64,000 nucleotides of DNA from an uncultured Chloroflexia bacterium (GTDB lineage: Bacteria > Chloroflexota > Limnocylindria > Limnocylindrales > CSP1-4): positions 156,833 through 220,832 of the forward strand of contig CAVWFY010000011.1 of NCBI GenBank assembly GCA_963754485.1. The letters are read 5' to 3'. Below, piece by piece: positions 1 to 64,000 of this stretch (position 1 is its first letter; the number at the start of each line of letters is the position of its first letter). A model generated the notes under the pieces. That model was given only the letters and a program-made list of their open reading frames with translations, ran no database searches and was not told the origin of the DNA. The translations under genes and the position numbers were made by a program.

Positions 1-71
1 AGCGCCTCCGCGACGTCGAGGATCTCGTCGCGGCGGACGGCGTGCGAGACGGGGTTGAGCGTGCGTGCCAT
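1..71 (-). CDS. TetR-family transcriptional regulator, N-terminal fragment (gene runs off the window start)
   Basis: Minus-strand ATG at 69-71 gives MARTLNPVSHAVRRDEILDVAEAL..., a typical TetR HTH N-terminus; partial. Confidence 0.5.
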   Translation of the reverse strand, partial: MARTLNPVSHAVRRDEILDVAEA

Positions 72-84
72 CGTGTCCCAAATT

Positions 85-107
85 ATCCGACCGACTGTCG
101 GTCGGAT
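85..107. promoter_or_regulatory. Perfect 23-bp palindrome ATCCGACCGAC-T-GTCGGTCGGAT; candidate operator of the adjacent TetR
   Basis: Read directly; 11-bp arms with a single centre base, 14 nt upstream of the TetR start. Confidence 0.45.
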
Positions 108-157
108 TATAGGGCCATTGGGCAGCGGGCTGCATCCCCGGACGACCCTGGGCTGCG

Positions 158-1183
158 TCAGGTCGCCGGCCAGCCCCCGAGCTCGGCCAGGGTCGGCGGG
201 TTGGCGCCGGCCCGCCCGCATACGAAGGCGGACGCCCGCACCGCGAAGCGCACGGCCCGCATGACCGTGGCCGCATCACCAAGGCTGCCCGGTCCGATTC
301 CCTCGTGGACGAGGGAGGCCAGGAACGCGCCGCCGAAGGTGTCCCCCGCCCCGACGGTGTCCACCACGTCGACCGGCGGGGCGGTTACCTGCTCGGTCGC
401 GTTGCCGACGAGCACGCGGACCGGCCGGCTGCCGTCGGTCACGAGCACCACCGTGGGGCCGTGGGCCCTGACCCAGGCAGCGGCCGCCTCGGGGCTGTCA
501 CCCGGGCGCAGGTACGCGAGGTCCTCGGTGCTGGCCTTGACGATGTCCGCGCGGGCCATGATCCGGGTCATGCGGGCGCGCCAGGCGTCCGGGTTGCGGG
601 TGATGGACGGGCGGGCGTTGGGATCGAGCATCACGATGCGGTCCCGGGGCAGGGCAGAGGCGATGACCTCGAACGTCGATGCCATGGGCTCGAGGACCAG
701 CCCCAGCGATCCGGTCAGGAACGCGCGGGCAGACGCCGGGATCCCGCTCGCGAGCGGCCCGGGGAACACGTTCGGCGCGGACGTCGCCTCCGTGTAGAAC
801 CGGTACGAGGCGCTGCCGTCCGCGCCCAGCTCCGCGAGCGCCAGCGTCGTCGGCAGATCGGTTCGCTGCACGAGCTCGCGTCCCACGCCGTCGCCTGCGA
901 GGCCGTCCTCGAGCATCCGGCCGAACCGGTCGCTCGACAGGCCGCCGACCCACGACGCGGCCACCCCGAGCCGGGCGATCGCGCGCACCGAGTTGTAGGG
1001 GCTTCCTCCGGCGACGGAGACGATCTCTCCGTCGGGGCGCACGATCAGGTCGACGAGCGCCTCGCCCGCCACGACGATGAGGGGCGATACGGCGGTCGAG
1101 ATGGCGGAGGTGGTTGCTGCGCTCACCGGCCGATTATCGCAGCGCGCCCAGCCCGCCGTGGGTCCCCGCACGGGGCGCGACAT
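158..1183 (-). CDS. PfkB-family carbohydrate kinase (fructokinase/ribokinase-like)
   Basis: LIVVAGEALVDL N-terminal motif and DTVGAGDTFGGAFL C-terminal motif; the ORF track runs to 1240, and the internal Met at 1183 is the more plausible start. Confidence 0.8.
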   Translation of the reverse strand: MSRPVRGPTAGWARCDNRPVSAATTSAISTAVSPLIVVAGEALVDLIVRPDGEIVSVAGGSPYNSVRAIARLGVAASWVGGLSSDRFGRMLEDGLAGDGVGRELVQRTDLPTTLALAELGADGSASYRFYTEATSAPNVFPGPLASGIPASARAFLTGSLGLVLEPMASTFEVIASALPRDRIVMLDPNARPSITRNPDAWRARMTRIMARADIVKASTEDLAYLRPGDSPEAAAAWVRAHGPTVVLVTDGSRPVRVLVGNATEQVTAPPVDVVDTVGAGDTFGGAFLASLVHEGIGPGSLGDAATVMRAVRFAVRASAFVCGRAGANPPTLAELGGWPAT

Positions 1184-1193
1184 CCATGCAACG

Positions 1194-1685
1194 ATGTCGC
1201 CCGTGACGACCCCCGCACCGCTCCCGGCGCCCTTGGCCAAGTACTTCCAGGGCCGCGACGGCGTGGTCCAGCGCGTCCGCCTGGGCGCCTATGCCTGGTG
1301 CGAGCGCGGCGGGACCGTCCTGCTGACGCGGGTCTCGGCGAAGGGTCCCGGCGGCGGGCTGTGGACCCTCCCGGGGGGCGGGCTCAAGTTCGGCGAGGAC
1401 CCTGTGGCCGGCGTGACCCGCGAGGTGCGCGAGGAGACAGGCTACGACGTGACGCTGGGTGCGCTGGTCGGGATCCGGTCGGACGTCCTCGAGCCGGCCC
1501 AGACGATCAGCGGCCACCGGGTGCAGACGGTCGGGATCGTGTACCGCGGGACGATCGCGTCGGGCGAGCTGCTCGAGGTGTTCGAGGGCTCCACCGACGC
1601 GGCGGCGTGGATCGCGCTCGAGGACCTGGCCAGCCTGCCCTCCGTCGAGCTCCTCACGTGGGCGCGCGGGGTGGCCGGCCGCTGA
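1194..1685 (+). CDS. NUDIX hydrolase
   Basis: Nudix box GGGLKFGEDPVAGVTREVREETG; the start is chosen at MSPVTTP, diverging from the PfkB gene. Confidence 0.8.
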   Translation: MSPVTTPAPLPAPLAKYFQGRDGVVQRVRLGAYAWCERGGTVLLTRVSAKGPGGGLWTLPGGGLKFGEDPVAGVTREVREETGYDVTLGALVGIRSDVLEPAQTISGHRVQTVGIVYRGTIASGELLEVFEGSTDAAAWIALEDLASLPSVELLTWARGVAGR

Positions 1686-1730
1686 CGCCGGCGCCACCCC
1701 GTGGTGAGCCGGGTTCGATACCCTCGCGAG

Positions 1731-3617
1731 ATGTCCGACCAGCCCGCCTGGGAGCAGCGCTTCCGCACGCCCATCCTGTCCTTCCCCGCCTGGGCCGACG
1801 GTGATCCCGACCGCCTGGTGATCGCCTCCACGGAGAGCGGCTCGTACCAGCTCCACGCGTGGGACCGGCGCACCGGCGAGCGCCGCCAGGTCACGACCGA
1901 CCCCGTCGGCGTGCTGGAGGGGCGTCCGACGCGTGACGGCACCGGCGTCGTCTGGTTCCGCGACGAGACTGGCGACGAGACAGGTACCTTCGTGATCGCC
2001 CCGTTCGACGAGGACCTCGCCCCGGAGCCGCTGATGACCGGCCTCCCCAAGGGCTGGCCAGATGGGCTGGCGATCGGCCGTCGCCGGACGGTTGCCGCCA
2101 TCAGCACCGATACGGAGTTCTCCGTCTGGGTCTCGGACGACGGCGACGACGTGCGGCTGCTGCACACCCACGCCCAGCCCGTGCGGCTCGCGGCCGGGTC
2201 CGGGATGTCCGGGGCCGTTGACCGGGCGGCGCTGTCCGCGGACGACGCCGTGGTGGTGCTCGAGGTCATGGACGACGGTGACGTCCTGCATCCCTCGCTG
2301 CGGTCGATGGACGCCGTCACCGGCGAGACGCTCGCGGAGCTCAGGGACCCGGGCCTGGAGCTGGCCGGCTTCGGCTTCTCACCCGTCCCAGGCGACCTGC
2401 GCATGGCCATCACGCATGAGCGCATCGGCGAGCGACGTCCCGCACTGTGGCACGCGCGCACGGGCGAGCTCACCGAGCTCCCGGTCGACCTGCCCGGCGC
2501 GGTGGAGCCCGTGGGGTGGTGGCCCGACGGCGGTGCGCTCCTGCTCCTCGTGCTGCGGGAGGGTCGTCACCGGCTCTACCGGTACGAGGTGGCGACAGGC
2601 ACCACGACCCGTCTCGAGACGGAGCCCGGGTCCATCACCGCCGCCGCGGTGCGCCCGGACGGCAGCGTCTGGTACCGGGGACACAACGGCGTGCATCCCG
2701 CCCGGCTGCTCGAGACCGGCTCGGACGTGCCGCTCCTCGAGGCGGATGGGCCTGCCGCACTGGGCGGACGGCCGTTCGAGGCCTGGTGGTTCGAGAACCC
2801 GCGCGGACAGCGCGTCCATGGGTTCCTGGTCAGCCCGGACGGCGAGGGCCCGCACCCGGTGATGATGCGCGTCCACGGCGGCCCGCATTCTGTGGACATG
2901 GACCGCTGGGCGCCCGATGTCCTGGCCCACGTTGACGCCGGGTTCCTGGTCGCGATGGTCAACTACCGCGGCTCGGAGGGTTTCGGGCAGGAGTGGCGCG
3001 ACGCGCTCACCGGGAACATCGGCTTCCTGGAGCTCGAGGACGTCATCGCTGGGCTGGACGACATCGTGGCGCGCGGACTCGCAGACCCGGCGCGGGTCGT
3101 GCTGGCCGGCTGGTCCTGGGGCGGTTACGTCACCCTGCTCGGGGCGGGGCGGCACCCGGACCGCTGGGCCTCGCTGATCGCCGGGGTGCCGGTGGCGGAC
3201 TACGTCGCCGCATACGAGGACGAGGCGCCGATGCTCCAGGCACTGGACCGGGCGCTGTTCGGCGGGTCGCCCGCCGACGTGCCGGCGCTGTTCGCGGAGC
3301 GCAGCCCGCTCACCTACGTGGACGCGGTGGATGCGCCGCTGCTGATCCTCGCCGGGGAGAACGACTCGCGCTGCCCGATCCGCCAGGTCTGGAACTACGT
3401 GGGCCGGCTCCGGGAACGGGGCGTCTGGCCGCTCGTGTACACCTACGGGACCGGACACGCCTCGTTCGACATCGAGGAGCGGGTCCGCCAGACGGCGATC
3501 GTGCTGGACCACCTCGCGGCCACGGTGCCGGGGTCGGTGCGACTCGAGAACCTCGACGCGCACCTGGCGGCAGCGGGCATGACCCCGGCGACGGCGCCGG
3601 CTCAGGCGAACCGGTAG
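1731..3617 (+). CDS. S9-family serine peptidase (prolyl oligopeptidase / acylaminoacyl-peptidase-like)
   Basis: N-terminal beta-propeller-like region followed by a C-terminal alpha/beta hydrolase with GWSWGG nucleophile elbow; start taken at MSDQPAWEQRF. Confidence 0.8.
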   Translation: MSDQPAWEQRFRTPILSFPAWADGDPDRLVIASTESGSYQLHAWDRRTGERRQVTTDPVGVLEGRPTRDGTGVVWFRDETGDETGTFVIAPFDEDLAPEPLMTGLPKGWPDGLAIGRRRTVAAISTDTEFSVWVSDDGDDVRLLHTHAQPVRLAAGSGMSGAVDRAALSADDAVVVLEVMDDGDVLHPSLRSMDAVTGETLAELRDPGLELAGFGFSPVPGDLRMAITHERIGERRPALWHARTGELTELPVDLPGAVEPVGWWPDGGALLLLVLREGRHRLYRYEVATGTTTRLETEPGSITAAAVRPDGSVWYRGHNGVHPARLLETGSDVPLLEADGPAALGGRPFEAWWFENPRGQRVHGFLVSPDGEGPHPVMMRVHGGPHSVDMDRWAPDVLAHVDAGFLVAMVNYRGSEGFGQEWRDALTGNIGFLELEDVIAGLDDIVARGLADPARVVLAGWSWGGYVTLLGAGRHPDRWASLIAGVPVADYVAAYEDEAPMLQALDRALFGGSPADVPALFAERSPLTYVDAVDAPLLILAGENDSRCPIRQVWNYVGRLRERGVWPLVYTYGTGHASFDIEERVRQTAIVLDHLAATVPGSVRLENLDAHLAAAGMTPATAPAQANR

Positions 3618-4723
3618 CGGGCCTCCTCGCCTCGGCATCGCGGGCCACGCCCGTACCTGATCTCGCCCGCCGTGACGTCGGCGAGGCACCAGAAGGCGGT
3701 CGCGCTGCTCTCGGCGCCAGCGGCGTGGCGGCAGATGGACGGGCTGGTCGCGTGGTCCGCGAGGAACGCCGCCAGCTGCTCCGGGCCGATCGACCCGGGA
3801 GCCGGTCCCTCGCCCAGCGGCCCGTCCAGGAGCTCCAGGGCCCGCGCAAGACGCACGGCGGAGCGACGCGCGTAGTCGGGATCCCCCTCGTAGCGGCGCA
3901 TCCGGTCGCAGGCGTAGTGGTTGGTGTGGGCCAGCGTGCCGGCGGCCGACGGCGTCGTGACCTCGGCGTCCGTCGCGGAGCCCTCGATGTTCACCACTCG
4001 CCCGTCGCGATGCGCGAAGACCGTGTTGTACGAGGAGGCGCGGTCGGGCCGCAGGGCCATCGCCACCGCCTCGTCGAGGGTCCGCGCCGTGAGCTGCTCG
4101 CGGACCATGAGCAGCCGCGGGACGCCCACCCGCTCGTCGTTGGGCGCCAGCTCGTTGCCGGTGAGGGAGAGGCCCGCCGAGTTCCAGCCCACGCTGATCC
4201 ACGGCCCGATCCCCAGCGAGAAGACCACCGGCTCCCCGGGCACCCGCCACTCGATCGCGATCACCGAGGCCTCCGAGATCGGCGACAGGTCGTTGGTGTG
4301 GGCGACCCACACGTGGCCGTCCGGCGTGGCCGGCGGGGCGGCGACCATGTCGCTGCACCGGCCGTCGACGGTCACGCCGCCGGTCGCCTGTGACGGCCGA
4401 ACGGTCCAGATCTCCTCGACCGAAGCCGCGAACAGCGCCAGCGGGTCCGCCCCGGCGCCCTCGGCCGCCCCGTCGATCTCGTCGACCAGCCAGGGCGTGG
4501 CGGCAAGCGTCGCGTCCCGGTAGCGGGAGGCGAGGGCCAGCTGTTCGTCAAGAGACTGGCCCGGCGGCAGCACCTCGTCCCACGCCACGGCGTCGAACGA
4601 CGCTGCGTGGCGGAGGACGTCCCGGGTGGCGGCCCCGACCTGGCGCCCGACCTCGCGGTGCGAGCCCTCGACGACGAGGAACGGCAGGCCGCCTCGGGTC
4701 TCGATACCGCCGCGGGGCGCCAT
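3602..4723 (-). CDS. C45-family Ntn-hydrolase (acyl-CoA:6-APA acyltransferase-like peptidase)
   Basis: VEGSHREVGRQVG..., DGRCS (autoprocessing-site-like), NTVFAHRDGRVVNIEGSA and HTNHY; this is the C-terminal 373 aa of the 653-aa ORF, and the ATG at 4721-4723 lies 4 nt after the upstream S9 stop. Confidence 0.7.
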   Translation of the reverse strand: MAPRGGIETRGGLPFLVVEGSHREVGRQVGAATRDVLRHAASFDAVAWDEVLPPGQSLDEQLALASRYRDATLAATPWLVDEIDGAAEGAGADPLALFAASVEEIWTVRPSQATGGVTVDGRCSDMVAAPPATPDGHVWVAHTNDLSPISEASVIAIEWRVPGEPVVFSLGIGPWISVGWNSAGLSLTGNELAPNDERVGVPRLLMVREQLTARTLDEAVAMALRPDRASSYNTVFAHRDGRVVNIEGSATDAEVTTPSAAGTLAHTNHYACDRMRRYEGDPDYARRSAVRLARALELLDGPLGEGPAPGSIGPEQLAAFLADHATSPSICRHAAGAESSATAFWCLADVTAGEIRYGRGPRCRGEEARYRFA

Positions 4724-4727
4724 CAGG

Positions 4728-6893
4728 TCAGCGCCCGGCGCGGTTCCGCGGGGCCGGCGGGAGCCTGCGCGACCCCTTGACAAGGAAGTGGTCGAACCAG
4801 TCGCGGACCTGGACGAGGTTCTCCGCGCGCCGGAACGGGGCGCCGCCTCGCGTGAGCTCGTGGCTCTCGTCGGGGACGCGCATGAACCGGACCGGTCGCT
4901 TGAGCGACCGGAGGACCGTGAACAGCGCCTCGGCCTGGCCGACGGTGGTGCGCAGGTCGCGCTCCGCGTGCTGGATGAGCAGCGGCGTGTGCACGTTCGC
5001 GGCCAGCGACAGCGGTGAGATCGCGTGGAAGTAGTCCGCGTCCTCCCATGGGTTGCGCCCGAACTCCATCCTTGCCCACTCGCCGCCCGAGATGTCCCCG
5101 GTGAGGAACAGCGTCCGCATGTCGACGACGGAGCGGCACGTGACGGCGGCCTTGAACCGGCCGCTCTTGCCGATGATCCAGTTCGTGAGGTAGCCGCCGT
5201 AGGAGCCGCCCGTGACACCCAGGCGGTCGGGGTCGGCCAGCCCGTCCGCGATCGCCTGGTCCACCCCGGCGACAACATCGGCCATCGGGCCATCGCCCCA
5301 GTCGCCCAGGTTGGCCCGGTTGAATGCCTCGCCGTACCCCTCCGAACCGCGGGGGTTCGAGGCCAGGACGGAGATCCCGGCACCCGCGAGGACCTGCCAT
5401 TCGAGCATCGGGGACCAGCCGTAGAGCGTGTGGGGTCCGCCGTGGATCTCAAGCACCAGCGGGCGGGCTCCCGGGCCGCCCGGGAGCAGCCAGCCCTGGA
5501 TCTCGAACCCGTCACTCTCCCAGCGACGCTCCACGGGCTCGACCAGCGCCAGCTCCGCGGCAAGCTCGTCGTTAAGCCGCGTGACGGTGCGCGGCGCGGC
5601 GGCCGGTCCTCTCGCCGGGACGTCGAGGACGACGACCTCGGGCAAGGCAGTGCCGGCCGAGCGGATCGCGGCTACGAGGTCGCCTTTGCCCTGGGCGGCC
5701 GGACGGGCGTCCCAGCCGGCGAGGTAGTGGCGATCCGTCGTGAGGCGCACGGGCTGGCCACCGCCGGCGATCGCCACGCGCCACAGCTCCAGCGAGCCGT
5801 CCACGGGAGCCGTGAACAGGACGTGCGCCCCGTCCGCCGAGATCCTGATGGCCGGCTCGCCGCCGATCGTCACGTCGCTGTTCATCGCGGCATCCGGCTT
5901 GAGCTCGCTGTCGGCGAGGAGGTCCGTGCCTCCACCCGCGCCCGCGTCGGAGCCATCGGCGGCAAACCGCCAGATCCCCGTCCGGTAGCCGGACCGCGGG
6001 AAGCGGTCGCCGAGGGCGAGGATCGCGGAGCCGTCACGGGTCCAGACGGGGTTCGTGAAGGTGGCATCGGCGCCGCCGGCGATCGTCGTCACTGCGCCCG
6101 TAGCGGTGTCCACGACGTGGATCCCGGACCGCCAGTGAAGATCGGGGTCCGTCCGCCGGTTCGCGGCAAAGGCGATCCGCGTCCCGTCCGGCGACCACGC
6201 GGGCCCGGCCTCCGCCGACGGGCCGCTCACCAGGGCGCGTGCCGTGCCGCTGACCGCGTCCACGAGCCACAGGTGGCTCTCGCGGTCGTCCACGAACCCG
6301 GCTCCGTTGTACTGGTAGCCCAGGCGGTCGATGTAGCGGTAGTCGGATAGCGGCGTCTCGCCGGGCTTGGGCTTGGCCGGCCGTCCGCGACGGCGCTCGT
6401 CCTCCTTGGCCGTGGCGCCCAGGGAGCTGGTCAGGACGGCGAGCTGGGTGCCGTCCGGGGACCAGGCGAACTCGTCCACGCTGCGGGGCAGGTCCGTCAG
6501 GCGACGCGCCTCGCCGCCGTCGAGCGGCAGCAGGTGGACCTGGTCGCAGTCCTGGCGGTCCTTCACATCCCTGGGCCGGTCCGGCTCCTCCTCGATCAGC
6601 ACGCGGCGGTCCGAGATGAAGGCAAGGGTGCGCCCGTCGGGCGAGAACCGAGGGTGGCGGTCCGTGCGCCCGCCAATCGTCAGGCGCCGGGCGTCGGCGC
6701 TGCCGTCGGTCGGGGCCAGCCAGATCGCGTGACGGTAGCCGTCCCGGCCAACTGAGCTGCGCTTCACCGTGAAGGCCACGGTACGGCCGTCCGGGGAGCA
6801 ACGCGGCTCGAACGGGACGGCGAGGCGGTAGAGGTCATCAGGGCGCGCGGGGCGGGGCAACGGGGTCCTCCGGGTTGGCGCAGGGGGCGGCAT
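4728..6893 (-). CDS. S9-family serine peptidase with N-terminal TolB-like beta-propeller
   Basis: Repeated SPDG propeller motifs and a C-terminal GGSYGGYLT catalytic serine motif. Confidence 0.8.
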   Translation of the reverse strand: MPPPAPTRRTPLPRPARPDDLYRLAVPFEPRCSPDGRTVAFTVKRSSVGRDGYRHAIWLAPTDGSADARRLTIGGRTDRHPRFSPDGRTLAFISDRRVLIEEEPDRPRDVKDRQDCDQVHLLPLDGGEARRLTDLPRSVDEFAWSPDGTQLAVLTSSLGATAKEDERRRGRPAKPKPGETPLSDYRYIDRLGYQYNGAGFVDDRESHLWLVDAVSGTARALVSGPSAEAGPAWSPDGTRIAFAANRRTDPDLHWRSGIHVVDTATGAVTTIAGGADATFTNPVWTRDGSAILALGDRFPRSGYRTGIWRFAADGSDAGAGGGTDLLADSELKPDAAMNSDVTIGGEPAIRISADGAHVLFTAPVDGSLELWRVAIAGGGQPVRLTTDRHYLAGWDARPAAQGKGDLVAAIRSAGTALPEVVVLDVPARGPAAAPRTVTRLNDELAAELALVEPVERRWESDGFEIQGWLLPGGPGARPLVLEIHGGPHTLYGWSPMLEWQVLAGAGISVLASNPRGSEGYGEAFNRANLGDWGDGPMADVVAGVDQAIADGLADPDRLGVTGGSYGGYLTNWIIGKSGRFKAAVTCRSVVDMRTLFLTGDISGGEWARMEFGRNPWEDADYFHAISPLSLAANVHTPLLIQHAERDLRTTVGQAEALFTVLRSLKRPVRFMRVPDESHELTRGGAPFRRAENLVQVRDWFDHFLVKGSRRLPPAPRNRAGR

Positions 6894-6971
6894 ACGGGCG
6901 GGCGGGCGCCCTGGATCGGGGCCAGTCTATCCCCGGTTCCACGCCGGGCGAGGGGCTACCATCGACGCGCG

Positions 6972-7775
6972 ATGGCCGAGCAGCTCTCCCTCCAGCTCGA
7001 GCCGGCGATGCCGCGCTCCGGCGATGTGGCGCCCATGTGGCCGACCGCCCTCGCCGACCCGTTCGACTCGCCCGACTGGCTGTTCGAGCCCACCTGGGGC
7101 GGGCACCGGGTCCTCGCGTTCGTCGAGCCCGGGGCGACGGCGGGAAGCGGCACGGTGCGGGTCGTGGACGCGCGGGGCACGGAATTCGGGGAGCAGCTCC
7201 CGGAGCTGGCAGGGCTTGCCGTGCGGGTGGCAGCGCGGTCCGCGGTGCTCGACGGGGAGCTCGTCGTGGTGGACCCGCACGGCCGGGCCGACGACGAGGC
7301 CCTCCGCGAGCGCCTGTCCGGCCGGCCGGGACGGCCGGTCGCGTTCCTGGTCTTCGACCTGCTCCACCTCGACGGTCGCTGGCTCCTGGGCCAGGCCCTG
7401 GACAAGCGGCGCGCGGCCCTGCACAGGGTGCTGCGTCCGGGCGACGAGGTGGTCGTGGTGCCCGCGATCACGGGCGAGGGCCGGGCGCTCCACGCAGCCG
7501 TCTCGGCACAGGGGATCGCGGGTGTGCTCGCGCGCCGGCGCACGAGCCCCTACCTGCCCGGCGTCCGCAGCACGCTGTGGCGGTCGATCCTGGCCACGCC
7601 GCCCGGGGAGTCCTCCGCGCCGGAGAAGGCCGGCGCGCCAGGTGAAGGCGCCACGGGCGATGAGCCGGCGGGCGATCCGGCCGCCGCTTCGGCCACCGGC
7701 ACGGCGCCCGTCCTGGCGATGTTCCGGCGCCTCCCCTTCCCCGACGAACCCTCCGAGGACGGGCCGGGAGGCTGA
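6972..7775 (+). CDS. ATP-dependent DNA ligase-like nucleotidyltransferase-domain protein; motif I lysine absent; no OB domain
   Basis: FEPTWGGHR in place of KxDGxR; motif III AVLDGELVVVD and motif IV FLVFDLLHLDG present; 267 aa with a low-complexity tail. Confidence 0.5.
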   Translation: MAEQLSLQLEPAMPRSGDVAPMWPTALADPFDSPDWLFEPTWGGHRVLAFVEPGATAGSGTVRVVDARGTEFGEQLPELAGLAVRVAARSAVLDGELVVVDPHGRADDEALRERLSGRPGRPVAFLVFDLLHLDGRWLLGQALDKRRAALHRVLRPGDEVVVVPAITGEGRALHAAVSAQGIAGVLARRRTSPYLPGVRSTLWRSILATPPGESSAPEKAGAPGEGATGDEPAGDPAAASATGTAPVLAMFRRLPFPDEPSEDGPGG

Positions 7776-9101
7776 TCAGCTCCCGCGGACCGCGTGGAGG
7801 AACGTGCGCACCGTCGGCGGCTGCCCGTACATCAGGACACCGGCCCGGTAGACGCGGATCGCGAGCAGCGTGACCAGGGGCACCGTGGCGATCAGCAGCC
7901 CGAGCGAAAGCGCCAGCTCCCAGGGCTCCACCCGGCCGGTCGCCAGGCGGGCCATCATCACGAACGGGCTCCACAGCGGCACGTAGGACGCGAACTTGAT
8001 GAACCAGGAGGTGCTCCCGGACAGGGCGAGCACGGCGGGCAGGTAGCCCATGATGGCCGGGATCGAGAGCGGCAGGGCGACGATCTGCAGGTCTTCGGGG
8101 CGGCTGAGCAGCGAGCCCGCCCCGGCATACAGAGCCGCGTAGAGCGCGAACCCCAGCACGAAGTAGACGAGGAACGCCGCGATGAGTCCCGGGGACAGGC
8201 CCGCCATCGACGACGCGGCGGTCGGATCCTCGCCCAGCAGCATGTTGCCCAGCTGGCCGGACGCGACCACCATCATCAAGGCGGGCAGGAGGATGAGCGA
8301 CACCTGCGTCAGCCCCGCCAGGCCGATGCCCGCGATCTTGCCGACCACGAGCTGGGGTGCGGTCGCCGCGGAGATCAGCAGCTCCATCACCCGGCTCGCC
8401 TTCTCCGCCACGATCCCGGACGCGACCCACAGCCCGTAGAAGACGAGCGTCAGGAACGACAGCACGACGAACACGATGCCGACGATCCGCCGGCTCGCAT
8501 ACTCCGCGGTGTCGATCGCCTCGCCGCCCCCAGACGCCGCCGCACCGGCGTCCACCACGGCGAACGTCGGGGGCACGAACGGCCGGTCCGCCGCGGGCTG
8601 CGACGCGGTCCAGTCCAGGATTCCCACGGCGAACGACCCGACCTGGAGCAGCTGCGCCCGGTCCTGGCCCAGCCCGCCGACCGTGACCACCCGGAAGTCG
8701 AGCCCCCCTTCCGCGGTGCGCTCGATGAGGACCGCGCCGGCGACCAGCCCATCGCTCACCGCGTCGACGGCCGCGTCCCGGTCATCCATGCGCTCGAACA
8801 GGAAGGTCTTCTGCTCGCCAGCGGTGCTGTCCAGCTGGGCGTTGAGGAACCCGTCCATCACGCCCACGGCCCGCTGGCCCAGGTCCGGGTCCGCCGCCAC
8901 GACGGCCACCCGCGTCACGGTCGCCCGGTCCACGGCGCGGATCGCCAGCGGGATCAGTGCCATGACCATGGCGAGGCCGGCCATCAGGAGGGTCGAGAAC
9001 AGGAAGGCACGGGACCTGACGCGCTCCGTGTACTCCCGGCGCGCGACGAGGCCGACATTACGGGCGAGGGCGCCGCGGCCGGTCGGAGCCTCGTGCGTCA
9101 C
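7776..9101 (-). CDS. ABC-2 type transporter permease
   Basis: Multi-TM C-terminal part of the 926-aa ORF; GTG start at 9099-9101 overlaps the ATPase stop (GTGA). Confidence 0.75.
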   Translation of the reverse strand: MTHEAPTGRGALARNVGLVARREYTERVRSRAFLFSTLLMAGLAMVMALIPLAIRAVDRATVTRVAVVAADPDLGQRAVGVMDGFLNAQLDSTAGEQKTFLFERMDDRDAAVDAVSDGLVAGAVLIERTAEGGLDFRVVTVGGLGQDRAQLLQVGSFAVGILDWTASQPAADRPFVPPTFAVVDAGAAASGGGEAIDTAEYASRRIVGIVFVVLSFLTLVFYGLWVASGIVAEKASRVMELLISAATAPQLVVGKIAGIGLAGLTQVSLILLPALMMVVASGQLGNMLLGEDPTAASSMAGLSPGLIAAFLVYFVLGFALYAALYAGAGSLLSRPEDLQIVALPLSIPAIMGYLPAVLALSGSTSWFIKFASYVPLWSPFVMMARLATGRVEPWELALSLGLLIATVPLVTLLAIRVYRAGVLMYGQPPTVRTFLHAVRGS

Positions 9102-10057
9102 GCGGCGTCCTCCTCGCCCGGGAGCGTCATCGGCGCGAGGTGCGTCTCCTCGTCGGCCGGGCGGCCGACGAAGTCGATGAAGATCTGCTCGAGCGAGGGA
9201 TCGGCGACCTCGAAATGCCGGACTCGGGCGCCCGCACCCACCGCAGCCGCCAGAACGGCGTCGGGCTCCACGCCGACGTCCAGCTCCACCGTCGAGCGGT
9301 CGACACCCGGCTGGATCACCCGCGCCCCGGGGACGCCGGCCAGCCACGGAAGTCGATGGTCCCCTTCTACCGCGATCCGGACCATGCGCCGCCCGGTCGC
9401 CCGCCGGACCTCCCGAAGAGGCCCGCCCACCACCATGCGGCCGCGGTCGACGATCGCGACGGACTCGCAGAGCGCCTCGGCCACCTCCATCTGGTGGGTG
9501 GAGAACACCACCGTCCGGCCGCGGTCGCGCAGCTCGAGGAATGCCTCGCGGAGTAGCAGCACGTTGACCGGGTCGAGTCCCGTGAACGGCTCGTCCATCA
9601 GCAGGACCTGGGGATCGTGCAGGATGGCGGCGATGAACTGGACCTTCTGCTGGTTGCCCTTTGAGAGCTGCTCCGCCCGGCGGTCGGCAAGATCCTCCGC
9701 GCGGAACCGGCGCAACCAGGCCTGGGCCTCGCGCCGCGCACGGTCCACCGGAAGTCCATGGAGCCCGGCGAAGAACACGAGCTGGTCCAGGACCCGCATC
9801 CGCGGGTAGAGGCCCCGCTCCTCGGGCAGGTAGCCCCAGGTCGAGCGCGGCAGGCGATGGCTCTCCGTGCCGCGCCAGGTGACCCGCCCCGCGTCCGGCT
9901 CCAGCACGCCGAGGGCGATCCGCATGGTCGTGGTCTTGCCCGCACCGTTGGCGCCCAGGAAGCCGAACACCTGCCCCGGGGCGACCTCGAATGCGAGGTC
10001 GTCGAGGGCGGTGACGGTCCCGAAGCGCTTGGTCAGGTGGTCGACGACGAGGCTCAT
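9098..10057 (-). CDS. ABC transporter ATP-binding protein (ABC-2 exporter partner)
   Basis: Walker A GANGAGKTT, signature LSKGNQQK, Walker B LLMDEP; start taken at MSLVVDHLTKRFG. Confidence 0.85.
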   Translation of the reverse strand: MSLVVDHLTKRFGTVTALDDLAFEVAPGQVFGFLGANGAGKTTTMRIALGVLEPDAGRVTWRGTESHRLPRSTWGYLPEERGLYPRMRVLDQLVFFAGLHGLPVDRARREAQAWLRRFRAEDLADRRAEQLSKGNQQKVQFIAAILHDPQVLLMDEPFTGLDPVNVLLLREAFLELRDRGRTVVFSTHQMEVAEALCESVAIVDRGRMVVGGPLREVRRATGRRMVRIAVEGDHRLPWLAGVPGARVIQPGVDRSTVELDVGVEPDAVLAAAVGAGARVRHFEVADPSLEQIFIDFVGRPADEETHLAPMTLPGEEDAA

Positions 10058-10190
10058 CTGCCCCGCGAGCATACCGGCCCGACTCGCAGCGGCCATTCCG
10101 GGATAGTCCCTCACGCGGGACCGATGATGGTCCGGGTCGCGGTGCCGCCCCTCGACGCGGGACAGGCCGGGTCGGGAGTACGATCCGGGC

Positions 10191-10571
10191 GTGCAGGACC
10201 CCCGGATCACTCCCCTTCGCATCGATGCCGACCGGGCCGCCGGCACCCTTCGCATGGGCTGGGCGGACGGGCACGCCACGACCTACGACACCGTCACCCT
10301 CCGCTGGCTGTGCCCGTGCGCCTACTGCCGCGGCGAGGCGGGTATGCCCGGCTGGCTGGACTCGAACCCCACGCTGACGGCCGAGCAGACGCGCCTCGTG
10401 GACGTGGCCCTCGTGGGCGCCTACGCCATCCAGGCGACCTGGGGCGACGGCCACGCCACGGGCTACCACACGTTCGACCTGCTGCGCGACATGTGCCCGT
10501 GCGGCGAGTGCACGCGGGCCCGTGAGCAGCGGCTCGCAGAGGATCGCCACTCGCACGGAGAGGACCGATGA
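10191..10571 (+). CDS. DUF971-family protein (gamma-butyrobetaine hydroxylase N-terminal-like; Cys-rich)
   Basis: Duplicated DGHAT.Y....LR..CPC..C motif. Confidence 0.7.
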   Translation: MQDPRITPLRIDADRAAGTLRMGWADGHATTYDTVTLRWLCPCAYCRGEAGMPGWLDSNPTLTAEQTRLVDVALVGAYAIQATWGDGHATGYHTFDLLRDMCPCGECTRAREQRLAEDRHSHGEDR

Positions 10572-10921
10572 TCATCACGACTACGCCGTTCGTCGCCGGG
10601 TATCGCGTCACCGAGACCCGCGGGCAGGTCTTCGGGCTCGTCGTCCGCAGCCGGGGCCTGGGCGGCAACATGGTCGCCGGTCTTCGGTCCATCATGGGCG
10701 GCGAGATCCACGAGTACACGAGCCTCCTCGAGGACACCCGCCGCCAGGCCATCGATCGCATGGTCCAGAACGCGACCATCATGGGGGCGAACGCGGTGAT
10801 CTCGATGCGCTTCGACTCGACCGAGCTGGCCGGGACGATGTCCGAGATCGTGGCCTACGGGACCGCGGTCTTCCTGGTTCCCGACGAGGCCGCGGTCCAG
10901 GCGGTCCCGGCGATCGAGTAG
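10568..10921 (+). CDS. YbjQ/UPF0145-family protein
   Basis: GYRVTETRGQVFGLVVRSRGLGGNMVAGLRSIMGGEI..., a typical YbjQ sequence; ATGA overlap with DUF971. Confidence 0.8.
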   Translation: MIITTTPFVAGYRVTETRGQVFGLVVRSRGLGGNMVAGLRSIMGGEIHEYTSLLEDTRRQAIDRMVQNATIMGANAVISMRFDSTELAGTMSEIVAYGTAVFLVPDEAAVQAVPAIE

Positions 10922-10924
10922 GCC

Positions 10925-11278
10925 GTGGGCGTGATGCTCGCGCGGGTCCTGGTCGGGACCCTGGGCGTCCTGCTCATCCTGGGCGGCATCGGCCTCGCCG
11001 CCGTCACGGGACCGGGTGGCAGCCTCGGTTCCGCGCTGTTCCTGTTCGTGCCCGGCGTGCTCATGATCGCCGCCGTGATCCTGGAGCGGACGCGATACCG
11101 CTCCCTCCACTCCGAACGGACCGGGGACAACTACGGCCCCGGGGGCGGCGAGCCGGGCGCCCCGGAGCCGCGCTTCCGGCCCACGGACGAGCGCTTCGTG
11201 GATCCCACGACGCACGTCGCGATGCGCGTCTGGCTGGACCCGGCCACCGGCGAACGGAGGTATGTGCCGGAGGGCTGA
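10925..11278 (+). CDS. Small membrane protein, hypothetical
   Basis: Two predicted TM helices; no recognisable family. Confidence 0.45.
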   Translation: MGVMLARVLVGTLGVLLILGGIGLAAVTGPGGSLGSALFLFVPGVLMIAAVILERTRYRSLHSERTGDNYGPGGGEPGAPEPRFRPTDERFVDPTTHVAMRVWLDPATGERRYVPEG

Positions 11279-11387
11279 GACTGGCCCACTCCGGCGCGGT
11301 GGTATTCTCAACGGCCAAACCCGGACCGGGACGCGTGGCCGCCAGCATCGGCAGTGCGCCGGGCCTGAGCGCAACCGCGAGAGGACC

Positions 11388-13559
11388 ATGGCCACCGTTC
11401 GACCCGCCCCCGGACCTCGTGTCGCAGGCCGCGGTCGACGTCGGGCCGCCCGCGATCAGAAGGGTCCGATCCTCAACCGCGAGCTCTCCTGGATCGAGTT
11501 CAACGCGCGCGTCCTGCACGAGGCTCGCGACACGCGCAACCCGCTCCTGGAGCGCGTGAAGTTCCTCGCGATCTTCGCGTCCAACCTGGACGAGTTCTTC
11601 CAGGTCCGGGTATCCGGCCTGCGGCGCCAGGACCGGTCGCGCAGCGTCCACCACAGCCTCGACGGCCTCACGCCCTCCCAGCAGCTGGACGCTATCCGCG
11701 ACCGTGTCCGGGAGCTCATCGGCGACCACTCCGACATCTGGATGGAGATCCGCGCGGAGCTGGCCGCGGAAGGCGTGCAGATCCACGACTACGACGAGGT
11801 TCCGGAGCACCACGAGACCCTGCGGCGCCGCTTCCACGACGAGATCTTCCCGGTGCTGACACCGCTCGCTGTGGACCCCGGTCATCCGTTCCCCTACATC
11901 AGCACCCTGAGCCTGTCGATCGCCGTCGGCCTGCGCGACCCGGAGACCGGCGAGCGGCGCTTCGCGCGCGTCAAGATCCCGCCGATCCTCCCCCGCCTGT
12001 TCGCCGTGGAACGCGACAGGTTCGTGCTCCTCGACCAGGTCATCGAGGCGAACCTGGACGAGCTGTTCCGGGGCATGGAGATCCTGGAGACGCACCTGTT
12101 CCGGGTGACCCGCGACGCGGACATCGCGATCGAGGAGGACGAGGCCGACGACCTGCTGCTGGCCATCGAGGAGGAGATCCGGCGGCGGCGCTTCGGCGAG
12201 GCCGTCCGCCTCGAGGTGGAGCGCTCCATGCCGGAGCTCACGCGCCAGATCCTGATCAAGGGGACGGGCGTACGGGACGAGGACGCCTTCGAGGTCGCCG
12301 GCATGCTGGATCTCACGGCGCTGTGGCAGTTGGTGAGCCTGGATCGCCCGGATCTCAAGGCCCCGGTCCACAGCCCGGTGATCCCCCAGCGGCTGCTGCC
12401 GCTGGACGAGGACGAGCCCACGGACGTCTTCGCACAGATGCGCGCGGGCGACATCTTCGTCCATCACCCCTACGAGTCGTTCACCGCGTCGACGGAGCGG
12501 TTCATCGACCAGGCCGCGGACGATCCCGAGGTCCTCACGATCAAGCAGACCCTGTACCGGACGTCTGGCCAGTCACCGATCGTGGGCGCACTCATCCGCG
12601 CCGCGGAGGCGGGCAAGCAGGTCGTGGTGCTGGTCGAGATCAAGGCCCGCTTCGACGAGGAGAACAACATCGTCTGGGCCCGCCGCCTCGAGCAGGCCGG
12701 CGCCCACGTCGTGTACGGCCTGGTCGGCCTCAAGACGCACTCCAAGGTGGCCCTGGTGGTGCGGCGGGAGGGCAGCGGCCTCCGCCGCTACATCCACATC
12801 GGCACCGGCAACTACAACGGCAAGACCGCGCGCCTGTACACGGACCTCGGGTTGCTGACCTGTCGCGAGGAGCTTGGCGCGGATGTCACCGACCTGTTCA
12901 ACGTCCTGACCGGCCTGTCCCGCCAGCGCGTCTTCCGTCGTCTGCTCGTCGCCCCGATGACCATGCGCACGCGGTTCATCGAGATGGTGGAGCGCGAGAC
13001 GGCCCACGCGCAAGCCGGCCAACCGGCCCGCATCGTGCTCAAGGTCAACTCGCTGGTGGACGTCCAGGTGATCGAGGCGCTCTACGAGGCCTCGAGGGCC
13101 GGCGTGGAGATCGACCTCATCGTGCGCGGCGCGTGCTGCCTGGTCCCGGGTGTCGAAGGTGTCAGCGAGCGGATCCGCGTCCGTTCGATCATCGGCGAGT
13201 TCCTGGAGCACTCCCGGATCTGGATGTTCAGCAACAGCGGGCGCGCCGAGTGGTACATGGGCTCGGCGGACCTCATGGAGCGCAACCTTGACCGGCGGGT
13301 CGAGGTGGTGACACCGGTCGAGGACCACGAGGCCCAGGCCCGCCTCGCCCGGATCATCGAGGTCCTCCTCGCGGACGACCGCCGGTCGTGGCAGCTGGGG
13401 GCGGACGGGCGGTGGGCACGGACGGAGGTCCTCGAGTCCCGCGAGGGCACGGTGGAGACCTTCGCCGTCCTCAAGGAGGACGCCGCGACCGCGAGCGCGC
13501 TGGCCGACATCCCACGCCGTCCGCACGCGAATGCGGGCTCGATGGATCCTCGGGCATGA
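11388..13559 (+). CDS. ppk: Polyphosphate kinase 1
   Basis: LNRELSWIEFNARVLHEA, FLAIFASNLDEFFQVRV, and two PLD-like HSK motifs; start taken at MATVRPAP. Confidence 0.9.
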   Translation: MATVRPAPGPRVAGRGRRRAARDQKGPILNRELSWIEFNARVLHEARDTRNPLLERVKFLAIFASNLDEFFQVRVSGLRRQDRSRSVHHSLDGLTPSQQLDAIRDRVRELIGDHSDIWMEIRAELAAEGVQIHDYDEVPEHHETLRRRFHDEIFPVLTPLAVDPGHPFPYISTLSLSIAVGLRDPETGERRFARVKIPPILPRLFAVERDRFVLLDQVIEANLDELFRGMEILETHLFRVTRDADIAIEEDEADDLLLAIEEEIRRRRFGEAVRLEVERSMPELTRQILIKGTGVRDEDAFEVAGMLDLTALWQLVSLDRPDLKAPVHSPVIPQRLLPLDEDEPTDVFAQMRAGDIFVHHPYESFTASTERFIDQAADDPEVLTIKQTLYRTSGQSPIVGALIRAAEAGKQVVVLVEIKARFDEENNIVWARRLEQAGAHVVYGLVGLKTHSKVALVVRREGSGLRRYIHIGTGNYNGKTARLYTDLGLLTCREELGADVTDLFNVLTGLSRQRVFRRLLVAPMTMRTRFIEMVERETAHAQAGQPARIVLKVNSLVDVQVIEALYEASRAGVEIDLIVRGACCLVPGVEGVSERIRVRSIIGEFLEHSRIWMFSNSGRAEWYMGSADLMERNLDRRVEVVTPVEDHEAQARLARIIEVLLADDRRSWQLGADGRWARTEVLESREGTVETFAVLKEDAATASALADIPRRPHANAGSMDPRA

Positions 13560-15346
13560 CCGAGGTCCCGGGCGCCGGACCGCTCGAGATCGAGCTGAAG
13601 TACCGCATGACCGATGCCACGACGGGCGATCGTCTGCTGGCCGCCGATGATCTCGCAGGGCTGACAGCTGCCGCCCCCGTCGAGACCGTGGTCCACGAGG
13701 ACCGGTACGTGGACACGCCCGACGGTGCGCTGGCGGCCGCGGGGTACGCGGGGCGGTTCCGCTCGAGCGGCGACGAGACGATCATCACGCTCAAGGGCCT
13801 CCACCGGCAGGACGATGGCGGGGCCGCCCATCGGCGCGAGGAGCTGGAGGGTCCCGCGGACCTCGAGACGGCGGCGCCGGCCTGGCCGGAGTCCGCGGCG
13901 CGCGACGCGGTGATCTCGATCGTCGGCGAGGCGACGCTCGGCGAGCTGGTCCGCGTCCGCCAGGTGCGGCGCAAGCGGGACTATGCTGCGAACGGCACCA
14001 TCGTGGAGCTGTCCGTGGACGACGTGGAGGTCGTGATGGGCGACCGCGTGATCGAGCGGTTCGCGGAGCTCGAGGTCGAGCTGCGCCAGGGTGACGAGGC
14101 GGCCCTGGAGCCACTGGTGGATCTCCTGTCCGAGATCGAGGAGCTCGTTCCCGCCGAGACGTCCAAGCTCGAACGCGCCATGGAGGCCGTGCGCCGTGAG
14201 GCGGAGGCGGGCGACGGCGAGCCCGACGAGCCCGAGAAGGACGAGCCGGATGGTGGCGTGACCGGGATCCCGGTCATGGACCGTCCCGCCGATGCCGACA
14301 CCGTTGCCGGGGATGCCGAGCTCCACGCCGACGCCACCGAGGCCGCCGAGGCCGCCGAGACCGTTGAGCCCGAGGCGGACGCCGAACCAGTCCCGGAACC
14401 GCCGCGGATCATCGTCCCCAAGACACCCGGGGTCCTCGCGGACGACCACCTGGCCGAGGCCGGCCGCAAGGTCCTGCGCTTCCACCTGGCCCGAATGATC
14501 ACGCGCGAGCCCGGCACCCGCGTCGGCAAGGACCCGGAGGAGCTGCACGGGATGCGCGTCGCCACCCGCCGCCAGCGGGCGGCGTGGCGGGTCTTCGGGG
14601 ACGCCTTCGACCTCGATCGCACCGACCGTTACCGGCGCCGGCTCAAGCTGGTCGCGGCAGACCTGGGCGGCGTGCGGGATCTCGACGTCCTGATCGAGGC
14701 CGGCGAGAAGTACCAGGGCCGGCAGTCCGCCGTCGAGGCCAGGGCCTTCGAGCCGCTCCTGCAGTCGTGGCGCGTCCAGCGTGAAACCGCCCGCGAGGTC
14801 CTGATCAAGGAGCTCGACAGCAACCGGTACCGCAAGTGGCTCGACGCCTACATCGAGTTCGCCCAGGCGGACGGCATCGGCGCCCGCCAGGTCGGACCCA
14901 CGGATCCGCACCGCGTCCGGGACACGATGCCCTCGCGCATCTGGACCGCCTACGAGGTCGTGCGCGCCTACGAGCCCGTGATGCGCTGGGCCGACGTCAC
15001 GACGCTCCACGACCTGCGCATCGCCGCCAAGTGGCTCCGCTACACGCTGGAGTTCGTGCGCGAGGCGCTCGGTCGCGATGCCGGGCCCGTGATCGAGAAG
15101 GTGGTCGCCCTGCAGGACCACCTGGGCTGGCTCCACGACGCCGACGTCGCCGCCAACCTCGCGCGGGGGTATCTGGTGGAGCACGCGGGATCCCTGTCCG
15201 AGGGGGAGAGCGCCGCCATCGGGCGGTACCTCGTGGACCGCGAGCGGGAGCTGGCCCGCCTGCGGCGGACGGTCGGTCCGCCGTGGCGCGGCGTTGCAAG
15301 CCTCGCATTCCGGCGCTCGCTCGGACGAGTGGTCGCGGGACTCTAG
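13556..15346 (+). CDS. CYTH-CHAD domain protein (triphosphate tunnel metalloenzyme plus CHAD)
   Basis: EIELKY CYTH start, an acidic linker, and a CHAD region (HGMRVATRRQRAAWRVF); ATGA overlap with the ppk1 stop. Confidence 0.8.
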   Translation: MTEVPGAGPLEIELKYRMTDATTGDRLLAADDLAGLTAAAPVETVVHEDRYVDTPDGALAAAGYAGRFRSSGDETIITLKGLHRQDDGGAAHRREELEGPADLETAAPAWPESAARDAVISIVGEATLGELVRVRQVRRKRDYAANGTIVELSVDDVEVVMGDRVIERFAELEVELRQGDEAALEPLVDLLSEIEELVPAETSKLERAMEAVRREAEAGDGEPDEPEKDEPDGGVTGIPVMDRPADADTVAGDAELHADATEAAEAAETVEPEADAEPVPEPPRIIVPKTPGVLADDHLAEAGRKVLRFHLARMITREPGTRVGKDPEELHGMRVATRRQRAAWRVFGDAFDLDRTDRYRRRLKLVAADLGGVRDLDVLIEAGEKYQGRQSAVEARAFEPLLQSWRVQRETAREVLIKELDSNRYRKWLDAYIEFAQADGIGARQVGPTDPHRVRDTMPSRIWTAYEVVRAYEPVMRWADVTTLHDLRIAAKWLRYTLEFVREALGRDAGPVIEKVVALQDHLGWLHDADVAANLARGYLVEHAGSLSEGESAAIGRYLVDRERELARLRRTVGPPWRGVASLAFRRSLGRVVAGL

Positions 15347-15397
15347 CCGGAGGGGCGGCGCCGCCTGCGATCAGGGGCCCGGCGCGGCACCGGTCCC

Positions 15398-16605
15398 CTA
15401 CTCGATCGGCCAGTCCTCCTCGGACCAGCCGCGGACCAGCACCCGGAGACGGTCACGCCAGGCCGGACCCGCTGCCGCGGCGGCGATCACGAGTCCCTCG
15501 CGGATCCCCTCTTCGGACACGGTCAGGCGCTCCGCGGCGTAACGCTCCAGGATCGCGTCCACGATGATCGCCCCGGCCGGCAGGATCCGTGCGCGGGCCG
15601 GTCGGACGAGGTGCCGCTCGGCAGCCTCAAGGCTCCGCTCGACGGTCAGCATCGCGAGCGCCACCGTCAGCCGCCGTCGGGTGAGGACGTGATCCAGGGC
15701 GGTCGCCGGGAGCAGCCGGAGCAGGTTCGCCGCCGTCCCGCCAACCGCAACGATGTCGCCGGGATGGATCGCGGGAGCATCGGCCAGGATCTCCCGGACG
15801 CGAACCCTGACCGCCTCGAGGTCCGCCAGCGTCGGCGGATCGCCGCGCACCAGGTCACGAGTCAGGCGCGCAGCGCCCAGCGGGAGTCCCGTTGCGTGCA
15901 CCTCGCCCGCCGCACTGACGACGACGAACTCGGAGCTGCCTCCGCCGATGTCGACGACGAGCAGATTGGTCTCGATGGGCCGGCCCTTGGTCACGCCCAG
16001 GAGCGTGAGCAGGCCCTCCTCGTCGTGGTCGACAACATGCAGCGGGACGCGGGCGCGCACCTCGACCGCCGAGACGACTGCCGCCGTGTCCTCCGCACGC
16101 CTCAACGGTTCGGTGCCCACGATCGTGATCCGCTCCGCGCCGAGCTGGCGGGCGGTGTCGGCATAGGCGACGAGCGACGCCACGAGCTCCTCCCGGGCAT
16201 CGATGCCCAGATGCCCGTCAGCCGCGACCCGATCGCCAAGGCCCAGGAACACGGACTCGTCAAGGAGCGGCTCCACGCTGTGGCCACCGACCGCCGCGAC
16301 GAGGAGATGGACGCTGGTCGACCCGACGTCAATGGCGGCCCCGATGACGGCCCCGGCCGCGATCTCGATCTTGGCCGCCGCGGGCTCGGGTTCGGGTGAC
16401 GGCTCGATGGGCTCGGGTTCGGGTGGCGGCTCGGGTGACGGCTCGGGTTCTGGCTCAGGTTCTGGTTCAGGTTCAGGTTCTGGTTCTGGTTCAGGTGGCC
16501 TCAGCTCGGGCGCCGGTTCCGGCTCGGCGGCCTCCGGCTCAGCGGCCTCCGGCTCAGCGGCCTCCGGCTCAGGTTCTGGCTCGGGTTCTGGCTCAGCTGG
16601 CCTCC
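15398..16605 (-). CDS. ppx: Ppx/GppA exopolyphosphatase domain; no in-frame start codon near the domain; probably continuous with the lysine-rich ORF upstream after correcting one indel
   Basis: [15 protein letters not shown] followed by DIGGGSSEF; upstream in the same frame only (EP)n repeats and no ATG/GTG/TTG; the rest of the ORF frame (R/P-rich) is a shadow. Confidence 0.75.
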
Positions 16606-16680
16606 GGCTCAGGCTCGGGCTCGGGCTCCACCAAGGGCTCAGGCGCCGGTTCAGGTTCGGGCTCGGGCTCGACGGCCGAA
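16381..16680. repeat. Imperfect GAACCN hexanucleotide (Glu-Pro codon) repeat tract, about 300 bp
   Basis: ggctcgggttcgggt... repeats on the plus strand encode (EP)n on the minus strand; the EP reading phase jumps by one near 16593-16605. Confidence 0.75.
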
Positions 16681-17129
16681 TCCGACGGCACGCGATCAAC
16701 GATGTGGGACGCCGCAGGCTCCCCCACCTGGCGAACGAGGCTGGCGAGCTCCTCGAGCACCGTCCCGGCCGCCGCCGCCAATGCCGTGGAGCGGCCGACT
16801 TCTGCATCTCCCTGCTTCCGGTGTCGCGTCGCCCTGCCGCCCTCCGTATCGGGGGACGTCTTCGGAGCCGCCGCCGCGGACTCCTTCGCGGACTCCTTCG
16901 TGCTCCTCGCGGTGGCCTTCTTGGGCGCCTTCGCGGCCTTCTTGGGCGCCTTCGCGGCCTTCTTCGCGGACTTCCGGGCGAGCTTCTCCGCCTTGTCGGC
17001 GGCCTTCTTCGCGGCCTTCTTCGCGGCCTTGCGGGCCTTCTTGCCGGTCTTGGGACCGCCTGCCAGCGCACCGGCGGCTGACCCTGTGACGCCGGTCGTG
17101 ACCTCGATGTCCCCGGCGTCCGGCATCAC
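16593..17129 (-). CDS. Lysine/alanine-rich histone-H1-like protein; probable N-terminal part of Ppx
   Basis: [42 protein letters not shown], then [16 protein letters not shown] and an EP repeat that ends at a TGA inside the repeat tract; the R/P-rich overlapping frame uses rare AGA/AGG codons and is the shadow. Confidence 0.55.
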
Positions 17130-17256
17130 GTTCCTCCTGACTGAGCTGGGGCACCCGCGACGGAGCGCGCTGTGGCCACCAGTCTGCCGCAGGCGGGAGC
17201 GTCGCGCTGACGGGTACCGCGCGTTGACAACACGTTAACCGGCGTCGAACGAGTCG

Positions 17257-18036
17257 TTGACGGGTGACGCCGATGATCCGCTCGTGGTCGCCTTGCCGCC
17301 TTCCAGTCCCGAACCCAGCCCCGACCAGGTCGCCTGCTTCGCCGGACGGGAGCGGACCGCCTGGCTCGTGCTGGCCAATGGCGGGCCCGCGGTCGCCCTC
17401 CCGGAGCTGGCCGCTACCAGGGCGGTCAATGTCACTGCCGATCCCCGACGCTTCCGGGACATCCTGCTCGCGGAACGACCGAGGATCGTGGTGGTCTGCC
17501 AGCCACCGGCTGGTGACGAGGACCTGGGCCTCGTGGCGTCCGAACGACGCCGTCGACCCCGGCTTCGCGCTCTGCACCTTGCACCCCCGGGGGCCGTCGC
17601 CGACCGCATCGCCGCCCTTGCCCGGGGCTTCGACGACGCGCTCACCACGACGACCACGAGCGGGGAGTTGGCCGCGCGTCTGGAACTGCTCGAGGCTCGG
17701 GCTCGGGAACGTCCCGTGCCCGGCTCCACGCTGCCGGTCGCGCACGGCGTTGAGCTGGACCTGGTCGCTCACGAGGTCCGGCGCGATGCGCTCGCCGTCC
17801 ACCTCCGACCGAAGGAGTTCGGCCTGCTGGCGCTCATGGCGTCCCACCCGGGCCGTGCATACACCCGGCAGGAATTGCTCGAGCGCGTGTGGGGGAAGGG
17901 GCACGAGAGTGGCGTCCGCACGGTGGACGTCCACGTCCGCTGGCTCCGCACGAAGATCGAGAGCGATCCGGAGCGGCCAGCCCATCTCGTGACCGTGCGC
18001 GGCGTCGGCTACCGCCTGGATCCGCCCTTGCGTTAA
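17257..18036 (+). CDS. OmpR/PhoB-family winged-helix regulator with degenerate (pseudo-)receiver domain
   Basis: C-terminal trans_reg_C (LRPKEFGLLALMASHPGRAYTRQELLERVWG...VRTVDVHVRWLRTKIE...VRGVGYRL); the N-terminal 140 aa lack the DD pocket and the phospho-Asp context. Confidence 0.7.
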   Translation: MTGDADDPLVVALPPSSPEPSPDQVACFAGRERTAWLVLANGGPAVALPELAATRAVNVTADPRRFRDILLAERPRIVVVCQPPAGDEDLGLVASERRRRPRLRALHLAPPGAVADRIAALARGFDDALTTTTTSGELAARLELLEARARERPVPGSTLPVAHGVELDLVAHEVRRDALAVHLRPKEFGLLALMASHPGRAYTRQELLERVWGKGHESGVRTVDVHVRWLRTKIESDPERPAHLVTVRGVGYRLDPPLR

Positions 18037-18152
18037 CCGGACCTTAACACCTCGCACACGACCTGTTGACAGCCCGGCCCGAACTTCGGCTCTGTAGAAG
18101 ACCAGAGGCGTCGCACGCGCTCGGGGCGCGACGCCAGACAAGGAGAACCTCC

Positions 18153-19178
18153 GTGACGCTCGCATCAACCAAGCGCATCGGCGCACTCGCCCTGGCTGCG
18201 ACGGTCCTCGTCGCAGCGTGCGGCAGCTCGACGGCCACGTCCGCCCCCGCCAGCGGCGCTCCTGCCGGTGGTGGCGTGACCGGCGCCATCAACGTGTCCG
18301 GCTCGTCCACCGTCGAGCCGATCTCCACGGGTGTGGCCGAGGCGTTCGCGGCCGCCAACGCAGAGTTCACCTACACCGTCGAGGGCCCCGGAACCGGCGA
18401 CGGGTTCAAGAAGTTCTGCGCGGGCGAGACCGACATCTCCGACGCCTCCCGCAAGATCAAGGACGAGGAGGCCAAGGCCTGCGCCGACGCCGGCATCGAG
18501 TATGTCGAGCTCAAGGTCGCGATCGACGGCATGTCCGTCCTGACCTCGGTGAACAACAAGGCGGTCGCCTGCCTCAGCCTCGCTGATCTATACGCGCTGA
18601 TCGGACCCGAGTCCACCGGGTTCGCCAAGTGGAGTGACGCCGCGGCGCTTGGCAAGGAGCTCGGGTCCAACACCGTCTTCCCCGACGCAGACCTCTCCAT
18701 CACCGGGCCCGGCGAGGAGTCCGGCACGTTCGACAGCTTCGTCGAGCTCGCGATCGCGAAGACCGCCGAGAAGCGTGGCCAGGAACCCAATACCCGCCCC
18801 GACTACACCGCCTCGTCCAACGACAATGCGATCATCGACGGGATCTCGGGCAGCGACACGTCGCTCGGCTGGGTGGGCTTCGCCTTCGCCGAGGAGAACA
18901 GGGACAAGGTCAGCGAGATCCAGGTCTCCAAGGACGTCAACGGGACCTGCGTCGCCCCGACTCCCGAGACCATCACCGACGGCTCGTACCCGCTCTCCCG
19001 CGACCTCTTCATCTACGTCAACAAGGCCAAGGCAGCCGCGAACCCCGCCGTCGTCGCCTACGTCGACTACTACCTGGCCGACGGGACGATCGACTCGGTC
19101 CTCCAGACCGTCCCCTACGTCGGCCTCACGGCCGAGGCGCTCGCCGAGACGCGGGCGACCTGGGACGCGTCGAAGTAG
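18153..19178 (+). CDS. pstS: Phosphate ABC transporter substrate-binding lipoprotein PstS
   Basis: AGGAGA RBS at 18141-18146, GTG start, lipobox LVAAC, PstS-like body. Confidence 0.9.
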   Translation: MTLASTKRIGALALAATVLVAACGSSTATSAPASGAPAGGGVTGAINVSGSSTVEPISTGVAEAFAAANAEFTYTVEGPGTGDGFKKFCAGETDISDASRKIKDEEAKACADAGIEYVELKVAIDGMSVLTSVNNKAVACLSLADLYALIGPESTGFAKWSDAAALGKELGSNTVFPDADLSITGPGEESGTFDSFVELAIAKTAEKRGQEPNTRPDYTASSNDNAIIDGISGSDTSLGWVGFAFAEENRDKVSEIQVSKDVNGTCVAPTPETITDGSYPLSRDLFIYVNKAKAAANPAVVAYVDYYLADGTIDSVLQTVPYVGLTAEALAETRATWDASK

Positions 19179-19199
19179 CCCTGCGGCCCTTCTCCTCCG

Positions 19200-19236
19200 C
19201 GAACGGGCCGGCGCGCTTGGGCGCCCGGCTCGTTCG
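19200..19236 (+). promoter_or_regulatory. GC-rich stem-loop between pstS and pstC (intra-operon attenuator or mRNA-stability element)
   Basis: cgaacgggccggcgcgc-ttgg-gcgcccggctcgttcg imperfect inverted repeat read directly. Confidence 0.35.
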
Positions 19237-19289
19237 TTCCCGTATCCTCGCCACCTACCCTCCGACCACACAGGAGCCGTGACCAGCTG

Positions 19290-20219
19290 ATGGCCCAGGC
19301 AAGTCCAGCCCTCCCGGCCGGGATGTCGCTGCGCGGCAGCGCCCGGCGGCGACGTCGCGAGACCATCGTCCGCGGCCTGTTCCTCGCCGCGTCGCTGGTC
19401 ACCATCCTGATCAGCTTGTTCATCATCGAAACGGTCCTTGTCGAGGCGATCAGCTTCCTGTCGCAGATCGATCTCGGCCAGCTGTTCGGCATCGGGTGGT
19501 TCCCACGCCGCGGCATCTTCGACGTCTCGACGATCGTGATCGGGACCCTCATCGTCACGGCGATCGCCATGGTGATCGCGACGCCGGTCGGCATCTTCTC
19601 GGCGATCTACCTCTCCGAGTACGCCACACCCCGCTTCCGGCGGACCGTCAAGCCGGTCCTCGAGGTCCTCGCGGGCATCCCCAGCGTCGTCCTGGGGTTC
19701 TTCGCCCTGACGCTGCTCACGCCGTCGGTCATCAGGCCGCTGTTCGAGGAGGCTAACTCGTTCAACCTCGCGGCCGCGGGGCTGGGCGTCGGAATCCTGT
19801 CGATCCCCCTGGTCGCCTCCGTCGCCGAGGACGCGATGCGCGCGGTGCCCCAGAACCTGCGCGAGGCTTCCTACGGCCTCGGCGCCCGCAAGATCACGAC
19901 GTCACTCCGGGTGGTCTTCCCGGCCGCGATCTCGGGCATCGTGGCCGCGCTCATGCTCGCGACCAGCCGCGCGATCGGCGAGACCATGGTGGTGGCGGTC
20001 GCCGCTGGTGCTCCCCAGGCGCGGACGCTCAACCCACTCGACCCGGGCGGCACGATGACCTCCGCCATGGTCGGGCTGGCCACGGGCAGCGACCAGGTGA
20101 CCGGCAACAGTGCGGCCTTCCAGAGCCTGTTCTTCATCGGGCTCCTGCTGTTCCTCATCACGCTCGTCCTGAACGTCGTGGGCGACGCGTTCGTCCGGCG
20201 CGCCCGGCAGAAGTATTAG
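19290..20219 (+). CDS. pstC: Phosphate ABC transporter permease PstC
   Basis: Six TM helices, EAA-like loop, and position after pstS. Confidence 0.9.
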   Translation: MAQASPALPAGMSLRGSARRRRRETIVRGLFLAASLVTILISLFIIETVLVEAISFLSQIDLGQLFGIGWFPRRGIFDVSTIVIGTLIVTAIAMVIATPVGIFSAIYLSEYATPRFRRTVKPVLEVLAGIPSVVLGFFALTLLTPSVIRPLFEEANSFNLAAAGLGVGILSIPLVASVAEDAMRAVPQNLREASYGLGARKITTSLRVVFPAAISGIVAALMLATSRAIGETMVVAVAAGAPQARTLNPLDPGGTMTSAMVGLATGSDQVTGNSAAFQSLFFIGLLLFLITLVLNVVGDAFVRRARQKY

Positions 20220-20229
20220 GAGCTCGACG

Positions 20230-21171
20230 ATGTCCTCCATCGGCTCCTCCGCCGCGGCAACAAGCGCGAGCGTGCGTGCAGGGATCACGGGCGCCGGGCG
20301 GCGTGACGTCTGGGGCTACGTCTTCCAGGCCTTGCTCCTCGGAAGCCTGCTGGTCTCGCTCGCGATCCTGTTCGTCCTGATCGCGGACGTCCTGGGCCGC
20401 GCGGTCCCGGTCTTCGCGGACCGCGGGCTCGGGTTCCTCACCTCGCCCCTGTCGTCCAACCCCGCCAAGGCCGGGATCGTCCAGGGCCTCGTCGGCACGG
20501 CAATCCTGGCAGCCATCGTGGCGCTCCTGGCCTTCCCCTTCGGCCTGGCCACCGCGATCTACCTCGAGGAATACGCCGCCGACACCAAGCTCACCCGCTT
20601 CATCCAGATCAATATCCGCAACCTCGCGGGCGTCCCGTCGGTGGTCTACGGCCTGTTGGGCCTGTCGGTCTTCGTCGCGTTCATGAACTCAGTGGACGGA
20701 GGTGGGTCCGGGCGCAACATCCTGGCCGGTGGCATCACGCTGGCTGTGCTGGTGCTGCCGATCGTGATCATCACCTCCATCGAAGCGTTGCGGTCCGTGC
20801 CGAACACCATCAGGGAGGCGGGCTACGGCGTGGGGGCCTCGCGCTGGGAGGTGACGCGCCAGCTCGTGCTTCCCTCGGCAGCACCCGGAATCCTGACCGG
20901 CACGGTGCTCGCGCTCTCCCGGGCGCTGGGCGAGACCGCGCCGCTGATCCTGGTCGGGGCCGTCCTCGGATCGTTCTCCGGGCTGTCCATCTCGACCTTG
21001 TTCACCGGCAGCTACACCGCCCTGCCGGTCATCGTGTACGACTGGGCCCGCAAGCCGCAGGAGGCCTTCCGGGCCGACGCCGCCGCAGCCATCGTCGTCC
21101 TGCTCATCATTACGATCGTCGCGAACGTGATCGCGATCCTCCTGCGCAGTCGCTACGAGCGGGCCTGGTGA
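20230..21171 (+). CDS. pstA: Phosphate ABC transporter permease PstA
   Basis: Permease homology and operon position. Confidence 0.9.
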
Positions 21172-22076
21172 TGCCCGACACCACCGGAGAGCCCATGACC
21201 GCCCCGACCATATTCGTCCCCGAGTCCCCCTCGCCGGCTGCGCCCGGACCGGCAGTGCCAATCCACGTCGAGCGCCCGTCGGAGGGCGACGGTGCGGTCG
21301 CGTCCCCCAGGGGCGAGGACGTCATCCGCATCGAGAACCTGGACTTCTACTACTCCAAGTTCCGCGCGGTGAAGGGCATCAGCATCGCGTTCGAAGCGCG
21401 CAAGATCACCGCCCTCATCGGTCCGTCTGGCTGCGGCAAGTCCACCCTGCTCCGGACCATCAACCGGATGAACGACCTGATCACGGGGACCCGCGTCGAG
21501 GGCAAGGTGCTCTACCACGATGTGGACCTCTATGCGAAGGACGTGGACGCGGTCGAGGTCCGCCGGCGGATCGGGATGGTGTTCCAGAAGGCGAACCCCT
21601 TCCCGAAGTCGATCTACGACAACGTCGCGTTCGGCCCCCGGATCAACGGCTACAAGGGCAACATGGACGAGCTCGTCGAGTCGAGCCTGCTCCGTGCCGC
21701 CCTCTGGGACGATGTGAAGGACAAGCTCAAGCAGTCCGGCCTGGCCCTCTCGGGCGGCCAGCAGCAGCGTCTGTGCATCGCGCGGGCCATCGCGACCAGC
21801 CCGGATGTCATCCTGATGGACGAGCCGTGCTCCGCACTGGACCCGCGCTCCACGCTCCAGATCGAGGAGCTGATGTTCGAGCTCAAGGAGCAGTACACGA
21901 TCGTCATCGTGACCCACAACATGCAGCAGGCCGCCCGCGCGTCGGACTACACGGTGTTCCTGAACATGGCCGACGATCGGGCGGGATACGTCGTTGAAGA
22001 GGGGCCGACGCTGGGCATCTTCACGAACCCCCAGAACCAGCTCACCGAGGATTACGTCTCCGGCCGGTTCGGCTGA
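21168..22076 (+). CDS. pstB: Phosphate ABC transporter ATP-binding protein PstB
   Basis: [31 protein letters not shown]; the start overlaps the pstA stop (GTGA). Confidence 0.9.
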
Positions 22077-22095
22077 GCGGCGGAGGAGCAACCCC

Positions 22096-22869
22096 ATGGA
22101 CAACCAGCACGGCTCCGGTCCGCACGTGGCGGACGCCTTCGGCGGCAGCTTCGACGATCTCTCGCCGGCCCAACCCGTCGAAGCGCCGGGTCCCGCCTTC
22201 CCGCCCACCCACGGGATCCGCAGCGCCTACGACCGCGAGATCGCGGAGGTCAAGGACAACGTCCTGCGAATGGGCTCCATGGTGGAGGCGCAGATCCATG
22301 CGGCGATCGGGTCGCTCGTGGCGCACGACGCCGATGCCGCCACGCAGGTGATCCTCGACGACCGGCAGATCAACGAGGTCCAGCGCAAGGCCACGGCGAT
22401 GATCGCCGCCGTGATCGCAACCCAGAACCCCGTGGCCCGCGACCTGCGCTACCTGCTGACCCTGGACCACGTGAGCTACGAGCTGGAGCGCATGGGCGAC
22501 CACGCTGGCTCCGTGGCCAAGCAGGCACGCAAGCTGGCCCCCTACCCGCCCCTCAAGGACTACGTGCTGCTGCCGCAGCTGGGCGAGCGGGTGGCGGACC
22601 TGGTGCAGGGCATCATCCGGGCCCTCGTGGACGTCGACCAGGACCGGGCGCGCGAGGTGGCCAAGCTGGACGACGAGGTGGACGAGCTGTACCACCGCAT
22701 CTTCAGCGAGGTGCTGGAGCTGATGCGGACCGACCCGGCCAACGTGGATCCCGGGACGCGGATCCTGTTCGCCGCCCACTACCTCGAGCGCATCGGCGAC
22801 CGCGTCACCAACATCGCCGAGGACATCGTGTTCCTCGCCTCGGGCGAGGTAGAGGACCTGAACCAGTGA
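22096..22869 (+). CDS. phoU: Phosphate signalling complex protein PhoU
   Basis: Two PhoU repeats (ELERMGDHAGSVAK and ERIGDRVTNIAEDIVF); start taken at MDNQHGS. Confidence 0.85.
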   Translation: MDNQHGSGPHVADAFGGSFDDLSPAQPVEAPGPAFPPTHGIRSAYDREIAEVKDNVLRMGSMVEAQIHAAIGSLVAHDADAATQVILDDRQINEVQRKATAMIAAVIATQNPVARDLRYLLTLDHVSYELERMGDHAGSVAKQARKLAPYPPLKDYVLLPQLGERVADLVQGIIRALVDVDQDRAREVAKLDDEVDELYHRIFSEVLELMRTDPANVDPGTRILFAAHYLERIGDRVTNIAEDIVFLASGEVEDLNQ

Positions 22870-23378
22870 GCCAGCCGCAAGACCGGGACGACCATCACGA
22901 TCACGGCGCGTTCCACGGCGAGGCGGCCCCCGTCCGGGTCCTCGTCGTGTGCACCGGCAACAGCGCCCGCTCGATCCTCGGCGAGGCGCTCCTGCGACAC
23001 CTCGGTGGCGACCGGATCGAGGCCCACTCCGCGGGCACGCACCCGGGCCCGGTCAACCCGCTGAGCCTGCGCGTCCTCGAGGAGGCCGGCATTTCGACGG
23101 AGGGGCTTCGCTCCAAGTCCATCAACGAGTACCTGGGCCAGAGGTTCGACTACGTGATCACCGTGTGCGACGACGCCCGCGACGCGTGCCCGGTCTTCCC
23201 GGGTGTCCACGAGTCCATGCACTGGGGGTTTCCGGACCCGGCGAAGGCCACAGGAACAGACGAGGTCCGGCTCGCGGCGTTCCGCTCCGTGCTGACGGGC
23301 CTCGGACAGCGGATCCACCAGTTCCTCCCCCTGGCGGAGCGCTACGCTGCCCAGCGAACACCCATCGAGCTCGCATGA
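22866..23378 (+). CDS. Arsenate reductase ArsC / low-molecular-weight protein-tyrosine-phosphatase family enzyme
   Basis: P-loop VLVVCTGNSARS (CX5R) plus downstream Cys pair (ITVCDDARDACPVF); ATGA overlap with phoU. Confidence 0.75.
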   Translation: MSQPQDRDDHHDHGAFHGEAAPVRVLVVCTGNSARSILGEALLRHLGGDRIEAHSAGTHPGPVNPLSLRVLEEAGISTEGLRSKSINEYLGQRFDYVITVCDDARDACPVFPGVHESMHWGFPDPAKATGTDEVRLAAFRSVLTGLGQRIHQFLPLAERYAAQRTPIELA

Positions 23379-23857
23379 CCACGCTGTTCCTCCTGCGCCA
23401 CGCGCACGCCGGCGATCCCGAGCGCTGGACCGGCGACGACGACCTGCGTCCGCTCACCGACAAGGGCCGGCGCCAGGCGGAGCGGGTCGGGAACCTGCTC
23501 GCCGCCGCGGACGAGGCACCGGATCTCGTGGTCACCTCCCCGCTGGCACGCGCCGATGAGACCGCGCGGATCGTGGCGGCGGCGCTGGACGTGCCGGTCG
23601 TGGTGGACCGGCGGCTCGTCGGATCGCTGTACGCGGAGGTGGTCCAGGACGTCCTCGCGGCCGCCGGCCCGGCGGAGCGGCCATGCATCGTCGGCCACGA
23701 CCCGGACTTCTCATCCCTGCTCGGCGAACTGATCGGCGTGGCGGCCGTCCCCATGCGCAAGGGAGCCCTGGCGCGGGTGGACTTCGAGGGGCACGTGCGC
23801 AGCGGACGCGGGACGCTGCGGTACCTGGTGCCGCCGGAGATCCTGTCGGGACGCTAG
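23375..23857 (+). CDS. SixA-like histidine phosphatase (phosphoglycerate-mutase superfamily)
   Basis: LLRHAHA catalytic motif, 160 aa; ATGA overlap with the preceding gene. Confidence 0.7.
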   Translation: MTTLFLLRHAHAGDPERWTGDDDLRPLTDKGRRQAERVGNLLAAADEAPDLVVTSPLARADETARIVAAALDVPVVVDRRLVGSLYAEVVQDVLAAAGPAERPCIVGHDPDFSSLLGELIGVAAVPMRKGALARVDFEGHVRSGRGTLRYLVPPEILSGR

Positions 23858-23899
23858 CCGGTCCCTGGCCGCTCGCCCCCGGCCGCGAACCCGTCTAGA

Positions 23900-24706
23900 T
23901 CAGCCCAGGCGCGTCCAGGACCAGCGCATCGAGTGCGTCAACGGCCGGCCCGGGACCACCACGTCCGGCGAGCTGCTGGCGCCGTCCCGCGAGTGCCCCA
24001 GGCCATCGGGCGGCCCCGACTGGGGCTCCACGCAGATCGCGTGCTCCGGCATCGAGTAGACCACCCACCAAGGGCAGGTGGACGCGATCGACAGGCGCAG
24101 CAGGCCGGGCCACTCCAGGACGGGGTCCGCGGCGAGATCCGTGAACGCGTCGTCCCAGGGGCCCGCGGTCGGCGGCACAATCTCCCCTGTCGGGATCCCG
24201 TCGGCACCGCGCACCAGCATCGTGGCGGCCCGGAACGCCAGGCCCACGGGCTCGGCCCCCTCGGCGAGGACGCGGCGGAACCACGGGTGCCAGCCGACCA
24301 CGACGGGCATCGGCTCGTCAGCCTCCACGGTCATTGTCACCTCGAGCCGGTCGTCGAGCAGGACGAAGCGCTGCTCCACCCGGCCACGGAACGGCCAGCG
24401 ATCGTCGAGGTCGATGCCGATGGTGTCTTCGGCCACGACTGACCATGGCCGGTCGTACACGACGCCGTGGATGGCGTGGGGGGCCATGGTGATGGGCAGC
24501 TGGTGTGTGCGGCCGTCGAAGGAGAACCGGCCGAGGTTCACGCGCCCGGCCCATGGCGCCATCGGGTAGCTGCCCCAGGAGATCGGATCGCGGGGATCGC
24601 CGTCCACCAGCAGCTCCCGGCCCCCGATCGTGACGGAACCCAGGCGGCCACCATCGCGTGGCAGCACGACCGCGCGGGCATCGCCCGCCTCCAGCACCAG
24701 TCTCAT
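23900..24706 (-). CDS. Aldose 1-epimerase (mutarotase) family protein
   Basis: Galactose-mutarotase-like fold motifs; located downstream of the sugar ABC transporter. Confidence 0.65.
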   Translation of the reverse strand: MRLVLEAGDARAVVLPRDGGRLGSVTIGGRELLVDGDPRDPISWGSYPMAPWAGRVNLGRFSFDGRTHQLPITMAPHAIHGVVYDRPWSVVAEDTIGIDLDDRWPFRGRVEQRFVLLDDRLEVTMTVEADEPMPVVVGWHPWFRRVLAEGAEPVGLAFRAATMLVRGADGIPTGEIVPPTAGPWDDAFTDLAADPVLEWPGLLRLSIASTCPWWVVYSMPEHAICVEPQSGPPDGLGHSRDGASSSPDVVVPGRPLTHSMRWSWTRLG

Positions 24707-24848
24707 GTCGTCCACGTTCACACGCTCCGCGATTCCACGCTGCACCCGGGTCCCGGACGCACGACGCGCCGCCCGTTGGGACGGGCGGCGCGATCGCGAG
24801 GAGGAGCGAAGGTCATGCCCAGCTGCCGGCGACGTGCCGGGAACCAGG

Positions 24849-26161
24849 TCAGGCGTCCCGCGTCTTGCCCCGGATGTCGAAGTACACGGCAACGAGCAGC
24901 ACGAGGGCCTTGACCATGAACTGGTAGTCGATCGGGATGGACATCACGCCCATGCCGATGTTGAGGAGGCCGAAGAACAGGGCGCCGATGACCGTGCCGG
25001 CCACCGTGCCCACGCCACCGTACGCGGATGCGCCACCGACGAAGGTCGCCGCGATGACATCCAGCTCGAAGCCGTAACCGGCCTTGGGGGTGGCGGAGTT
25101 GAAGCGAGCGGCGATGATCATGCCGCCGAGGGCCGCCAGCACACCCATGTTGATGAACGTGAGGAAGACCATCCACTTCGCGTTGACACCGGACAGCGTC
25201 GCCGCCTTGGCGTTGCCACCGACCGCGTAGATCCGGCGTCCGATGGTGGTCTTGAGGGTCAGGAACATGTACACGCCGATCAGGATGAACGAGATCAGCG
25301 CCACGATCGGCAGGCCCTTGTAGCCCGCGAGCCGGTAGGCGATGAACATGATCCCGACGATGATCCCGACGTTGCGGAGCCAGAAGTTGGCCATGGACGG
25401 GACGGCGAAGCCGTACTTCACCTGCTCGCGTCGGGATCTCCAGCCGAGGAGGACCACGAACCCGCTGAGCACCGCACCGACCAGCAGCGTGGTCAGGTTG
25501 AGCGGGTCACCGCCCAGCGGCAGGACGAGCGGCCCGATGGCGAGCGGCGGCTTGCCGATCCCGAACGGGTCGGCCACGGTCCCGATCAGCTCCGGGATGA
25601 AGCCCGACGAGATGGCCCGGAAGCTCTCGGGGAACGGGCCCACCGGCTGGCCGCCCAGCATGAACAGCGTGGCGCCGCGGAACAGGAGCATGCCGGCCAG
25701 GGTGACGATGAACGATGGGACGCGCAGGTACGCGATCCAGGCGCCCTGGAAGACGCCGATCAGGCCGCCTGCGATCAGGGTGACGGCAACGGCGAGCAGC
25801 GGGTCGAGCTGCACCTCTCCGAAGATGGGGACCTCGACGCCGACCAGCAGCACGGCAACGATCGCGCCCAGGAAGCCGGCCACCGAGCCGACCGACAGGT
25901 CGATGTGCCCGATGACGATGACCAGCAGCATCCCCAGGGCCATCACGAGGATGTAGCCGTTCTGGAGGAAGACGTTGGTGACGTTCAGGGACTTGAGCAT
26001 CACGCCATTGGTCGTGATCTGGAAGAACACGACCACGATGAGCAGGGCGACCAGCATCCCGCCCTGGCCGATGGCGGCGCGGATCGTCGCGAGGGCGCTC
26101 GTGCTCGGGTCCGAGTAGGCGACCGGCGGGGCGCCGGGGGGGGTGACTTCCGTGGGCGCGC

Positions 26162-26165
<4 letters not shown>
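24849..26165 (-). CDS. Sugar ABC transporter permease (CUT2; XylH/AraH/GguB-like)
   Basis: 10-12 TM helices and typical CUT2 permease sequence. Confidence 0.85.
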
Positions 26166-27715
<1,550 letters not shown>

Positions 27716-27838
27716 AGCACCGCCGCCCTCTCGCCCTCGTGTAGTGGATATGGAGACTGTGGTGGATATGAAAACGCGGGTGTGCGAGGTCGGTGACCGC
27801 CGCACACCCGCGATGGTGATCCTAGTCTAAGGCAGCGC

Positions 27839-28990
27839 CTAGGGCTGAACTTCCTCGGCCGTGTAGTAGCCGGTGTCGACCAGCTCCTTGGTGACGTTGT
27901 CCTTGGTCACGGAGGTGACCGGCAGGAGGTACGACGGGACGACCTTGACGCCGTTGTCGTAGGTCGTGGTGTCGTTCACCTCGACCGTCTGGCCGGCGAG
28001 GAACTGGCCGACCATCTCGGCAACCTTGGCGGCCAGCACGCGGGTGTCCTTGAACACCGTGCTGGTCTGCTCGTCGGCGAGGATGGACTTGACGGACGGG
28101 AGCTCGGCGTCCTGGCCGGTGACCACGGGGCCGGGCTTGTCGGCGGTGTAGTAGCCGACCTGCTTCAGCGAGGCGATGATGCCGCGGCTGATGCCATCGT
28201 ACGGGGACAGGACCGCGTCAACGCGCCCATCGGCGTACTTGGAGGAGAGGATGTTGTCCATGCGGGCCTGGGCGGCGTCGCCCGACCAGCGGAGGGTGCC
28301 GACCTGCTCCGGGAACTTGGTCTCACCGGACTGGACGACAAGCTTGCCGCTGTCGATGAAGGGCTGCAGGATGGACATGGCGCCGTTGAAGAAGAACCCG
28401 GCGTTGTTGTCGTCCGGCGAGCCGGCGAAGAGCTCGATGTTGAAGGGGCCCGCGGCGTTGTTGAGGTCCAGGCTGTCGACGATCGAGCCGGCCTGGGCGA
28501 CGCCAACGTCGAAGTTGTCGAACGCGGCGTAATAGTCGACGTTCGGCGACTCGCGGATCAGGCGGTCATAGGCGAAGACCTTGATGCCCGCGTCCGCAGC
28601 CTTCTGCAGCGTGTCGGCGAGGGTGGTGCCGTCGATGGCGGCGATCACGAGGGCCTTGGCGCCCTTCGTGATCATGTTCTCGACCTGGTTGAGCTGGGTC
28701 GGGATGTCGTCCTCGGCGTACTGGAGGTCGGTCTCATAACCGGCCGCCTGCAGCGACTTGACGAGGTTGTCGCCGTCCGCGATCCAGCGGGCGGAGGACT
28801 TGGTCGGCATCGCGATGCCGACGAGGCCGCCTGCGGCGGCGACGGACTCGGCCGGGGCCTCGGTGGCAGCGGGAGCCTCGGTGGCCGCGGGGGCCTCGGT
28901 CGCGGCGGGGGCCGTGGTGGCGGCGGTGCCGCCGCACGCGGCGACGGCAAACGCGCCAGCGATGACGGCAACTGACAGGAACTTCTTCAT
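27839..28990 (-). CDS. Sugar ABC transporter substrate-binding lipoprotein (CUT2; ChvE/arabinose/xylose-binding-like)
   Basis: AGGAGGA RBS, MKKF... lipobox AACGG, (APAATE)x3 linker, periplasmic-binding fold I body. Confidence 0.85.
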
Positions 28991-29127
28991 CTGTACTAGA
29001 TCTCCTCCTCTTGTGGGGCGGGTGCCCCACGGTCTCGCGTCCCCCGTTCGCCCCAGCTGCTGACGGTCATACCGCCTGTGCTGCTGGTGGAACCATGCGG
29101 CTCCAGGTCGATGTCGGTGAACGCTTG

Positions 29128-29155
29128 CCGTTATCGTTCCCGTGAACGATAACGG
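29128..29155. promoter_or_regulatory. 28-bp inverted repeat CCGTTATCGTTC-ccgt-GAACGATAACGG; candidate LacI/AraR operator
   Basis: Perfect 12-bp arms; between the araA stop and the binding-protein start; GTGAACGCT half-site at 29116-29124. Confidence 0.4.
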
Positions 29156-29252
29156 TCGCATGCTATGCGCCTGACGCACCCTGCGTCAAGCCGGTCCGTC
29201 AAGCCCGAAACCGGTTCTGAAATCGGGCCATCCGGGTGACGATCGGCCCGTC

Positions 29253-30758
29253 CTACAGCCCCTTTGCCAGCAGCCAGTAGAGGTCGTTCCACCGGAGCTG
29301 ATCGCGGAAGCCATCGATCGTGGTCGTCTCGTCGATGACCAGGATCTCGACCCCGGACATCGCAGCGAAGTCTCGCAGATGTTGCGCCGTCACGCTGAAT
29401 CCGAGGCTGGTGTGATGCGAGCCGCCCGCGTAGATCCAGGCGGCGGCGCCGGTCCGAAGGTCGGGCCGTGGGCGCCAGACGGCGCGGGCGACCGGGAGCT
29501 TCGGGAGGGGCTGCTCCGCGGGCACGACGTCGACGACGGTCGCGACCATCCGGAAGCGCTGCCCCATGTCGGTGATGCAGGCGGCCACCGCGGGTCCCGG
29601 GTGCGCGTCGAAGACGAGCCGGACCGGGTCCTCCTTGCCGCCGATGGACAGAGGATGGACCTCGAGGCGGGGGCGGTCGCCCGCGATGGACGGGCAGACC
29701 TCGAGCATGTGCGCGCCAAGGATCAGGTCGTCGTCACCCGTGAGGTGGTAGGTGTAGTCCTCCATGAACGACGTGCCGCCGGGGAGCCCGGCCGACATGA
29801 CCTTCATGGCGCGGACCATCGCAGAGGTCTTCCAGTCCCCTTCCCCGCCGAAGCCATATCCGTCGGCCATCAGGCGCTGGACGGCGAGCCCCGGGAGCTG
29901 CTTGAGGCCGTGCAGGTCCTCGAAGGTGTCGGTGAACGCGGTGAAACCGCCGTCCACCAGGAATCGGCGCAGACCGAGCTCGATCCGGGCGCCGTCACGC
30001 AGGCTCTGCGCGCGGTCGCCGCCCGGCCGGAGCTCCGCGGCCACGAGGTACTCGTCGAGGTACTGCGCCACCAGGGCGTCCACCTCCGCGTCGGAGGCCT
30101 CGTTCACGACCTTGACGAGGTCGCCCACGCCCCACGTGTTGACGGAGAAGCCGAGCCGGCGCTGGGCCTCCACCTTGTCGCCGTCCGTGACCGCGACCTC
30201 GCGCATGTTGTCGCCGAAGCGCGCGATCTTCCCGTTCTGCCAGTCGGTCTTGGCGCACGCCGCCCGCGCCCAGACTCCGATCTCCTCCTGGACCGAGGCG
30301 TCGCCCCAGTGGCCCACGACCACCTTGCGCTCCAGGCGCAGGCGGGCGGCGATGAACCCGAACTCCCGGTCGCCGTGGGCGGCCTGGTTCAGGTTCATGA
30401 AGTCCATGTCGATGTCGGCCCAGGGAATCTCGCGGTTGTACTGCGTGTGCAGGTGCAGGAACGGCTTGTCCAGGGCCTCGAGGCCGGCGATCCACATCTT
30501 GGCGGGGCTGAACGTGTGCATCCAGGTGATCAGGCCCACGCAGGCCGGGTCTGCATTGGCCTCGCGGACCAGGGCCAGGATGCCGTCCGAGCCCGTCAGG
30601 ACCGGCCTGGTTACGACGCGGACGGGGATCGCCGGCGCATCGTCCAGGGCCGCCGCAATCTGGGCCGAGTGCTGGGCGACGTGCTCCAGCGTCTCCGGAC
30701 CGTAGAGGTGCTGGCTGCCGGTGACGAACCAGACCTCGGATGCCGCCAGGTTGAGCAC
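29253..30758 (-). CDS. araA: L-arabinose isomerase
   Basis: [14 protein letters not shown]-terminus and [14 protein letters not shown]; GTG start at 30756-30758; the upstream part of the 741-aa ORF is a shadow. Confidence 0.9.
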
Positions 30759-30787
30759 GTGAATCTCCCAGGGTGCGGCTCGGCGCG

Positions 30788-31435
30788 TCAGCGCTGGCCG
30801 TAGACGTTCATATAGCGGTCGTGGAGCCTGGCCACGACATCCTCGGGGAGGACATCGGGCGTGCCCAGCTGGAGGGCCATGAAGACCGTCGCGGCCACAT
30901 CCTCGGTCATGACGGCGGCCTTGACGGCCGCCTTGGCCGTGGGGCCGATCGTGAACACGCCGTGGTTCTTGAGCAGGATCGCGGGCGAGGCGCCGATGCC
31001 CTCGACCACGAGCTTGCCGATCCCCTCGTCGCCGATCAGCGTGAAGCCCGCGCACGGGATCTCGCCGCCGAACTCGTCCGCCTGGGCGGTGAGGTAGACG
31101 GGGATCGACCGCCCCACGGCCGCGAACGCGGTCGCGTAGCGGGAGTGCGTGTGCACGACCCCGTTCACGTCCGGTCGGTGGCGGTAGATGTAGAGGTGGC
31201 TCGCCGTGTCGGAGCTGGGCGAGTAGCTGCCCTCCACGACCGTCCCGTCGGGATCCACGACAACCATCGTCTCCGCGGTCAGGTCCTCGTAGCGGACGCC
31301 GGAGGGCTTGATCGCCACCAGGCCCGTCTCCGGGTCGCGGGCGGACACGTTGCCGCCCGTCCAGCGCACCAGGTCGTTCGCGGGCAACTCCGCATGGAGC
31401 GCCACGAGTTGCTCGCGCAGTGTCGCGAGGCGCAT
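30788..31435 (-). CDS. araD: L-ribulose-5-phosphate 4-epimerase
   Basis: Class II aldolase/adducin fold with metal-binding His residues (HTHS...H); start taken at [10 protein letters not shown]. Confidence 0.85.
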
Positions 31436-31490
31436 CAGCCCACCTCTGTCGTGACCCGCGGCGCCACCGTCGTGACAATCGGCGCGCGGA

Positions 31491-31517
31491 CCGTTATCGT
31501 TCCCGTTAGCGTTCACG
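31491..31517. promoter_or_regulatory. Second copy of the operator-like element (CCGTTATCGTTCCCGT + TAGCGTTCACG) in the araD / LacI divergent region
   Basis: Shares a 16-mer with the 29128 site and contains AGCGTTCAC, the reverse complement of the GTGAACGCT half-site. Confidence 0.4.
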
Positions 31518-31584
31518 CTACCACATCGACGCAACGCCGAGACCGGCCCCAGACGTCTTCGGCCACACGAGGAGCGCCAACATC

Positions 31585-32718
31585 TTGCACCGGCAGCACA
31601 GGGTGACGATCAAGGAGATCGCCGCGATGACGGGCGTCTCCACGCAGACCGTCTCCCGCGTGATCAACAACCGCCCCGATGTCTCACCGGAGACACGACG
31701 GGCCGTTGAGGCCGCCATCGCGGAGCACGGGTTCCAGCCCAGCGCGGTCGCCCGGAGCCTCGTCCAGCGGCGTTCGCAGATGCTGGGCGTCATCGTCGCC
31801 GGACTCAAGTACTTCGGCGTCGCCCAGACCGTGAACGGGATGGCGGAGGCCACGGAGGCCGCCGGCTACTCGATCATCCTCAAGGAGCTGGGCAGCTTCG
31901 ACCTGCCGGACATCGTCCCGGTCGTGGAGTTCTTCGTCGCGCATCGGGTGGAGGGGATCATCTTCGCGCCGCCCCAGATGGGCGCCAACATCCGCCACCT
32001 GCAGGAGCAGCTGCCGCCTTCGACCCCGCCGGTGATCTTCCTCAAGGCCGAGCCGAGCGAGCGGTTCCAGTCGATCGGGATCGACAACGTGGAGGCCGCC
32101 CGGGTCGCCACCCGCCACCTCCTTGCGCTGGGCCGCACGCGGGTCGCGCACCTGGCCGGACCGCTGGAGTGGCGCGAGGCCCGCGACCGTCGCGACGGCT
32201 GGCTTGACGCGCAGGCCGAGGCGGGCCTGGAGCCCGGGCCGATGGCCGTCGGCGACTGGACGTCCGCCAGCGGCGCCGCCGCGTTCGCCCGGATCCTGGA
32301 GGCGGACCCGACGGTGGACGCGTTGTTCGCCGCGAGCGATCAGATGGCCCTGGGCGCCATGCACGTCGCCAATGCACGCGGGATCCGCATCCCGGAACAG
32401 CTGGCCGTCGTGGGCTTCGACGGGATCCCGGAGGCGGCGGAGTTCACGCCGTCACTGACCACCATCCGCCAGCCGCTCCAGGAGATCGGCAGGCTCGCCG
32501 TACAGGAGCTGGTGGCCAGCTTCGAGTCCGAGACCGGGCCTGTCGCGCGGACCATCACGCTGCCAACGGAGCTCGTGCTCGGCGACAGCGCTCCGATGCC
32601 GATGGTCGCGGGGACAGCCGGGGCTAGCGGCACCGGGGCGACCGGGGCCGGGGCGACCGGGGCATCTGCGACCCGACCCGCCCGTCGCGAGGCCCGCTCG
32701 GTGCCGGCTGCGACCTGA
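31585..32718 (+). CDS. LacI-family transcriptional regulator (probable arabinose-locus repressor)
   Basis: HTH IKEIAAMTGVSTQTVSRVIN and periplasmic-binding-like core; divergent from araD. Confidence 0.85.
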   Translation: MHRQHRVTIKEIAAMTGVSTQTVSRVINNRPDVSPETRRAVEAAIAEHGFQPSAVARSLVQRRSQMLGVIVAGLKYFGVAQTVNGMAEATEAAGYSIILKELGSFDLPDIVPVVEFFVAHRVEGIIFAPPQMGANIRHLQEQLPPSTPPVIFLKAEPSERFQSIGIDNVEAARVATRHLLALGRTRVAHLAGPLEWREARDRRDGWLDAQAEAGLEPGPMAVGDWTSASGAAAFARILEADPTVDALFAASDQMALGAMHVANARGIRIPEQLAVVGFDGIPEAAEFTPSLTTIRQPLQEIGRLAVQELVASFESETGPVARTITLPTELVLGDSAPMPMVAGTAGASGTGATGAGATGASATRPARREARSVPAAT

Positions 32719-32766
32719 CCCCGGCGCTCCGGCCCGTGCCATGGGCTGGCCGCCCTGCCCTCGGCG

Positions 32767-33460
32767 CTACCCGTCGAGCGCGGCCGCCTCCACGCAGCAG
32801 GCGACGACGCCCAGACGGGCCAGCCGATCGAATGTCGCGCGACGGCGCACCGTCCAGGCTGCCACCTCGAGGCCGGCCTCCCGCGCACGCACGATCGAGG
32901 GCGGGGTGATTGCGCCCCACAGGACGGAGACCGCGCGACAGCCCAGGTCAACCGCCAGCGAGAGCGTCGCGGGCGAGAGATCCTCCGCGTTGAGCCAGCG
33001 GGTCCACCCCGGCAGGCGGTCCCGCATCACGACGAGCGTCGTCGGCTCGAAGGACGAGACCACCGCCGTCGACGGTGCCTCGCCGCGAGCCGAGCGCATG
33101 ACGGCCGCCGTGACCTCTCCATGACCGTCTCCCTTGAGCTCGATGTCCATCCAGGCCTTCGGGAGCGCGGCGAGCACGTCGTCGAGGCGCGGAATCCCGT
33201 GACCGGCGAGCTCCGAGGTCTCGACGCGGTCCACGCCCAGCGGCACGTGCTGGACGCGCTCGAGCGTCGCATCGTGGAGCAGGACCGGGACGCCGTCGCG
33301 TGACAGGCGGACGTCAAGCTCCACGCCATGGCAGCCAGGAATTCCTCGTCGCAGCAAGCAGCGCCTCGAGCGTGTTCTCCGGGGCGACCCGCCAGTCGCC
33401 GCGGTGCGCGAGCCGAAGGGGCCGCCGCCCCTCCCCGGGTCCAGCCCCGAGCCGGGTCAC
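32767..33460 (-). pseudogene. Glycerophosphodiester phosphodiesterase (GDPD) family gene interrupted by one +1 frameshift near 33330-33350
   Basis: N-terminus LAHRGDWRVAPENTLEALLAA in one frame and GVELDVRLSRDGVPVLLHD in another; span is 3n+1; the shift lies in a gagg context. Confidence 0.6.
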
Positions 33461-33476
33461 CCGCGGCCCCAGCGGG

Positions 33477-34235
33477 TCACCCGTCGGCCTTGCCGACGAC
33501 CACGTGCGCGGCGACGCCCACGTGGTCCGACGGGTACAGCGTGGGATCGCCGACGGCCGGGCGGTCGAAGACCAGGCGGGCATCCTCGGCGCGGACGGCG
33601 CCACGCAGCCAGAGGTAGTCCATGCAGCCCGGGTCTCCATCGGTGTCCATGCCGGGGGCGATGAGGCCCGAGGGCCAGGTGACCGCCGGCTCCTCGCCGT
33701 TGGCCTGGACGTACGCCGACGCGAAGCTGGCGGCGGTGATGCGAGCGTACGCCGGCTCGTCGGGCTCCGCATTGAAGTCGCCGGCCACGATGAGCGCGTC
33801 GTGCTCCGGCAGGTCGTCGAGCCACGCGAGGAGGCGATCGACCTGGGCGACCCGGATCTCCTCGTCCGCAGGGACGTGGTGCAGGTGCGTGACCGCGAAG
33901 ACGAGGCGGGCGCCGCCGGGGAGCACGAGCCGCACCCGGTGGGCGGAGCGCGTTGCCCCCAGGTCAAGGCGCTCGGTGTCCGTCGCGCGCAGGGGCTGTC
34001 TGACCAGGAGGCTGTTGCCGTATTCGGGGCGGCCCGCCCAGCCGCGAACGGCCTCGTAGCGGCCCTCACCCGCCGCACCCAGCAGACGGTCCTGCTGCAG
34101 CGGGTAGACGACCTCGTTGAGCCCGAGCAGGTCCGGCTGGAGGGCGGCCATGTCCGCGAGCAGCAGCGGCAGGCGTTCGTCCCAGCGATCGGCCAGGTTG
34201 CGGATGTTGAGGGTCGCGACGAGCAGACGGTCCAC
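33477..34235 (-). CDS. Endonuclease/exonuclease/phosphatase (EEP) family protein
   Basis: LLVATLNIRN N-terminus and PSDHVGV C-terminal motif; GTG start. Confidence 0.75.
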   Translation of the reverse strand: MDRLLVATLNIRNLADRWDERLPLLLADMAALQPDLLGLNEVVYPLQQDRLLGAAGEGRYEAVRGWAGRPEYGNSLLVRQPLRATDTERLDLGATRSAHRVRLVLPGGARLVFAVTHLHHVPADEEIRVAQVDRLLAWLDDLPEHDALIVAGDFNAEPDEPAYARITAASFASAYVQANGEEPAVTWPSGLIAPGMDTDGDPGCMDYLWLRGAVRAEDARLVFDRPAVGDPTLYPSDHVGVAAHVVVGKADG

Positions 34236-34251
34236 GGCAGGCTCCTCGGGG

Positions 34252-35472
34252 TCAGGCGGTGGCCGGCGGCACGGACAGGGGCGGCACGGACAGGGGCGAC
34301 GCGGGCACGAGGATGGGGATGGTCACGGTGAAGGTGGACCCGGCGCCCTCATCGGACTCCACCGCGATCTGGCCGGCGTGGCCCTCCACCACGTGGCGGG
34401 CGATGGCGAGGCCGAGTCCAGTACCGCCGCCCCGCATGCGCGCCCGATCGGCCTTGTAGAACCGCTCGAAGATCCGCGCCCTGTCTGCACGCTTGATGCC
34501 GATGCCGTGGTCCGTGACGCTGAGCTCGATGACGTCGCCCGCGCGCCGGACCGCGACCCGGACCTCCCCGCCGTCTGGGCTGAACTTGATGGCGTTGTGG
34601 ACGAGGTTGACCACGACCTGGCCGAGGCGGGCCTCGTCGCCGCGCACGGTCGGCAGGTCCCGCTCGGTCTCCGTCACGAGCGTGACCCCGCTGCGCTCGG
34701 CGAAGGGGCGGAGGCGCTCGGCGGATGCGGCGGCGAGCTGCGCGAGATCCACGTCGTCCAGGAGGCGCAGCCGGGAGCCACCCTCCATCCGGGCGAGGTC
34801 CAGCATCTCGTTGACCATCTGGACGATATGGCCCGTCTCCACCTCGATGAGCGCGATGCGCTCGCGCATCCGGGGCGGGACGTCGGCGACCTCCGCCTCC
34901 CGGGCGAGGGTCTCGGCGAGCAGGGTGACAGTGGACAGCGGGGTGCGCAGCTCGTGGCCCAGGTTGTCGATGAACTCCGTCCGGATCTGCTGGAGCCGGC
35001 GCAGCTCGGTGACGTCCTCGAGAACCAGGACGAGGTCGTCCGGCGCCAGGCGGTGGGCGCTCACGACGAGAATGCGCGGCTCCGCGGTCCCGGCCCGGTG
35101 CTCCACGGTCGTGGCGCCGCCGACGGGCACGGCGTCCAGCGCCGCCTCGACGCGGACGTCCAGGAACGCCTCCATGACGCTCCGACCCGGCAGGCGCCCG
35201 GAGACGCCGAGCAGAGCGTGAGCCCGCTCGTTCGCGGCGCTGATCCGGTGATCGGTGCCGACGTGCAGGACGCCGACCGGCAGCAGGCCGATGTCGCGCT
35301 GAGACATCGCGCCGGGATCCGTGCCCGCGGCGGCTGCGGGCGCGACTGCCGCTTCCGCCGTCGCAGCCTCCACGATCCGGTCCAGCTCGTCGGTCCGGCG
35401 CCGGATCACGAGCAGCGCGGCCCCCAGCGCGACGGCCAGGCCGATGACGGCGATCCAGGACAGCCCTTCCAT
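34252..35472 (-). CDS. Two-component sensor histidine kinase (TM plus PAS-like plus HisKA plus HATPase_c); no cognate regulator adjacent
   Basis: H-box LGHELRTPL, N-box LVHNAIKFS, G-boxes DHGIGI / GTGLGLAI. Confidence 0.85.
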   Translation of the reverse strand: MEGLSWIAVIGLAVALGAALLVIRRRTDELDRIVEAATAEAAVAPAAAAGTDPGAMSQRDIGLLPVGVLHVGTDHRISAANERAHALLGVSGRLPGRSVMEAFLDVRVEAALDAVPVGGATTVEHRAGTAEPRILVVSAHRLAPDDLVLVLEDVTELRRLQQIRTEFIDNLGHELRTPLSTVTLLAETLAREAEVADVPPRMRERIALIEVETGHIVQMVNEMLDLARMEGGSRLRLLDDVDLAQLAAASAERLRPFAERSGVTLVTETERDLPTVRGDEARLGQVVVNLVHNAIKFSPDGGEVRVAVRRAGDVIELSVTDHGIGIKRADRARIFERFYKADRARMRGGGTGLGLAIARHVVEGHAGQIAVESDEGAGSTFTVTIPILVPASPLSVPPLSVPPATA

Positions 35473-35498
35473 GCGGCCGAGGATCGCACAGCCGAGGG

Positions 35499-36620
35499 TC
35501 AGCGTGCGCGGCGCACGTCCGGCGCCGTGGCGCCGTCACCACCGGCTCCCGCTTCGCCAACGGTGGCGGCCGTCCAGGGAGCGACCAGCGCCGCGTGGAT
35601 CACGGGCGGGAACGCGTGGCGGAGGGCAGTCACGTGGCCGACTCGTGCCGCCAGGCGCCGGGCCCGCGTCGCGACCGCGGGTGCGAGCCCCTCGACCGGA
35701 ACGGCCGCCGCCACGTCCCGCGCCGCGAGCAGGGCGGAGATGCGGAGCGCCTCGTCCTCGTCGCGGTCCAGGGCCTCGGGCCAGGGACGGTCGTCGCCCG
35801 CGATCCCCTGCGACGCGCGGAGGAACGCCGCCAGCTCCGTGCGGGTGAGCACGGCGGCCCGATCGCGCAGGCCCGCCACCTCGCCGCCGTTGGGGCCATA
35901 GCGAGGCTGGTCGATTGACGCGTCCCACGCTCGGAACAGGCGCTCGCGGGCACGCCCGCGGAACGGCTCGGCCAGCAGGTCATCCAGAAAGGGCGCGAGG
36001 ACGAGCTCCGCCGCGACGCCGAGGAGTCCCTCTCGGAGCCCGACCTCCGTCCATCGCTCCGGTGGCACACGCCGCACGAGCTCCACCTCCGCCGCAGCAA
36101 AGGCGCCCCTGGCCTCCGGGGGGAGGAACCGGCGGACGGTGGCCAGGAAGGCGATCGGCGGCGGCTCCGCGGCGGCCAGGCGGTCCAGCTCGTCCGGGTT
36201 CAGCTTCTCCACGCGGGCGAGGAAGCGGGCGACCCGCTCCGCCGGGGTGCCGCGGACGAGGTCCGGTCGCGTGGACCGGCGGCCCCCGGGCGCGGTCGCG
36301 CGCGACCCTGGCTGGCGTGCCCACGGGGTCCGCGAGACGCGCGGGCGGTACCCGGGCCTGCGGGCGCCGCCGCCAGCCGCGGAGGCCGGGCCCAGCCGGT
36401 CGGCGTCGTAGCGGGCGCGCAGCGCCGGGTCGCTCAACCAGTCGTGGGCGACGTTGATCCGCTTCGCGCGGTCGAGGGCGTCCGTGCCGTCGCCGGCGAC
36501 ATCGGGATGGTGCTGCTTGAGCAGCGCGCGCCAGGCTAGCTCGATGGCCTCCGGCGAGGCATCGACCGCCACTTCAAGGCGTGCGTAGAGGTCGTCGTCG
36601 GGGACAAGGGGGGCGGGCAT
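35499..36620 (-). CDS. J-domain (DnaJ N-terminal domain) protein with a 300-aa uncharacterised C-terminal region
   Basis: DLYARLEVAVDASPEAIELAWRALLKQHHPD (HPD motif); ends 27 nt before the sensor-kinase start. Confidence 0.65.
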   Translation of the reverse strand: MPAPLVPDDDLYARLEVAVDASPEAIELAWRALLKQHHPDVAGDGTDALDRAKRINVAHDWLSDPALRARYDADRLGPASAAGGGARRPGYRPRVSRTPWARQPGSRATAPGGRRSTRPDLVRGTPAERVARFLARVEKLNPDELDRLAAAEPPPIAFLATVRRFLPPEARGAFAAAEVELVRRVPPERWTEVGLREGLLGVAAELVLAPFLDDLLAEPFRGRARERLFRAWDASIDQPRYGPNGGEVAGLRDRAAVLTRTELAAFLRASQGIAGDDRPWPEALDRDEDEALRISALLAARDVAAAVPVEGLAPAVATRARRLAARVGHVTALRHAFPPVIHAALVAPWTAATVGEAGAGGDGATAPDVRRAR

Positions 36621-36650
36621 CTCGACGCTCCTCGGCCACCCTCGCCCCGC

Positions 36651-38370
36651 TCAGATGGGCGTGGGAGCGCGACCGGCCAGGAAGGCCTCGACGTCCTCGA
36701 TGGAGCGGACCACCTTCTCGCCGGTCTCGCGGTTCTTGACCTCGATCCCGCCGGCCTCCAGCGAGCGTGGGCTGACGGTGAGGATCCAGGGCATGCCCAG
36801 GAGGTCGGCGTCGGCGAACTTCACGCCCGGGGACTCGTCGCGATCGTCGTACAGGATCTCGTGGCTTGGCCCCGCGGCGGCGGCCAGGTCGTGGAGTCGC
36901 TCCGCGATCACGGTGACCTCGGGGTTCTTGTTGGCGCCGAGCGCGACCAGGTGCGCCGGGTACGGGGCGACCTCGGCGGGCCAGGCGATGCCCCGCTCGT
37001 CGTGGTGGGCCTCGACGATGCAGGCGACGTTGCGCCCGAGGCCGATGCCGTACGAGCCCATGACGATGGGGTGGCGCTCGCCATCCTCGCCCAGGTACTC
37101 GGCACCGAGGGCTCTGGTGTACTTCGTCCCGAGCTTGAAGATGTTGCCGACCTCGATGCCGTTGCGCAGGATCACGGTCCCGCCGCAATCGGGGCAGGCG
37201 TCGCCTTCGCGGACGCTGGCGATGTCGGTGACGATGTCCGGCGTGAAGTCGCGCGGGACGTTGACGTTGCGCAGGTGGAAGCCCGGCCGGTTGGCACCGG
37301 CGACGAGGTTCGCGCTCTTCGCGGCCAGCGCGTCCACGACCACGAGCGCGTCGCGGGCACCTATCGGTGAGCCGTAGCCGGGCTCCATGCCGCGCGCCTT
37401 GATCTCGTCGACCTGGGCCGGGCGCAACCCGCCCACCGCCTTGATCGCGTTGACAAGCTTCGTCTCGTTGACGTCGTGATCGCCCCGGACGATGGCCACC
37501 ACGAACTGGCCGGCACCGGTCACGAAGAAGGTGGCCTTGGCCGTCCTGCTCGTGGGCACGCCGAGGAAGGCGGCCAGGCTGTCGATCGTCGTGGCGTCGG
37601 GCGTCGCGACCTCCTCGATCGCGAGGGGCTCCTCCGCGACCGGGTCCGGCGCCGTCGTCGGCGCGACCTGGCGGTTCGAGGCATAGCCGCAGGACTCGCA
37701 CAGGACGAGCACGTCCTCGCCCGCCGGGTTGAGGAACATGAACTCGTGGGCCAGCGAGCCGCCCATCATCCCGACGTCCGAGGACACGGCCACGGTTGCG
37801 AGGCCCAGGCGCTCGAAGATCCGGGTGTACGCCGCGGTGGTGCGCCCAGTACGCCGTGTCGAGGCCGGCCTCGTCCCGGTCGCAGGTGTAGCTGTCCTTC
37901 ATGACGAACTCGCGGACGCGGATCAGGCCGCCGCGCGACCGGGGCTCGTCGCGGAACTTCGTCTGGAAGTGGTAGACGATGAACGGCAGCTGCCGGTAGC
38001 TCCGCACGATGTCCCGAAGCAGGTCAGCGACGACCTCCTCGTGCGTCATGGCGAGCACCATGTCGCGGTCCGCACGGTCCTTGAAACGGGCCATCTCGGG
38101 GCCGATCGCGTCGTAGCGGCCGGTCTCGCGCCAGAGATCCGCCGGGTGGACCACCGGCATCTCCATCTCCTGCCCGCCGATCGCGTTGAGCTCCTCGCGG
38201 ATCACCTGCTCCACCCGCTTGCTGACGCGGAAGCCCAGCGGCAGCAGCGAGTAGATGCCGGCGCCCAGCTGGCGCACGTAGCCCGCCCGCAGCAGCAGGC
38301 GGTGGGACGGCATCTCCGCCTCGGAGGGATCGTCGCGGAGCGTGGTGAAGAACAGGTTGGAAAGGCGCAT
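36651..38370 (-). pseudogene. proS: Prolyl-tRNA synthetase (bacterial type with editing domain) carrying a single +1 frameshift near 37825-37832; probably a sequencing indel in an essential gene
   Basis: N-terminal 179 aa in one frame (MRLSNLFFTTLRDD...DTAYWAHHR) and the remaining 380 aa (..AYTRIFERLGL...) in another; span is 3n+1; removing one g from cgcggcg restores AHHRAYTRIFERLGL. Confidence 0.85.
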
Positions 38371-38405
38371 GGCGCGAAGGATACCGGGCCGGAGGCGCCG
38401 GGCGG

Positions 38406-39527
38406 TCAGCCCACCGCGAACAGCGCCAGCAGCACCCCGCCCGCCACCGTGCTCGCAACCTGGCCGGCCGCGTTGGCGCCCATCGCGTGCATCAGCGGGA
38501 AGTTCTCGAAGTCGTCCTGCTGTGCGACGCGCTGGACGACGCGTGCCGCCATCGGGAAGGCGCTGATCCCGGCGGCGCCGATGAGCGGGTTGAACGTCCC
38601 GCCCGAGACCGTGTTGATGCCCTTGGCGAACACGATCCCGGCCGCGGAATCCAGCGCGAACGCGAGGATCCCGAGGACCAGGATGGCCAGGGTGCTGGGC
38701 AGGAGGAAGGTCTCGCCCACCATCGTGGAGCCGATGGCGAGCCCCAGGAACAACGTCACGACGTTCGCGATCTCGTTGGCGGACGCGTGGGTCAGGCGCT
38801 CGACGACGAGCGACTCGCGCATGAGGTTGCCCAGCATCAGCGAGCCGACGAGCGGCGTCGCGAACGGGACGAGGATCCCCACCACCATGGTCACCGCCAC
38901 GGGAAAGATGATCCGGGTGCGGCGGCTGACCGTTCGTCCGCCGTAGGTCATCCGGATCTTGCGCTCCTTCTCGGTCGTGAGCAGGCGCATGACCGGCGGC
39001 ATGATCAGCGGCACGAGCGCCATGTAGCTGTAGGCGGCTACGGTGATGGGACCCAGCAGCTGTGGCGCCAGGATCCCGGAGACGTAGATGGAGGTGGGGC
39101 CGTCGATGGCGCCGATGACCCCGATGGACGCCGCCTCGGGCCGGGTGAACCCGATGGCGAGGGCGAGCAGCATCACGGCGAAGATGCCGAACTGGCCCGC
39201 AGCTCCAAGAAGGACCATCTTCGGGTTCTCCAGCAACGGCCCGAAGTCCGTCATCGCGCCGATGCCGATGAAGATCAGCAGCGGGAACAGCTCGTTCTCG
39301 ATGCCCGCCTCGTAGAGGACGGTGAGCAGCCCGTCGGGGCCGATGACCGGGGACAGCGGCAGGTTCGCCAGCAGACAGCCTGCGGCGATGGGCAGGAGCA
39401 GGAGCGGCTCGTAGTCCTTGACGATCGCGAAGTACAGGAGGAGGCCCGCCACCGCGAACATGACCACGGACTGCCAGCTCAGCGCCGTGACCCCTGCGAG
39501 CAGCTGGTCGATCGTCTCCTGGCTCAT
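38406..39527 (-). CDS. Na+-translocating decarboxylase beta subunit (OadB/MmdB/GcdB family)
   Basis: Polytopic membrane protein with typical beta-subunit sequence (FIGIGAMTDFGPLL, NLMRESLVVERL). Confidence 0.85.
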   Translation of the reverse strand: MSQETIDQLLAGVTALSWQSVVMFAVAGLLLYFAIVKDYEPLLLLPIAAGCLLANLPLSPVIGPDGLLTVLYEAGIENELFPLLIFIGIGAMTDFGPLLENPKMVLLGAAGQFGIFAVMLLALAIGFTRPEAASIGVIGAIDGPTSIYVSGILAPQLLGPITVAAYSYMALVPLIMPPVMRLLTTEKERKIRMTYGGRTVSRRTRIIFPVAVTMVVGILVPFATPLVGSLMLGNLMRESLVVERLTHASANEIANVVTLFLGLAIGSTMVGETFLLPSTLAILVLGILAFALDSAAGIVFAKGINTVSGGTFNPLIGAAGISAFPMAARVVQRVAQQDDFENFPLMHAMGANAAGQVASTVAGGVLLALFAVG

Positions 39528-40045
39528 CCCGGGACGTCGCCCAGCCGCACCATGGGGTCGCCGGGACCGACGGGCTGCCCCGCCTCGACCTCGATGGACA
39601 CGACCACGGCGGCACGCGGCGCGCGTATCGTGTTGCGCATCTTCATCGCCTCGAGGACGAGCACCGGGTCACCGCGCTTGAGTACCGCGCCGGGCACGAC
39701 GTGGACCTCGAGGACGACGCCGGGCATGGGCGCGGCCAGCACGTCGGCGCGGGCGCCCCCACTCGCGACGCCCGGCGTGCCCGCGGTGGTCCGTGGGGGT
39801 CGTCCCGGGTCGGCCGGAGGCGGCGCGGACGGGGCGTGCGAGACGGAGGAGACCGCCGCCGGTGCTCGCGGTTCGTCGGGGACCGGCATCACCGGTGAGA
39901 TCACCGCCCCGGGCAGATCCTGGTCGGATTCCAGGGTGGCCTCGAACGTCTGGTCGCCGACGGTGACCTCGAAGCGGTCGGCGGCCGTCTCGATGACGTC
40001 GAGCGTGAAGGGGGTGCCGTCCACGGCGACGGTATAGCGGCGCAC
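39524..40045 (-). CDS. Biotin carboxyl carrier subunit of the decarboxylase
   Basis: Biotinyl-lysine motif LEAMKM near the C-terminus and a Pro/Ala linker; overlaps the beta subunit by 4 nt. Confidence 0.75.
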   Translation of the reverse strand: MRRYTVAVDGTPFTLDVIETAADRFEVTVGDQTFEATLESDQDLPGAVISPVMPVPDEPRAPAAVSSVSHAPSAPPPADPGRPPRTTAGTPGVASGGARADVLAAPMPGVVLEVHVVPGAVLKRGDPVLVLEAMKMRNTIRAPRAAVVVSIEVEAGQPVGPGDPMVRLGDVPG

Positions 40046-40048
40046 GGG

Positions 40049-40438
40049 CTACCTCCGGCGACGCCAGGACTGACCCTGGCGGGTGCGGCCCGCGGCGACC
40101 CAGCGGCTGGCGAACAGCAGGCTGCCCGGCCAGTAGCTGCGCATCGCGGGTGCGGCCTGGAGGCGGCGTGCCTCCTCGTGCCGCAGGATGGCGACGGTGA
40201 TGGCGGCGACCAGCCTGGGGTCCACGTCGCCCGCGCCGACGAGGTGGACGGTGGGCGCGGGGCCGGCGACGGACGACCCGGTGGTCGCGGCGACGGGCGT
40301 CGCGCCGGCCTTCGTGGCCGCTGCGCGCGCATCGAGCTTCATCAGGACGGTGAGCAGGGCCCACACGATCGCGAGCACGGAGAACACGATGGCCATGCCC
40401 ACCAGCGCCGTTCGCAACCCGAAGAGCAGGTCGTCCAT
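40049..40438 (-). CDS. Small membrane-anchored subunit (OadG/MmdD-like) of the decarboxylase
   Basis: Single N-terminal TM helix plus Ala/Pro-rich region; operon position. Confidence 0.5.
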   Translation of the reverse strand: MDDLLFGLRTALVGMAIVFSVLAIVWALLTVLMKLDARAAATKAGATPVAATTGSSVAGPAPTVHLVGAGDVDPRLVAAITVAILRHEEARRLQAAPAMRSYWPGSLLFASRWVAAGRTRQGQSWRRRR

Positions 40439-40443
40439 CGTCG

Positions 40444-41988
40444 TCAGGCCGGGAACAGGCCGTGCTTGCGCGGCGGGTTCTGCTGGACCTTGGTGCGCAG
40501 CAGCTCGAGGGCGCGGATCAGCCGCTGGCGCGTCTCGCGGGGCTCGATGACCTCGTCGATCTGGCCCTCGTCCGCTGCCCGGTACGGGTTGAAGAACGCC
40601 TCCCGGTACTCCGCGACGAAGGCGGCCTCGGCGGCGACCGGATCCTCGGCAGCCGCGATCTCACGCCGGAACAGGATCCGGACCGCGGCGTCCGCGCCCA
40701 TCACGGCGATCTGTGCCCCGGGCCAGGCGAACGCGACGTCCGTCCGCATCTGGCGCGAGCTCATCGCCACGTAGGCGCCGCCCATTGCCTTGCGGGTCAC
40801 GATCGAGATCTTGGGGACGGTGGCCTCGCAGTACGCGTAGATGATCTTGGCCCCGTGCCGGATGACGCCCCGGTACTCCTGGTCCGTGCCGGGCAGGAAC
40901 CCGGGACAGTCCACGAACGTGATCACGGGGATGTTGTAGACGTCGCAGATGCGGATGAAGCGGCTGATCTTGTCCGAGGCATCGATGTCCAGCACGCCCG
41001 CCATCACGGACGGCTGGTTGGCGATGATCCCGACGGAGAACCCGTCGAGGCGCCCGAACCCCACCACGGCGTTGGGCGCAAAGGCCGGGTGGATCTCGAG
41101 GAAGCTGTCGCGGTCGAGGATGACGTCCAGGATCTCGCGGACGTCATAGGCCTCCCCCTCGTCCTGCGGGATGAGCGTGTTGAGTTCGTCATCCATCCGG
41201 TTCGCGGGGTCGTACGGGGTGACCTGGGGCGGATCCTCGTTGTTGTTCTGGGGCAGGTAGCCCAGCAGCTGCTTGGCCAGCTCCAGGGCCTGGCGCTCCG
41301 TGTCGGCGACGAGGTGCGCGACCCCGCTGCGGGCGTCGTGGACGTCCGGCCCGCCCAGCTCGTCGATGGTGACCTGCTCCCCGGTCACCGCCTCCACGAC
41401 ATCCGGCCCGGTCAGGAACATGGAGCTCGTGCCGCGGGCCATCACCACGAAGTCCGTGAGTGCCGGGGAGTACACGGCGCCGCCGGCGCAGGGTCCCAGG
41501 ATCAGCGAGATCTGCGGGATGACCCCCGAGGCGAGCACGTTGCGGACGAAGACCTCGCCGTACGCCGCGAGGCTCGCGACGCCCTCCTGGATCCGCGCGC
41601 CGCCCGAGTCGTTGAGGCCGATGAGCGGGATGCCGCTCTCCATGGCGAGGTCGCTGATGCGGCAGATCTTGTTGGCCTGCACCCGGGACATCGACCCACC
41701 GAGGACCGTGAAGTCCTGGGCGAACACGGCGACACGGCGGCCGTTGATCTTGCCGAACCCGGCCACCACGCCGTCACCCGGGAATCGCTGGCGGTCCAGC
41801 CCGAAGGCCGTCTCATCGTGCGTGGCGAGGGCGCCCATCTCCTGAAACGAGCCGTCGTCCAGCAGCAGGGCAAGCCGCTCCCGGGCCGTGAGCTTGCCGC
41901 GCGCGTGCTGGGCCGCGATCCGCTCGGGCCCACCACCCTCCACGGCACGCGCGCGCATGGCCCGGAGGGTGTCGAGATGCTCAGTCAC
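40444..41988 (-). CDS. Carboxyltransferase subunit (methylmalonyl-CoA decarboxylase alpha / propionyl-CoA carboxylase beta family)
   Basis: LIGLNDSGGARIQEGV and NIPVITFVDCPGFLPG motifs; GTG start at 41986-41988; the upstream 450 codons of the ORF are a shadow of pitA. Confidence 0.85.
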   Translation of the reverse strand: MTEHLDTLRAMRARAVEGGGPERIAAQHARGKLTARERLALLLDDGSFQEMGALATHDETAFGLDRQRFPGDGVVAGFGKINGRRVAVFAQDFTVLGGSMSRVQANKICRISDLAMESGIPLIGLNDSGGARIQEGVASLAAYGEVFVRNVLASGVIPQISLILGPCAGGAVYSPALTDFVVMARGTSSMFLTGPDVVEAVTGEQVTIDELGGPDVHDARSGVAHLVADTERQALELAKQLLGYLPQNNNEDPPQVTPYDPANRMDDELNTLIPQDEGEAYDVREILDVILDRDSFLEIHPAFAPNAVVGFGRLDGFSVGIIANQPSVMAGVLDIDASDKISRFIRICDVYNIPVITFVDCPGFLPGTDQEYRGVIRHGAKIIYAYCEATVPKISIVTRKAMGGAYVAMSSRQMRTDVAFAWPGAQIAVMGADAAVRILFRREIAAAEDPVAAEAAFVAEYREAFFNPYRAADEGQIDEVIEPRETRQRLIRALELLRTKVQQNPPRKHGLFPA

Positions 41989-42240
41989 ATGCTGGAGCCT
42001 GCGCCCCTGGGGCGGTTCCGGCCAACGGCCGATCGGCACAGGCGCGGGCCGCGGATGGCGGGGTCGAACCGGGCACCCCGGCGGCGCACTAGGGTCCGAA
42101 CCGCCCCCGGCCGCACAGCCACGCGTTAACGTCCCATGAACGCCGGTATGCTCTGGGGATCGCGGCACTGCGCGATCGGCCCGTCCCCGCCGCTCGTGGA
42201 ACCCCCTCGTCTCAACACGCATTCGAGGCGCACCGGCATC

Positions 42241-43245
42241 GTGGAAGGCATCACGCTCACGCTTCTCCTCACCATCGCGCTCGCCGTCTTCTTCGACTAC
42301 GTCAACGGCTTCCACGACACGGCGAACGCGATCGCGACCTCGGTCGCCACCAAGGCATTGCGCCCGCAATACGCCATCCTGATGGCGGCGGCGTTCAACT
42401 TCATCGGCGCCTTTGCCGGCACCGCGGTCGCCAAGACGATCGGCGCAGGCCTCGTCAACGAAGAGAGCACGACCCAGGCAATCGTGATGGCAGCGCTGAT
42501 CGGCGCCATCGTCTGGAACCTCATCACGTGGAGGCTTGGCCTGCCGAGCTCCAGCAGCCACGCGCTGATCGGCGGGTTGCTGGGCGCGACGATCGTGGGG
42601 GCCGGCTTCGACCAGCTCAATCTGCCGGGCATCTGGAACAAGGTCATCATCCCGCTGGTCACCTCGCCGATCATCGGCTTCACCATCGCGTTCGGGCTGG
42701 TGATCATGCTGTTCTGGATCTTCCGTCGCGTCCGGCGCCGTCCGCTCGCCACGGGCTTCCGCAGGGCGCAAGTCTTCTCGGCCGGCTTCATGGCGTTCGC
42801 CCACGGCTCCAACGATGCCCAGAAGACGATGGGCATCATCACCCTCGCGCTGGTTGCCGCCGGCATCCTGCCCAATGCCGACACCATCCCCTGGGAGGTG
42901 ATCGTTCTTTCTGCCACCACGCTGAGCCTGGGCACCGCAGTCGGCGGCTGGCGGATCATGAAGACGATGGGGCACAAGGTCGTGGATCTTGAACCCATCC
43001 ACGGGTTTGCCGCGGAGACAACCGCGGCCACCGTGATCTACACCGCCGCCCACTTCGGCATGCCGGTCTCGACGACGCACGTCATCTCGAGCGCGATCAT
43101 GGGCGTCGGCTCGAGCAAGGGCGTGAAGGGTGTCCGCTGGGGCGTCGCCCGCAACATCCTCGGCGCCTGGGTGCTCACGTTCCCGGCGACGATGTTCATC
43201 GGGGCGATCTCCTGGTACGTCCTGAACGCGCTCGGCATCAAGTGA
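42241..43245 (+). CDS. pitA: Inorganic phosphate transporter, PiT family
   Basis: Duplicated GxNDxxN(A/T) motifs (GFHDTANAIAT and GSNDAQKTMGI); GTG start taken at VEGITLTLL. Confidence 0.85.
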   Translation: MEGITLTLLLTIALAVFFDYVNGFHDTANAIATSVATKALRPQYAILMAAAFNFIGAFAGTAVAKTIGAGLVNEESTTQAIVMAALIGAIVWNLITWRLGLPSSSSHALIGGLLGATIVGAGFDQLNLPGIWNKVIIPLVTSPIIGFTIAFGLVIMLFWIFRRVRRRPLATGFRRAQVFSAGFMAFAHGSNDAQKTMGIITLALVAAGILPNADTIPWEVIVLSATTLSLGTAVGGWRIMKTMGHKVVDLEPIHGFAAETTAATVIYTAAHFGMPVSTTHVISSAIMGVGSSKGVKGVRWGVARNILGAWVLTFPATMFIGAISWYVLNALGIK

Positions 43246-43312
43246 TCGACTCCGGCGGCCGCCGGCCGCACCAGACCTCAACGACCTGCACGAACAAGCG
43301 AAGGGGACCCCG

Positions 43313-43927
43313 ATGGTGCGACTGATGCCCAAGGACGAGAAGTTCCAGGAGCTGTTCGTCGATTACGCCCAGACCACCCTCGACGCCGCCCGCAAGCTCG
43401 AGGCCATGATCGTCACCTACGACCGGCTCGACGAGCGCGTCGCCGAGATCCGGGCGCTGGAGCACCACGGCGACGAGACCCAGACCGAGGTCGAGGTGCG
43501 CCTCGACCGCTCGTTCATCACGCCGTTCGACCGCGAGGACATCCACGAGCTCGTCTCGCGGATGGACGACGTGCTCGACCGCATCCAGGAGGTCGCCGAG
43601 ACGTTCGTCATCTACGACGTCAAAGAGCCGACCGACGACGCGCGCCGCATGGCGGGCATCCTGTCCGCCCAGGCAGGCCAGCTGAACGAGGCGATCGGGA
43701 AGCTCGAGGGGCTCAAGGGCCTGGAGTCGAACCTCAAGGCGGTCCACGACCTCGAGAACGAGGCAGACGGCCTGTCGCGCGCCGCCGTGGCACGCCTGTT
43801 TCGCGGTGGCCACGAGGCGATCGAGGTCATCAAGTGGCGTGACATCTACACCGCCATGGAGAACATGATCGACTCCGCCGAGGACGTGGGCGAGGTCATG
43901 GAGCGCATCGTCGCCAAGAACGCCTGA
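43313..43927 (+). CDS. DUF47 (PhoU-like, PiT-associated) protein
   Basis: Typical TIGR00153-like sequence; adjacent to pitA. Confidence 0.8.
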   Translation: MVRLMPKDEKFQELFVDYAQTTLDAARKLEAMIVTYDRLDERVAEIRALEHHGDETQTEVEVRLDRSFITPFDREDIHELVSRMDDVLDRIQEVAETFVIYDVKEPTDDARRMAGILSAQAGQLNEAIGKLEGLKGLESNLKAVHDLENEADGLSRAAVARLFRGGHEAIEVIKWRDIYTAMENMIDSAEDVGEVMERIVAKNA

Positions 43928-43951
43928 GGCAGGAGCAGCTGGGCCAGTGCG

Positions 43952-44647
43952 TCAGGCAGGGCGGCGGAACACGTAGCCGACGCCGCGCACCGTCTGCAGC
44001 AGCTCCGGTGCGGCCGGGTCCTGCTCGAGCTCCGCACGGAGCCAGTGCACGTGCACGTCCACGGTTCGCGACTCGCCGGCGTAGTCGTAGCCCCAGACCT
44101 TCTCCAGGAGCTGGTCGCGGGTGAACACCTGCCCCGGGTTGCGCACGAGGAACGCGAGCAGCTCGAACGCCTTGGGCTTGATGGGCACCGCCTGGCCGTC
44201 ACGCAGGACACGGTGACCGGCGAGGTCCACCTGGACCTGGCCCAGATCCACGAACGGCGGCGGGGCCTGCGTCGCGGCCAGCTGCTCGGCGCGGCGGAAG
44301 ATCGCGCGGATGCGGGCGGTGAGCTCACGCAGGCTGAAGGGCTTGGTCACGTAGTCGTCCGCGCCCAGCTCCAGGCCCACGACCTTGTCCACCTCGCCGT
44401 CGCGGGCGGTCAGCATGATGATCGGGACCTGCGACTCCGCGCGGAGAATCCGGCAAACCTCGACACCGGACAGCTCCGGCAGCATGAGGTCGAGGAGCAC
44501 GAGGTCCGGCTGGTCGGCACGGAAGCGGATCAGCGCCTCGCGTCCGTTTGCGGCGGGGATGGCCCGGTAGCCCTCGAGCTCGAGCGCCTCAACGAGGGTC
44601 TCGCGCAGGGTCTTCTCGTCGTCCACGACGAGGATGGTGCGGATCAT
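43952..44647 (-). CDS. OmpR-family response regulator (PhoP/RegX3-like) with a canonical receiver
   Basis: ILVVDDE, LVLLDLMLP, LTAR, K-containing loop and trans_reg_C. Confidence 0.9.
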   Translation of the reverse strand: MIRTILVVDDEKTLRETLVEALELEGYRAIPAANGREALIRFRADQPDLVLLDLMLPELSGVEVCRILRAESQVPIIMLTARDGEVDKVVGLELGADDYVTKPFSLRELTARIRAIFRRAEQLAATQAPPPFVDLGQVQVDLAGHRVLRDGQAVPIKPKAFELLAFLVRNPGQVFTRDQLLEKVWGYDYAGESRTVDVHVHWLRAELEQDPAAPELLQTVRGVGYVFRRPA

Positions 44648-44718
44648 GTGTCTTCACCATGCTGCCCGCCAGTTAACGACGCGTTCACGGCGTGTTCACG
44701 TCCTGTTCCACCGCCTGT

Positions 44719-46215
44719 TCATGCCGACGCGTCCAGGCGGACAATCGCCGCGTCCAGGCGGGCGAGCGTCCGGTCGCGCCCGAGGGCGACCAGCGTGTCG
44801 AACAGGGGCGGCGTGGCGGTCTTGCCGGTCACGGCGACGCGGATCGCCATGAACAGGTCGCCGGCCTTCCAGCCGCGGGTCTCCGCGAGCGCACGGAGCG
44901 GCGGCTCCAGCTCGTCTGCCTCCCATGTGACCGCATCGTGGGCCACGAGGAGCCCCCGGGCGGCGACAAGACCCTCGCGGGTCGTGGCGACGTCCCAGCG
45001 CTTGGGCACGACGGCCGCCGGATCGACCACGAGGTCGTCGATCCAGAGAAAGCCGACCGTGTCCACCAGGGACGCGAGGGTCGGGATGCGCTCGCGTACG
45101 ATCGGCAGCAAGCAGCGGACCTCCTCGGGCGACGGAAGGCGGTCGATCTGGCCGGCAACCTGGGCGGCCTCCAGGAACGGCATCAGGCGCTCGACCAGGT
45201 CGTCGTCGTCAAGGCGGCGGATCCACTGGCCGTTGAGCCACTCGAGGCGCTCGCGGTCGAAGCGGGCGCCGCCCTTGTGCACCTTGTCCAGCTCGAAGCG
45301 CTCGACGATCTCGTCGAGCGTCAGCACGTCCTCCTCGGTGCCCGGGGACCAGCCCAGGAACGAGAAGTAGTTGACCAGCGCCTCGCGCAGGAACCCCTGG
45401 GCGACGTAGTCCGCTACCGCGGTCTGGCTCTTGCGCTTGCTCATCTTCGTCCCGTCCGGGTTGAGGATGAGCGGCAGGTGTCCGAAGACCGGCAGCGGAT
45501 AGCCCAGCGCCTCGAACAGGAGGATGTGCTTGGGCGTGTTGCTGACGTGGTCCTCGCCGCGGATGACGTGGCTGATCTGCATCGCCATGTCGTCGACGAC
45601 CACGGTGAAGTGGTAGAGCGGGTTGCCGTCCGCGCGGACGATGACGAAGTCGCCGCCCAGGTTGGCGGTGTCGATCTCGACACGGTCGCGGACGAGGTCG
45701 TTCCAGCCGACGACGCCGGGGCGGACGCGGAAGCGAAGGGCGCCGCGACGGCCCTCGGCCTCCCTCACGGAGCGCTCGTCCGGGGTCAGCGCCGCGCAGT
45801 GGCCGAGGTAGCGGACCGGCTCCTTCGCGGCCTCCTGGGTCTTGCGGTCAGCGTCGAGCTGCTCGGGGGTGCAGTAGCAGGGGTACGCCGCGTCCTGCTC
45901 CAGCAGGTCGCGAGCGGCTGCCGCGTAGTCGCCGAGGCGGGCCATCTGCCGATAGGGCGCGTACGGGCCCGCCTCCTCGACGCCGGCCACGCCCGGGCCC
46001 TCGTCCCACGTGATCCCCAGCCAGTGAAGGCCGTCCAGGATGTCCTTCTCGAAGGCCGCGGTGCTGCGGGCGACGTCCGTGTCCTCGAGGCGCAGGACGA
46101 ACGTGCCGCCGGTGTGCCGGGCGAACAGGAAGTTGAACAGCGCCGTGCGCGCGGTGCCGATGTGAAGGGGTCCGGTCGGGCTGGGCGCGATGCGGACGCG
46201 GATGTCGGAGGGCAT
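44719..46215 (-). CDS. gltX: Glutamyl-tRNA synthetase
   Basis: HIGTAR (HIGH) and KMSKR (KMSKS) motifs; start taken at MPSDIRVRIAPSPTG. Confidence 0.9.
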   Translation of the reverse strand: MPSDIRVRIAPSPTGPLHIGTARTALFNFLFARHTGGTFVLRLEDTDVARSTAAFEKDILDGLHWLGITWDEGPGVAGVEEAGPYAPYRQMARLGDYAAAARDLLEQDAAYPCYCTPEQLDADRKTQEAAKEPVRYLGHCAALTPDERSVREAEGRRGALRFRVRPGVVGWNDLVRDRVEIDTANLGGDFVIVRADGNPLYHFTVVVDDMAMQISHVIRGEDHVSNTPKHILLFEALGYPLPVFGHLPLILNPDGTKMSKRKSQTAVADYVAQGFLREALVNYFSFLGWSPGTEEDVLTLDEIVERFELDKVHKGGARFDRERLEWLNGQWIRRLDDDDLVERLMPFLEAAQVAGQIDRLPSPEEVRCLLPIVRERIPTLASLVDTVGFLWIDDLVVDPAAVVPKRWDVATTREGLVAARGLLVAHDAVTWEADELEPPLRALAETRGWKAGDLFMAIRVAVTGKTATPPLFDTLVALGRDRTLARLDAAIVRLDASA

Positions 46216-46320
46216 GTCCCGATTGTAGGGCGGGCTGTCTCGGATCCCGCCCGGGCCAGGCGCCGCCCAGCGGCTCCGGCGGCCCGCCGGTCCGGGCGGA
46301 TCGCGTGGCTTGGGCAGCCT

Positions 46321-46490
46321 CGTGCGTCGCATGCACGATTCCCGGCTCGAAACGTCGTGGGCGTGCGTGCCATGCGCGCCGACGACGTCTGCTGGGGCTG
46401 AACGAGGACGCAACGTGGCGTCGCCATGCGCCCCATGCACGAAGGGCTCACCCAGGCCCCGAGAAGATGCGTCGGACGCATGCAGCTGCC
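46321..46490. repeat. Cluster of five [GC]CATGC[AG] motifs in the 340-nt gltX leader
   Basis: cgcatgcacga, gccatgcgcgcc, gccatgcgcc, ccatgcacga, gcatgcag read directly. Confidence 0.3.
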
Positions 46491-46552
46491 GGGAGCTGCC
46501 GGGGGTCCCGGCACGGGGCGTCCGAACCCCGGTCGGAAGGTCGGTGCCCGGG

Positions 46553-47287
46553 TCAGCCGCCCAGCGGTTCCGGCACGCGGTGGAACAGCGCGGTGTCGGC
46601 CTCACCGGGGATCACGCGGATGAGCGCCGCGGGCCGCAGCCCGAGCGTCGCGCGTCCGCGGGGGCCGTCGAGCGTCAGCGAGTCAAGCGACTCCGACCTC
46701 GACAGGATCGTCACGTGCGCACCCGGGGTCAGGGCCCTCGCCTCGAGGTAGGACAGCAGCCCGGGATCCTCCTCGGCCTCCTCGGTGATCCGCAGCACGG
46801 TGGCCCGGGAACCTGACTCCAGCTCCGAGAGCGGCACGCCGGACGGTCGGCGGCGAGCGGTCTCGAGGTCGATCGGGTTGCCGTGTGGGCAGGTCTCGGG
46901 GTGGCCCAGCAACTCGTCCAGCCTCGACTCGACCCGCGGCGAGAGCGCGCCCTGGAGCCGCATCGCCTCGACGTCGCTCTCGGCCCACGACAGCCCCACG
47001 ACGGAGGTGAGCAGCCACTCCAGCAGCGCATGTCGACGGAAGATGGCATCAGCGGCCGCACGTCCCGCGGTGGTCAGCACGAGCCCGCGACCTGTGGAGG
47101 GTTCAAGCAGCCCATCGCTTGCAAGGCGGCGGCACATCTCGCTCGCCGCCTGCGTGGACACCCCGACGTGGCGCCCGAGCTGGGCGGAGGTGGCCACGCG
47201 CCCATCGGAGCCCATTACCCGCAGGGCGAGGAGGTACTCCTGGGCGGCGGCGCTGATGTCGGCGGCGTCGGTGCGGCGCATGACCAC
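46553..47287 (-). CDS. DtxR/IdeR/MntR-family metal-dependent repressor with C-terminal FeoA/SH3-like domain
   Basis: HTH plus metal-binding core plus C-terminal SH3-like region. Confidence 0.8.
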   Translation of the reverse strand: MVMRRTDAADISAAAQEYLLALRVMGSDGRVATSAQLGRHVGVSTQAASEMCRRLASDGLLEPSTGRGLVLTTAGRAAADAIFRRHALLEWLLTSVVGLSWAESDVEAMRLQGALSPRVESRLDELLGHPETCPHGNPIDLETARRRPSGVPLSELESGSRATVLRITEEAEEDPGLLSYLEARALTPGAHVTILSRSESLDSLTLDGPRGRATLGLRPAALIRVIPGEADTALFHRVPEPLGG

Positions 47288-47348
47288 AGTCTACGCGGCG
47301 ACATCCCGGCCGCCGGAGCCGGCATGGATGGGAGCGGCCGCAGATCGC

Positions 47349-48044
47349 CTATCCGTCGTCGCCGGTGTCGCGGGGATCCTCGCCGGTGGCGCGGGGATCG
47401 TCGGGTGGACTCGGTTCGGCAGCCGGCCCACCGGAGACGGCCCCAGGTGCGGCGCGCCTGGCGCGCTCGAGGTACTCCGGGCCGTGCTTGCGGGGGTCCG
47501 CGTACTCGCGCGGGTTGAGGGTCCAGTAGGTCCCGGACGACGGCCCGTACCAGGCGCCGCCGTCCCACTCCGGATCGAGCGGGGTCTCGGCGGCTTCGTC
47601 ATACGTCGTCGACCCTGGGGTTGCCTTGCGCGGACCCCGCCTCGCGTGGGACCGCGGGCCCGGGCCGGCGGTCCCAGCTGAACCCGTCGCCCCACCGCGT
47701 CCCGGCGCACCATCCGAGCCAGCGGCACGTCCACTGCCCCCCGCCGCCCGGGAGCGTGTCGCCCCGCCGCTCCCCGACCGCCGCGCGCGCCATGCGTCCC
47801 GCGACGCGCGTGGCCGGCCCGGGGCCTCGGGCGACGGATCGATCCCCGCCGGACGCAACCGGCCCTCGCCGTCCACGAGCCGCTCGTACGCGGCCTGGAT
47901 CGCCAGGAACCGGGGCAACGCGCGTTCACCTGCCGCGTCGGGGTGGTACTTCTTCGCGAGCCGCCGGTACGCCGACTTGATCTCGTTCAGGGAGGCACCT
48001 GGCGAAACGCCGAGCGTGAGGTGCGGGTCTCCCTGGGACGACAT
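47349..48044 (-). CDS. J-domain protein with Gly/Arg-rich disordered region
   Basis: LTLGVSPGASLNEIKSAYRRLAKKYHPD (HPD motif) followed by a low-complexity GR/GS tract. Confidence 0.6.
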   Translation of the reverse strand: MSSQGDPHLTLGVSPGASLNEIKSAYRRLAKKYHPDAAGERALPRFLAIQAAYERLVDGEGRLRPAGIDPSPEAPGRPRASRDAWRARRSGSGGATRSRAAGGSGRAAGSDGAPGRGGATGSAGTAGPGPRSHARRGPRKATPGSTTYDEAAETPLDPEWDGGAWYGPSSGTYWTLNPREYADPRKHGPEYLERARRAAPGAVSGGPAAEPSPPDDPRATGEDPRDTGDDG

Positions 48045-48098
48045 TGCGGGCGCCTCCGTCGGCTCGCTGCGGTGATCCGGGCGCCCGGCTCGCGAGCG

Positions 48099-49235
48099 TC
48101 AGCCGATGAGCTCGCCCACCGGCGCGAGCTCGAACGCGGGCATCGTCTCGGCCGCGACCCGGCCGTGGGGGTCCAGGCTGGGAGGGCGGTGATATCGGGC
48201 GAGCACCCGGAGCTCCTGGCCCTCGAGGACTCCGACCTGGCGGAGCGCCTCGACGGTGGCGGACCACGTGGCTCGCTCGTACCCGTCTCCGTCTTCGATC
48301 TTGAGGGCCAGTCCGGATGCCGGCGAGCCCGACCCGCGGGCGCCGGCCAGGATGCCCACGCCTCGCAGGGCCTCCATGCCGCTCTTGGAGATCACCCGCC
48401 CCGGCGCCGCCTTCATCAACGATGTGTCCAGCCGGTCCCGGTTGCCGGCCACGAGCTCCGGGTGGGCGAGCATCGCGTCACGGACGTGGTGCAGGTGCTT
48501 GGCGAGAGGCGCGCGCGGGTCCGCGGACGGGATCGCCCCGGGATCCGCGAGCATGGCATATGCCCGCGCGACGTCACGGAGCGGGAACGCGTAGGTCAGC
48601 ACGCCACAGCCATCGAGACCGGTGACCAGGCGCGCGTTGGGTACCCCGAACACATCAGCGATGGTCTCGCGGTAGGCGGCCTGCGCCGGGTGGTCCTCCT
48701 GCCAGTAGGTCTCGGGGTCCCAGCCGCCCAGCTTGGCGAGCAGCAGGAACACCGAGTGCTGCCCTGAGCACATGTGGCGGACCGGGCTCGGCCGCTCGCC
48801 GTCGCGCGCGAGGCGCGCCGCGGTCAGGACGTCCAGCGGCGATCCCTCGGTGCCACAGGCGAGCATCGTCTGCGCCACGCCGATGCGGCGGTACAGCGCC
48901 TGGAGCGTCCGGACGTGCAGGTCCTCGCCCGAGTGGCTCGACGCCATCACCGCGAGCTCCTCGGAGGTGAGGTCGAACTCGGCGATGCCGCCGGCCCGGA
49001 GTAGTGCCACCAGGCCGAAGGGCTTGACCGTTGAGCGCAGGTTGACCAGCCGGTCCGGGTCGCCCAGGACGTGGAGCATCCGTCCGCCCGCGTCCACCTC
49101 CACGATGTCGCCGCGCTGGACCGATTCCACCACGCCGTTGCGCACCTGGCGGGCGAGCACGGGCGGCACCGTCCAGCGGGCGGGGCGGGGGGCGGGCGCG
49201 GAGTGGGACGTTCGGCCTGAGTTCCGGGTAGCCAT
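48099..49235 (-). CDS. Asparaginase-II family protein (PF06089-like)
   Basis: Family-typical VESVHRG-like N-terminus (VESVQRGDIVEVDAGGRML) and overall length; start is uncertain (49235 or 49247). Confidence 0.65.
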   Translation of the reverse strand: MATRNSGRTSHSAPAPRPARWTVPPVLARQVRNGVVESVQRGDIVEVDAGGRMLHVLGDPDRLVNLRSTVKPFGLVALLRAGGIAEFDLTSEELAVMASSHSGEDLHVRTLQALYRRIGVAQTMLACGTEGSPLDVLTAARLARDGERPSPVRHMCSGQHSVFLLLAKLGGWDPETYWQEDHPAQAAYRETIADVFGVPNARLVTGLDGCGVLTYAFPLRDVARAYAMLADPGAIPSADPRAPLAKHLHHVRDAMLAHPELVAGNRDRLDTSLMKAAPGRVISKSGMEALRGVGILAGARGSGSPASGLALKIEDGDGYERATWSATVEALRQVGVLEGQELRVLARYHRPPSLDPHGRVAAETMPAFELAPVGELIG

Positions 49236-49421
49236 CGCGCCGAGCATAGCGCGACGGGGGCCGCGCCAGCCATGCCGCGCACGTCAGGCCACGCGACCCG
49301 ACCGGAGCAGGCGACGCGACCCGCCCCGGGCCGCGTCGCCGCGCTAGGATTGGGTCTCGACCGGCGCGTGCGTGCCGCCCGGGCGGCGCACCGCCCGTCA
49401 TGATCAACGCGAGGGATCCCC

Positions 49422-50066
49422 GTGGCGAACTGGCCGAACCTCCACGTGTCGCAGCACCCCGCCGTCCGCCACAAGCTGGGCATCCTGCGGGACGAGACGA
49501 CCGAGCCCAAGAAGTTCCGCGAGGTCGTCCGGGAGCTGTCCTGGCTCCTGGGCTACGAGGCCCTCGCGGACGCCCGCACCCGCCCCCTCGAGATCCGGAC
49601 GCCGATCGAGCTCATGGACGCCGACGAGCTGGCCGACCGGATCGGCTTCATCCCGATCCTGCGCGCCGGCCTGGGCATGGTCGACGCGTTCCTGGAGCTG
49701 ATGCCCACGGCACAGGTCTGGCACCTCGGCCTGTTCCGGGACGAGAAGACGCTGCGCCCGGTCGAGTACTACAACAAGCTTCCGGACACCACCACCGTGG
49801 ACCTGTGCCTGATCCTGGACCCGATGCTCGCGACCGGCGGATCCGCCACGGCGGCCATCGAGGTCCTCAAGAAGTGGGGCGCGGTGCGGATCAAGCTGGT
49901 CAACCTGATCGCGGCCCCCGAGGGCGTCGAGGCGGTCCTCGCCGCGCATCCGGAGGTCGAGATCTACACCGCCGCGCTGGACCGCCAACTGAACGAGAAG
50001 GGCTACATCATGCCCGGGCTCGGCGACGCGGGCGACCGCCAGTTCGGGACGGGCGGCGCGGGCTGA
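49422..50066 (+). CDS. upp: Uracil phosphoribosyltransferase
   Basis: [19 protein letters not shown]-terminus and PRPP loop [11 protein letters not shown]. Confidence 0.9.
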
Positions 50067-50198
50067 CCCTCGCGGCGGCGGATCAGCTCACGAGGCGTAG
50101 AGACGCGCCACCGATGTCCCTGGTGCCGCGCCGAGCGTGAAGAAGACCCCGCGCCGAAGACCAGGCCGAGCACGGTCGGGGCGGAGGAAGGCGATCGT

Positions 50199-52604
50199 CT
50201 ACTGGCTCGCGAGCGCTCCCCGCACCTGACCGTCGTGGACCGCTGCCAGCTGGGCCTCGTCCAGGGCCGGGTGGAGGTCGATCTCGATCCGGTCGATCCT
50301 TCCCGTGAACGGGAAGCGGTGCGGGTACGGCCCCACGGGCGCCCCCGTGTCCACGCCGACGTCGAGCGTTTCCCCGCTCATCGAGAACAGGAACGGGACC
50401 GTCCGCTCGATCCGACCCCCCGCGACCTCCCGGTCATCGACGGTGAGCCGGATCCGCCCGCCCTTTCCCAGCCCGCCGCCGTCGTAGTCGAAGTGCACCC
50501 CCAGCACGATTTCGCCCGTCGGAAGGGGATCCGTGCCGGCGATCCGGGTCAGGATCCGGCCGAACAGGTTGTAGTAGTAGACGGGACATCCGTCCTGGAC
50601 GTAGAGCGACCAGCCGGCCATGTTGCCGCCCTGGCAGATGACGACGCCTTCCGCGCCACCCTCCGGGATCGCCAGCTTCGCCCGCAGGTCGAACGACGTG
50701 TTCTTGAGGCTCACGGACGCGAGCTCGGGGAGGCGGACGTGGTCGCGGTACAGGGTGAAGCTCGTCTTCCCGTCGAGGAGGCTGGGCCGGTTGTGCGGGA
50801 GCGCACGGAGAGTCGTCTGGTCGCTGAGCGGGTACACGCCGAATGCCCGTGCCTCGCGGTCGAAGATGGCCTGGAGCTCACGGAGCTTCTCGGGGAACTG
50901 CGCGGCGACGTCGGCGGCCTGGCTGAAATCGTCATCGACGCGATAGAGCTCCCAGCGCTCGCTCTCCCCGAACTCGACGGCTTGTGATCGCACCCACGGC
51001 AGGCGGCCGTGGAAGCAGGCGGCCACCCATCCCTCGTGGTAGATCGCGCGGTTGCCGAGGATCTCGAAGTACTGCGTCGTGCGCCGGCTAGTGGCCGCGG
51101 CGTCGTCGAACGTGTAGCGGAGGCTCACGCCCTCCATCGGTCGCTGCTCGATGCCGTTGACCACGGCCGGCTCTTCGATACCCGCGACATCGAGGATCGT
51201 CGGAACGAGGTCGATGACGTGGTGGAACTGCGACCGAAGCTCGCCGCGGGCGACCATGCCGATCGGCCACGAGACCGCCATGCCGTTGCGGGTGCCGCCG
51301 AAGTGGGAGGCGACCTGCTTCATCCACTGGAACGGCGCGTCGAGCGCCCAGGCCCAGGCGACGTTGAAATGGTTCTCGCAGCGAGGCGACCCGAAGTCGT
51401 CGATGTGGGCCAGCAGCCACTCGGGATCCTCGGGCTCGCCGTTCTGGAACGACGGCGAGCTCCACGCGCCGTGCAGCGTCCCCTCGCCCGATGCCCCGTT
51501 GTCACCCACCAGGTAGACGACGAGCGTGTTCTCCGCCTGGCCGAGATCGCCCAGGGCGTCGAGCAGGCGCCCAACCTGGGCATCGGTGTGGGCGAGGAAG
51601 GCCGCGTAGACCTCCATCAGCCGGCGGGCGACCGGCTTGTAACGGTCCGGGTAGTCGTCCCACGCGGGGATCTGCTCGGGGCGGGGTGTGAGGATGGTGC
51701 CCGGCGGGATGACGCCCAGCTCGAGCTGGCGGGCGTGGGTCCGCTCCCGGAGCGCGTCCCAGCCGTCGTCGAACTGGCCGCGGAACCGCTCGATCCATTC
51801 CGGCCAGACATGGTGCGGCGCGTGCGTGGCGCCCGGCGAGAAGTAGACGAAGAATGGCTTGTCGGGCGCCGCCGCCTTCTGGAGGCGCATCCACTCGATC
51901 GTGCGGTCGGCCAAGTCCTCCGTCAGGTGATAGTCCTCACGACCGACGTACGGCTCGATCGGCGTCGTCTGGTCGTAGAGGGCCGGTTCCCACTGCGACG
52001 CCTCGCCGCCCAGGAACCCGTAGAAGCGCTCGAAGCCCAACCCCGTGGGCCAGCGGTCAAAGGGCCCGGCCGGGCTCGTCTCCCACATCGGCGTGACGTG
52101 AGCCTTGCCGAACATCGCGGTGCTGTAGCCGTTGAGGCGGAGGATCTCGGCGACGGTCGCGGTGCTGCGCGGGATGATCCCGTCGTAGCCCGGGAAGCCG
52201 TAGGCGATCTCGGAGATCCCGCCCATGTGGGCGCTGTGGTGGTTGCGGCCCGTCAGGAGCGCGGCCCGGGTCGGCGAGCACAGCGCCGTCGTGTGGAACC
52301 GGTTGTACGTCACTCCCTGGGCCGCGACGCGGTCAAGCGCGGGCGTGGGGACCGGCCCACCGAAGGTGCTCGGGGCCCCGAACCCGACGTCGTCGTACAT
52401 CACGACGATCACGTTCGGGGCGCCCGTTGGCGCGCGCTCGATCTCAGGGCGCGATGGCGTCGATGCGGTCGCCAGCTCGGCGATGACGCCGCCGAACGGG
52501 CGCTCCGGGCGCGGGAGACGTCCCGTCGGGCGGTCGGGGGCTGACAAGGAATCCTCCGCGCTCAGGGAGCTCCCAGCCGGCAGGCGCCCTCGGGTCGCGC
52601 TCAT
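50199..52604 (-). CDS. Arylsulfatase (formylglycine-dependent sulfatase family)
   Basis: CSPTRAALLTGR (C-x-P-x-R FGly motif) and GKAH; 801 aa. Confidence 0.85.
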   Translation of the reverse strand: MSATRGRLPAGSSLSAEDSLSAPDRPTGRLPRPERPFGGVIAELATASTPSRPEIERAPTGAPNVIVVMYDDVGFGAPSTFGGPVPTPALDRVAAQGVTYNRFHTTALCSPTRAALLTGRNHHSAHMGGISEIAYGFPGYDGIIPRSTATVAEILRLNGYSTAMFGKAHVTPMWETSPAGPFDRWPTGLGFERFYGFLGGEASQWEPALYDQTTPIEPYVGREDYHLTEDLADRTIEWMRLQKAAAPDKPFFVYFSPGATHAPHHVWPEWIERFRGQFDDGWDALRERTHARQLELGVIPPGTILTPRPEQIPAWDDYPDRYKPVARRLMEVYAAFLAHTDAQVGRLLDALGDLGQAENTLVVYLVGDNGASGEGTLHGAWSSPSFQNGEPEDPEWLLAHIDDFGSPRCENHFNVAWAWALDAPFQWMKQVASHFGGTRNGMAVSWPIGMVARGELRSQFHHVIDLVPTILDVAGIEEPAVVNGIEQRPMEGVSLRYTFDDAAATSRRTTQYFEILGNRAIYHEGWVAACFHGRLPWVRSQAVEFGESERWELYRVDDDFSQAADVAAQFPEKLRELQAIFDREARAFGVYPLSDQTTLRALPHNRPSLLDGKTSFTLYRDHVRLPELASVSLKNTSFDLRAKLAIPEGGAEGVVICQGGNMAGWSLYVQDGCPVYYYNLFGRILTRIAGTDPLPTGEIVLGVHFDYDGGGLGKGGRIRLTVDDREVAGGRIERTVPFLFSMSGETLDVGVDTGAPVGPYPHRFPFTGRIDRIEIDLHPALDEAQLAAVHDGQVRGALASQ

Positions 52605-52716
52605 TGTCGCCCATCGCGTTGCCTTCGGGATCGTGAATGCCCGATGTACCCTACGGCCGAGGCCGGACCTGCGGCGCGCACGACCTCACCAGTCACCACC
52701 CGGTGATGGCAGATGG

Positions 52717-54330
52717 GTGCGCGGCCGGTCGAGGGGCCCAGCGTTGCACAAGCCGCCAATCCCGGCAGTCATCGCGGAGCTGTTCGAAGCACCTGTCGCT
52801 CGCAACGGGCTGATCGCGGGAACGCTCGCCCTCGTGGCAGCCGCCCTCGATCCCAAGGTCTGGAGCGCATCCCTGCCCACGATCCAGGCCGTGATCCGGG
52901 AGCGTCCGAGCGTGGAATCGCTGGTCCTGCTCGCGGCGGTCGGGGGCGCCGCCCTCCTCCTCGTCGGCGGCGCCGTCGGTGACACGGTTCGCGCCCGGCG
53001 CGTCATCGTGGGCGGGCTGGCCGTCGAGCTGGCCGCGGCGGTGGCGAGCCTGCTCGTCCCCTCGGGACCACTGTTCGTCGCATCGAGATTCATCGGGCAT
53101 GGGGCGGCGGCGTTCGTCATCCCGGCATCGCTTGCGCTCGTCGCACTGAGCTACAGGGGCATCCCGCGCGCCACGGCGATCGGCATGGCCTACGGCGCCT
53201 ACAGCGGTGCGGCCGCCGTGGCGCCGATCCTCCTGCAGCTTTCGCCCGGACTGCGTGCCCCTGCCTTCGTGGCCGCCATCGTGGCGTGCGTCCTCGCGCT
53301 GTGGCTCGTCCGCTCGCGGATCCCGGATCTCGATCGACCGACGCTGCCCGAACGGCCGTACGTTGTCAGGACGGCCATCTGGGCCTTCGGCATCATCTCT
53401 CTCACGGTGGGCCTCACGTGGGTGGGTGCGGGCTGGGACAACCCGCTGCGCCTGGGCCTGGTCATCGGCGGCGTCGGCATCGTGGGTCTCGCGCTCCTCC
53501 GCGACCGGGCACGGTCCGGCTCCGGTCACGCGGGCGTCAGGATCGAGCGACGGCCAGCCGCGATCGCCGTCATCATCGGGGTGATCCTCGGCATCGCCCA
53601 GACAGCGCCGATGCTCGAGCTCCCGCGCTACTTCCAGCTCGTCCTCCGCTTCAACCCGGTGCTTGCCGTCGTGGCACTGGCGCCGCTCTTCGGAGCGCTC
53701 GTGGTGGCGGGGCCGGCCGCGGGTTTCATGCTGGCGCGCTGGTCGCCACGGAGGCTCGTCGGTGCGGGAGCCATCGTGGTGGGCGTCGGCAACCTGCTCC
53801 TGGCCGTCGTGGTCACGGCCTCGACGGGCTACCTGCTGTTCGTGATCCCGTGCTTCCTCATCGGGGCAGGGTTCGTCGTCGCCACTACTGTGAGGACAGC
53901 CATCATCTTCGCGAGTGTCCCGCGCGGGCTGCCCGCCACGGCAGCTGCGCTGAACGAGGCATCGATCTCGGTCGGCAACAGGATCGGCATCGTGATCATC
54001 ACCGCGCTCGTCGCCGAGATCGCGATCACAACGTACACGGCCAGCGTGGCCGGGCTGCCCGCGACCGAGGCCCAACAAGCGATCGCGGGCTTTCGCGATG
54101 TCCTGGTCGCGGTCGGCACGCCGTCCTTCGTCGCGGCGTCGGAAGCCGTCGCGTCCGTCGATGCGTCGGCGTACATGCAGGCGTACGCCTCGGGTGTGGG
54201 CACCGCGCTCGCACTGAGTGGCGTCGTGGTGATCATCGGCGGCGCCATCGCGTGGCTTGCCCTCGGCCATCGGGACCCATTGGCGACCGTGTACGAGCAT
54301 CGCGACGAGCGGGTCGTGACGGGGGTCTGA
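52717..54330 (+). CDS. MFS transporter
   Basis: 12-14 predicted TM helices; the start is uncertain (GTG 52717 or TTG 52744); the upstream part of the 701-aa ORF is a shadow of the sulfatase. Confidence 0.7.
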   Translation: MRGRSRGPALHKPPIPAVIAELFEAPVARNGLIAGTLALVAAALDPKVWSASLPTIQAVIRERPSVESLVLLAAVGGAALLLVGGAVGDTVRARRVIVGGLAVELAAAVASLLVPSGPLFVASRFIGHGAAAFVIPASLALVALSYRGIPRATAIGMAYGAYSGAAAVAPILLQLSPGLRAPAFVAAIVACVLALWLVRSRIPDLDRPTLPERPYVVRTAIWAFGIISLTVGLTWVGAGWDNPLRLGLVIGGVGIVGLALLRDRARSGSGHAGVRIERRPAAIAVIIGVILGIAQTAPMLELPRYFQLVLRFNPVLAVVALAPLFGALVVAGPAAGFMLARWSPRRLVGAGAIVVGVGNLLLAVVVTASTGYLLFVIPCFLIGAGFVVATTVRTAIIFASVPRGLPATAAALNEASISVGNRIGIVIITALVAEIAITTYTASVAGLPATEAQQAIAGFRDVLVAVGTPSFVAASEAVASVDASAYMQAYASGVGTALALSGVVVIIGGAIAWLALGHRDPLATVYEHRDERVVTGV

Positions 54331-54573
54331 CCGGGGTAGTCGCAACCGAGGTGGGCTTGGAGTAGCCCGTTCGTCGCCGGTGACGTGACGCAATCCACCG
54401 GACGATCGCGTCGCTAGACTTCCTCGAAACCGGGTCGGGCGATCGGAAGGCTGGGGACGACAATCTCGAGACCAAGCAACGGCAGGCCAGAAGCGGCGGG
54501 TGCGCCCGTTGGCGACGATGGCACGGCATTCCGGCCGTCGTTTCCGCTCGTCGATGCGAAGCTGCGCAAGCCC

Positions 54574-56790
54574 GTGTTGCGACCCTGGATCGTGCGGAGG
54601 GATCGCGTCGTCCGAGTCCTCATGGCCGAGCCCTGGGCACCGGTTGTCTCGGTCATCGCGCCGCCCGGCTACGGGAAGACGATCCTCCTCGCGGACTGGG
54701 CGTCTCGCGAGCGACGGCCCGTCACGTGGCTCACCATCGACGACTACGACAACGAGCCGAGCGTCTTCCTCACCTACCTCGCCGCGGCGCTCGACCGCCT
54801 CGCCCCGATCGATCCGGGGGTCGGACGGGCAATCGCCTCCTCGCCGACGCGTCTCCTGGGGACGGCGGTGCCGCGCCTTGCGGCTGCTGTCCACCGGATC
54901 GGCGAGCCGGCCGTCCTCATCCTCGACGACGCACACCGGCTGGTCGATCGGACGTGCCTCGATGCCCTCGTCGCGCTCATCGACCACCTGCCGGACGGAT
55001 TCCAGGTTGCCCTTGCTGGGCGCGCCGAGCCGGACCTGAATCTCGCCAGGCTCCGCGCTCGCCGGGACCTCCTCGAGATCGGGGCGTCCGAACTCGCCCT
55101 CGACGTGGACGAGACGAAGCGACTCACTGACGCGGCGGGGCGTTCGCTCACGCCCGACCAGGTCAGCGTGCTCCGCGAACGGACCGAAGGTTGGGCGACG
55201 GGCATCTACCTGGCCACGCTGGCCGGTGCCGGGTCCGTCGATCCCGGCCGCGCGACCGTGATGGTGTCCGGCCAGGATCCGGCGATCGCCGACTATCTCC
55301 GTTCCGAGCTGCTGTCCAGCCTCGGCGACGAGGACCAGACATTCCTCACCAGGTCGTCGATCCTCGAGGTCGTCGAACCTTCGGTCGCCGAGGCCGTGAC
55401 CGGGATGCGCGGAGCGGCGGAGCGCCTGCGGTCGCTGGCCCGGGACAATCGTCTCGTCGCGCCGCTCGCGGGCGGTGCGCCCTCCTACCGGTTCCACCAC
55501 GTCCTGTCCGAGTACCTGCGGGCCGAGCTCGAGCGCCGGGAGCCCGGGGCGACGACGGAGCTTCATCGCCGCGCCGCCACCTGGTTCGAGGATGCGGGCC
55601 GACCCGAGGTCGCGATCGAGCACGCGCTGGCCGGTGCCGATCAAGCGACCGCGGCGCGTCTCGTCGTTGCGATCACCTTGCCGATGCACTACGCGGGGCA
55701 CACGGACCTGCTCGATCGCTGGATCCGGACCTTTGACGAGACGACGTTCGAGCGGCTTCCGCCGCTGGCCGTCGTTGGCGCGTTGGTGAACGGCGTCACC
55801 GGGAGGGCGGAGGCGGCCGAGCGACTAGCCCACATCGCCGAACGCTCGACGTTCGCCGGAATTCCTGGGGACGGTTCTGCGTCATTCGAGTCTGCGCGCG
55901 CGATCCTGCGGGCGGCCATGGCTCGGCGCGGTCCAGACGATATGCTCGCGAACTCCCGGCTGGCGGTCGAGGCCGAGCCGCCGACCAGCCCATGGCGCCC
56001 GATGGCCCTCTACGGTCTGGGCGCCGCGCACATCCTGCGTGGCGAGTTCGCCACGGCCGACGCCGTCCTGGCCGAGGCCGTCGATGGCGCAGCCCCCGCC
56101 GGCACGTCTCCGTTCTACGGGCTGGCCATGCGCTCGACCCTCGCGATGGCACGGGCCGACTGGCGAATCGCCGAGCGACTCGCACAGGAGAGCCATGCCG
56201 CCTTCGACGCGACACGGCTTCGAGACGTCGCCACCGCCATCCACGTCCACGCCGTCTCTGCCCGCGTGGCCATCCATCGTGGCGACAGCGCGCGCGGCCG
56301 CGAGGAGCTCGTCCACGCCCAGCTCGTCCGTCCGCTGGCTTCGTACGCGCTGCCGTGGACCGCGGTCGGGGCACTCATCGAGCTCGCCCGGGCCTACCTG
56401 GCGATCGCCGACACGGCGGGTGCCCGGACGGCCGTCGCCGAGGCGGAGGAGGTGGTGCGCCGACGGCCCGACCTCGGCCTGCTGACGGACCGCCTCGCCG
56501 AGCTGCGCCGCCAGGTGGACGCCGCGGCGAGCTCGCTGGCCGGACCGTCGACGCTCACCCCCGCCGAGCTCCGGGTGCTGCCCCTGCTCTCCACGCATCT
56601 CACGTTCCAGGAGATCGCGGACCGCCTGTTCAACTCCCGCAGCACGATCCACTCCCACGCGATGGCCATCTACACGAAGCTCGAGGTCAGCGGCCGCGGC
56701 GAGGCCGTCGAGCGGGCGATCGAGCTCGGCCTCCTGGAGCCGTTCCCCGGGCTCAGGCTCACGGCGCGGAGCCAGCCGGACGGGGACTGA
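54574..56790 (+). CDS. LAL/MalT-type large ATP-binding LuxR-family regulator
   Basis: P-loop APPGYGKT, long TPR-like middle region, C-terminal LuxR HTH (LTPAELRVLPLL...TIHSHAMAIYTKL). Confidence 0.8.
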   Translation: MLRPWIVRRDRVVRVLMAEPWAPVVSVIAPPGYGKTILLADWASRERRPVTWLTIDDYDNEPSVFLTYLAAALDRLAPIDPGVGRAIASSPTRLLGTAVPRLAAAVHRIGEPAVLILDDAHRLVDRTCLDALVALIDHLPDGFQVALAGRAEPDLNLARLRARRDLLEIGASELALDVDETKRLTDAAGRSLTPDQVSVLRERTEGWATGIYLATLAGAGSVDPGRATVMVSGQDPAIADYLRSELLSSLGDEDQTFLTRSSILEVVEPSVAEAVTGMRGAAERLRSLARDNRLVAPLAGGAPSYRFHHVLSEYLRAELERREPGATTELHRRAATWFEDAGRPEVAIEHALAGADQATAARLVVAITLPMHYAGHTDLLDRWIRTFDETTFERLPPLAVVGALVNGVTGRAEAAERLAHIAERSTFAGIPGDGSASFESARAILRAAMARRGPDDMLANSRLAVEAEPPTSPWRPMALYGLGAAHILRGEFATADAVLAEAVDGAAPAGTSPFYGLAMRSTLAMARADWRIAERLAQESHAAFDATRLRDVATAIHVHAVSARVAIHRGDSARGREELVHAQLVRPLASYALPWTAVGALIELARAYLAIADTAGARTAVAEAEEVVRRRPDLGLLTDRLAELRRQVDAAASSLAGPSTLTPAELRVLPLLSTHLTFQEIADRLFNSRSTIHSHAMAIYTKLEVSGRGEAVERAIELGLLEPFPGLRLTARSQPDGD

Positions 56791-56917
56791 CGTCTGGCTT
56801 GCGAAGTCGACTGATCTGGTCGATGCGCCGCGCCCGGGATGGGCGGACCGTTCATGCACAGAGCAGCGGCTCTCGACAGACCGCGCACGCCACGGATACG
56901 GATGAGAGGGATCGACC

Positions 56918-58081
56918 ATGGCCGCCGAACGAGTCTCCACCACCGTCCCGCTGAACTGGAACGAGGTCTGGTTCACCAACTGCCCCATGGTCTCCGCCAA
57001 CAACGTGGACCAGGAGTTGGGGTGGTGCCGCGAGGAGTTCAAGAAGATCGGCGTCGACTACGCCTACTTCCGCCACGCTCCCGAGAACAACTGGTACCCG
57101 CACTACATCCACAACCTCGACAACCTGATCCGCTTCGGCGGCCTCTACCCGCCGATCCACGTCAACGCCGACATCCGTCGCACCGTGCTGCTCGGCGCGA
57201 CGTGGGTCTACGAGGGCGGCTGCATGGCCGTGCGCGCCGACGACAAGCTGTTCCGGATGCAGGACCTCAAGGGCAAGAAGGTCGGCATCAGCAAGAGCCT
57301 GAACACCATCAAGAACGACTGGTGGCGGATCCAGGAGCACATGGGCATCGAGAACATGCTCATGCTCAACGGCATGACCATGGACGACATCGAGCTCGTC
57401 GAGTTCCCGTACCCGGACGACTGGTACGACAAGCCCGAGATGCTCGCGGTCACGATGAACAACCCGTCCGAGCTGTGGATGCGCCGCGACCACAAGCACG
57501 ACTACGCCTTCCGCCCGCTCGAGAAGGCCCTCCTGGCCGGCACCGTCGACGCGATCTACACGCAGAGCAAGGTGTTCCAGCACATCCAGGAGGCGACCGG
57601 CCAGCTCGCGATGATCGAGGACCTGACCCGGTACCCGGACTGGCGGGTCCAGGTCGCCAACACGCCGGCCGTCATCACCTGCACGGACGTCATGGCCGAC
57701 GAGCACCCCGAGCTGGTCGTCGCCTACATGAAGGCCATGATCAAGGTCGGCCGCTGGGCGAACGAGAACAAGCACGCCGCCGGCGCGATCCTCAACCGCC
57801 AGACCTTCTACCTCGATGCCGAGGACACGTACCAGGGCATCAAGGACGTCGACATGGTCCCGAGCCTCAGCGCCCGGAACCTGCAGACGATCAAGATCGG
57901 CAAGGACTTCATGTTCAGCCACGGCTACATCAAGCACGACTTCGACGTGGACGAGTGGGCACGCCCGGAGTTCCTCGAGCAGGCGGCGACCGAGGTGCTC
58001 AAGGAGGAGTGGGAGCGCCGAAGCTGGAGCAAGCTGCCGCACGGCGGCGGGCTCGAGGTGGAAGGCGTCCGGCTCGGCTGA
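56918..58081 (+). CDS. Cytoplasmic SsuA/THI5-fold protein resembling DszB (2'-hydroxybiphenyl-2-sulfinate desulfinase family)
   Basis: No signal peptide; TNCPMVSA near the N-terminus (DszB has an SNCPVPNA-like Cys nucleophile motif) and IRFGGLYPP (DszB has a TRFGGEIPP-like motif). Confidence 0.55.
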   Translation: MAAERVSTTVPLNWNEVWFTNCPMVSANNVDQELGWCREEFKKIGVDYAYFRHAPENNWYPHYIHNLDNLIRFGGLYPPIHVNADIRRTVLLGATWVYEGGCMAVRADDKLFRMQDLKGKKVGISKSLNTIKNDWWRIQEHMGIENMLMLNGMTMDDIELVEFPYPDDWYDKPEMLAVTMNNPSELWMRRDHKHDYAFRPLEKALLAGTVDAIYTQSKVFQHIQEATGQLAMIEDLTRYPDWRVQVANTPAVITCTDVMADEHPELVVAYMKAMIKVGRWANENKHAAGAILNRQTFYLDAEDTYQGIKDVDMVPSLSARNLQTIKIGKDFMFSHGYIKHDFDVDEWARPEFLEQAATEVLKEEWERRSWSKLPHGGGLEVEGVRLG

Positions 58082-58190
58082 CGCGTCGGCGCAACGGAAC
58101 GTGCAGGCGGCACAGGCCGCCACGTCACGTTGCTGCGCCACGAGGCGGCCCGAACCTCGCGAGATCCGGGCCGCCTCGGTCACCGAGCCC

Positions 58191-58229
58191 AACCGGGACG
58201 TACATGCTCGGCTACCCGACCGGGACGTA
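58191..58229. repeat. Direct repeat ACCGGGACGTAC x2 (27-bp periodicity) upstream of the crotonase gene
   Basis: Copies at 58191-58202 and 58218-58229; read directly. Confidence 0.35.
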
Positions 58230-58315
58230 CCACCGGATCCCGGTGCGCAAGCCCGTGGACGTCACCTGGCACTGAACGCCGGCCACCGGGACATCGTCAG
58301 CGAAGAAGGACGACC

Positions 58316-59173
58316 ATGACCACTTCTAACGGCACCCGCATGCAGCAGCTCGGCTACCGCGCGCCCGACGCGGTCCCGGAGCCCGAGCAGCTCGTCCTCG
58401 TCGACTACGTCTCGGAGGGGCGGATCGCGGTCATCACCATCAACCGGCCCCATGCCCTCAACGCCGTCACGACGGCCCTCGCGGCGCAGCTCATCGAGAT
58501 CCTCGAGACGATCAGCGCCCGGGCCTCCGTCCGCGTGGCGATCCTCACGAGCGCGGGCGACGAGGCCTTCTCGGTCGGCGGCGACCTGTACGAGCGCAAG
58601 TCGATGACGCAGGAGCAGTGGCTCCGCCAGCGCCAGGTGTTCGACCGGGTGCTGTTCGAGCTGCGCCAGTCCCGCCGCCCGATCTTCGCCGCCGTCCACG
58701 GGATGGCCTACGGCGGCGGCTGCGAGATGGCGATCAGCACCGACTTCATCATCGCCAGCGACGACGCCGTTTTCGGCCAGCCAGAGGCGATGGTCGGGCT
58801 GTCGGCGGGCGGCGGCTCGCCGGTCTTCCTGCCCCGCTTCCTCCCGCCCGGCAGGGCGATGCAGATGCTGATGACGGGGCAGCCGATCACCGCCCAGGAG
58901 GCGTACCGGCTGGGCATGGTCAACGAGGTCCACCCGCGAGCCGAGCTCATGGACGCCGCGCTGCGGATCGCCGAGCAGATCGCGATCAACTCGCCGACCG
59001 CGGTGCAGGCGGTCAAGCGGGCGGTGCAGATGGGCCAGGGCGAGCCGGTGGAGCAGGCGATCGCGATCATGATGGAGGAGCACTGGCGCTCGGTCGTCCA
59101 TGCCGATCGTGTCGAGGGCATCCATGCTTTCGTCGAGGAGCGCGAGCCCGTCTTCGCCGACCCTGACGTCTGA
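58316..59173 (+). CDS. Enoyl-CoA hydratase/isomerase (crotonase) family protein
   Basis: RPHALNAV, GDEAFSVGGDL, AAVHGMAYGGGCEMAISTDF; GAAGGA RBS before the ATG at 58316. Confidence 0.85.
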   Translation: MTTSNGTRMQQLGYRAPDAVPEPEQLVLVDYVSEGRIAVITINRPHALNAVTTALAAQLIEILETISARASVRVAILTSAGDEAFSVGGDLYERKSMTQEQWLRQRQVFDRVLFELRQSRRPIFAAVHGMAYGGGCEMAISTDFIIASDDAVFGQPEAMVGLSAGGGSPVFLPRFLPPGRAMQMLMTGQPITAQEAYRLGMVNEVHPRAELMDAALRIAEQIAINSPTAVQAVKRAVQMGQGEPVEQAIAIMMEEHWRSVVHADRVEGIHAFVEEREPVFADPDV

Positions 59174-59243
59174 TCTTCGGCTCTGCGGCCGGACCGTTCC
59201 CGCCGCCGGCCGCCGCCCCAACATCCTCACCAAGGAGGCCGCG

Positions 59244-59845
59244 ATGAGCGAGACCAACCCCATCGAGACGATCGCCCTGGCGCGACAGACCGGCCTCGGG
59301 CTGTACGTCACCGCCAAGGAGGCGTACGACATGTGGCAGGCCGACCCGGGCCTGAAGATCCTCGACGTCCGCACGCCCGGAGGAGTTCGTCTTCGTCGGC
59401 CACGCACCGATGGCCACGAACATCCCGTTCGCGCTCCAGACCTACGAGTGGGATCCGGAGAAGAAGGCGCTCCGCTGGGAGCTCAACCCCGAGTTCGTCG
59501 CGGCGGTGCAGGCGTGGGCCGCGCCCGACGAGCAGATCCTCGTCGCGTGCCGGTCCGGCGGCCGCTCCGCGATGGCGATCAACATGCTGGCGAAGGCCGC
59601 CGGGTACACGCGCGGCCTGGAACATCCTCGACGGCTGGGAGGGGAGCCAGGTCAAGGACCCCGAGAGCGTCTTCGACGGCATGCGCATGAAGAACGGCTG
59701 GAAGAACTCCGGCCTGCCCTGGACCTACGAGATCGATCCCCGAACGGATGCAGCTGCCGCCGCGCGAGAGCCGCGACGTTCGTGGCCGGGAACGAGCACG
59801 ACTGACGTACGACCGCGGTCCACCGTCCGCGCCGACGAGGAGTGA
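59244..59845 (+). pseudogene. Rhodanese-domain sulfurtransferase gene interrupted by two +1 frameshifts (near 59378 and near 59614)
   Basis: AAGGAGG RBS; LKILDVRTP | EEFVFVGHAPMATNIPF...ILVACRSGGRSAMA...GYTR | WNILDGWEG spread over three frames; span is 3n+2; both shifts are single-base insertions at G/C dinucleotides. Confidence 0.65.
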
Positions 59846-59847
59846 GC

Positions 59848-60714
59848 ATGCTCTCGGAGACCCTGCAGGTCATCACCCAGGTCGCGATGCTCGTGTTCGT
59901 GGTCGGCAGCATGGCCGCCATGGGCCTGGGCCTGACCGTCGCGCGGATCGCCCAGCCGCTGCGCGACGTTCGGCTGGTGGTGGCGCTGCTCGTCGTCAAC
60001 TTCGTCGTCGTCCCCGCGGCTGCCATCGCGGCGGCGCGGCTGCTGCCGATGGAGCCTGCCGCGGCGACCGCCGTCGTGCTGATCGGATGCGTGGGTGGCG
60101 CGCCGTTCCTGCCCAAGCTCGCCAAGCTGGCCAAGTCGAACCTGGCCCTCGCGGTCGGGGCGATGGTCCTCCTCATGGTCGTCACGATCGGGTACGCGCC
60201 GATCGTGGTGCCGCTGGCGGTCGAGGGCGCGACGGTGGACCCGCTCGCGATCGCGCAGTCGCTCGTCCTGTTCATGCTCATCCCGCTCGGCCTCGGGCTC
60301 CTCGTGCGCGCCCGCTACCCGGAGCTGGCCGACGACTGGGTCGGCCGGGCCGGCCACGCGTCCACCATGGGACTGCTCCTCGGGATCGGGAGCGCGCTCC
60401 TGCTGACCTGGCGCGAGGTGATCGGCTCGATCGGGACGTACATCTTCGTGGGCCTCGCGATCATCCTCGTGGTCGGGCTGCTTGCCGGCTGGCTGGCCGG
60501 CATGGGACGCCCATCGGGCGAGCGCACGCTGATGGGGCTCGCGACCGCGAACCGCAACATCGCGGCGGCGCTCGTCATCGCCACGTCGATCGGCGGCGAC
60601 ACCATCGTGTACACGCTCGTCGGAGCGCTGACGATCCCCGTCGTGCTGATCGTGCTCGCCGGCCAGATCGGCCGCCGCTCCGTCGCGACCGAACCGCTCC
60701 CGAGTACCGCGTAG
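59848..60714 (+). CDS. Bile acid:sodium symporter (BASS) / ACR3-like family transporter
   Basis: About nine TM helices with BASS-like sequence; ATG at 59848. Confidence 0.65.
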   Translation: MLSETLQVITQVAMLVFVVGSMAAMGLGLTVARIAQPLRDVRLVVALLVVNFVVVPAAAIAAARLLPMEPAAATAVVLIGCVGGAPFLPKLAKLAKSNLALAVGAMVLLMVVTIGYAPIVVPLAVEGATVDPLAIAQSLVLFMLIPLGLGLLVRARYPELADDWVGRAGHASTMGLLLGIGSALLLTWREVIGSIGTYIFVGLAIILVVGLLAGWLAGMGRPSGERTLMGLATANRNIAAALVIATSIGGDTIVYTLVGALTIPVVLIVLAGQIGRRSVATEPLPSTA

Positions 60715-60909
60715 CGGGCGGGCAATCGACTGCGCCGCATTTCGCACACGAGGGCGAGGTTGGCCGCGCAGTGGCGATTTCGCGCTCAGATGACGGCGGC
60801 ACGAAGACATGATCGGCACGAATCCGGGCCGTATCGGGCAGCCTCTGCGCACGGCATCAGCGTATCGTTGGACCCGCATCACCACAGCGCCAGAGGGGCG
60901 AGGTCGACA

Positions 60910-61593
60910 ATGCGATCGGCTGTGCTCGCACGTGTCTGCGGCCTTGCCGCCGTCTCCTGCTTCCTGATTGCAGCCTGCAGTGCGGCTGAGCCCTCGCCGG
61001 TGCCGGCCCTCACGCCCGCGCCTGCCCCCGATGGCTGGACGTTCCAGAGCTGGACCGACCCCTCGCTGGAGGTGGCCGTCCCGTCGACGTGGACCAACAA
61101 CGGGGCGATTGATCCAGGGGCTGTGACCTCCCCCGACCCGTCACTGGGGCCGAAGCAGGCCGCGATGACCGCGGCCATCAACGCGATCACGGCTCAGGGT
61201 GGCTACCGCACGAATCTCGGCGGGATCATCGAGACGCCGCTTGGTGAGGCAGGCCCCGGGTACGTCGAGGTCCTCGTGGAGCGGGGAGAATGGAAAGACC
61301 TCGACGGATTCGCCGACCACTGGGAGGCGGCGACAGCCCTCGTGACCCGCGAGCGCCTGGAGCCGGTCGTCCTACCTGCCGGACCGGCAGAGGTGTTCGA
61401 GGTCGACGACGTCTTCGAGTCGGGGTATCCGCTGCGGGCGCGCTGGTACTTGTTCGTCCTGCCCGACGGGCGTGGCATGGCGATCTCGTTCGGGACGTAC
61501 GCGGACGAGGAAGCGGGCGATCGACCGGCCACTCTCGAGGCCCTGCGTGCCTTCGCAGAACGGTCGGTCGCCACGCTCCGTCCAGCCCGCTGA
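60910..61593 (+). CDS. Lipoprotein, hypothetical
   Basis: Signal peptide with lipobox FLIAAC. Confidence 0.55.
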   Translation: MRSAVLARVCGLAAVSCFLIAACSAAEPSPVPALTPAPAPDGWTFQSWTDPSLEVAVPSTWTNNGAIDPGAVTSPDPSLGPKQAAMTAAINAITAQGGYRTNLGGIIETPLGEAGPGYVEVLVERGEWKDLDGFADHWEAATALVTRERLEPVVLPAGPAEVFEVDDVFESGYPLRARWYLFVLPDGRGMAISFGTYADEEAGDRPATLEALRAFAERSVATLRPAR

Positions 61594-61657
61594 GCGCGAG
61601 CGCCAGCACCCTCGACCGACATACCCGCGGGACACGGCCGGGCAGCGAGCAACGCCG

Positions 61658-62104
61658 TCAGCCCACCGCCTTCTTCACGAGCGCGGCAATCCGGGCCTCG
61701 TCGGCGCCGGTCAGCTCCGTCAGGGCGAAGGCGGTCGGCCACATCGAGCCATCGTCGAGGTTTGCGTCGGGCTGGAAGCCGAACGTCGCGTAGCGCACCT
61801 TGAACTTCGATGCGGCCTGGAAGAAGCAGATGAGCTTGCCATCCTTGCCGTCCTTGGCGTAGGCGGGCATCCCGTACCAGGTCCTGGGCAAGAGGCCCGG
61901 CGCGCTGGCCATGACGATCGCGTGGACGCGCTCGGCCAGCGAGCGATCAGGCTCCGGCATCTCGGCGATCTTCGCGAGCAGGCCACGCTCGCCATCCGCC
62001 CTTGAGCTGGCGGACTTCGCCTCCCGGGCGCGCTCCTTCATCGCCTCGCGCTCTTCGGCGGTGAAGCCCTCGGGTGCCTTGGCTGCCTTCGTGTCCTTTG
62101 CCAT
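61658..62104 (-). CDS. DUF1801 (YdhG/iron-chaperone-like) domain protein
   Basis: Family-typical [12 protein letters not shown]...ICFFQ motif. Confidence 0.6.
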
Positions 62105-62223
62105 GGGTTCCTCCTCTGCAGGTACCGGGCGGGGCAACCCGGGTGATCGTAGAGCCCACTCGCTCCCGCGGGCGGCCGGCATCCGTCACGCGACGGGGGC
62201 TACCCCCACCCAGATGACGCCGG

Positions 62224-62559
62224 GTGGCGGGCTGGGCACCATCCGCGGCCGAGCGTATGGTCTCGATGACGGGCAACACGCCCTCGGAAGCAGAACAACG
62301 GGAGGTCGACGCGGCGATGGACACAGTAGCTGGTGCTGATGCACCCGAGGATCGAATGGCCCGGTGGAAGGCTCGGGGACCAGGCCAGGGCGGGACGCAA
62401 CCCGGGGGAGGTGCGGTCTACGGGCTCGGGATGATCGGGGCGGTGGCCTACTTCTTCGGGTCCGCCGAGTCCGGCCGGGACTACGTCCTTGCCGCCCCCA
62501 AGGCTGTCTTCTGGCCGGCTCTCCTCGTGTACAAGCTGCTCAAGTACCTCTCCGCATAG
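62224..62559 (+). CDS. Small hypothetical protein with C-terminal TM helix
   Basis: ORF only; hydrophobic C-terminus GAVYGLGMIGAVAYFFGSA; the start is uncertain. Confidence 0.3.
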   Translation: MAGWAPSAAERMVSMTGNTPSEAEQREVDAAMDTVAGADAPEDRMARWKARGPGQGGTQPGGGAVYGLGMIGAVAYFFGSAESGRDYVLAAPKAVFWPALLVYKLLKYLSA

Positions 62560-62662
62560 CGACGCCGGCCGCCGCCGCGCAGAACCTGCACGACTGCTCC
62601 GGTCGCGGGGCTGTCGTCCGCTGTCTCAGGCGACGGCGATCGGCCGCTCGATGGCGAGGTCG

Positions 62663-63436
62663 CTACGGGTTGGGCCGCCTGCGCCAGCGCTCCCGGGTCA
62701 GGCCGCGCACCCGCGGCGCCTCGCCATCTTTCGGGCCGACCGTCCCGGTCATGAGGTCGCGGTACCACGGCCGCCAGGAACCGGTCCGCCGCTCGAACTC
62801 GACGTAGGTCTCCGTCCGGTCGGGGGCGTCGGCCCGCGTGGTCCGGCGGTCCGCCACGTCGTGGAGCCCCGGCAGGTCGTCCTCGCCGATCCCGAGCCGG
62901 CGGTAGACGGCCTCGACCTGGTGGAGCCACTCGTGGACGAAGCCGTGCTCCGGGTCGACCATCGACGGCCAGCGCGGCCAGTCGCCGCTCGCGATCGAGG
63001 AGATGCCGGTCCCGCCGAGGAAGCCGACCTCACCCCAGGTGTAGCCCCAGGCGGGTGCCAGCTCGGGTGTCCCGTCGGCCGGGTACAGCACGATGGCCGA
63101 GTCCCAGCCGCCGGCGGTCCCGAGGTGCGGCTCGAGCAGCGGGGCGAGGGCGTCTGGGTCCGCCCACCAGCCGCCGCCCACCCGGGCGAGGCGGCGCAAT
63201 GGACCGTCGGCGACGGCCACGTGCGAGCGCGACACCCGGACGTTGCCCTCGCTCCAGGCCTCGATGGCTGCGGGCACGCGGCTGAGCATCGCCAGGTCGG
63301 CCGCGATCTCGGCTTCGCCCATGGCCCTGCGGCGGCGGCGCAGGCCGGCCCGCGCGTCGAGGGCTGGGACCACGAGGAGGAGCAGCCGCCAGCGTGACGC
63401 GCTGCCGGGGCCTGGCGCCGAGGGCTCGGACGTCAC
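62663..63436 (-). CDS. Hypothetical protein containing an HExxH motif (possible zincin-like metallohydrolase)
   Basis: FVHEWLHQVE; no other recognisable family features. Confidence 0.4.
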   Translation of the reverse strand: MTSEPSAPGPGSASRWRLLLLVVPALDARAGLRRRRRAMGEAEIAADLAMLSRVPAAIEAWSEGNVRVSRSHVAVADGPLRRLARVGGGWWADPDALAPLLEPHLGTAGGWDSAIVLYPADGTPELAPAWGYTWGEVGFLGGTGISSIASGDWPRWPSMVDPEHGFVHEWLHQVEAVYRRLGIGEDDLPGLHDVADRRTTRADAPDRTETYVEFERRTGSWRPWYRDLMTGTVGPKDGEAPRVRGLTRERWRRRPNP

Positions 63437-63437
63437 C

Positions 63438-64000
63438 TCACACGTGGGGCGCGACGCCCTCGGCGAGCTGCCGCATCAGGTCGACCTGCGCGTCGTACTC
63501 GAGGAGCGGGAAGTGGCTGCGCGCGACGAGCTCGACGGGCACCCCCGCCTGCTTGCGGATGTCGAGGAGAGCATCGACGAGCTCGTCCGGGGTCCCGGCG
63601 AACGTCGCCCGGCCCTTCACGAGCGCCTCGACCGGGCGATCGAAGGGCGGCGCGGCCGGCGGCGGGAGCGGGCGGGTCGCCGAGGCCTCCATGTCGGAGT
63701 ACTTCCACTGCATCGCCCACAGCGCGTCGCGGTAGCGGGCGAGCGCCTCCTCGCGCGATGGGCCGGGCAGCAGGATCGAGTAGTGGACGAACCGGAAGGT
63801 CGACGGGTCGCGACCGATGCGCTCGCACTCGTCGAGCACCCAGCCCACCTGTTCGACGAACGCCGCGGCCGGGGCGTTCGCGAAGATCCCGTCGGCGAGG
63901 CGTGCGGCGCGGCGTATCGCGGGCTCGGCGCTGCCGCCGACCAGGACTGGGATCCGCCTGGCGGGCACCGGCCGGACCGCGAGCGTCGGGAGGTCGTAGA
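63438..64000 (-). CDS. LLM-class (luciferase-like) flavin/F420-dependent oxidoreductase, C-terminal part (gene continues past the window end)
   Basis: IPVLVGGSAEPAIRRAARLADG motif typical of the LLM C-terminal half; the reading frame is open through 64000. Confidence 0.7.
   Translation of the reverse strand, partial: YDLPTLAVRPVPARRIPVLVGGSAEPAIRRAARLADGIFANAPAAAFVEQVGWVLDECERIGRDPSTFRFVHYSILLPGPSREEALARYRDALWAMQWKYSDMEASATRPLPPPAAPPFDRPVEALVKGRATFAGTPDELVDALLDIRKQAGVPVELVARSHFPLLEYDAQVDLMRQLAEGVAPHV

Follow-up and report, generated by a model that had tools for sequence, protein, structure and literature searches.

A DszB-type enzyme and a rhodanese at the core of a putative sulfur module, side by side with a separate arylsulfatase-MFS pair

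The 10.5-kb stretch at positions 50199-60714 of our window (the whole 64,000 nucleotides analysed, from a Chloroflexota MAG) holds two independent units side by side, and not one island. Unit A (50199-54330) is made of an arylsulfatase and a DHA2-type MFS transporter that are divergently transcribed. Unit B (54574-60714) contains a LAL regulator, a DszB-family enzyme, an enoyl-CoA hydratase, a rhodanese and a BASS transporter. We give this layout, together with a DszB-type sulfur module as the explanation of unit B, a probability of roughly 55%. Versions of unit B are widely recurrent, and its core in evolution is the DszB-family gene with the adjoining rhodanese: an uncharacterised, ultra-conserved pair whose function has no published description. 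A sequence-only reading had grouped the seven genes as a single island of the sulfate-starvation type. Gene calls and domain searches recover all seven genes, contiguous from 50199 (the stop-codon end of the sulfatase, on the minus strand) to 60714 (the stop of the BASS gene) as it had placed them, but with a broken rhodanese frame and an MFS of the efflux type; the single island, on the other hand, does not hold.

Synteny breaks between the MFS and LAL genes in both directions. Using blastn, positions 50199-54336 are 85.6% identical in DNA to a close relative, L090, and the match goes no further than the stop codon of the MFS gene (54336). L090 bears the sulfatase-MFS pair at the equivalent chromosomal position, with unrelated genes beyond the MFS, and no LAL, DszB, crotonase, rhodanese or BASS gene was found next to it. 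Coming from the other side, the module-bearing relatives L011 and L045 match the window only from 54,493-54,502 on, placing the junction (no strand) at 54337-54492, and the homology of L008 and L019 stops at 60,678-60,697; carriers of unit B cease to match at 54.49 kb and 60.70 kb. Unit A is anchored in this Chloroflexota lineage beside the housekeeping genes upp, asparaginase II, IdeR and GluRS. We consider it a separate, lineage-anchored unit because L090 keeps the pair without the five module genes, and because of these homology breakpoints.

The sulfatase (50199-52604, minus strand, 801 aa) is indeed a type I, FGly-type arylsulfatase (PF00884, E=1e-62), with no obvious signal peptide and with an FGly motif, C109-S-P-T-R113, that aligns with the motif of P. 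aeruginosa-type arylsulfatases. The closest PDB structures are the arylsulfatases 7all and 1HDH (E=1e-52 to 1e-56, residues 58-589), and the C-terminal ~210 aa fall outside the coverage of any solved structure. The protein resembles AtsA of Pseudomonas aeruginosa (1HDH) and the long actinobacterial AtsA-type sulfatases in its sulfatase domain, aligned over 62-589 (E=2e-52), and in the C-x-P-x-R motif. It differs from them in the ~210 additional C-terminal residues, in being paired with an MFS of the DHA2 type and not with ats/ssu sulfate-starvation genes, and in that a search for an FGly-generating enzyme returned none among the window ORFs scanned. The transporter (52717-54330, plus strand, 537 aa) starts at a GTG, in agreement with the 537-aa gene call of L090. 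Its membership of the MFS is confirmed by an MFS_1 domain (PF07690, E=4e-17), but its best NCBIfam similarity is to DHA2/SmvA efflux pumps (SmvA/EmrB subfamily, below cut-off), which suggests export rather than import. The 112-bp intergenic region between the two gene starts (52605-52716, equally arranged in L090) presumably holds the shared promoters of unit A.

It could still be argued that the seven genes form a single co-regulated island for scavenging organosulfur, switched on by sulfate starvation, in which the sulfatase would free sulfate from esters, the DszB-like enzyme would free sulfite from sulfinates, the transporters would import and the LAL protein would control the whole set. 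Each of the seven products can plausibly be tied to sulfur or anion chemistry. Moreover, 780-800-aa sulfatases of the same type lie within 10 kb of a DszB-like gene in 7-8 of the 86 loci surveyed, and directly after the rhodanese or DszB-like gene in three of them (L035, L046, L082). Such proximity exceeds the ~1-2% that we estimate for chance, with several of the 7-8 loci coming from related MAGs, and because of it some functional link between the two units may exist. However, a single island is at odds with the synteny breaks and with the lone pair of L090, as well as with an efflux-like MFS found near the DszB-like gene in only 2/86 loci and with the lack of an FGly-generating enzyme among the window ORFs scanned. 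The stretch also lacks the markers of a sulfate-starvation regulon: we found in it neither a regulator of the CysB/Cbl/SsuR type nor an SsuD/TauD-type oxygenase, nor any ABC importer for sulfonates. We therefore regard a single starvation-induced island as unlikely.

The homology to DszB proposed for the 387-aa cytoplasmic protein at the core of unit B (56918-58081, plus strand) is well supported. DszB is its only PDB sequence match; a family profile free of DszB matches DszB (2DE2) over its full length at E=1e-43, versus 3e-11 for SsuA; and DszB (2DE3/2DE2) is the best Foldseek match of the AF2 model (TM 0.75-0.78, pLDDT 87.7). DszB is the 2'-hydroxybiphenyl-2-sulfinate desulfinase of the 4S dibenzothiophene pathway; the two proteins have a common fold and both are cytoplasmic, without signal peptide. 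Its Cys27 (essential), His60 (sulfinate-contacting) and Arg70-x-Gly-Gly correspond to Cys22, His62 and Arg72-Phe-Gly74-Gly75. Apart from the Phe, none of these residues varies among 30 family members with identities as low as 25%, and the set is also kept in relatives without a rhodanese neighbour. The roles of the equivalent residues have been described in DszB, where the His and the Arg-x-Gly-Gly contact the SO2 group (PMC6100217). The differences are also clear. Identity is only ~21-24%; the dszA and dszC monooxygenase genes are absent from the operon and from the recurrent neighbours, which here are rhodanese, LAL, BASS, SulP and CoADR-RHD (a CoA-disulfide-reductase-rhodanese fusion); and the window clade has an extra conserved C-terminal tail (…EEWERRSWSKLPxGGG…) and an extreme conservation not known for DszB. 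The desulfinase chemistry that we propose is extrapolated from this identity and from the conserved active-site residues, and the substrate need not be an aryl sulfinate. Nothing at the locus points to an aromatic substrate, and, to our knowledge, aryl sulfinates are the only compounds for which ipso-protonation of the DszB type is known.

Databases label the protein a "substrate-binding protein", an annotation that we reject because it has neither a signal peptide nor ABC partner genes. The same annotation is found in the P0137 subfamily, ABC-operon-linked arrays of DszB-like paralogues from Opitutaceae TAV5, Uliginosibacterium and Mesorhizobium that are 28-44% identical to the window protein. 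These have equal length, the invariant Cys/His/RxGG and no signal peptide. Unlike it, they stand in tandem, 2-7 copies together, within ABC importer operons of the SsuA/NMT1 type that also hold nitroreductase and SCO1/PCuAC genes; they have no rhodanese neighbour, and their identity gradient is an ordinary one, from 87% down to 53%.

The DszB-family gene is present in at least 527 species genomes. Among 87 orthologues, median pairwise identity across phyla is 89% (minimum 75%) and 47% of alignment columns are invariant, among them C22, C37 and C255. Synonymous sites are saturated (pS 0.76-0.97 versus low-GC hosts) and GC3 follows each host. Extreme purifying selection concerns this protein only and not its operon partners, whose identity in the same loci is 67% for the rhodanese, 42% for BASS and 33% for LAL; the 75-97% stated for the DszB-type/rhodanese pair across many bacterial phyla is to be read beside the 67% of the rhodanese alone. 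Hydrolases and lyases of small molecules are usually less conserved than this. Since a simple hydrolytic role leaves such conservation unexplained, the protein may have a different or additional function, involving for instance a protein partner or an assembly. Taken further, it might be no enzyme at all, but a cytoplasmic ligand-binding or sulfur-carrier protein, such as the sensor partner of the regulator or a persulfide carrier exchanging sulfur with the rhodanese via Cys22, its conservation reflecting protein-protein contacts. The periplasmic-binding-protein fold, the database label, the invariant columns and cysteines and the very frequent pairing with a rhodanese would suit such a role. 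But what is invariant down to 25% identity, even where no rhodanese is near, is exactly the catalytic set of DszB, and neither a signal peptide nor an ABC transporter partner is present; we deem a non-enzyme quite improbable.

The neighbourhoods of the DszB-like gene (86 loci; 84 for the immediate-downstream count) are dominated by rhodaneses. A rhodanese is linked to it in 61/86 loci (median gap 79 bp) and is its immediate same-strand downstream gene in 37/84; a rhodanese-domain gene lies within 10 kb in 67/86, and there are often two per locus. SulP anion transporters (26/86), BASS genes (18-19/86) and the CoADR-RHD fusion (13-15/86; TIGR03385, E=9e-127, plus a rhodanese domain) also recur, the fusion being absent from the window's own module, and a minimal two-gene form is found in autotrophs (Synechococcus, Nitrospira). 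As a point against the sulfite-releasing function favoured below, no sulfite-oxidising or sulfite-assimilating genes are recurrent in these neighbourhoods.

The rhodanese of the window (59244-59805, plus strand) had been called a sulfurtransferase from a frame that is not intact in this sequence. Uncorrected, the ORF matched no family in the domain search; compared with five intact orthologues, four single-base insertions (59376, 59614, 59738, 59774) break it. Corrected, it encodes a single-domain rhodanese of 185 aa (PF00581, E=3.9e-12), 96% identical to that of L008, with a pN/pS of 0.19, equal to the value of the intact orthologues. A single-base insertion likewise splits ProRS, an essential gene. 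Because of this second frameshifted gene and of the corrected pN/pS, the frameshifts are probably sequence errors and not the mark of a true pseudogene. However, randomly placed sequencing errors would not put four indels into one 560-bp gene and leave 5.2 kb of neighbouring genes free of them.

The closest solved relative of this protein (E=2.5e-13) is Ab-RLD, an encapsulin-associated rhodanese of Acinetobacter baumannii (8W14) with experimentally demonstrated thiosulfate sulfurtransferase activity; it is a tight binder of thiosulfate, and persulfide and thiosulfate adducts are present on it (PMC10925157). The two have nearly identical Arg-rich active-site loops, CRSGGRS in the module and CRSGNRS in Ab-RLD, and a common C-terminal KNGW…LPW motif; by loop resemblance, the module rhodanese would be catalytically competent in type. 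It differs in having its own C-terminal tail, ending …FVAGNEHD, and encapsulin, cysteine desulfurase and serine acetyltransferase do not recur in the leading neighbour families at the 86 loci.

These partners invite a comparison with cst-type and CoA-persulfide-reductase operons (S. aureus cst; E. faecalis CoAPR/RhdA/RhdB; Npsr), which share with our loci at least one single-domain rhodanese, an anion transporter and, in the loci mentioned, the CoADR-rhodanese fusion. Unit B could serve the detoxification of reactive sulfur species and sulfite instead of nutrient scavenging. The rhodaneses, elsewhere with the CoA-persulfide reductase, would deal with persulfides, thiosulfate and sulfite, the anion would leave the cell through SulP or BASS, and the DszB-family substrate would be an inorganic or thiol-bound sulfur oxyanion (S-sulfonate or thiosulfate, for example) rather than a carbon-bound sulfinate. 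The recurrence of CoADR-RHD and SulP fits sulfite and persulfide handling at least as well as scavenging. The frequent double rhodaneses, the BASS genes and the ligands of Ab-RLD are in line with it, S-oxyanions have in common the group contacted by the His and Arg-x-Gly-Gly of DszB, and the two-gene form of autotrophs suits an endogenous or inorganic substrate. As differences, the central gene of the module is absent from those operons, and the module lacks a persulfide dioxygenase, a sulfide:quinone reductase and a CstR-type repressor. Against detoxification, the first two do not recur in the leading neighbour families at the 86 loci either. Regulators are of LAL or AraC types, not known persulfide sensors; such regulators usually sense organic effectors. 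Finally, the loci that include a crotonase point to an acyl-CoA, and hence organic, skeleton. Detoxification is a possibility to be taken seriously, but we hold it to be improbable.

We instead favour, as the most likely function of the DszB-type module, the release of sulfite from a sulfinate-type anion, with sulfur then passed on via the rhodanese. The LAL protein would sense a small molecule and turn the operon on, and BASS (SulP in other genomes) would carry a sulfur-containing anion through the membrane. In the DszB-family enzyme, His62 and Arg72-x-Gly-Gly would hold a -SO2(-)-type group and Cys22 would act as proton donor, the bond to sulfur being cut and sulfite leaving as in DszB. The rhodanese would work just before this step, stripping sulfane sulfur from a thiosulfonate to yield the sulfinate substrate, or just after it, turning sulfite and a persulfide into thiosulfate. 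Where present, the CoADR-rhodanese fusion would reduce the resulting persulfide, and the crotonase, in genomes that have it, would hydrate an enoyl-CoA derived from the carbon skeleton.

The crotonase (58316-59173, plus strand, 285 aa) was correctly identified (PF00378, E=5.6e-60). It bears both catalytic Glu motifs (GGGCE, GQPE), aligned with those of its best PDB relative, the short-chain enoyl-CoA hydratase 5z7r (E=3e-46), and it adjoins the DszB-like gene in 10-12/86 loci, at 78-98% identity. This association could be taken to mean that the chemistry is not about sulfur: a PBP-fold decarboxylase would act with the crotonase in the catabolism of aromatic or unsaturated acids, the sulfur genes being incidental. 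Carboxylates and sulfinates are alike in shape, and the family profile is weakly similar to the PBP-fold 4,5-dihydroxyphthalate decarboxylase 9jp7 (E=0.0045). DszB is far closer (1e-43), however, and the dominance of rhodaneses among the neighbours, with recurrent CoADR-rhodanese and SulP, makes a decarboxylase very improbable.

The BASS transporter (59848-60714, plus strand, ~288 aa, from an ATG at 59848 or, alternatively, a GTG at 59842) belongs to the BASS/SBF family (PF01758, E=1.2e-13), with weak PanS/BASS similarity in NCBIfam; the ACR3 half of its earlier "BASS/ACR3-like" label is dropped, as no ACR3 model matched. The LAL/LuxR identity of the regulator (54574-56790, plus strand, 738 aa) is upheld by AAA_22 and AAA_16 domains with a Walker A motif (GYGKT), a MalT-like region (NF003420, E=8.5e-77, below cut-off) and, at the C-terminus, a helix-turn-helix of the LuxR/GerE type. 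The gene is 86.7% identical in DNA to that of L011, and homologues occur near the DszB-like gene in 37/86 loci, usually upstream and in equal orientation (median gap 644 bp). Its proposed role as local switch is thus reasonable for the five genes of unit B. Between the DszB-like and crotonase genes (58141-58230, plus strand), a repeat search found a palindrome with 19-nt arms at 58141-58178 and two 16-nt direct repeats, CCCRACCGGGACGTAC, at 58188-58203 and 58215-58230, 27 nt apart; these elements are possibly an attenuator or operator.

The noteworthy result at 50199-60714 is an ultra-conserved and mis-annotated pair, made of a DszB-family protein and a rhodanese. We regard the DszB-family protein as a strong candidate for a so far unrecognised step in the metabolism of organosulfur or reactive sulfur, because of its extreme conservation, its very frequent association with a sulfurtransferase, and the breadth of its carriers: close relatives are encoded in at least 527 species of soil, freshwater, marine and wastewater lineages, as judged by a scan that took one genome for each species.

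The DszB-like gene (56918-58081) encodes a protein of 387 aa, and in a single-sequence search its sole PDB match is DszB, the desulfinase of the 4S pathway. A family profile built from 30 members, from which DszB had been left out, matches DszB (2DE2) over its full length with E=1e-43, while sulfonate-binding proteins reach only 3e-11. The AlphaFold (AF2) model of the protein (pLDDT 87.7) shows a predicted type II periplasmic-binding-protein fold that appears most similar to that of DszB, with 2DE3/2DE2 occupying ranks 1-3 of the Foldseek search against the PDB (E=3e-19, TM(target) 0.73-0.78). In DszB, Cys27 is essential, the C27S mutant being inactive, and His60 contacts the sulfinate; the RXGG motif is conserved in DszB homologues (PMC6100217). 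All of these residues have equivalents here. Cys22, in 'FTNCPMV', aligns with 'YSNCPVP' of DszB and is invariant in the 30 family members and in 87 orthologues. The sole columns that stay invariant down to 25% identity among the 30 members are C22, H62, R72, G74, G75, G119, L148 and P250, of which C22, H62 and R72-F-G74-G75 correspond to Cys27, His60 and Arg70-x-Gly-Gly of DszB. The DszB homology proposed by the sequence-only reading is thus borne out by fold and active-site residues. As far as sequence and model can tell, the protein is a member of the DszB family, yet no orthologue of DszB itself, with which it shares only ~21-24% identity. Nor does it lie in an operon with dszA and dszC: monooxygenases of their types (luciferase-like and acyl-CoA-dehydrogenase-like) are absent from the module and from the top 30 neighbour families.

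Thousands of entries of this clade are named "ABC transporter substrate-binding protein", despite a complete DszB catalytic set. We consider this label wrong, because the N-terminus (MAAERVSTTVPLNWNEVWFTNC…) has no signal peptide or hydrophobic leader and because the module is devoid of ABC genes, whereas a true binding protein would adjoin a permease and an ATPase; of 86 loci encoding the DszB-like protein, just 10 have a member of an ABC ATPase family, with a median distance of 4.7 kb. There is no clade-specific NCBIfam model, and literature searches on DszB-like, rhodanese and desulfinase combinations turned up no account of the clade. Some orthologues (P0009, P0023, P0092 and P0107, the last encoded at L006:8001-9350) carry a Lys/Ala-rich N-terminal extension of 60-95 aa, probably disordered, with a short helical motif (e.g. 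LAELLAAKPHLKDELGE); it is reminiscent of peptides for targeting or cargo loading.

The 87 orthologues come from genomes labelled Chloroflexia, Actinomycetota, Thermoleophilia, Alpha-, Beta- and Deltaproteobacteria, Cyanobacteria, Bacteroidota, Ignavibacteria, Nitrospira and Acidobacteriota, and their median pairwise identity is 89% (minimum 75%), with 47% of columns invariant. Such conservation appears to be on a par with that of the most constrained proteins known. Recent horizontal transfer was considered as its cause and rejected for deep comparisons, because comparisons with low-GC hosts show saturation at synonymous sites (pS 0.76-0.97, for a dN of 0.06-0.14), GC3 of the gene follows the host (0.45-0.98), and operon partners from the same loci are only 33-67% identical (rhodanese 67%, BASS transporter 42%, LAL regulator 33%). 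Transfer probably explains the patchy distribution of the gene, not the identity of the protein. Copies 88-89% identical are also found in two MAGs labelled Methanoregulaceae and Methanosarcinales (loci L083 and L084), which could reflect either cross-domain transfer or binning contamination. Clustering at 50% identity puts practically the whole clade in a single cluster; the nearest full-length relatives outside it share just 28-44% identity. Unlike the window clade, these relatives show a normal identity gradient, and they are encoded as 2-7 leaderless tandem paralogues in SsuA/NMT1-type ABC importer operons without a rhodanese (L087, from Opitutaceae TAV5, L088 and L089), with nitroreductase, SCO1/SenC and PCuAC-like genes alongside. 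These tandem arrays are another uncharacterised DszB-family system.

The association with the rhodanese emerges from the 86 loci, six of them obtained via individual homologues and 80 from the scan of one genome per species, when every ORF up to 10 kb from the DszB-like gene is clustered without bias. The rhodanese is found in 61 loci, at a median gap of 79 bp, and is the immediately downstream gene on the same strand in 37 of 84; counting any rhodanese-domain gene within 10 kb, the figure rises to 67/86. Other recurrent neighbours are a SulP anion transporter (26 loci), the BASS transporter (18), a CoA-disulfide-reductase-rhodanese fusion (13; identified by TIGR03385, E=9e-127) and a crotonase 78-98% identical to that of the window (10). 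A LAL regulator recurs in 37/86 loci, which supports its proposed role as the likely local switch of the module that it heads. The order LAL, DszB-like, crotonase, rhodanese, BASS is kept almost exactly in the Chloroflexia MAG loci L008, L019 and L009 and more loosely in Anaerolineae; as a rule, the relatives in these two classes have a second rhodanese gene that is missing from the window. In proteobacterial versions the regulator is of the AraC type, and in Synechococcus and a roseobacter the unit has shrunk to the DszB-like gene and the rhodanese. We had also considered gene fusion as evidence for the coupling, and dropped it: P0016 (named as an SBP/rhodanese fusion), P0007 and P0100 are frameshift read-throughs with junk linkers. 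Indel errors are, as these three show, common in metagenomic records of the family. A link to encapsulins, raised by the encapsulin association of the nearest solved rhodanese and by the disordered N-terminal extensions of some DszB-like homologues, is kept as a side point, since the most frequent neighbour families in the 86 loci include neither encapsulin nor cysteine desulfurase.

The seven genes named by the sequence-only reading were all located within 50199-60714, where genes were chosen by third-position GC, given the ~70% G+C of the window, and checked against Pfam, NCBIfam and PDB sequences. The sulfatase (50199-52604, minus strand, 801 aa; PF00884, E=1e-62) is of the type I (formylglycine) class, with a Sulfatase domain and a C109-S-P-T-R113 motif that aligns with the CxPxR of the arylsulfatase 7all. 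Its nearest kin are P. aeruginosa-type arylsulfatases; a maturation enzyme (FGE/anSME) was sought in the window, and no FGE-type domain was found among the ORFs scanned. The MFS transporter that follows (52717-54330) is closest to DHA2/SmvA efflux pumps.

By synteny, these two genes form a unit apart from the other five. An exact-sequence match assigns the window to a Chloroflexota MAG, the Upp protein of which groups with Candidatus Limnocylindrales. The close relative L090, whose sulfatase clusters with that of the window at ≥90% protein identity, shows the same context of GluRS, IdeR, DnaJ, asparaginase II and upp and the same divergent sulfatase-MFS pair. The window at 50199-54336 is 85.6% identical to it in DNA, and homology stops exactly at the MFS stop codon: past it in L090 there are only unrelated genes, and none for LAL, DszB-like protein, crotonase, rhodanese or BASS. 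Conversely, the match of the module-bearing loci L011 and L045 to the window begins only at 54,493-54,502, past the MFS gene, and that of L008 and L019 extends up to 60,678-60,697. The two boundaries together therefore argue for two units, and the stretch is a sulfatase-MFS pair (50199-54330) that abuts a five-gene module running from LAL to BASS (54574-60714). The single island of the sequence-only reading is not supported, given this change of synteny between MFS and LAL, and sulfatase and MFS form a lineage unit of their own. An MFS gene lies near the DszB-like gene in 2/86 loci and a long-type sulfatase in 7-8/86, directly adjacent in three; the link between sulfatase and DszB-like gene across loci is weak, though it may be real. 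The sulfur theme itself stands for the five-gene module. A sulfate-starvation module is not supported: CysB/Cbl/SsuR control, SsuD/TauD/AtsK oxygenases and ABC importers for sulfonates or sulfate esters are absent from 50199-60714. This case shows how a thematic reading of adjoining genes can fuse unrelated units, and how cleanly comparative synteny parts them. A mobile-element origin of the five-gene module was considered and rejected, as it has no flanking tRNA genes, terminal repeats or composition shift, and no integrase or transposase domains occur in the flanking ORFs scanned around it. Between upp and the sulfatase, L090 has ~4.7 kb (12364-16501), with SfLAP, DUF6325, TelA and hypothetical genes, where the window has 132 bp (50067-50198); a DUF6325 protein recurs in 13/86 DszB-like loci.

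The first gene of the module (54574-56790) encodes a LAL/MalT-like LuxR regulator according to both Pfam and NCBIfam. It has a P-loop NTPase (AAA_22/AAA_16, residues 19-151, with GYGKT), a MalT-like middle (the MalT model matches residues 6-504 with E=8.5e-77) and a C-terminal LuxR helix-turn-helix (GerE, 660-713), and its 738 aa place it at the short end of the LAL family. The crotonase (58316-59173; PF00378, E=5.6e-60) is a canonical enoyl-CoA hydratase, in which the fold is accompanied by both catalytic glutamates, in motifs GGGCE and GQPE that align with the short-chain enoyl-CoA hydratase 5z7r. The last gene (59848-60714) had been called BASS/ACR3-like. Its SBF domain (PF01758) agrees with the first term; as to the second, the NCBIfam ACR3 model gives no match at E≤0.01 and there is only weak PanS/BASS similarity, so that by sequence it is best described as a generic BASS transporter. 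Between the DszB-like gene and the crotonase lie 234 bp that contain a palindrome with 19-nt arms (58141-58178) and a pair of 16-nt direct repeats (CCCRACCGGGACGTAC) spaced 27 nt apart; these repeats, at 58141-58230, could be an attenuator or operator. Scans for promoters and terminators yielded no usable result at this GC content of 70%. Beyond the conserved module boundary (60.70 kb), 2.7 kb downstream of BASS, a fragment of a luciferase-like (LLM) monooxygenase (63438-64000, minus strand) runs off the window end; DszA is a member of the same superfamily.

The rhodanese (59244-59805) has a broken reading frame, and its three pieces as sequenced give zero family matches. Alignment against five intact orthologues places four +1 insertions at 59376, 59614, 59738 and 59774, and their removal yields a protein of 185 aa with a CRSGGRS active-site loop (PF00581, E=3.9e-12), 96% identical to the L008 orthologue. 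Apart from the indels there is no decay, because pN/pS against L008 (0.19) equals that of the intact orthologues among themselves (0.14-0.22). Prolyl-tRNA synthetase, an essential gene (~36651-38390, minus strand), is equally split, by one extra C (CACCAC[C]GCGGCG) near 37,840-37,860, with the N-terminal catalytic part in one frame and the editing domain, remaining core and anticodon domain in another, which suggests a contig with sporadic insertion errors. Given this split, the intact-like pN/pS and the origin of the sequence in a MAG contig, the rhodanese indels are probably sequence errors. Still, they are strangely clustered, four in 560 bp against zero in 5.2 kb of adjoining genes. Frameshifts are established in these two genes only; a GC3-periodicity scan of the window was too noisy, because antisense frames mimic coding.

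What the pair might do can be sketched by analogy with DszB, a sulfite-releasing reading being the most economical. The DszB-family enzyme would bind an -SO2(-)-type group via His62 and Arg72-x-Gly-Gly, with Cys22 as proton donor, so that the bond to sulfur would be cleaved and sulfite released. The rhodanese would come in immediately ahead of this step or immediately behind it: it would either strip sulfane sulfur from a thiosulfonate to give the sulfinate, or combine sulfite with a persulfide into thiosulfate. Thiosulfonates are known sulfur donors of rhodaneses. Where CoADR-rhodanese fusions are present they would reduce persulfides, while the anion could cross the membrane via BASS or SulP and the LAL regulator (AraC in proteobacteria) would render the system inducible. 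Some of the genomes also encode a canonical hydratase, which implies the participation of an acyl-CoA skeleton in these at least. In employing rhodaneses and CoADR-RHD, the module recalls the cst/CoAPR-type reactive-sulfur operons, but unlike them it has no dioxygenase, sulfide:quinone reductase or repressor of their kind; the module rhodanese also has an active-site loop similar to that of Ab-RLD, the encapsulin-associated thiosulfate sulfurtransferase that is its nearest solved relative.

In its full form, to which we give a probability of roughly 0.3, this reading would make the DszB-family protein and the rhodanese a previously unrecognised, pan-bacterial two-component enzyme that removes sulfite from a ubiquitous sulfinate, thiosulfonate or S-sulfonate, and that, mis-annotated everywhere as an ABC 'substrate-binding protein', fills a missing step of the sulfur cycle. 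Candidate substrates are methanesulfinate, hypotaurine/thiotaurine, cysteine sulfinate and CoA- or thiol-S-sulfonates. The desulfinase mechanism leaves the extreme conservation without explanation; if the two-component reading is true, near-immutability (75-97% identity across Chloroflexota, Actinomycetota, Proteobacteria, Cyanobacteria, Bacteroidota, Nitrospirota and others) would mean that the mechanism is under unusual constraint or that the protein works in an obligate complex. As DszB limits the rate of biodesulfurisation, natural relatives that act on other substrates are also of applied interest.

Elsewhere in the window, an 89-nt tRNA-like ARAGORN call at 6868-6956, of undetermined identity and with a two-base 'anticodon (cg)', is probably false or aberrant. 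A dense phosphate-regulon cluster, unrelated to the sulfur genes, occupies 11262-23378 and 42136-44647, and comprises ppk1, CYTH-CHAD, pstSCAB, phoU, a low-molecular-weight phosphatase, a PitA/PHO4 transporter, PhoU_div/DUF47 and an OmpR-type response regulator.

Follow-up and report, generated by a model that had tools for sequence, protein, structure and literature searches.

What does a protein with the fold of a periplasmic binding protein do when it stays in the cytoplasm? This question is raised by one gene of the window, a 64,000-nucleotide stretch of DNA from an uncultured Chloroflexia bacterium. Homologues of its product carry the name of ABC nitrate/sulfonate/bicarbonate transporter substrate-binding protein in the source databases, and a preliminary description had instead likened the protein to the desulfinase DszB. 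The open reading frame of 387 codons devoid of a signal peptide that was given there at 56918-58081 on the forward strand is exact. An in-frame TGA is located four codons upstream of ATG 56918, and an N-terminal extension with a signal peptide is therefore ruled out. A Shine-Dalgarno-like motif (GAGAGGGA) lies 5' of this ATG. The N-terminus of the protein, MAAERVSTTVPLNWNEVWFTNC, has no hydrophobic segment, and the first predicted beta-strand starts at residue 16 in the AF2 model. No riboswitch or other RNA, promoter or terminator clue was found in a search for such elements.

The two motifs on which the likeness to DszB had been based are both present about 50 residues apart, TNCPMVSA at residues 20-27 (with Cys22) and IRFGGLYPP at residues 71-79 (with Arg72), and the resemblance extends well beyond them. 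DszB was the sole significant phmmer match among all PDB sequences (E=2.4e-8). BLASTP against the verified 2DE2 sequence gave E=1e-15 with 24% identity over residues 19-356 of the window protein, and the profile of the family matched DszB with E=2.9e-22. The AF2 model (pLDDT 84.9, pTM 0.86, with low-confidence segments at residues 51-60 and 171-200) also placed DszB first in Foldseek (E=1.8e-19), 2de3 and 2de2 heading the list with target TM of 0.71-0.75. The profile and structure comparison proposed earlier as a check thus both lead to DszB. The SsuA/THI5-type fold was correctly recognized as well: SsuA and Thi5 are the next structural matches, the Thi5 structures ranking below DszB and SsuA with 12-13% identity, and Pfam NMT1 scores 29.2 bits versus a threshold of 20.5, its best matched stretch covering residues 102-163 only. 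Compared with DszB, the window protein has a conserved insertion of its own, FPYPDDWYDKPEM. Its C-terminal tail of 30 residues, ending in RLG, is conserved and modelled with low confidence.

The Cys/His/Arg triad of DszB had been chosen beforehand as the point on which the proposal could fail, and it is conserved. In the full-length alignment, Cys22, His62, Arg72, Gly74 and Gly75 are in register with DszB Cys27, His60, Arg70, Gly72 and Gly73. These five positions are among only seven invariant columns in 31 superfamily members sharing 25-86% identity, and the active-site residues are kept in 98 of the 99 collected copies. True SsuA and TauA match the family profile solely outside this N-terminal Cys/His/Arg segment. 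In DszB, His60, Arg70 and Gly73 have sulfinate-binding roles (PMC12168087). At the level of sequence, the window protein is confirmed as a cytoplasmic member of the DszB superfamily with the catalytic residues of DszB.

The protein belongs to a hyperconserved clade with 78-97% amino-acid identity across several phyla and synonymous sites near saturation. Relatives occur in 527 species genomes of soil, freshwater and marine bacteria; the clade includes marine Synechococcus and Nitrospira, and cultured carriers are Aliisedimentitalea scapharcae, Chelatococcus asaccharovorans, Rhizobium leguminosarum ATCC 14479 and Nitrospira sp. NS4. Purifying selection is strong, amino-acid identity being 88-94% with four-fold sites near chance identity, which rules out a recent sweep as the cause of the extreme identity. 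The gene shows a GC dip (0.63 versus 0.70) because its amino-acid composition is fixed; recent horizontal transfer was rejected as an explanation, given a GC3 of 0.95-0.98 in high-GC hosts and a correlation with host GC (r=0.85). A sister clade retains the triad and has no rhodanese nearby. More distant DszB-like relatives (about 25-30% identity) are found within dszA-dszB-dszC-like and ssu-like operons, and desulfinase chemistry would therefore be the ancestral context. Literature searches combining DszB-like, desulfinase, rhodanese and BCR/HAD found no description of the hyperconserved family, which is unstudied as far as the literature searched shows.

The features of the locus are collected in Table 1. 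The upstream regulator, which scores 259 bits with NCBIfam MalT, i.e. under the cutoff, is likely an effector-responsive activator of the module. For none of the neighbour genes was an NCBIfam equivalog found above its cutoff. The crotonase reading frame has a possible alternative start at TTG 58130, and its translation shows GGGCE and GQPE, which contain the two canonical Glu positions of crotonases. DNA alignment with the intact orthologues of loci L007 and L004 puts the four 1-nt insertions of the rhodanese gene at about 59376, 59613, 59738 and 59774. These indels are confined to one gene of 560 nt; a codon-phase scan of the window for indel noise flagged 47.1-47.8 kb, a low-complexity DnaJ-domain protein, and, as a possible further site, 16.4-18.1 kb. 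Judging from the alignment, the rhodanese gene would be either a pseudogene or affected by local sequence errors. With this gene disrupted, the module may be less than fully functional in the source genome.

Table 1. Features of the DszB-like locus, in coordinates of the window.
Feature	Position	Strand	Remarks
MalT/LuxR-type regulator	54574..56790	+	AAA ATPase domain (Pfam AAA_22/AAA_16) and GerE HTH; directly upstream, same strand
Start-fixing signals of the DszB-like gene	56903..56917	+	In-frame TGA 56903-56905 and ribosome-binding-site-like motif GAGAGGGA; direct sequence reading
DszB-superfamily gene, hyperconserved clade	56918..58081	+	387 aa and stop; cytoplasmic; SsuA-like fold; predicted C-S hydrolase/desulfinase-type enzyme
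Cys22 codon	56981..56983	+	Equivalent of catalytic Cys27 in DszB; alignments; superfamily-invariant
His62 codon	57101..57103	+	Equivalent of DszB His60, sulfinate binding; alignments
Arg72-Phe73-Gly74-Gly75 codons	57131..57142	+	Equivalent of DszB Arg70-Phe71-Gly72-Gly73, sulfinate-binding loop; alignments
Enoyl-CoA hydratase/crotonase-family gene	58316..59173	+	About 285 aa from ATG 58316; Pfam ECH_1 5.6e-60
Long-type rhodanese gene	59244..59805	+	CRSGGRS active-site loop, GWKNSGLPW C-terminal motif; four 1-nt insertions; tblastn matches in three frames
SBF/BASS-family anion transporter, bile acid:Na+ symporter type	59842..60714	+	Pfam SBF/SBF_like

Comparison of related loci shows which of these neighbours travel with the DszB-like gene. 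Of 83 loci, 78 have a gene with a rhodanese domain no more than 7 kb away, and the next gene downstream is a rhodanese in at least 37 of 82; the other loci mostly have an intact orthologue of the window rhodanese beside the DszB-like gene. Rhodaneses also occur as tandem pairs (L004, L086) and as CoA-disulfide-reductase-rhodanese fusions (13 loci, e.g. L002). A candidate Rosetta-stone fusion with rhodanese, P0016 (JGI label SBP/rhodanese), was discarded, P0016, P0007 and P0100 being frameshift read-through artefacts. Homologues of the MalT-like regulator are found upstream in 38 of the 83 loci and SulP, SBF or MFS carriers in 37, with an SBF homologue nearby in 17 and also in the Rhizobium plasmid operon and in metagenome loci. 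The crotonase adjoins the DszB-like gene in 13 loci, L027 included, with a median identity of 81% (maximum 98%), and appears to be an optional, also highly conserved, component of the module. Some genomes add a four-subunit ATP-dependent enzyme of the benzoyl-CoA-reductase/2-hydroxyacyl-CoA-dehydratase (BCR/HAD) type, a radical or low-potential enzyme, and a flavodoxin-like donor. In Rhizobium and L141 the DszB-like gene separates the genes for the catalytic subunits of this enzyme from those for its ATPase subunits. The sulfur island that had been suggested around the gene does not hold: annotation assigns mostly housekeeping functions to the remainder of the window, and among the 83 related loci only 6 have a sulfatase nearby and none has the MFS gene of the window. 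What is truly conserved as a unit comprises the regulator, the DszB-like gene, the optional crotonase, the rhodanese and the anion transporter.

On balance, the DszB-like protein is probably a sulfite-releasing C-S hydrolase acting on a small anionic organosulfur substrate. We infer turnover by this protein, its reaction type and substrate class, and the roles of rhodanese and transporter, along the following lines. The ancestral export signal would have been lost, turning an SsuA-like binding-protein fold into a soluble cytoplasmic enzyme. Cys22 would be catalytic, while His62, Arg72 and the Gly74-Gly75 loop would hold the S-oxyanion group for a hydrolytic cleavage of the DszB type, R-SO2(-) + H2O -> R-H + HSO3(-). 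A small organosulfur anion that is widely available may serve as substrate, either a sulfinate or a thiosulfonate after removal of its sulfane sulfur by rhodanese. The rhodanese could thus make the sulfinate from a thiosulfonate, or else turn the sulfite product into thiosulfate. Uptake of the substrate, or else export of sulfite or thiosulfate, would fall to the SulP, SBF or MFS carrier, and the MalT- or AraC-type activator would act as the substrate sensor. The usual partners (rhodanese, carrier and activator) are consistent with DszB-type hydrolysis of an anionic organosulfur compound. Nothing in the data gathered points specifically to aromatic sulfinates. Counting against a hydrolase, flavin monooxygenases, the usual sulfinate makers, are not linked to the hyperconserved clade, and the conserved Cys/His/Arg site could serve for binding or sulfur transfer in place of hydrolysis. 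The extreme conservation, odd for a simple catabolic hydrolase, hints at further constraints beyond the model, for instance partners or oligomers.

Several other explanations must be weighed. The database name would make the protein the periplasmic component of an ABC importer for nitrate, sulfonate or bicarbonate, with which the weak SsuA_fam and NMT1 matches agree. This is effectively refuted: a signal peptide is impossible, the score with TIGR01728 (SsuA_fam) is 50.4 bits versus a cutoff of 163.5, no ABC permease or ATPase gene (BPD_transp, ABC_tran) is among the recurrent neighbours, and among PDB entries an enzyme matches best. At the opposite end, fold and catalytic residues identical in kind to those of DszB might suggest a true orthologue, i.e. 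the 2'-hydroxybiphenyl-2-sulfinate desulfinase of the 4S dibenzothiophene pathway. However, two DszB-specific insertions that hold loop 2 are missing in the window protein and in each of the 29 remaining relatives (columns 201-230 of alignment A1). Genes like dszA (LLM monooxygenase) and dszC (acyl-CoA-dehydrogenase-like) are absent among the annotated window genes and among the recurrent neighbours at the 83 loci; they are seen beside distant relatives only. The clade is moreover hyperconserved and present in marine Synechococcus and Nitrospira, an occurrence unlike the distribution of dsz operons. By sequence and gene context the protein is a superfamily member and no orthologue of DszB, because identity is 24% and both the loop-2 insertions and the dszA/dszC partners are lacking; orthology is very improbable. 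The low identity and the missing insertions also mean that the substrate must differ from that of DszB.

Two further readings keep the conserved site and dispense with hydrolysis. Cys22 might take up or pass on a persulfide or S-sulfonate in a relay with rhodanese, leaving the C-S bond uncut, with thiosulfate, thiosulfonates or S-sulfo compounds as possible substrates and His62 and Arg72 binding the oxyanion. The near-obligate rhodanese linkage, often with tandem pairs or CoA-disulfide-reductase fusions, the invariant Cys and the frequent SulP-type inorganic-anion carriers would all suit such an S-transferase. We nevertheless find it unlikely, since the entire active-site constellation is of the C-S hydrolase type with distant relatives in dsz-like operons, the triad persists in the sister clade that has no rhodanese nearby, and the crotonase and BCR/HAD-type partners indicate an organic substrate. 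The protein might also be a non-catalytic cytoplasmic binder that senses or chaperones sulfonate, sulfinate or sulfite for rhodanese, the BCR/HAD-type enzyme or the regulator. The binding-protein fold, the position like that of an accessory subunit among the BCR/HAD-type genes of Rhizobium and L141, the conserved tail as a possible docking peptide, and an extreme conservation that suits many interaction surfaces are in line with this. But binding alone needs no Cys, and the Cys at the catalytic position is invariant even at 25% identity; a large partner enzyme of any kind is absent from most loci, and we know of no binder in the DszB branch. A purely binding role therefore seems rather improbable.

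Returning to the hydrolase, the crotonase and the four-subunit BCR/HAD-type iron-sulfur enzyme of some modules suggest, from gene content, a possible upstream production of the sulfinate without oxygen. It is conceivable, albeit doubtful, that an undescribed widespread module for oxygen-independent C-S cleavage exists, composed of the DszB-like hydrolase, one or more rhodaneses and an SBF/SulP carrier. In such a pathway, the ATP-driven low-potential enzyme would replace the oxygenase DszA and reduce a sulfone, a sulfonate or an activated organosulfur compound to a sulfinate. The DszB-like enzyme would hydrolyse it to sulfite, to be disposed of by rhodanese and carrier; if the substrate is a small one, for instance dimethylsulfone or methanesulfinate, a hydrocarbon would be left as the carbon product. 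Crotonase, flavodoxin-like donor and four-subunit enzyme would be optional parts.

To our knowledge, DszB is the sole characterised enzyme with its fold and chemistry, known almost wholly from fuel biodesulfurization. The present data give it a far larger family of uncharacterised relatives that databases name ABC transporter binding proteins. If these are desulfinases, nature would contain a common sulfinate or thiosulfonate with a turnover absent from current sulfur-cycle schemes, and possibly an anaerobic parallel to the 4S pathway. They would also offer new scaffolds for the DszB step, which limits biodesulfurization through slow turnover and product inhibition (PMC12168087). The cultured carriers make the family directly testable.

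How does this family compare with known systems? SsuA/TauA and Thi5/NMT1 have in common with it the two-lobe fold and the central and C-terminal scaffold motifs; in contrast to SsuA/TauA, the window protein has neither signal peptide nor ABC partner genes and scores far under the SsuA cutoff. The other hydrolytic desulfinase known to us is the 3-sulfinopropionyl-CoA desulfinase AcdDPN7 of Advenella mimigardefordensis, an enzyme with an acyl-CoA-dehydrogenase fold, unrelated to the DszB-like one, and a CoA-thioester substrate. The analogy is functional only, although this thioester may recall the crotonase and BCR/HAD-type partners of some loci. AcdDPN7 is also mentioned in PMC5373536. The partner module, located outside this window, contains two HGD-D-family subunits and two different BcrAD-type ATPases; its BCR-like four-subunit layout is common to class I benzoyl-CoA reductase, 2-hydroxyacyl-CoA dehydratase and double-cubane-cluster enzymes. 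No CoA ligase was seen near its genes in the examined loci and no description of the module was found in the literature searched. Its genes, in contrast to those of these three kinds of enzyme, sit with the DszB-like gene, rhodaneses, SBF and SulP. The dszABC-like and ssu-like operons of the R. acidisoli plasmid pRapFH23a and the Sphingobium plasmid pTomTYG65a hold DszB-like genes of the same superfamily, flanked there by LLM-class flavin monooxygenases, acyl-CoA-dehydrogenase-family proteins and SsuABC importers, whereas those of the window clade are not. Closest is DszB itself (Rhodococcus IGTS8, PDB 2DE2/2DE3/2DE4; EC 3.13.1.3), together with TdsB and BdsB, which we take to be its homologues. 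DszB is likewise cytoplasmic, has an SsuA-like fold and can be aligned over its full length. The positions of its gating loops 1 and 3 are matched by the low-confidence, flexible segments of the window protein; loop 2 (135-150), the one that closes on the biphenyl substrate, is held by the insertions specific to DszB. In contrast to DszB, the window clade has rhodanese and anion carriers as linked genes, not dszA/dszC, and is far more conserved across phyla.

The window protein is a cytoplasmic, SsuA-fold homologue of the desulfinase DszB with the entire DszB active site. Its gene lies exactly where the preliminary description had placed it. A GAGAGGGA Shine-Dalgarno-like motif close 5' of the ATG at 56918 and an in-frame TGA four codons upstream fix the start codon, so that a signal peptide or lipobox is impossible and the proposed cytoplasmic location is borne out. 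The first predicted beta-strand begins at residue 16. The two segments previously noticed are TNCPMVSA (residues 20–27, including Cys22) and IRFGGLYPP (residues 71–79, including Arg72, 50 residues past Cys22). Among all PDB chain sequences, DszB (2DE2, 2DE3, 2DE4) is the sole phmmer match (E=2.4e-8). BLASTP against a DszB reference identical to the 2DE2 sequence gave 24% identity over residues 19–356 (E=1e-15), with Cys22/His62/Arg72/Gly75 aligned to DszB Cys27/His60/Arg70/Gly73. With a profile of 63 family members the match to DszB improved to E=2.9e-22, and the Cys27 segment came inside the alignment; for true SsuA and TauA binding proteins the profile match is confined to the central and C-terminal scaffold. 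Substrate-bound DszB is also the best Foldseek PDB match (E=1.8e-19, target TM 0.72–0.75) of the AlphaFold2 model (pLDDT 84.9, pTM 0.86). SsuA and Thi5 rank next, in agreement with the SsuA/THI5-type fold and the DszB resemblance claimed earlier. The DszB active site consists of Cys27, His60, Arg70 and Gly73, with gating loops at 50–60, 135–150 and 180–200 (PMC12168087). Loops 1 and 3 match the two low-confidence stretches of our model in position (51–60 and 171–200). Loop 2 is held by insertions that only DszB has and that the window protein lacks.

When 1.84 billion cluster representatives were scanned exhaustively with HMMER, no more than 964 relatives reached E<=0.001. Clustered at 50% identity, the clade of the window protein is in essence a single cluster, and after it comes a sparse tail of full-length relatives (28–44% identity). 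An alignment of the query and DszB with four members of the clade and 25 distant representatives has just seven invariant columns: C22, H62, R72, G74, G75, G119 and L148. Loss of the Cys/His/Arg triad, named beforehand as the observation that would speak against a desulfinase, is thus not seen. The C/H/R/G/G set is present in 98 of the 99 collected copies, the remaining one being N-terminally truncated.

Two terminal variants were observed in the clade. Nine homologues outside the window (P0009, P0023, P0043, P0086, P0092, P0104-P0107) carry a genuine N-terminal extension of 60–95 residues, made of a Lys/Ala/Pro-rich low-complexity stretch and a conserved helix motif, L..IAKLVLGKLDEHG.SLEQAVAAIQ. 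This extension looks like a tail for targeting or for binding polyanions, and the window protein lacks it because of the upstream in-frame stop. The C-terminal tail EEWERRSWSKLPxGGGL....RLG (window 58025–58078, residues about 370–387) is clade-specific and conserved in sequence, terminates in (R/K)LG even in the Rhizobium type, and is modelled with low confidence (pLDDT about 50). It may be a docking peptide.

The clade is under very strong purifying selection, with 191 of the 387 positions at least 95% conserved among 99 copies. A large protein database gave 2,999 matches, of which the best 120 are all 77–94% identical to the window protein; the source records assign these to Alphaproteobacteria, Cyanobacteria, Bacteroidota, Chloroflexi and Thermoleophilia. 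In a scan of one genome per species, 527 genomes had relatives; among the 80 best (87–97% identity) are Nitrospira sp. NS4, Ignavibacteria, Burkholderiales, Acidobacteriota and two methanogen MAGs. The MAG assignments may be binning errors. The archaeal MAG copies (L080, Methanoregulaceae; L081, Methanosarcinales) are 88–89% identical to the window protein, with a GC3 of 0.77 versus a contig GC of 0.50–0.54. Either they were transferred between domains or the contigs were misbinned. Gene GC3 follows host GC (r=0.85), reaching 0.95–0.98 in hosts of about 72% GC, and four-fold degenerate sites are 0.47–0.60 identical versus a chance expectation of 0.36–0.50 where the proteins are 88–94% identical. 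Both observations rule out a recent sweep behind the high identity, and the local GC dip in the window (0.63 versus 0.70) is therefore due to the fixed amino-acid composition.

Genes around the DszB-like gene and their recurrence among 83 related loci
Feature	Position in window	Strand	Loci	Remark
Sulfatase-family protein	50199-52604	-	6/83	800 aa, long C-terminal extension
MFS transporter	52225-54330	+	0/83	mechanical ORF; 52861 taken as start
MalT/LuxR-type regulator	54574-56790		38/83	counted as MalT-like
DszB-like gene	56918-58081	+		ORF, 387 codons plus stop
Crotonase (enoyl-CoA hydratase family)	58316-59173		13/83	median 81% identity
Rhodanese, long-type	59244-59805			
SBF-type anion carrier	59842-60714		17/83	
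Any rhodanese-domain gene			78/83	within 7 kb
SulP			25/83	
CoA-disulfide-reductase-rhodanese fusion			13/83	

Rhodanese and anion carriers are genetically coupled to the gene, with a crotonase and a BCR/HAD-type (benzoyl-CoA-reductase/2-hydroxyacyl-CoA-dehydratase-type) ATP-dependent enzyme as optional partners. A Pfam census of crudely called genes puts a rhodanese first on the 3' side of the DszB-like gene in 37 of 82 loci, and Ssu-type ABC components do not recur nearby; the rhodanese pairing is also found in cultured genomes. The "sulfur island" of the preliminary description is not justified, as the window outside the local unit of regulator, DszB-like, crotonase, rhodanese and SBF genes holds ordinary housekeeping genes (pst-phoU, a sugar ABC transporter, ProS, GltX, PhoR/PhoP, PitA, IdeR, asparaginase, upp and a carboxyltransferase with an OAD-beta subunit). 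The crotonase is unusually conserved (up to 98% identical across its 13 loci) and retains the two glutamates canonical for enoyl-CoA hydratases (GGGCE, GQPE), a hint that part of the module performs CoA-thioester chemistry. Further upstream, the sulfatase gene is separated from the DszB-like gene by the MFS and regulator genes. Its homologues near DszB-like genes are about 44% identical and so few that the link is weak or coincidental. The mechanical MFS frame starts within this oppositely oriented gene, and its Pfam match begins at residue 217. A 65% identical homologue on a plasmid of R. leguminosarum bv. trifolii 22B (L087, NZ_CP050095.1, 211590-230696) has another context, directly 3' of genes for an amino-acid-type ABC importer and a homocysteine S-methyltransferase-family protein. 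An FAD-dependent oxidoreductase is encoded downstream of the homologue, and no gene of that stretch is annotated as a rhodanese.

The window rhodanese itself is damaged. Compared with the intact orthologues of two related loci (L007, L004), to which it is otherwise about 90% identical in DNA, it has four 1-nt insertions at about 59376, 59613, 59738 and 59774. ORFs and homologue matches revealed no frameshift in the neighbouring regulator, DszB-like, crotonase and SBF genes (about 5 kb), and no second rhodanese of the types compared was found in the window. This points to a young pseudogene, the alternative being a localised assembly error. The codon-phase (GC3) profile also switches frame repeatedly over about 1.7 kb at 16400–18100, which could reflect low-complexity sequence, overlapping genes or more frameshifts; a similar signal at 47.1–47.8 kb is a low-complexity DnaJ-domain protein (47349-48044, minus strand).

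A larger module was found elsewhere. On a plasmid of Rhizobium leguminosarum ATCC 14479 (L086, NZ_CP030763.1, 409857-428951), a 69% identical homologue lies in an operon between two 2-hydroxyacyl-CoA-dehydratase-family genes and two dehydratase-activase ATPases, after which come an SBF-type carrier, two rhodaneses and SulP. A tight-clade locus of an actinomycete MAG (L027, 1720-10495) has the same four dehydratase and ATPase genes (72–88% identity), followed by the DszB-like gene, a crotonase and a tandem FMN-reductase/flavodoxin-like protein. Class I benzoyl-CoA reductases have this layout of two different ATPase genes and two catalytic subunits. A reciprocal scan with the dehydratase-family subunit gave 79 loci on metagenome contigs (67–90% identity), with the second subunit, the ATPases, short and long rhodaneses, SBF, SulP and a DszB-like gene as recurrent companions. 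Of the 16 contigs that reach 7.5 kb, 9 carry a DszB-like gene. The four-gene module is 67–90% conserved between Rhizobium, the actinomycete MAG and soil or wetland metagenomes (L088-L166). Its four genes are absent from the window, and the literature searched holds no description of it.

The predicted reaction is a hydrolysis of the DszB type that frees sulfite from a sulfinate-like substrate, which would be smaller than hydroxybiphenyl sulfinate or in any case different from it. Rhodaneses use sulfur donors including thiosulfonates and acceptors including sulfinates or sulfite. With this range, the rhodanese-desulfinase pair could mineralise thiosulfonates or turn the sulfite product into thiosulfate for export. 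The protein might instead serve in a Cys-based sulfur relay, which we consider rather unlikely, or be a non-catalytic binding or accessory subunit, which seems slightly less probable again. The name of ABC substrate-binding protein given in databases is effectively ruled out, a signal peptide being impossible and Ssu-type components not recurrent. Orthology with the DszB of the 4S pathway is likewise effectively excluded by the low identity and the absent loop-2 insertions.

Unlike the window's clade, relatives at 25–30% identity are found in classical gene settings. In R. acidisoli a DszB-like gene follows an LLM flavin oxidoreductase gene and precedes one of the acyl-CoA-dehydrogenase family, which mirrors dszA-dszB-dszC. 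In Sphingobium a distant DszB-like gene adjoins ssuABC and monooxygenases. A sister clade (about 40% identity, triad kept) forms tandem paralogue arrays within ABC-importer operons, with SCO1/SenC and nitroreductase genes after the arrays, in Opitutaceae TAV5 (L084, CP007053.1, 6285391-6304479) and Mesorhizobium sp. DCY119 (L085). TAV5 has seven adjacent genes of about 360 aa, some without a Pfam match on record, and rhodanese is absent at both loci. The clade and its module are not described in the literature searched. New are the family itself, the pattern of its conservation and its partners; the fold and the catalytic apparatus are known. That the module would be an analogue of the DszA-DszB steps that needs no oxygen and is powered by an ATP-dependent low-potential enzyme is a doubtful reading to which we give little weight.
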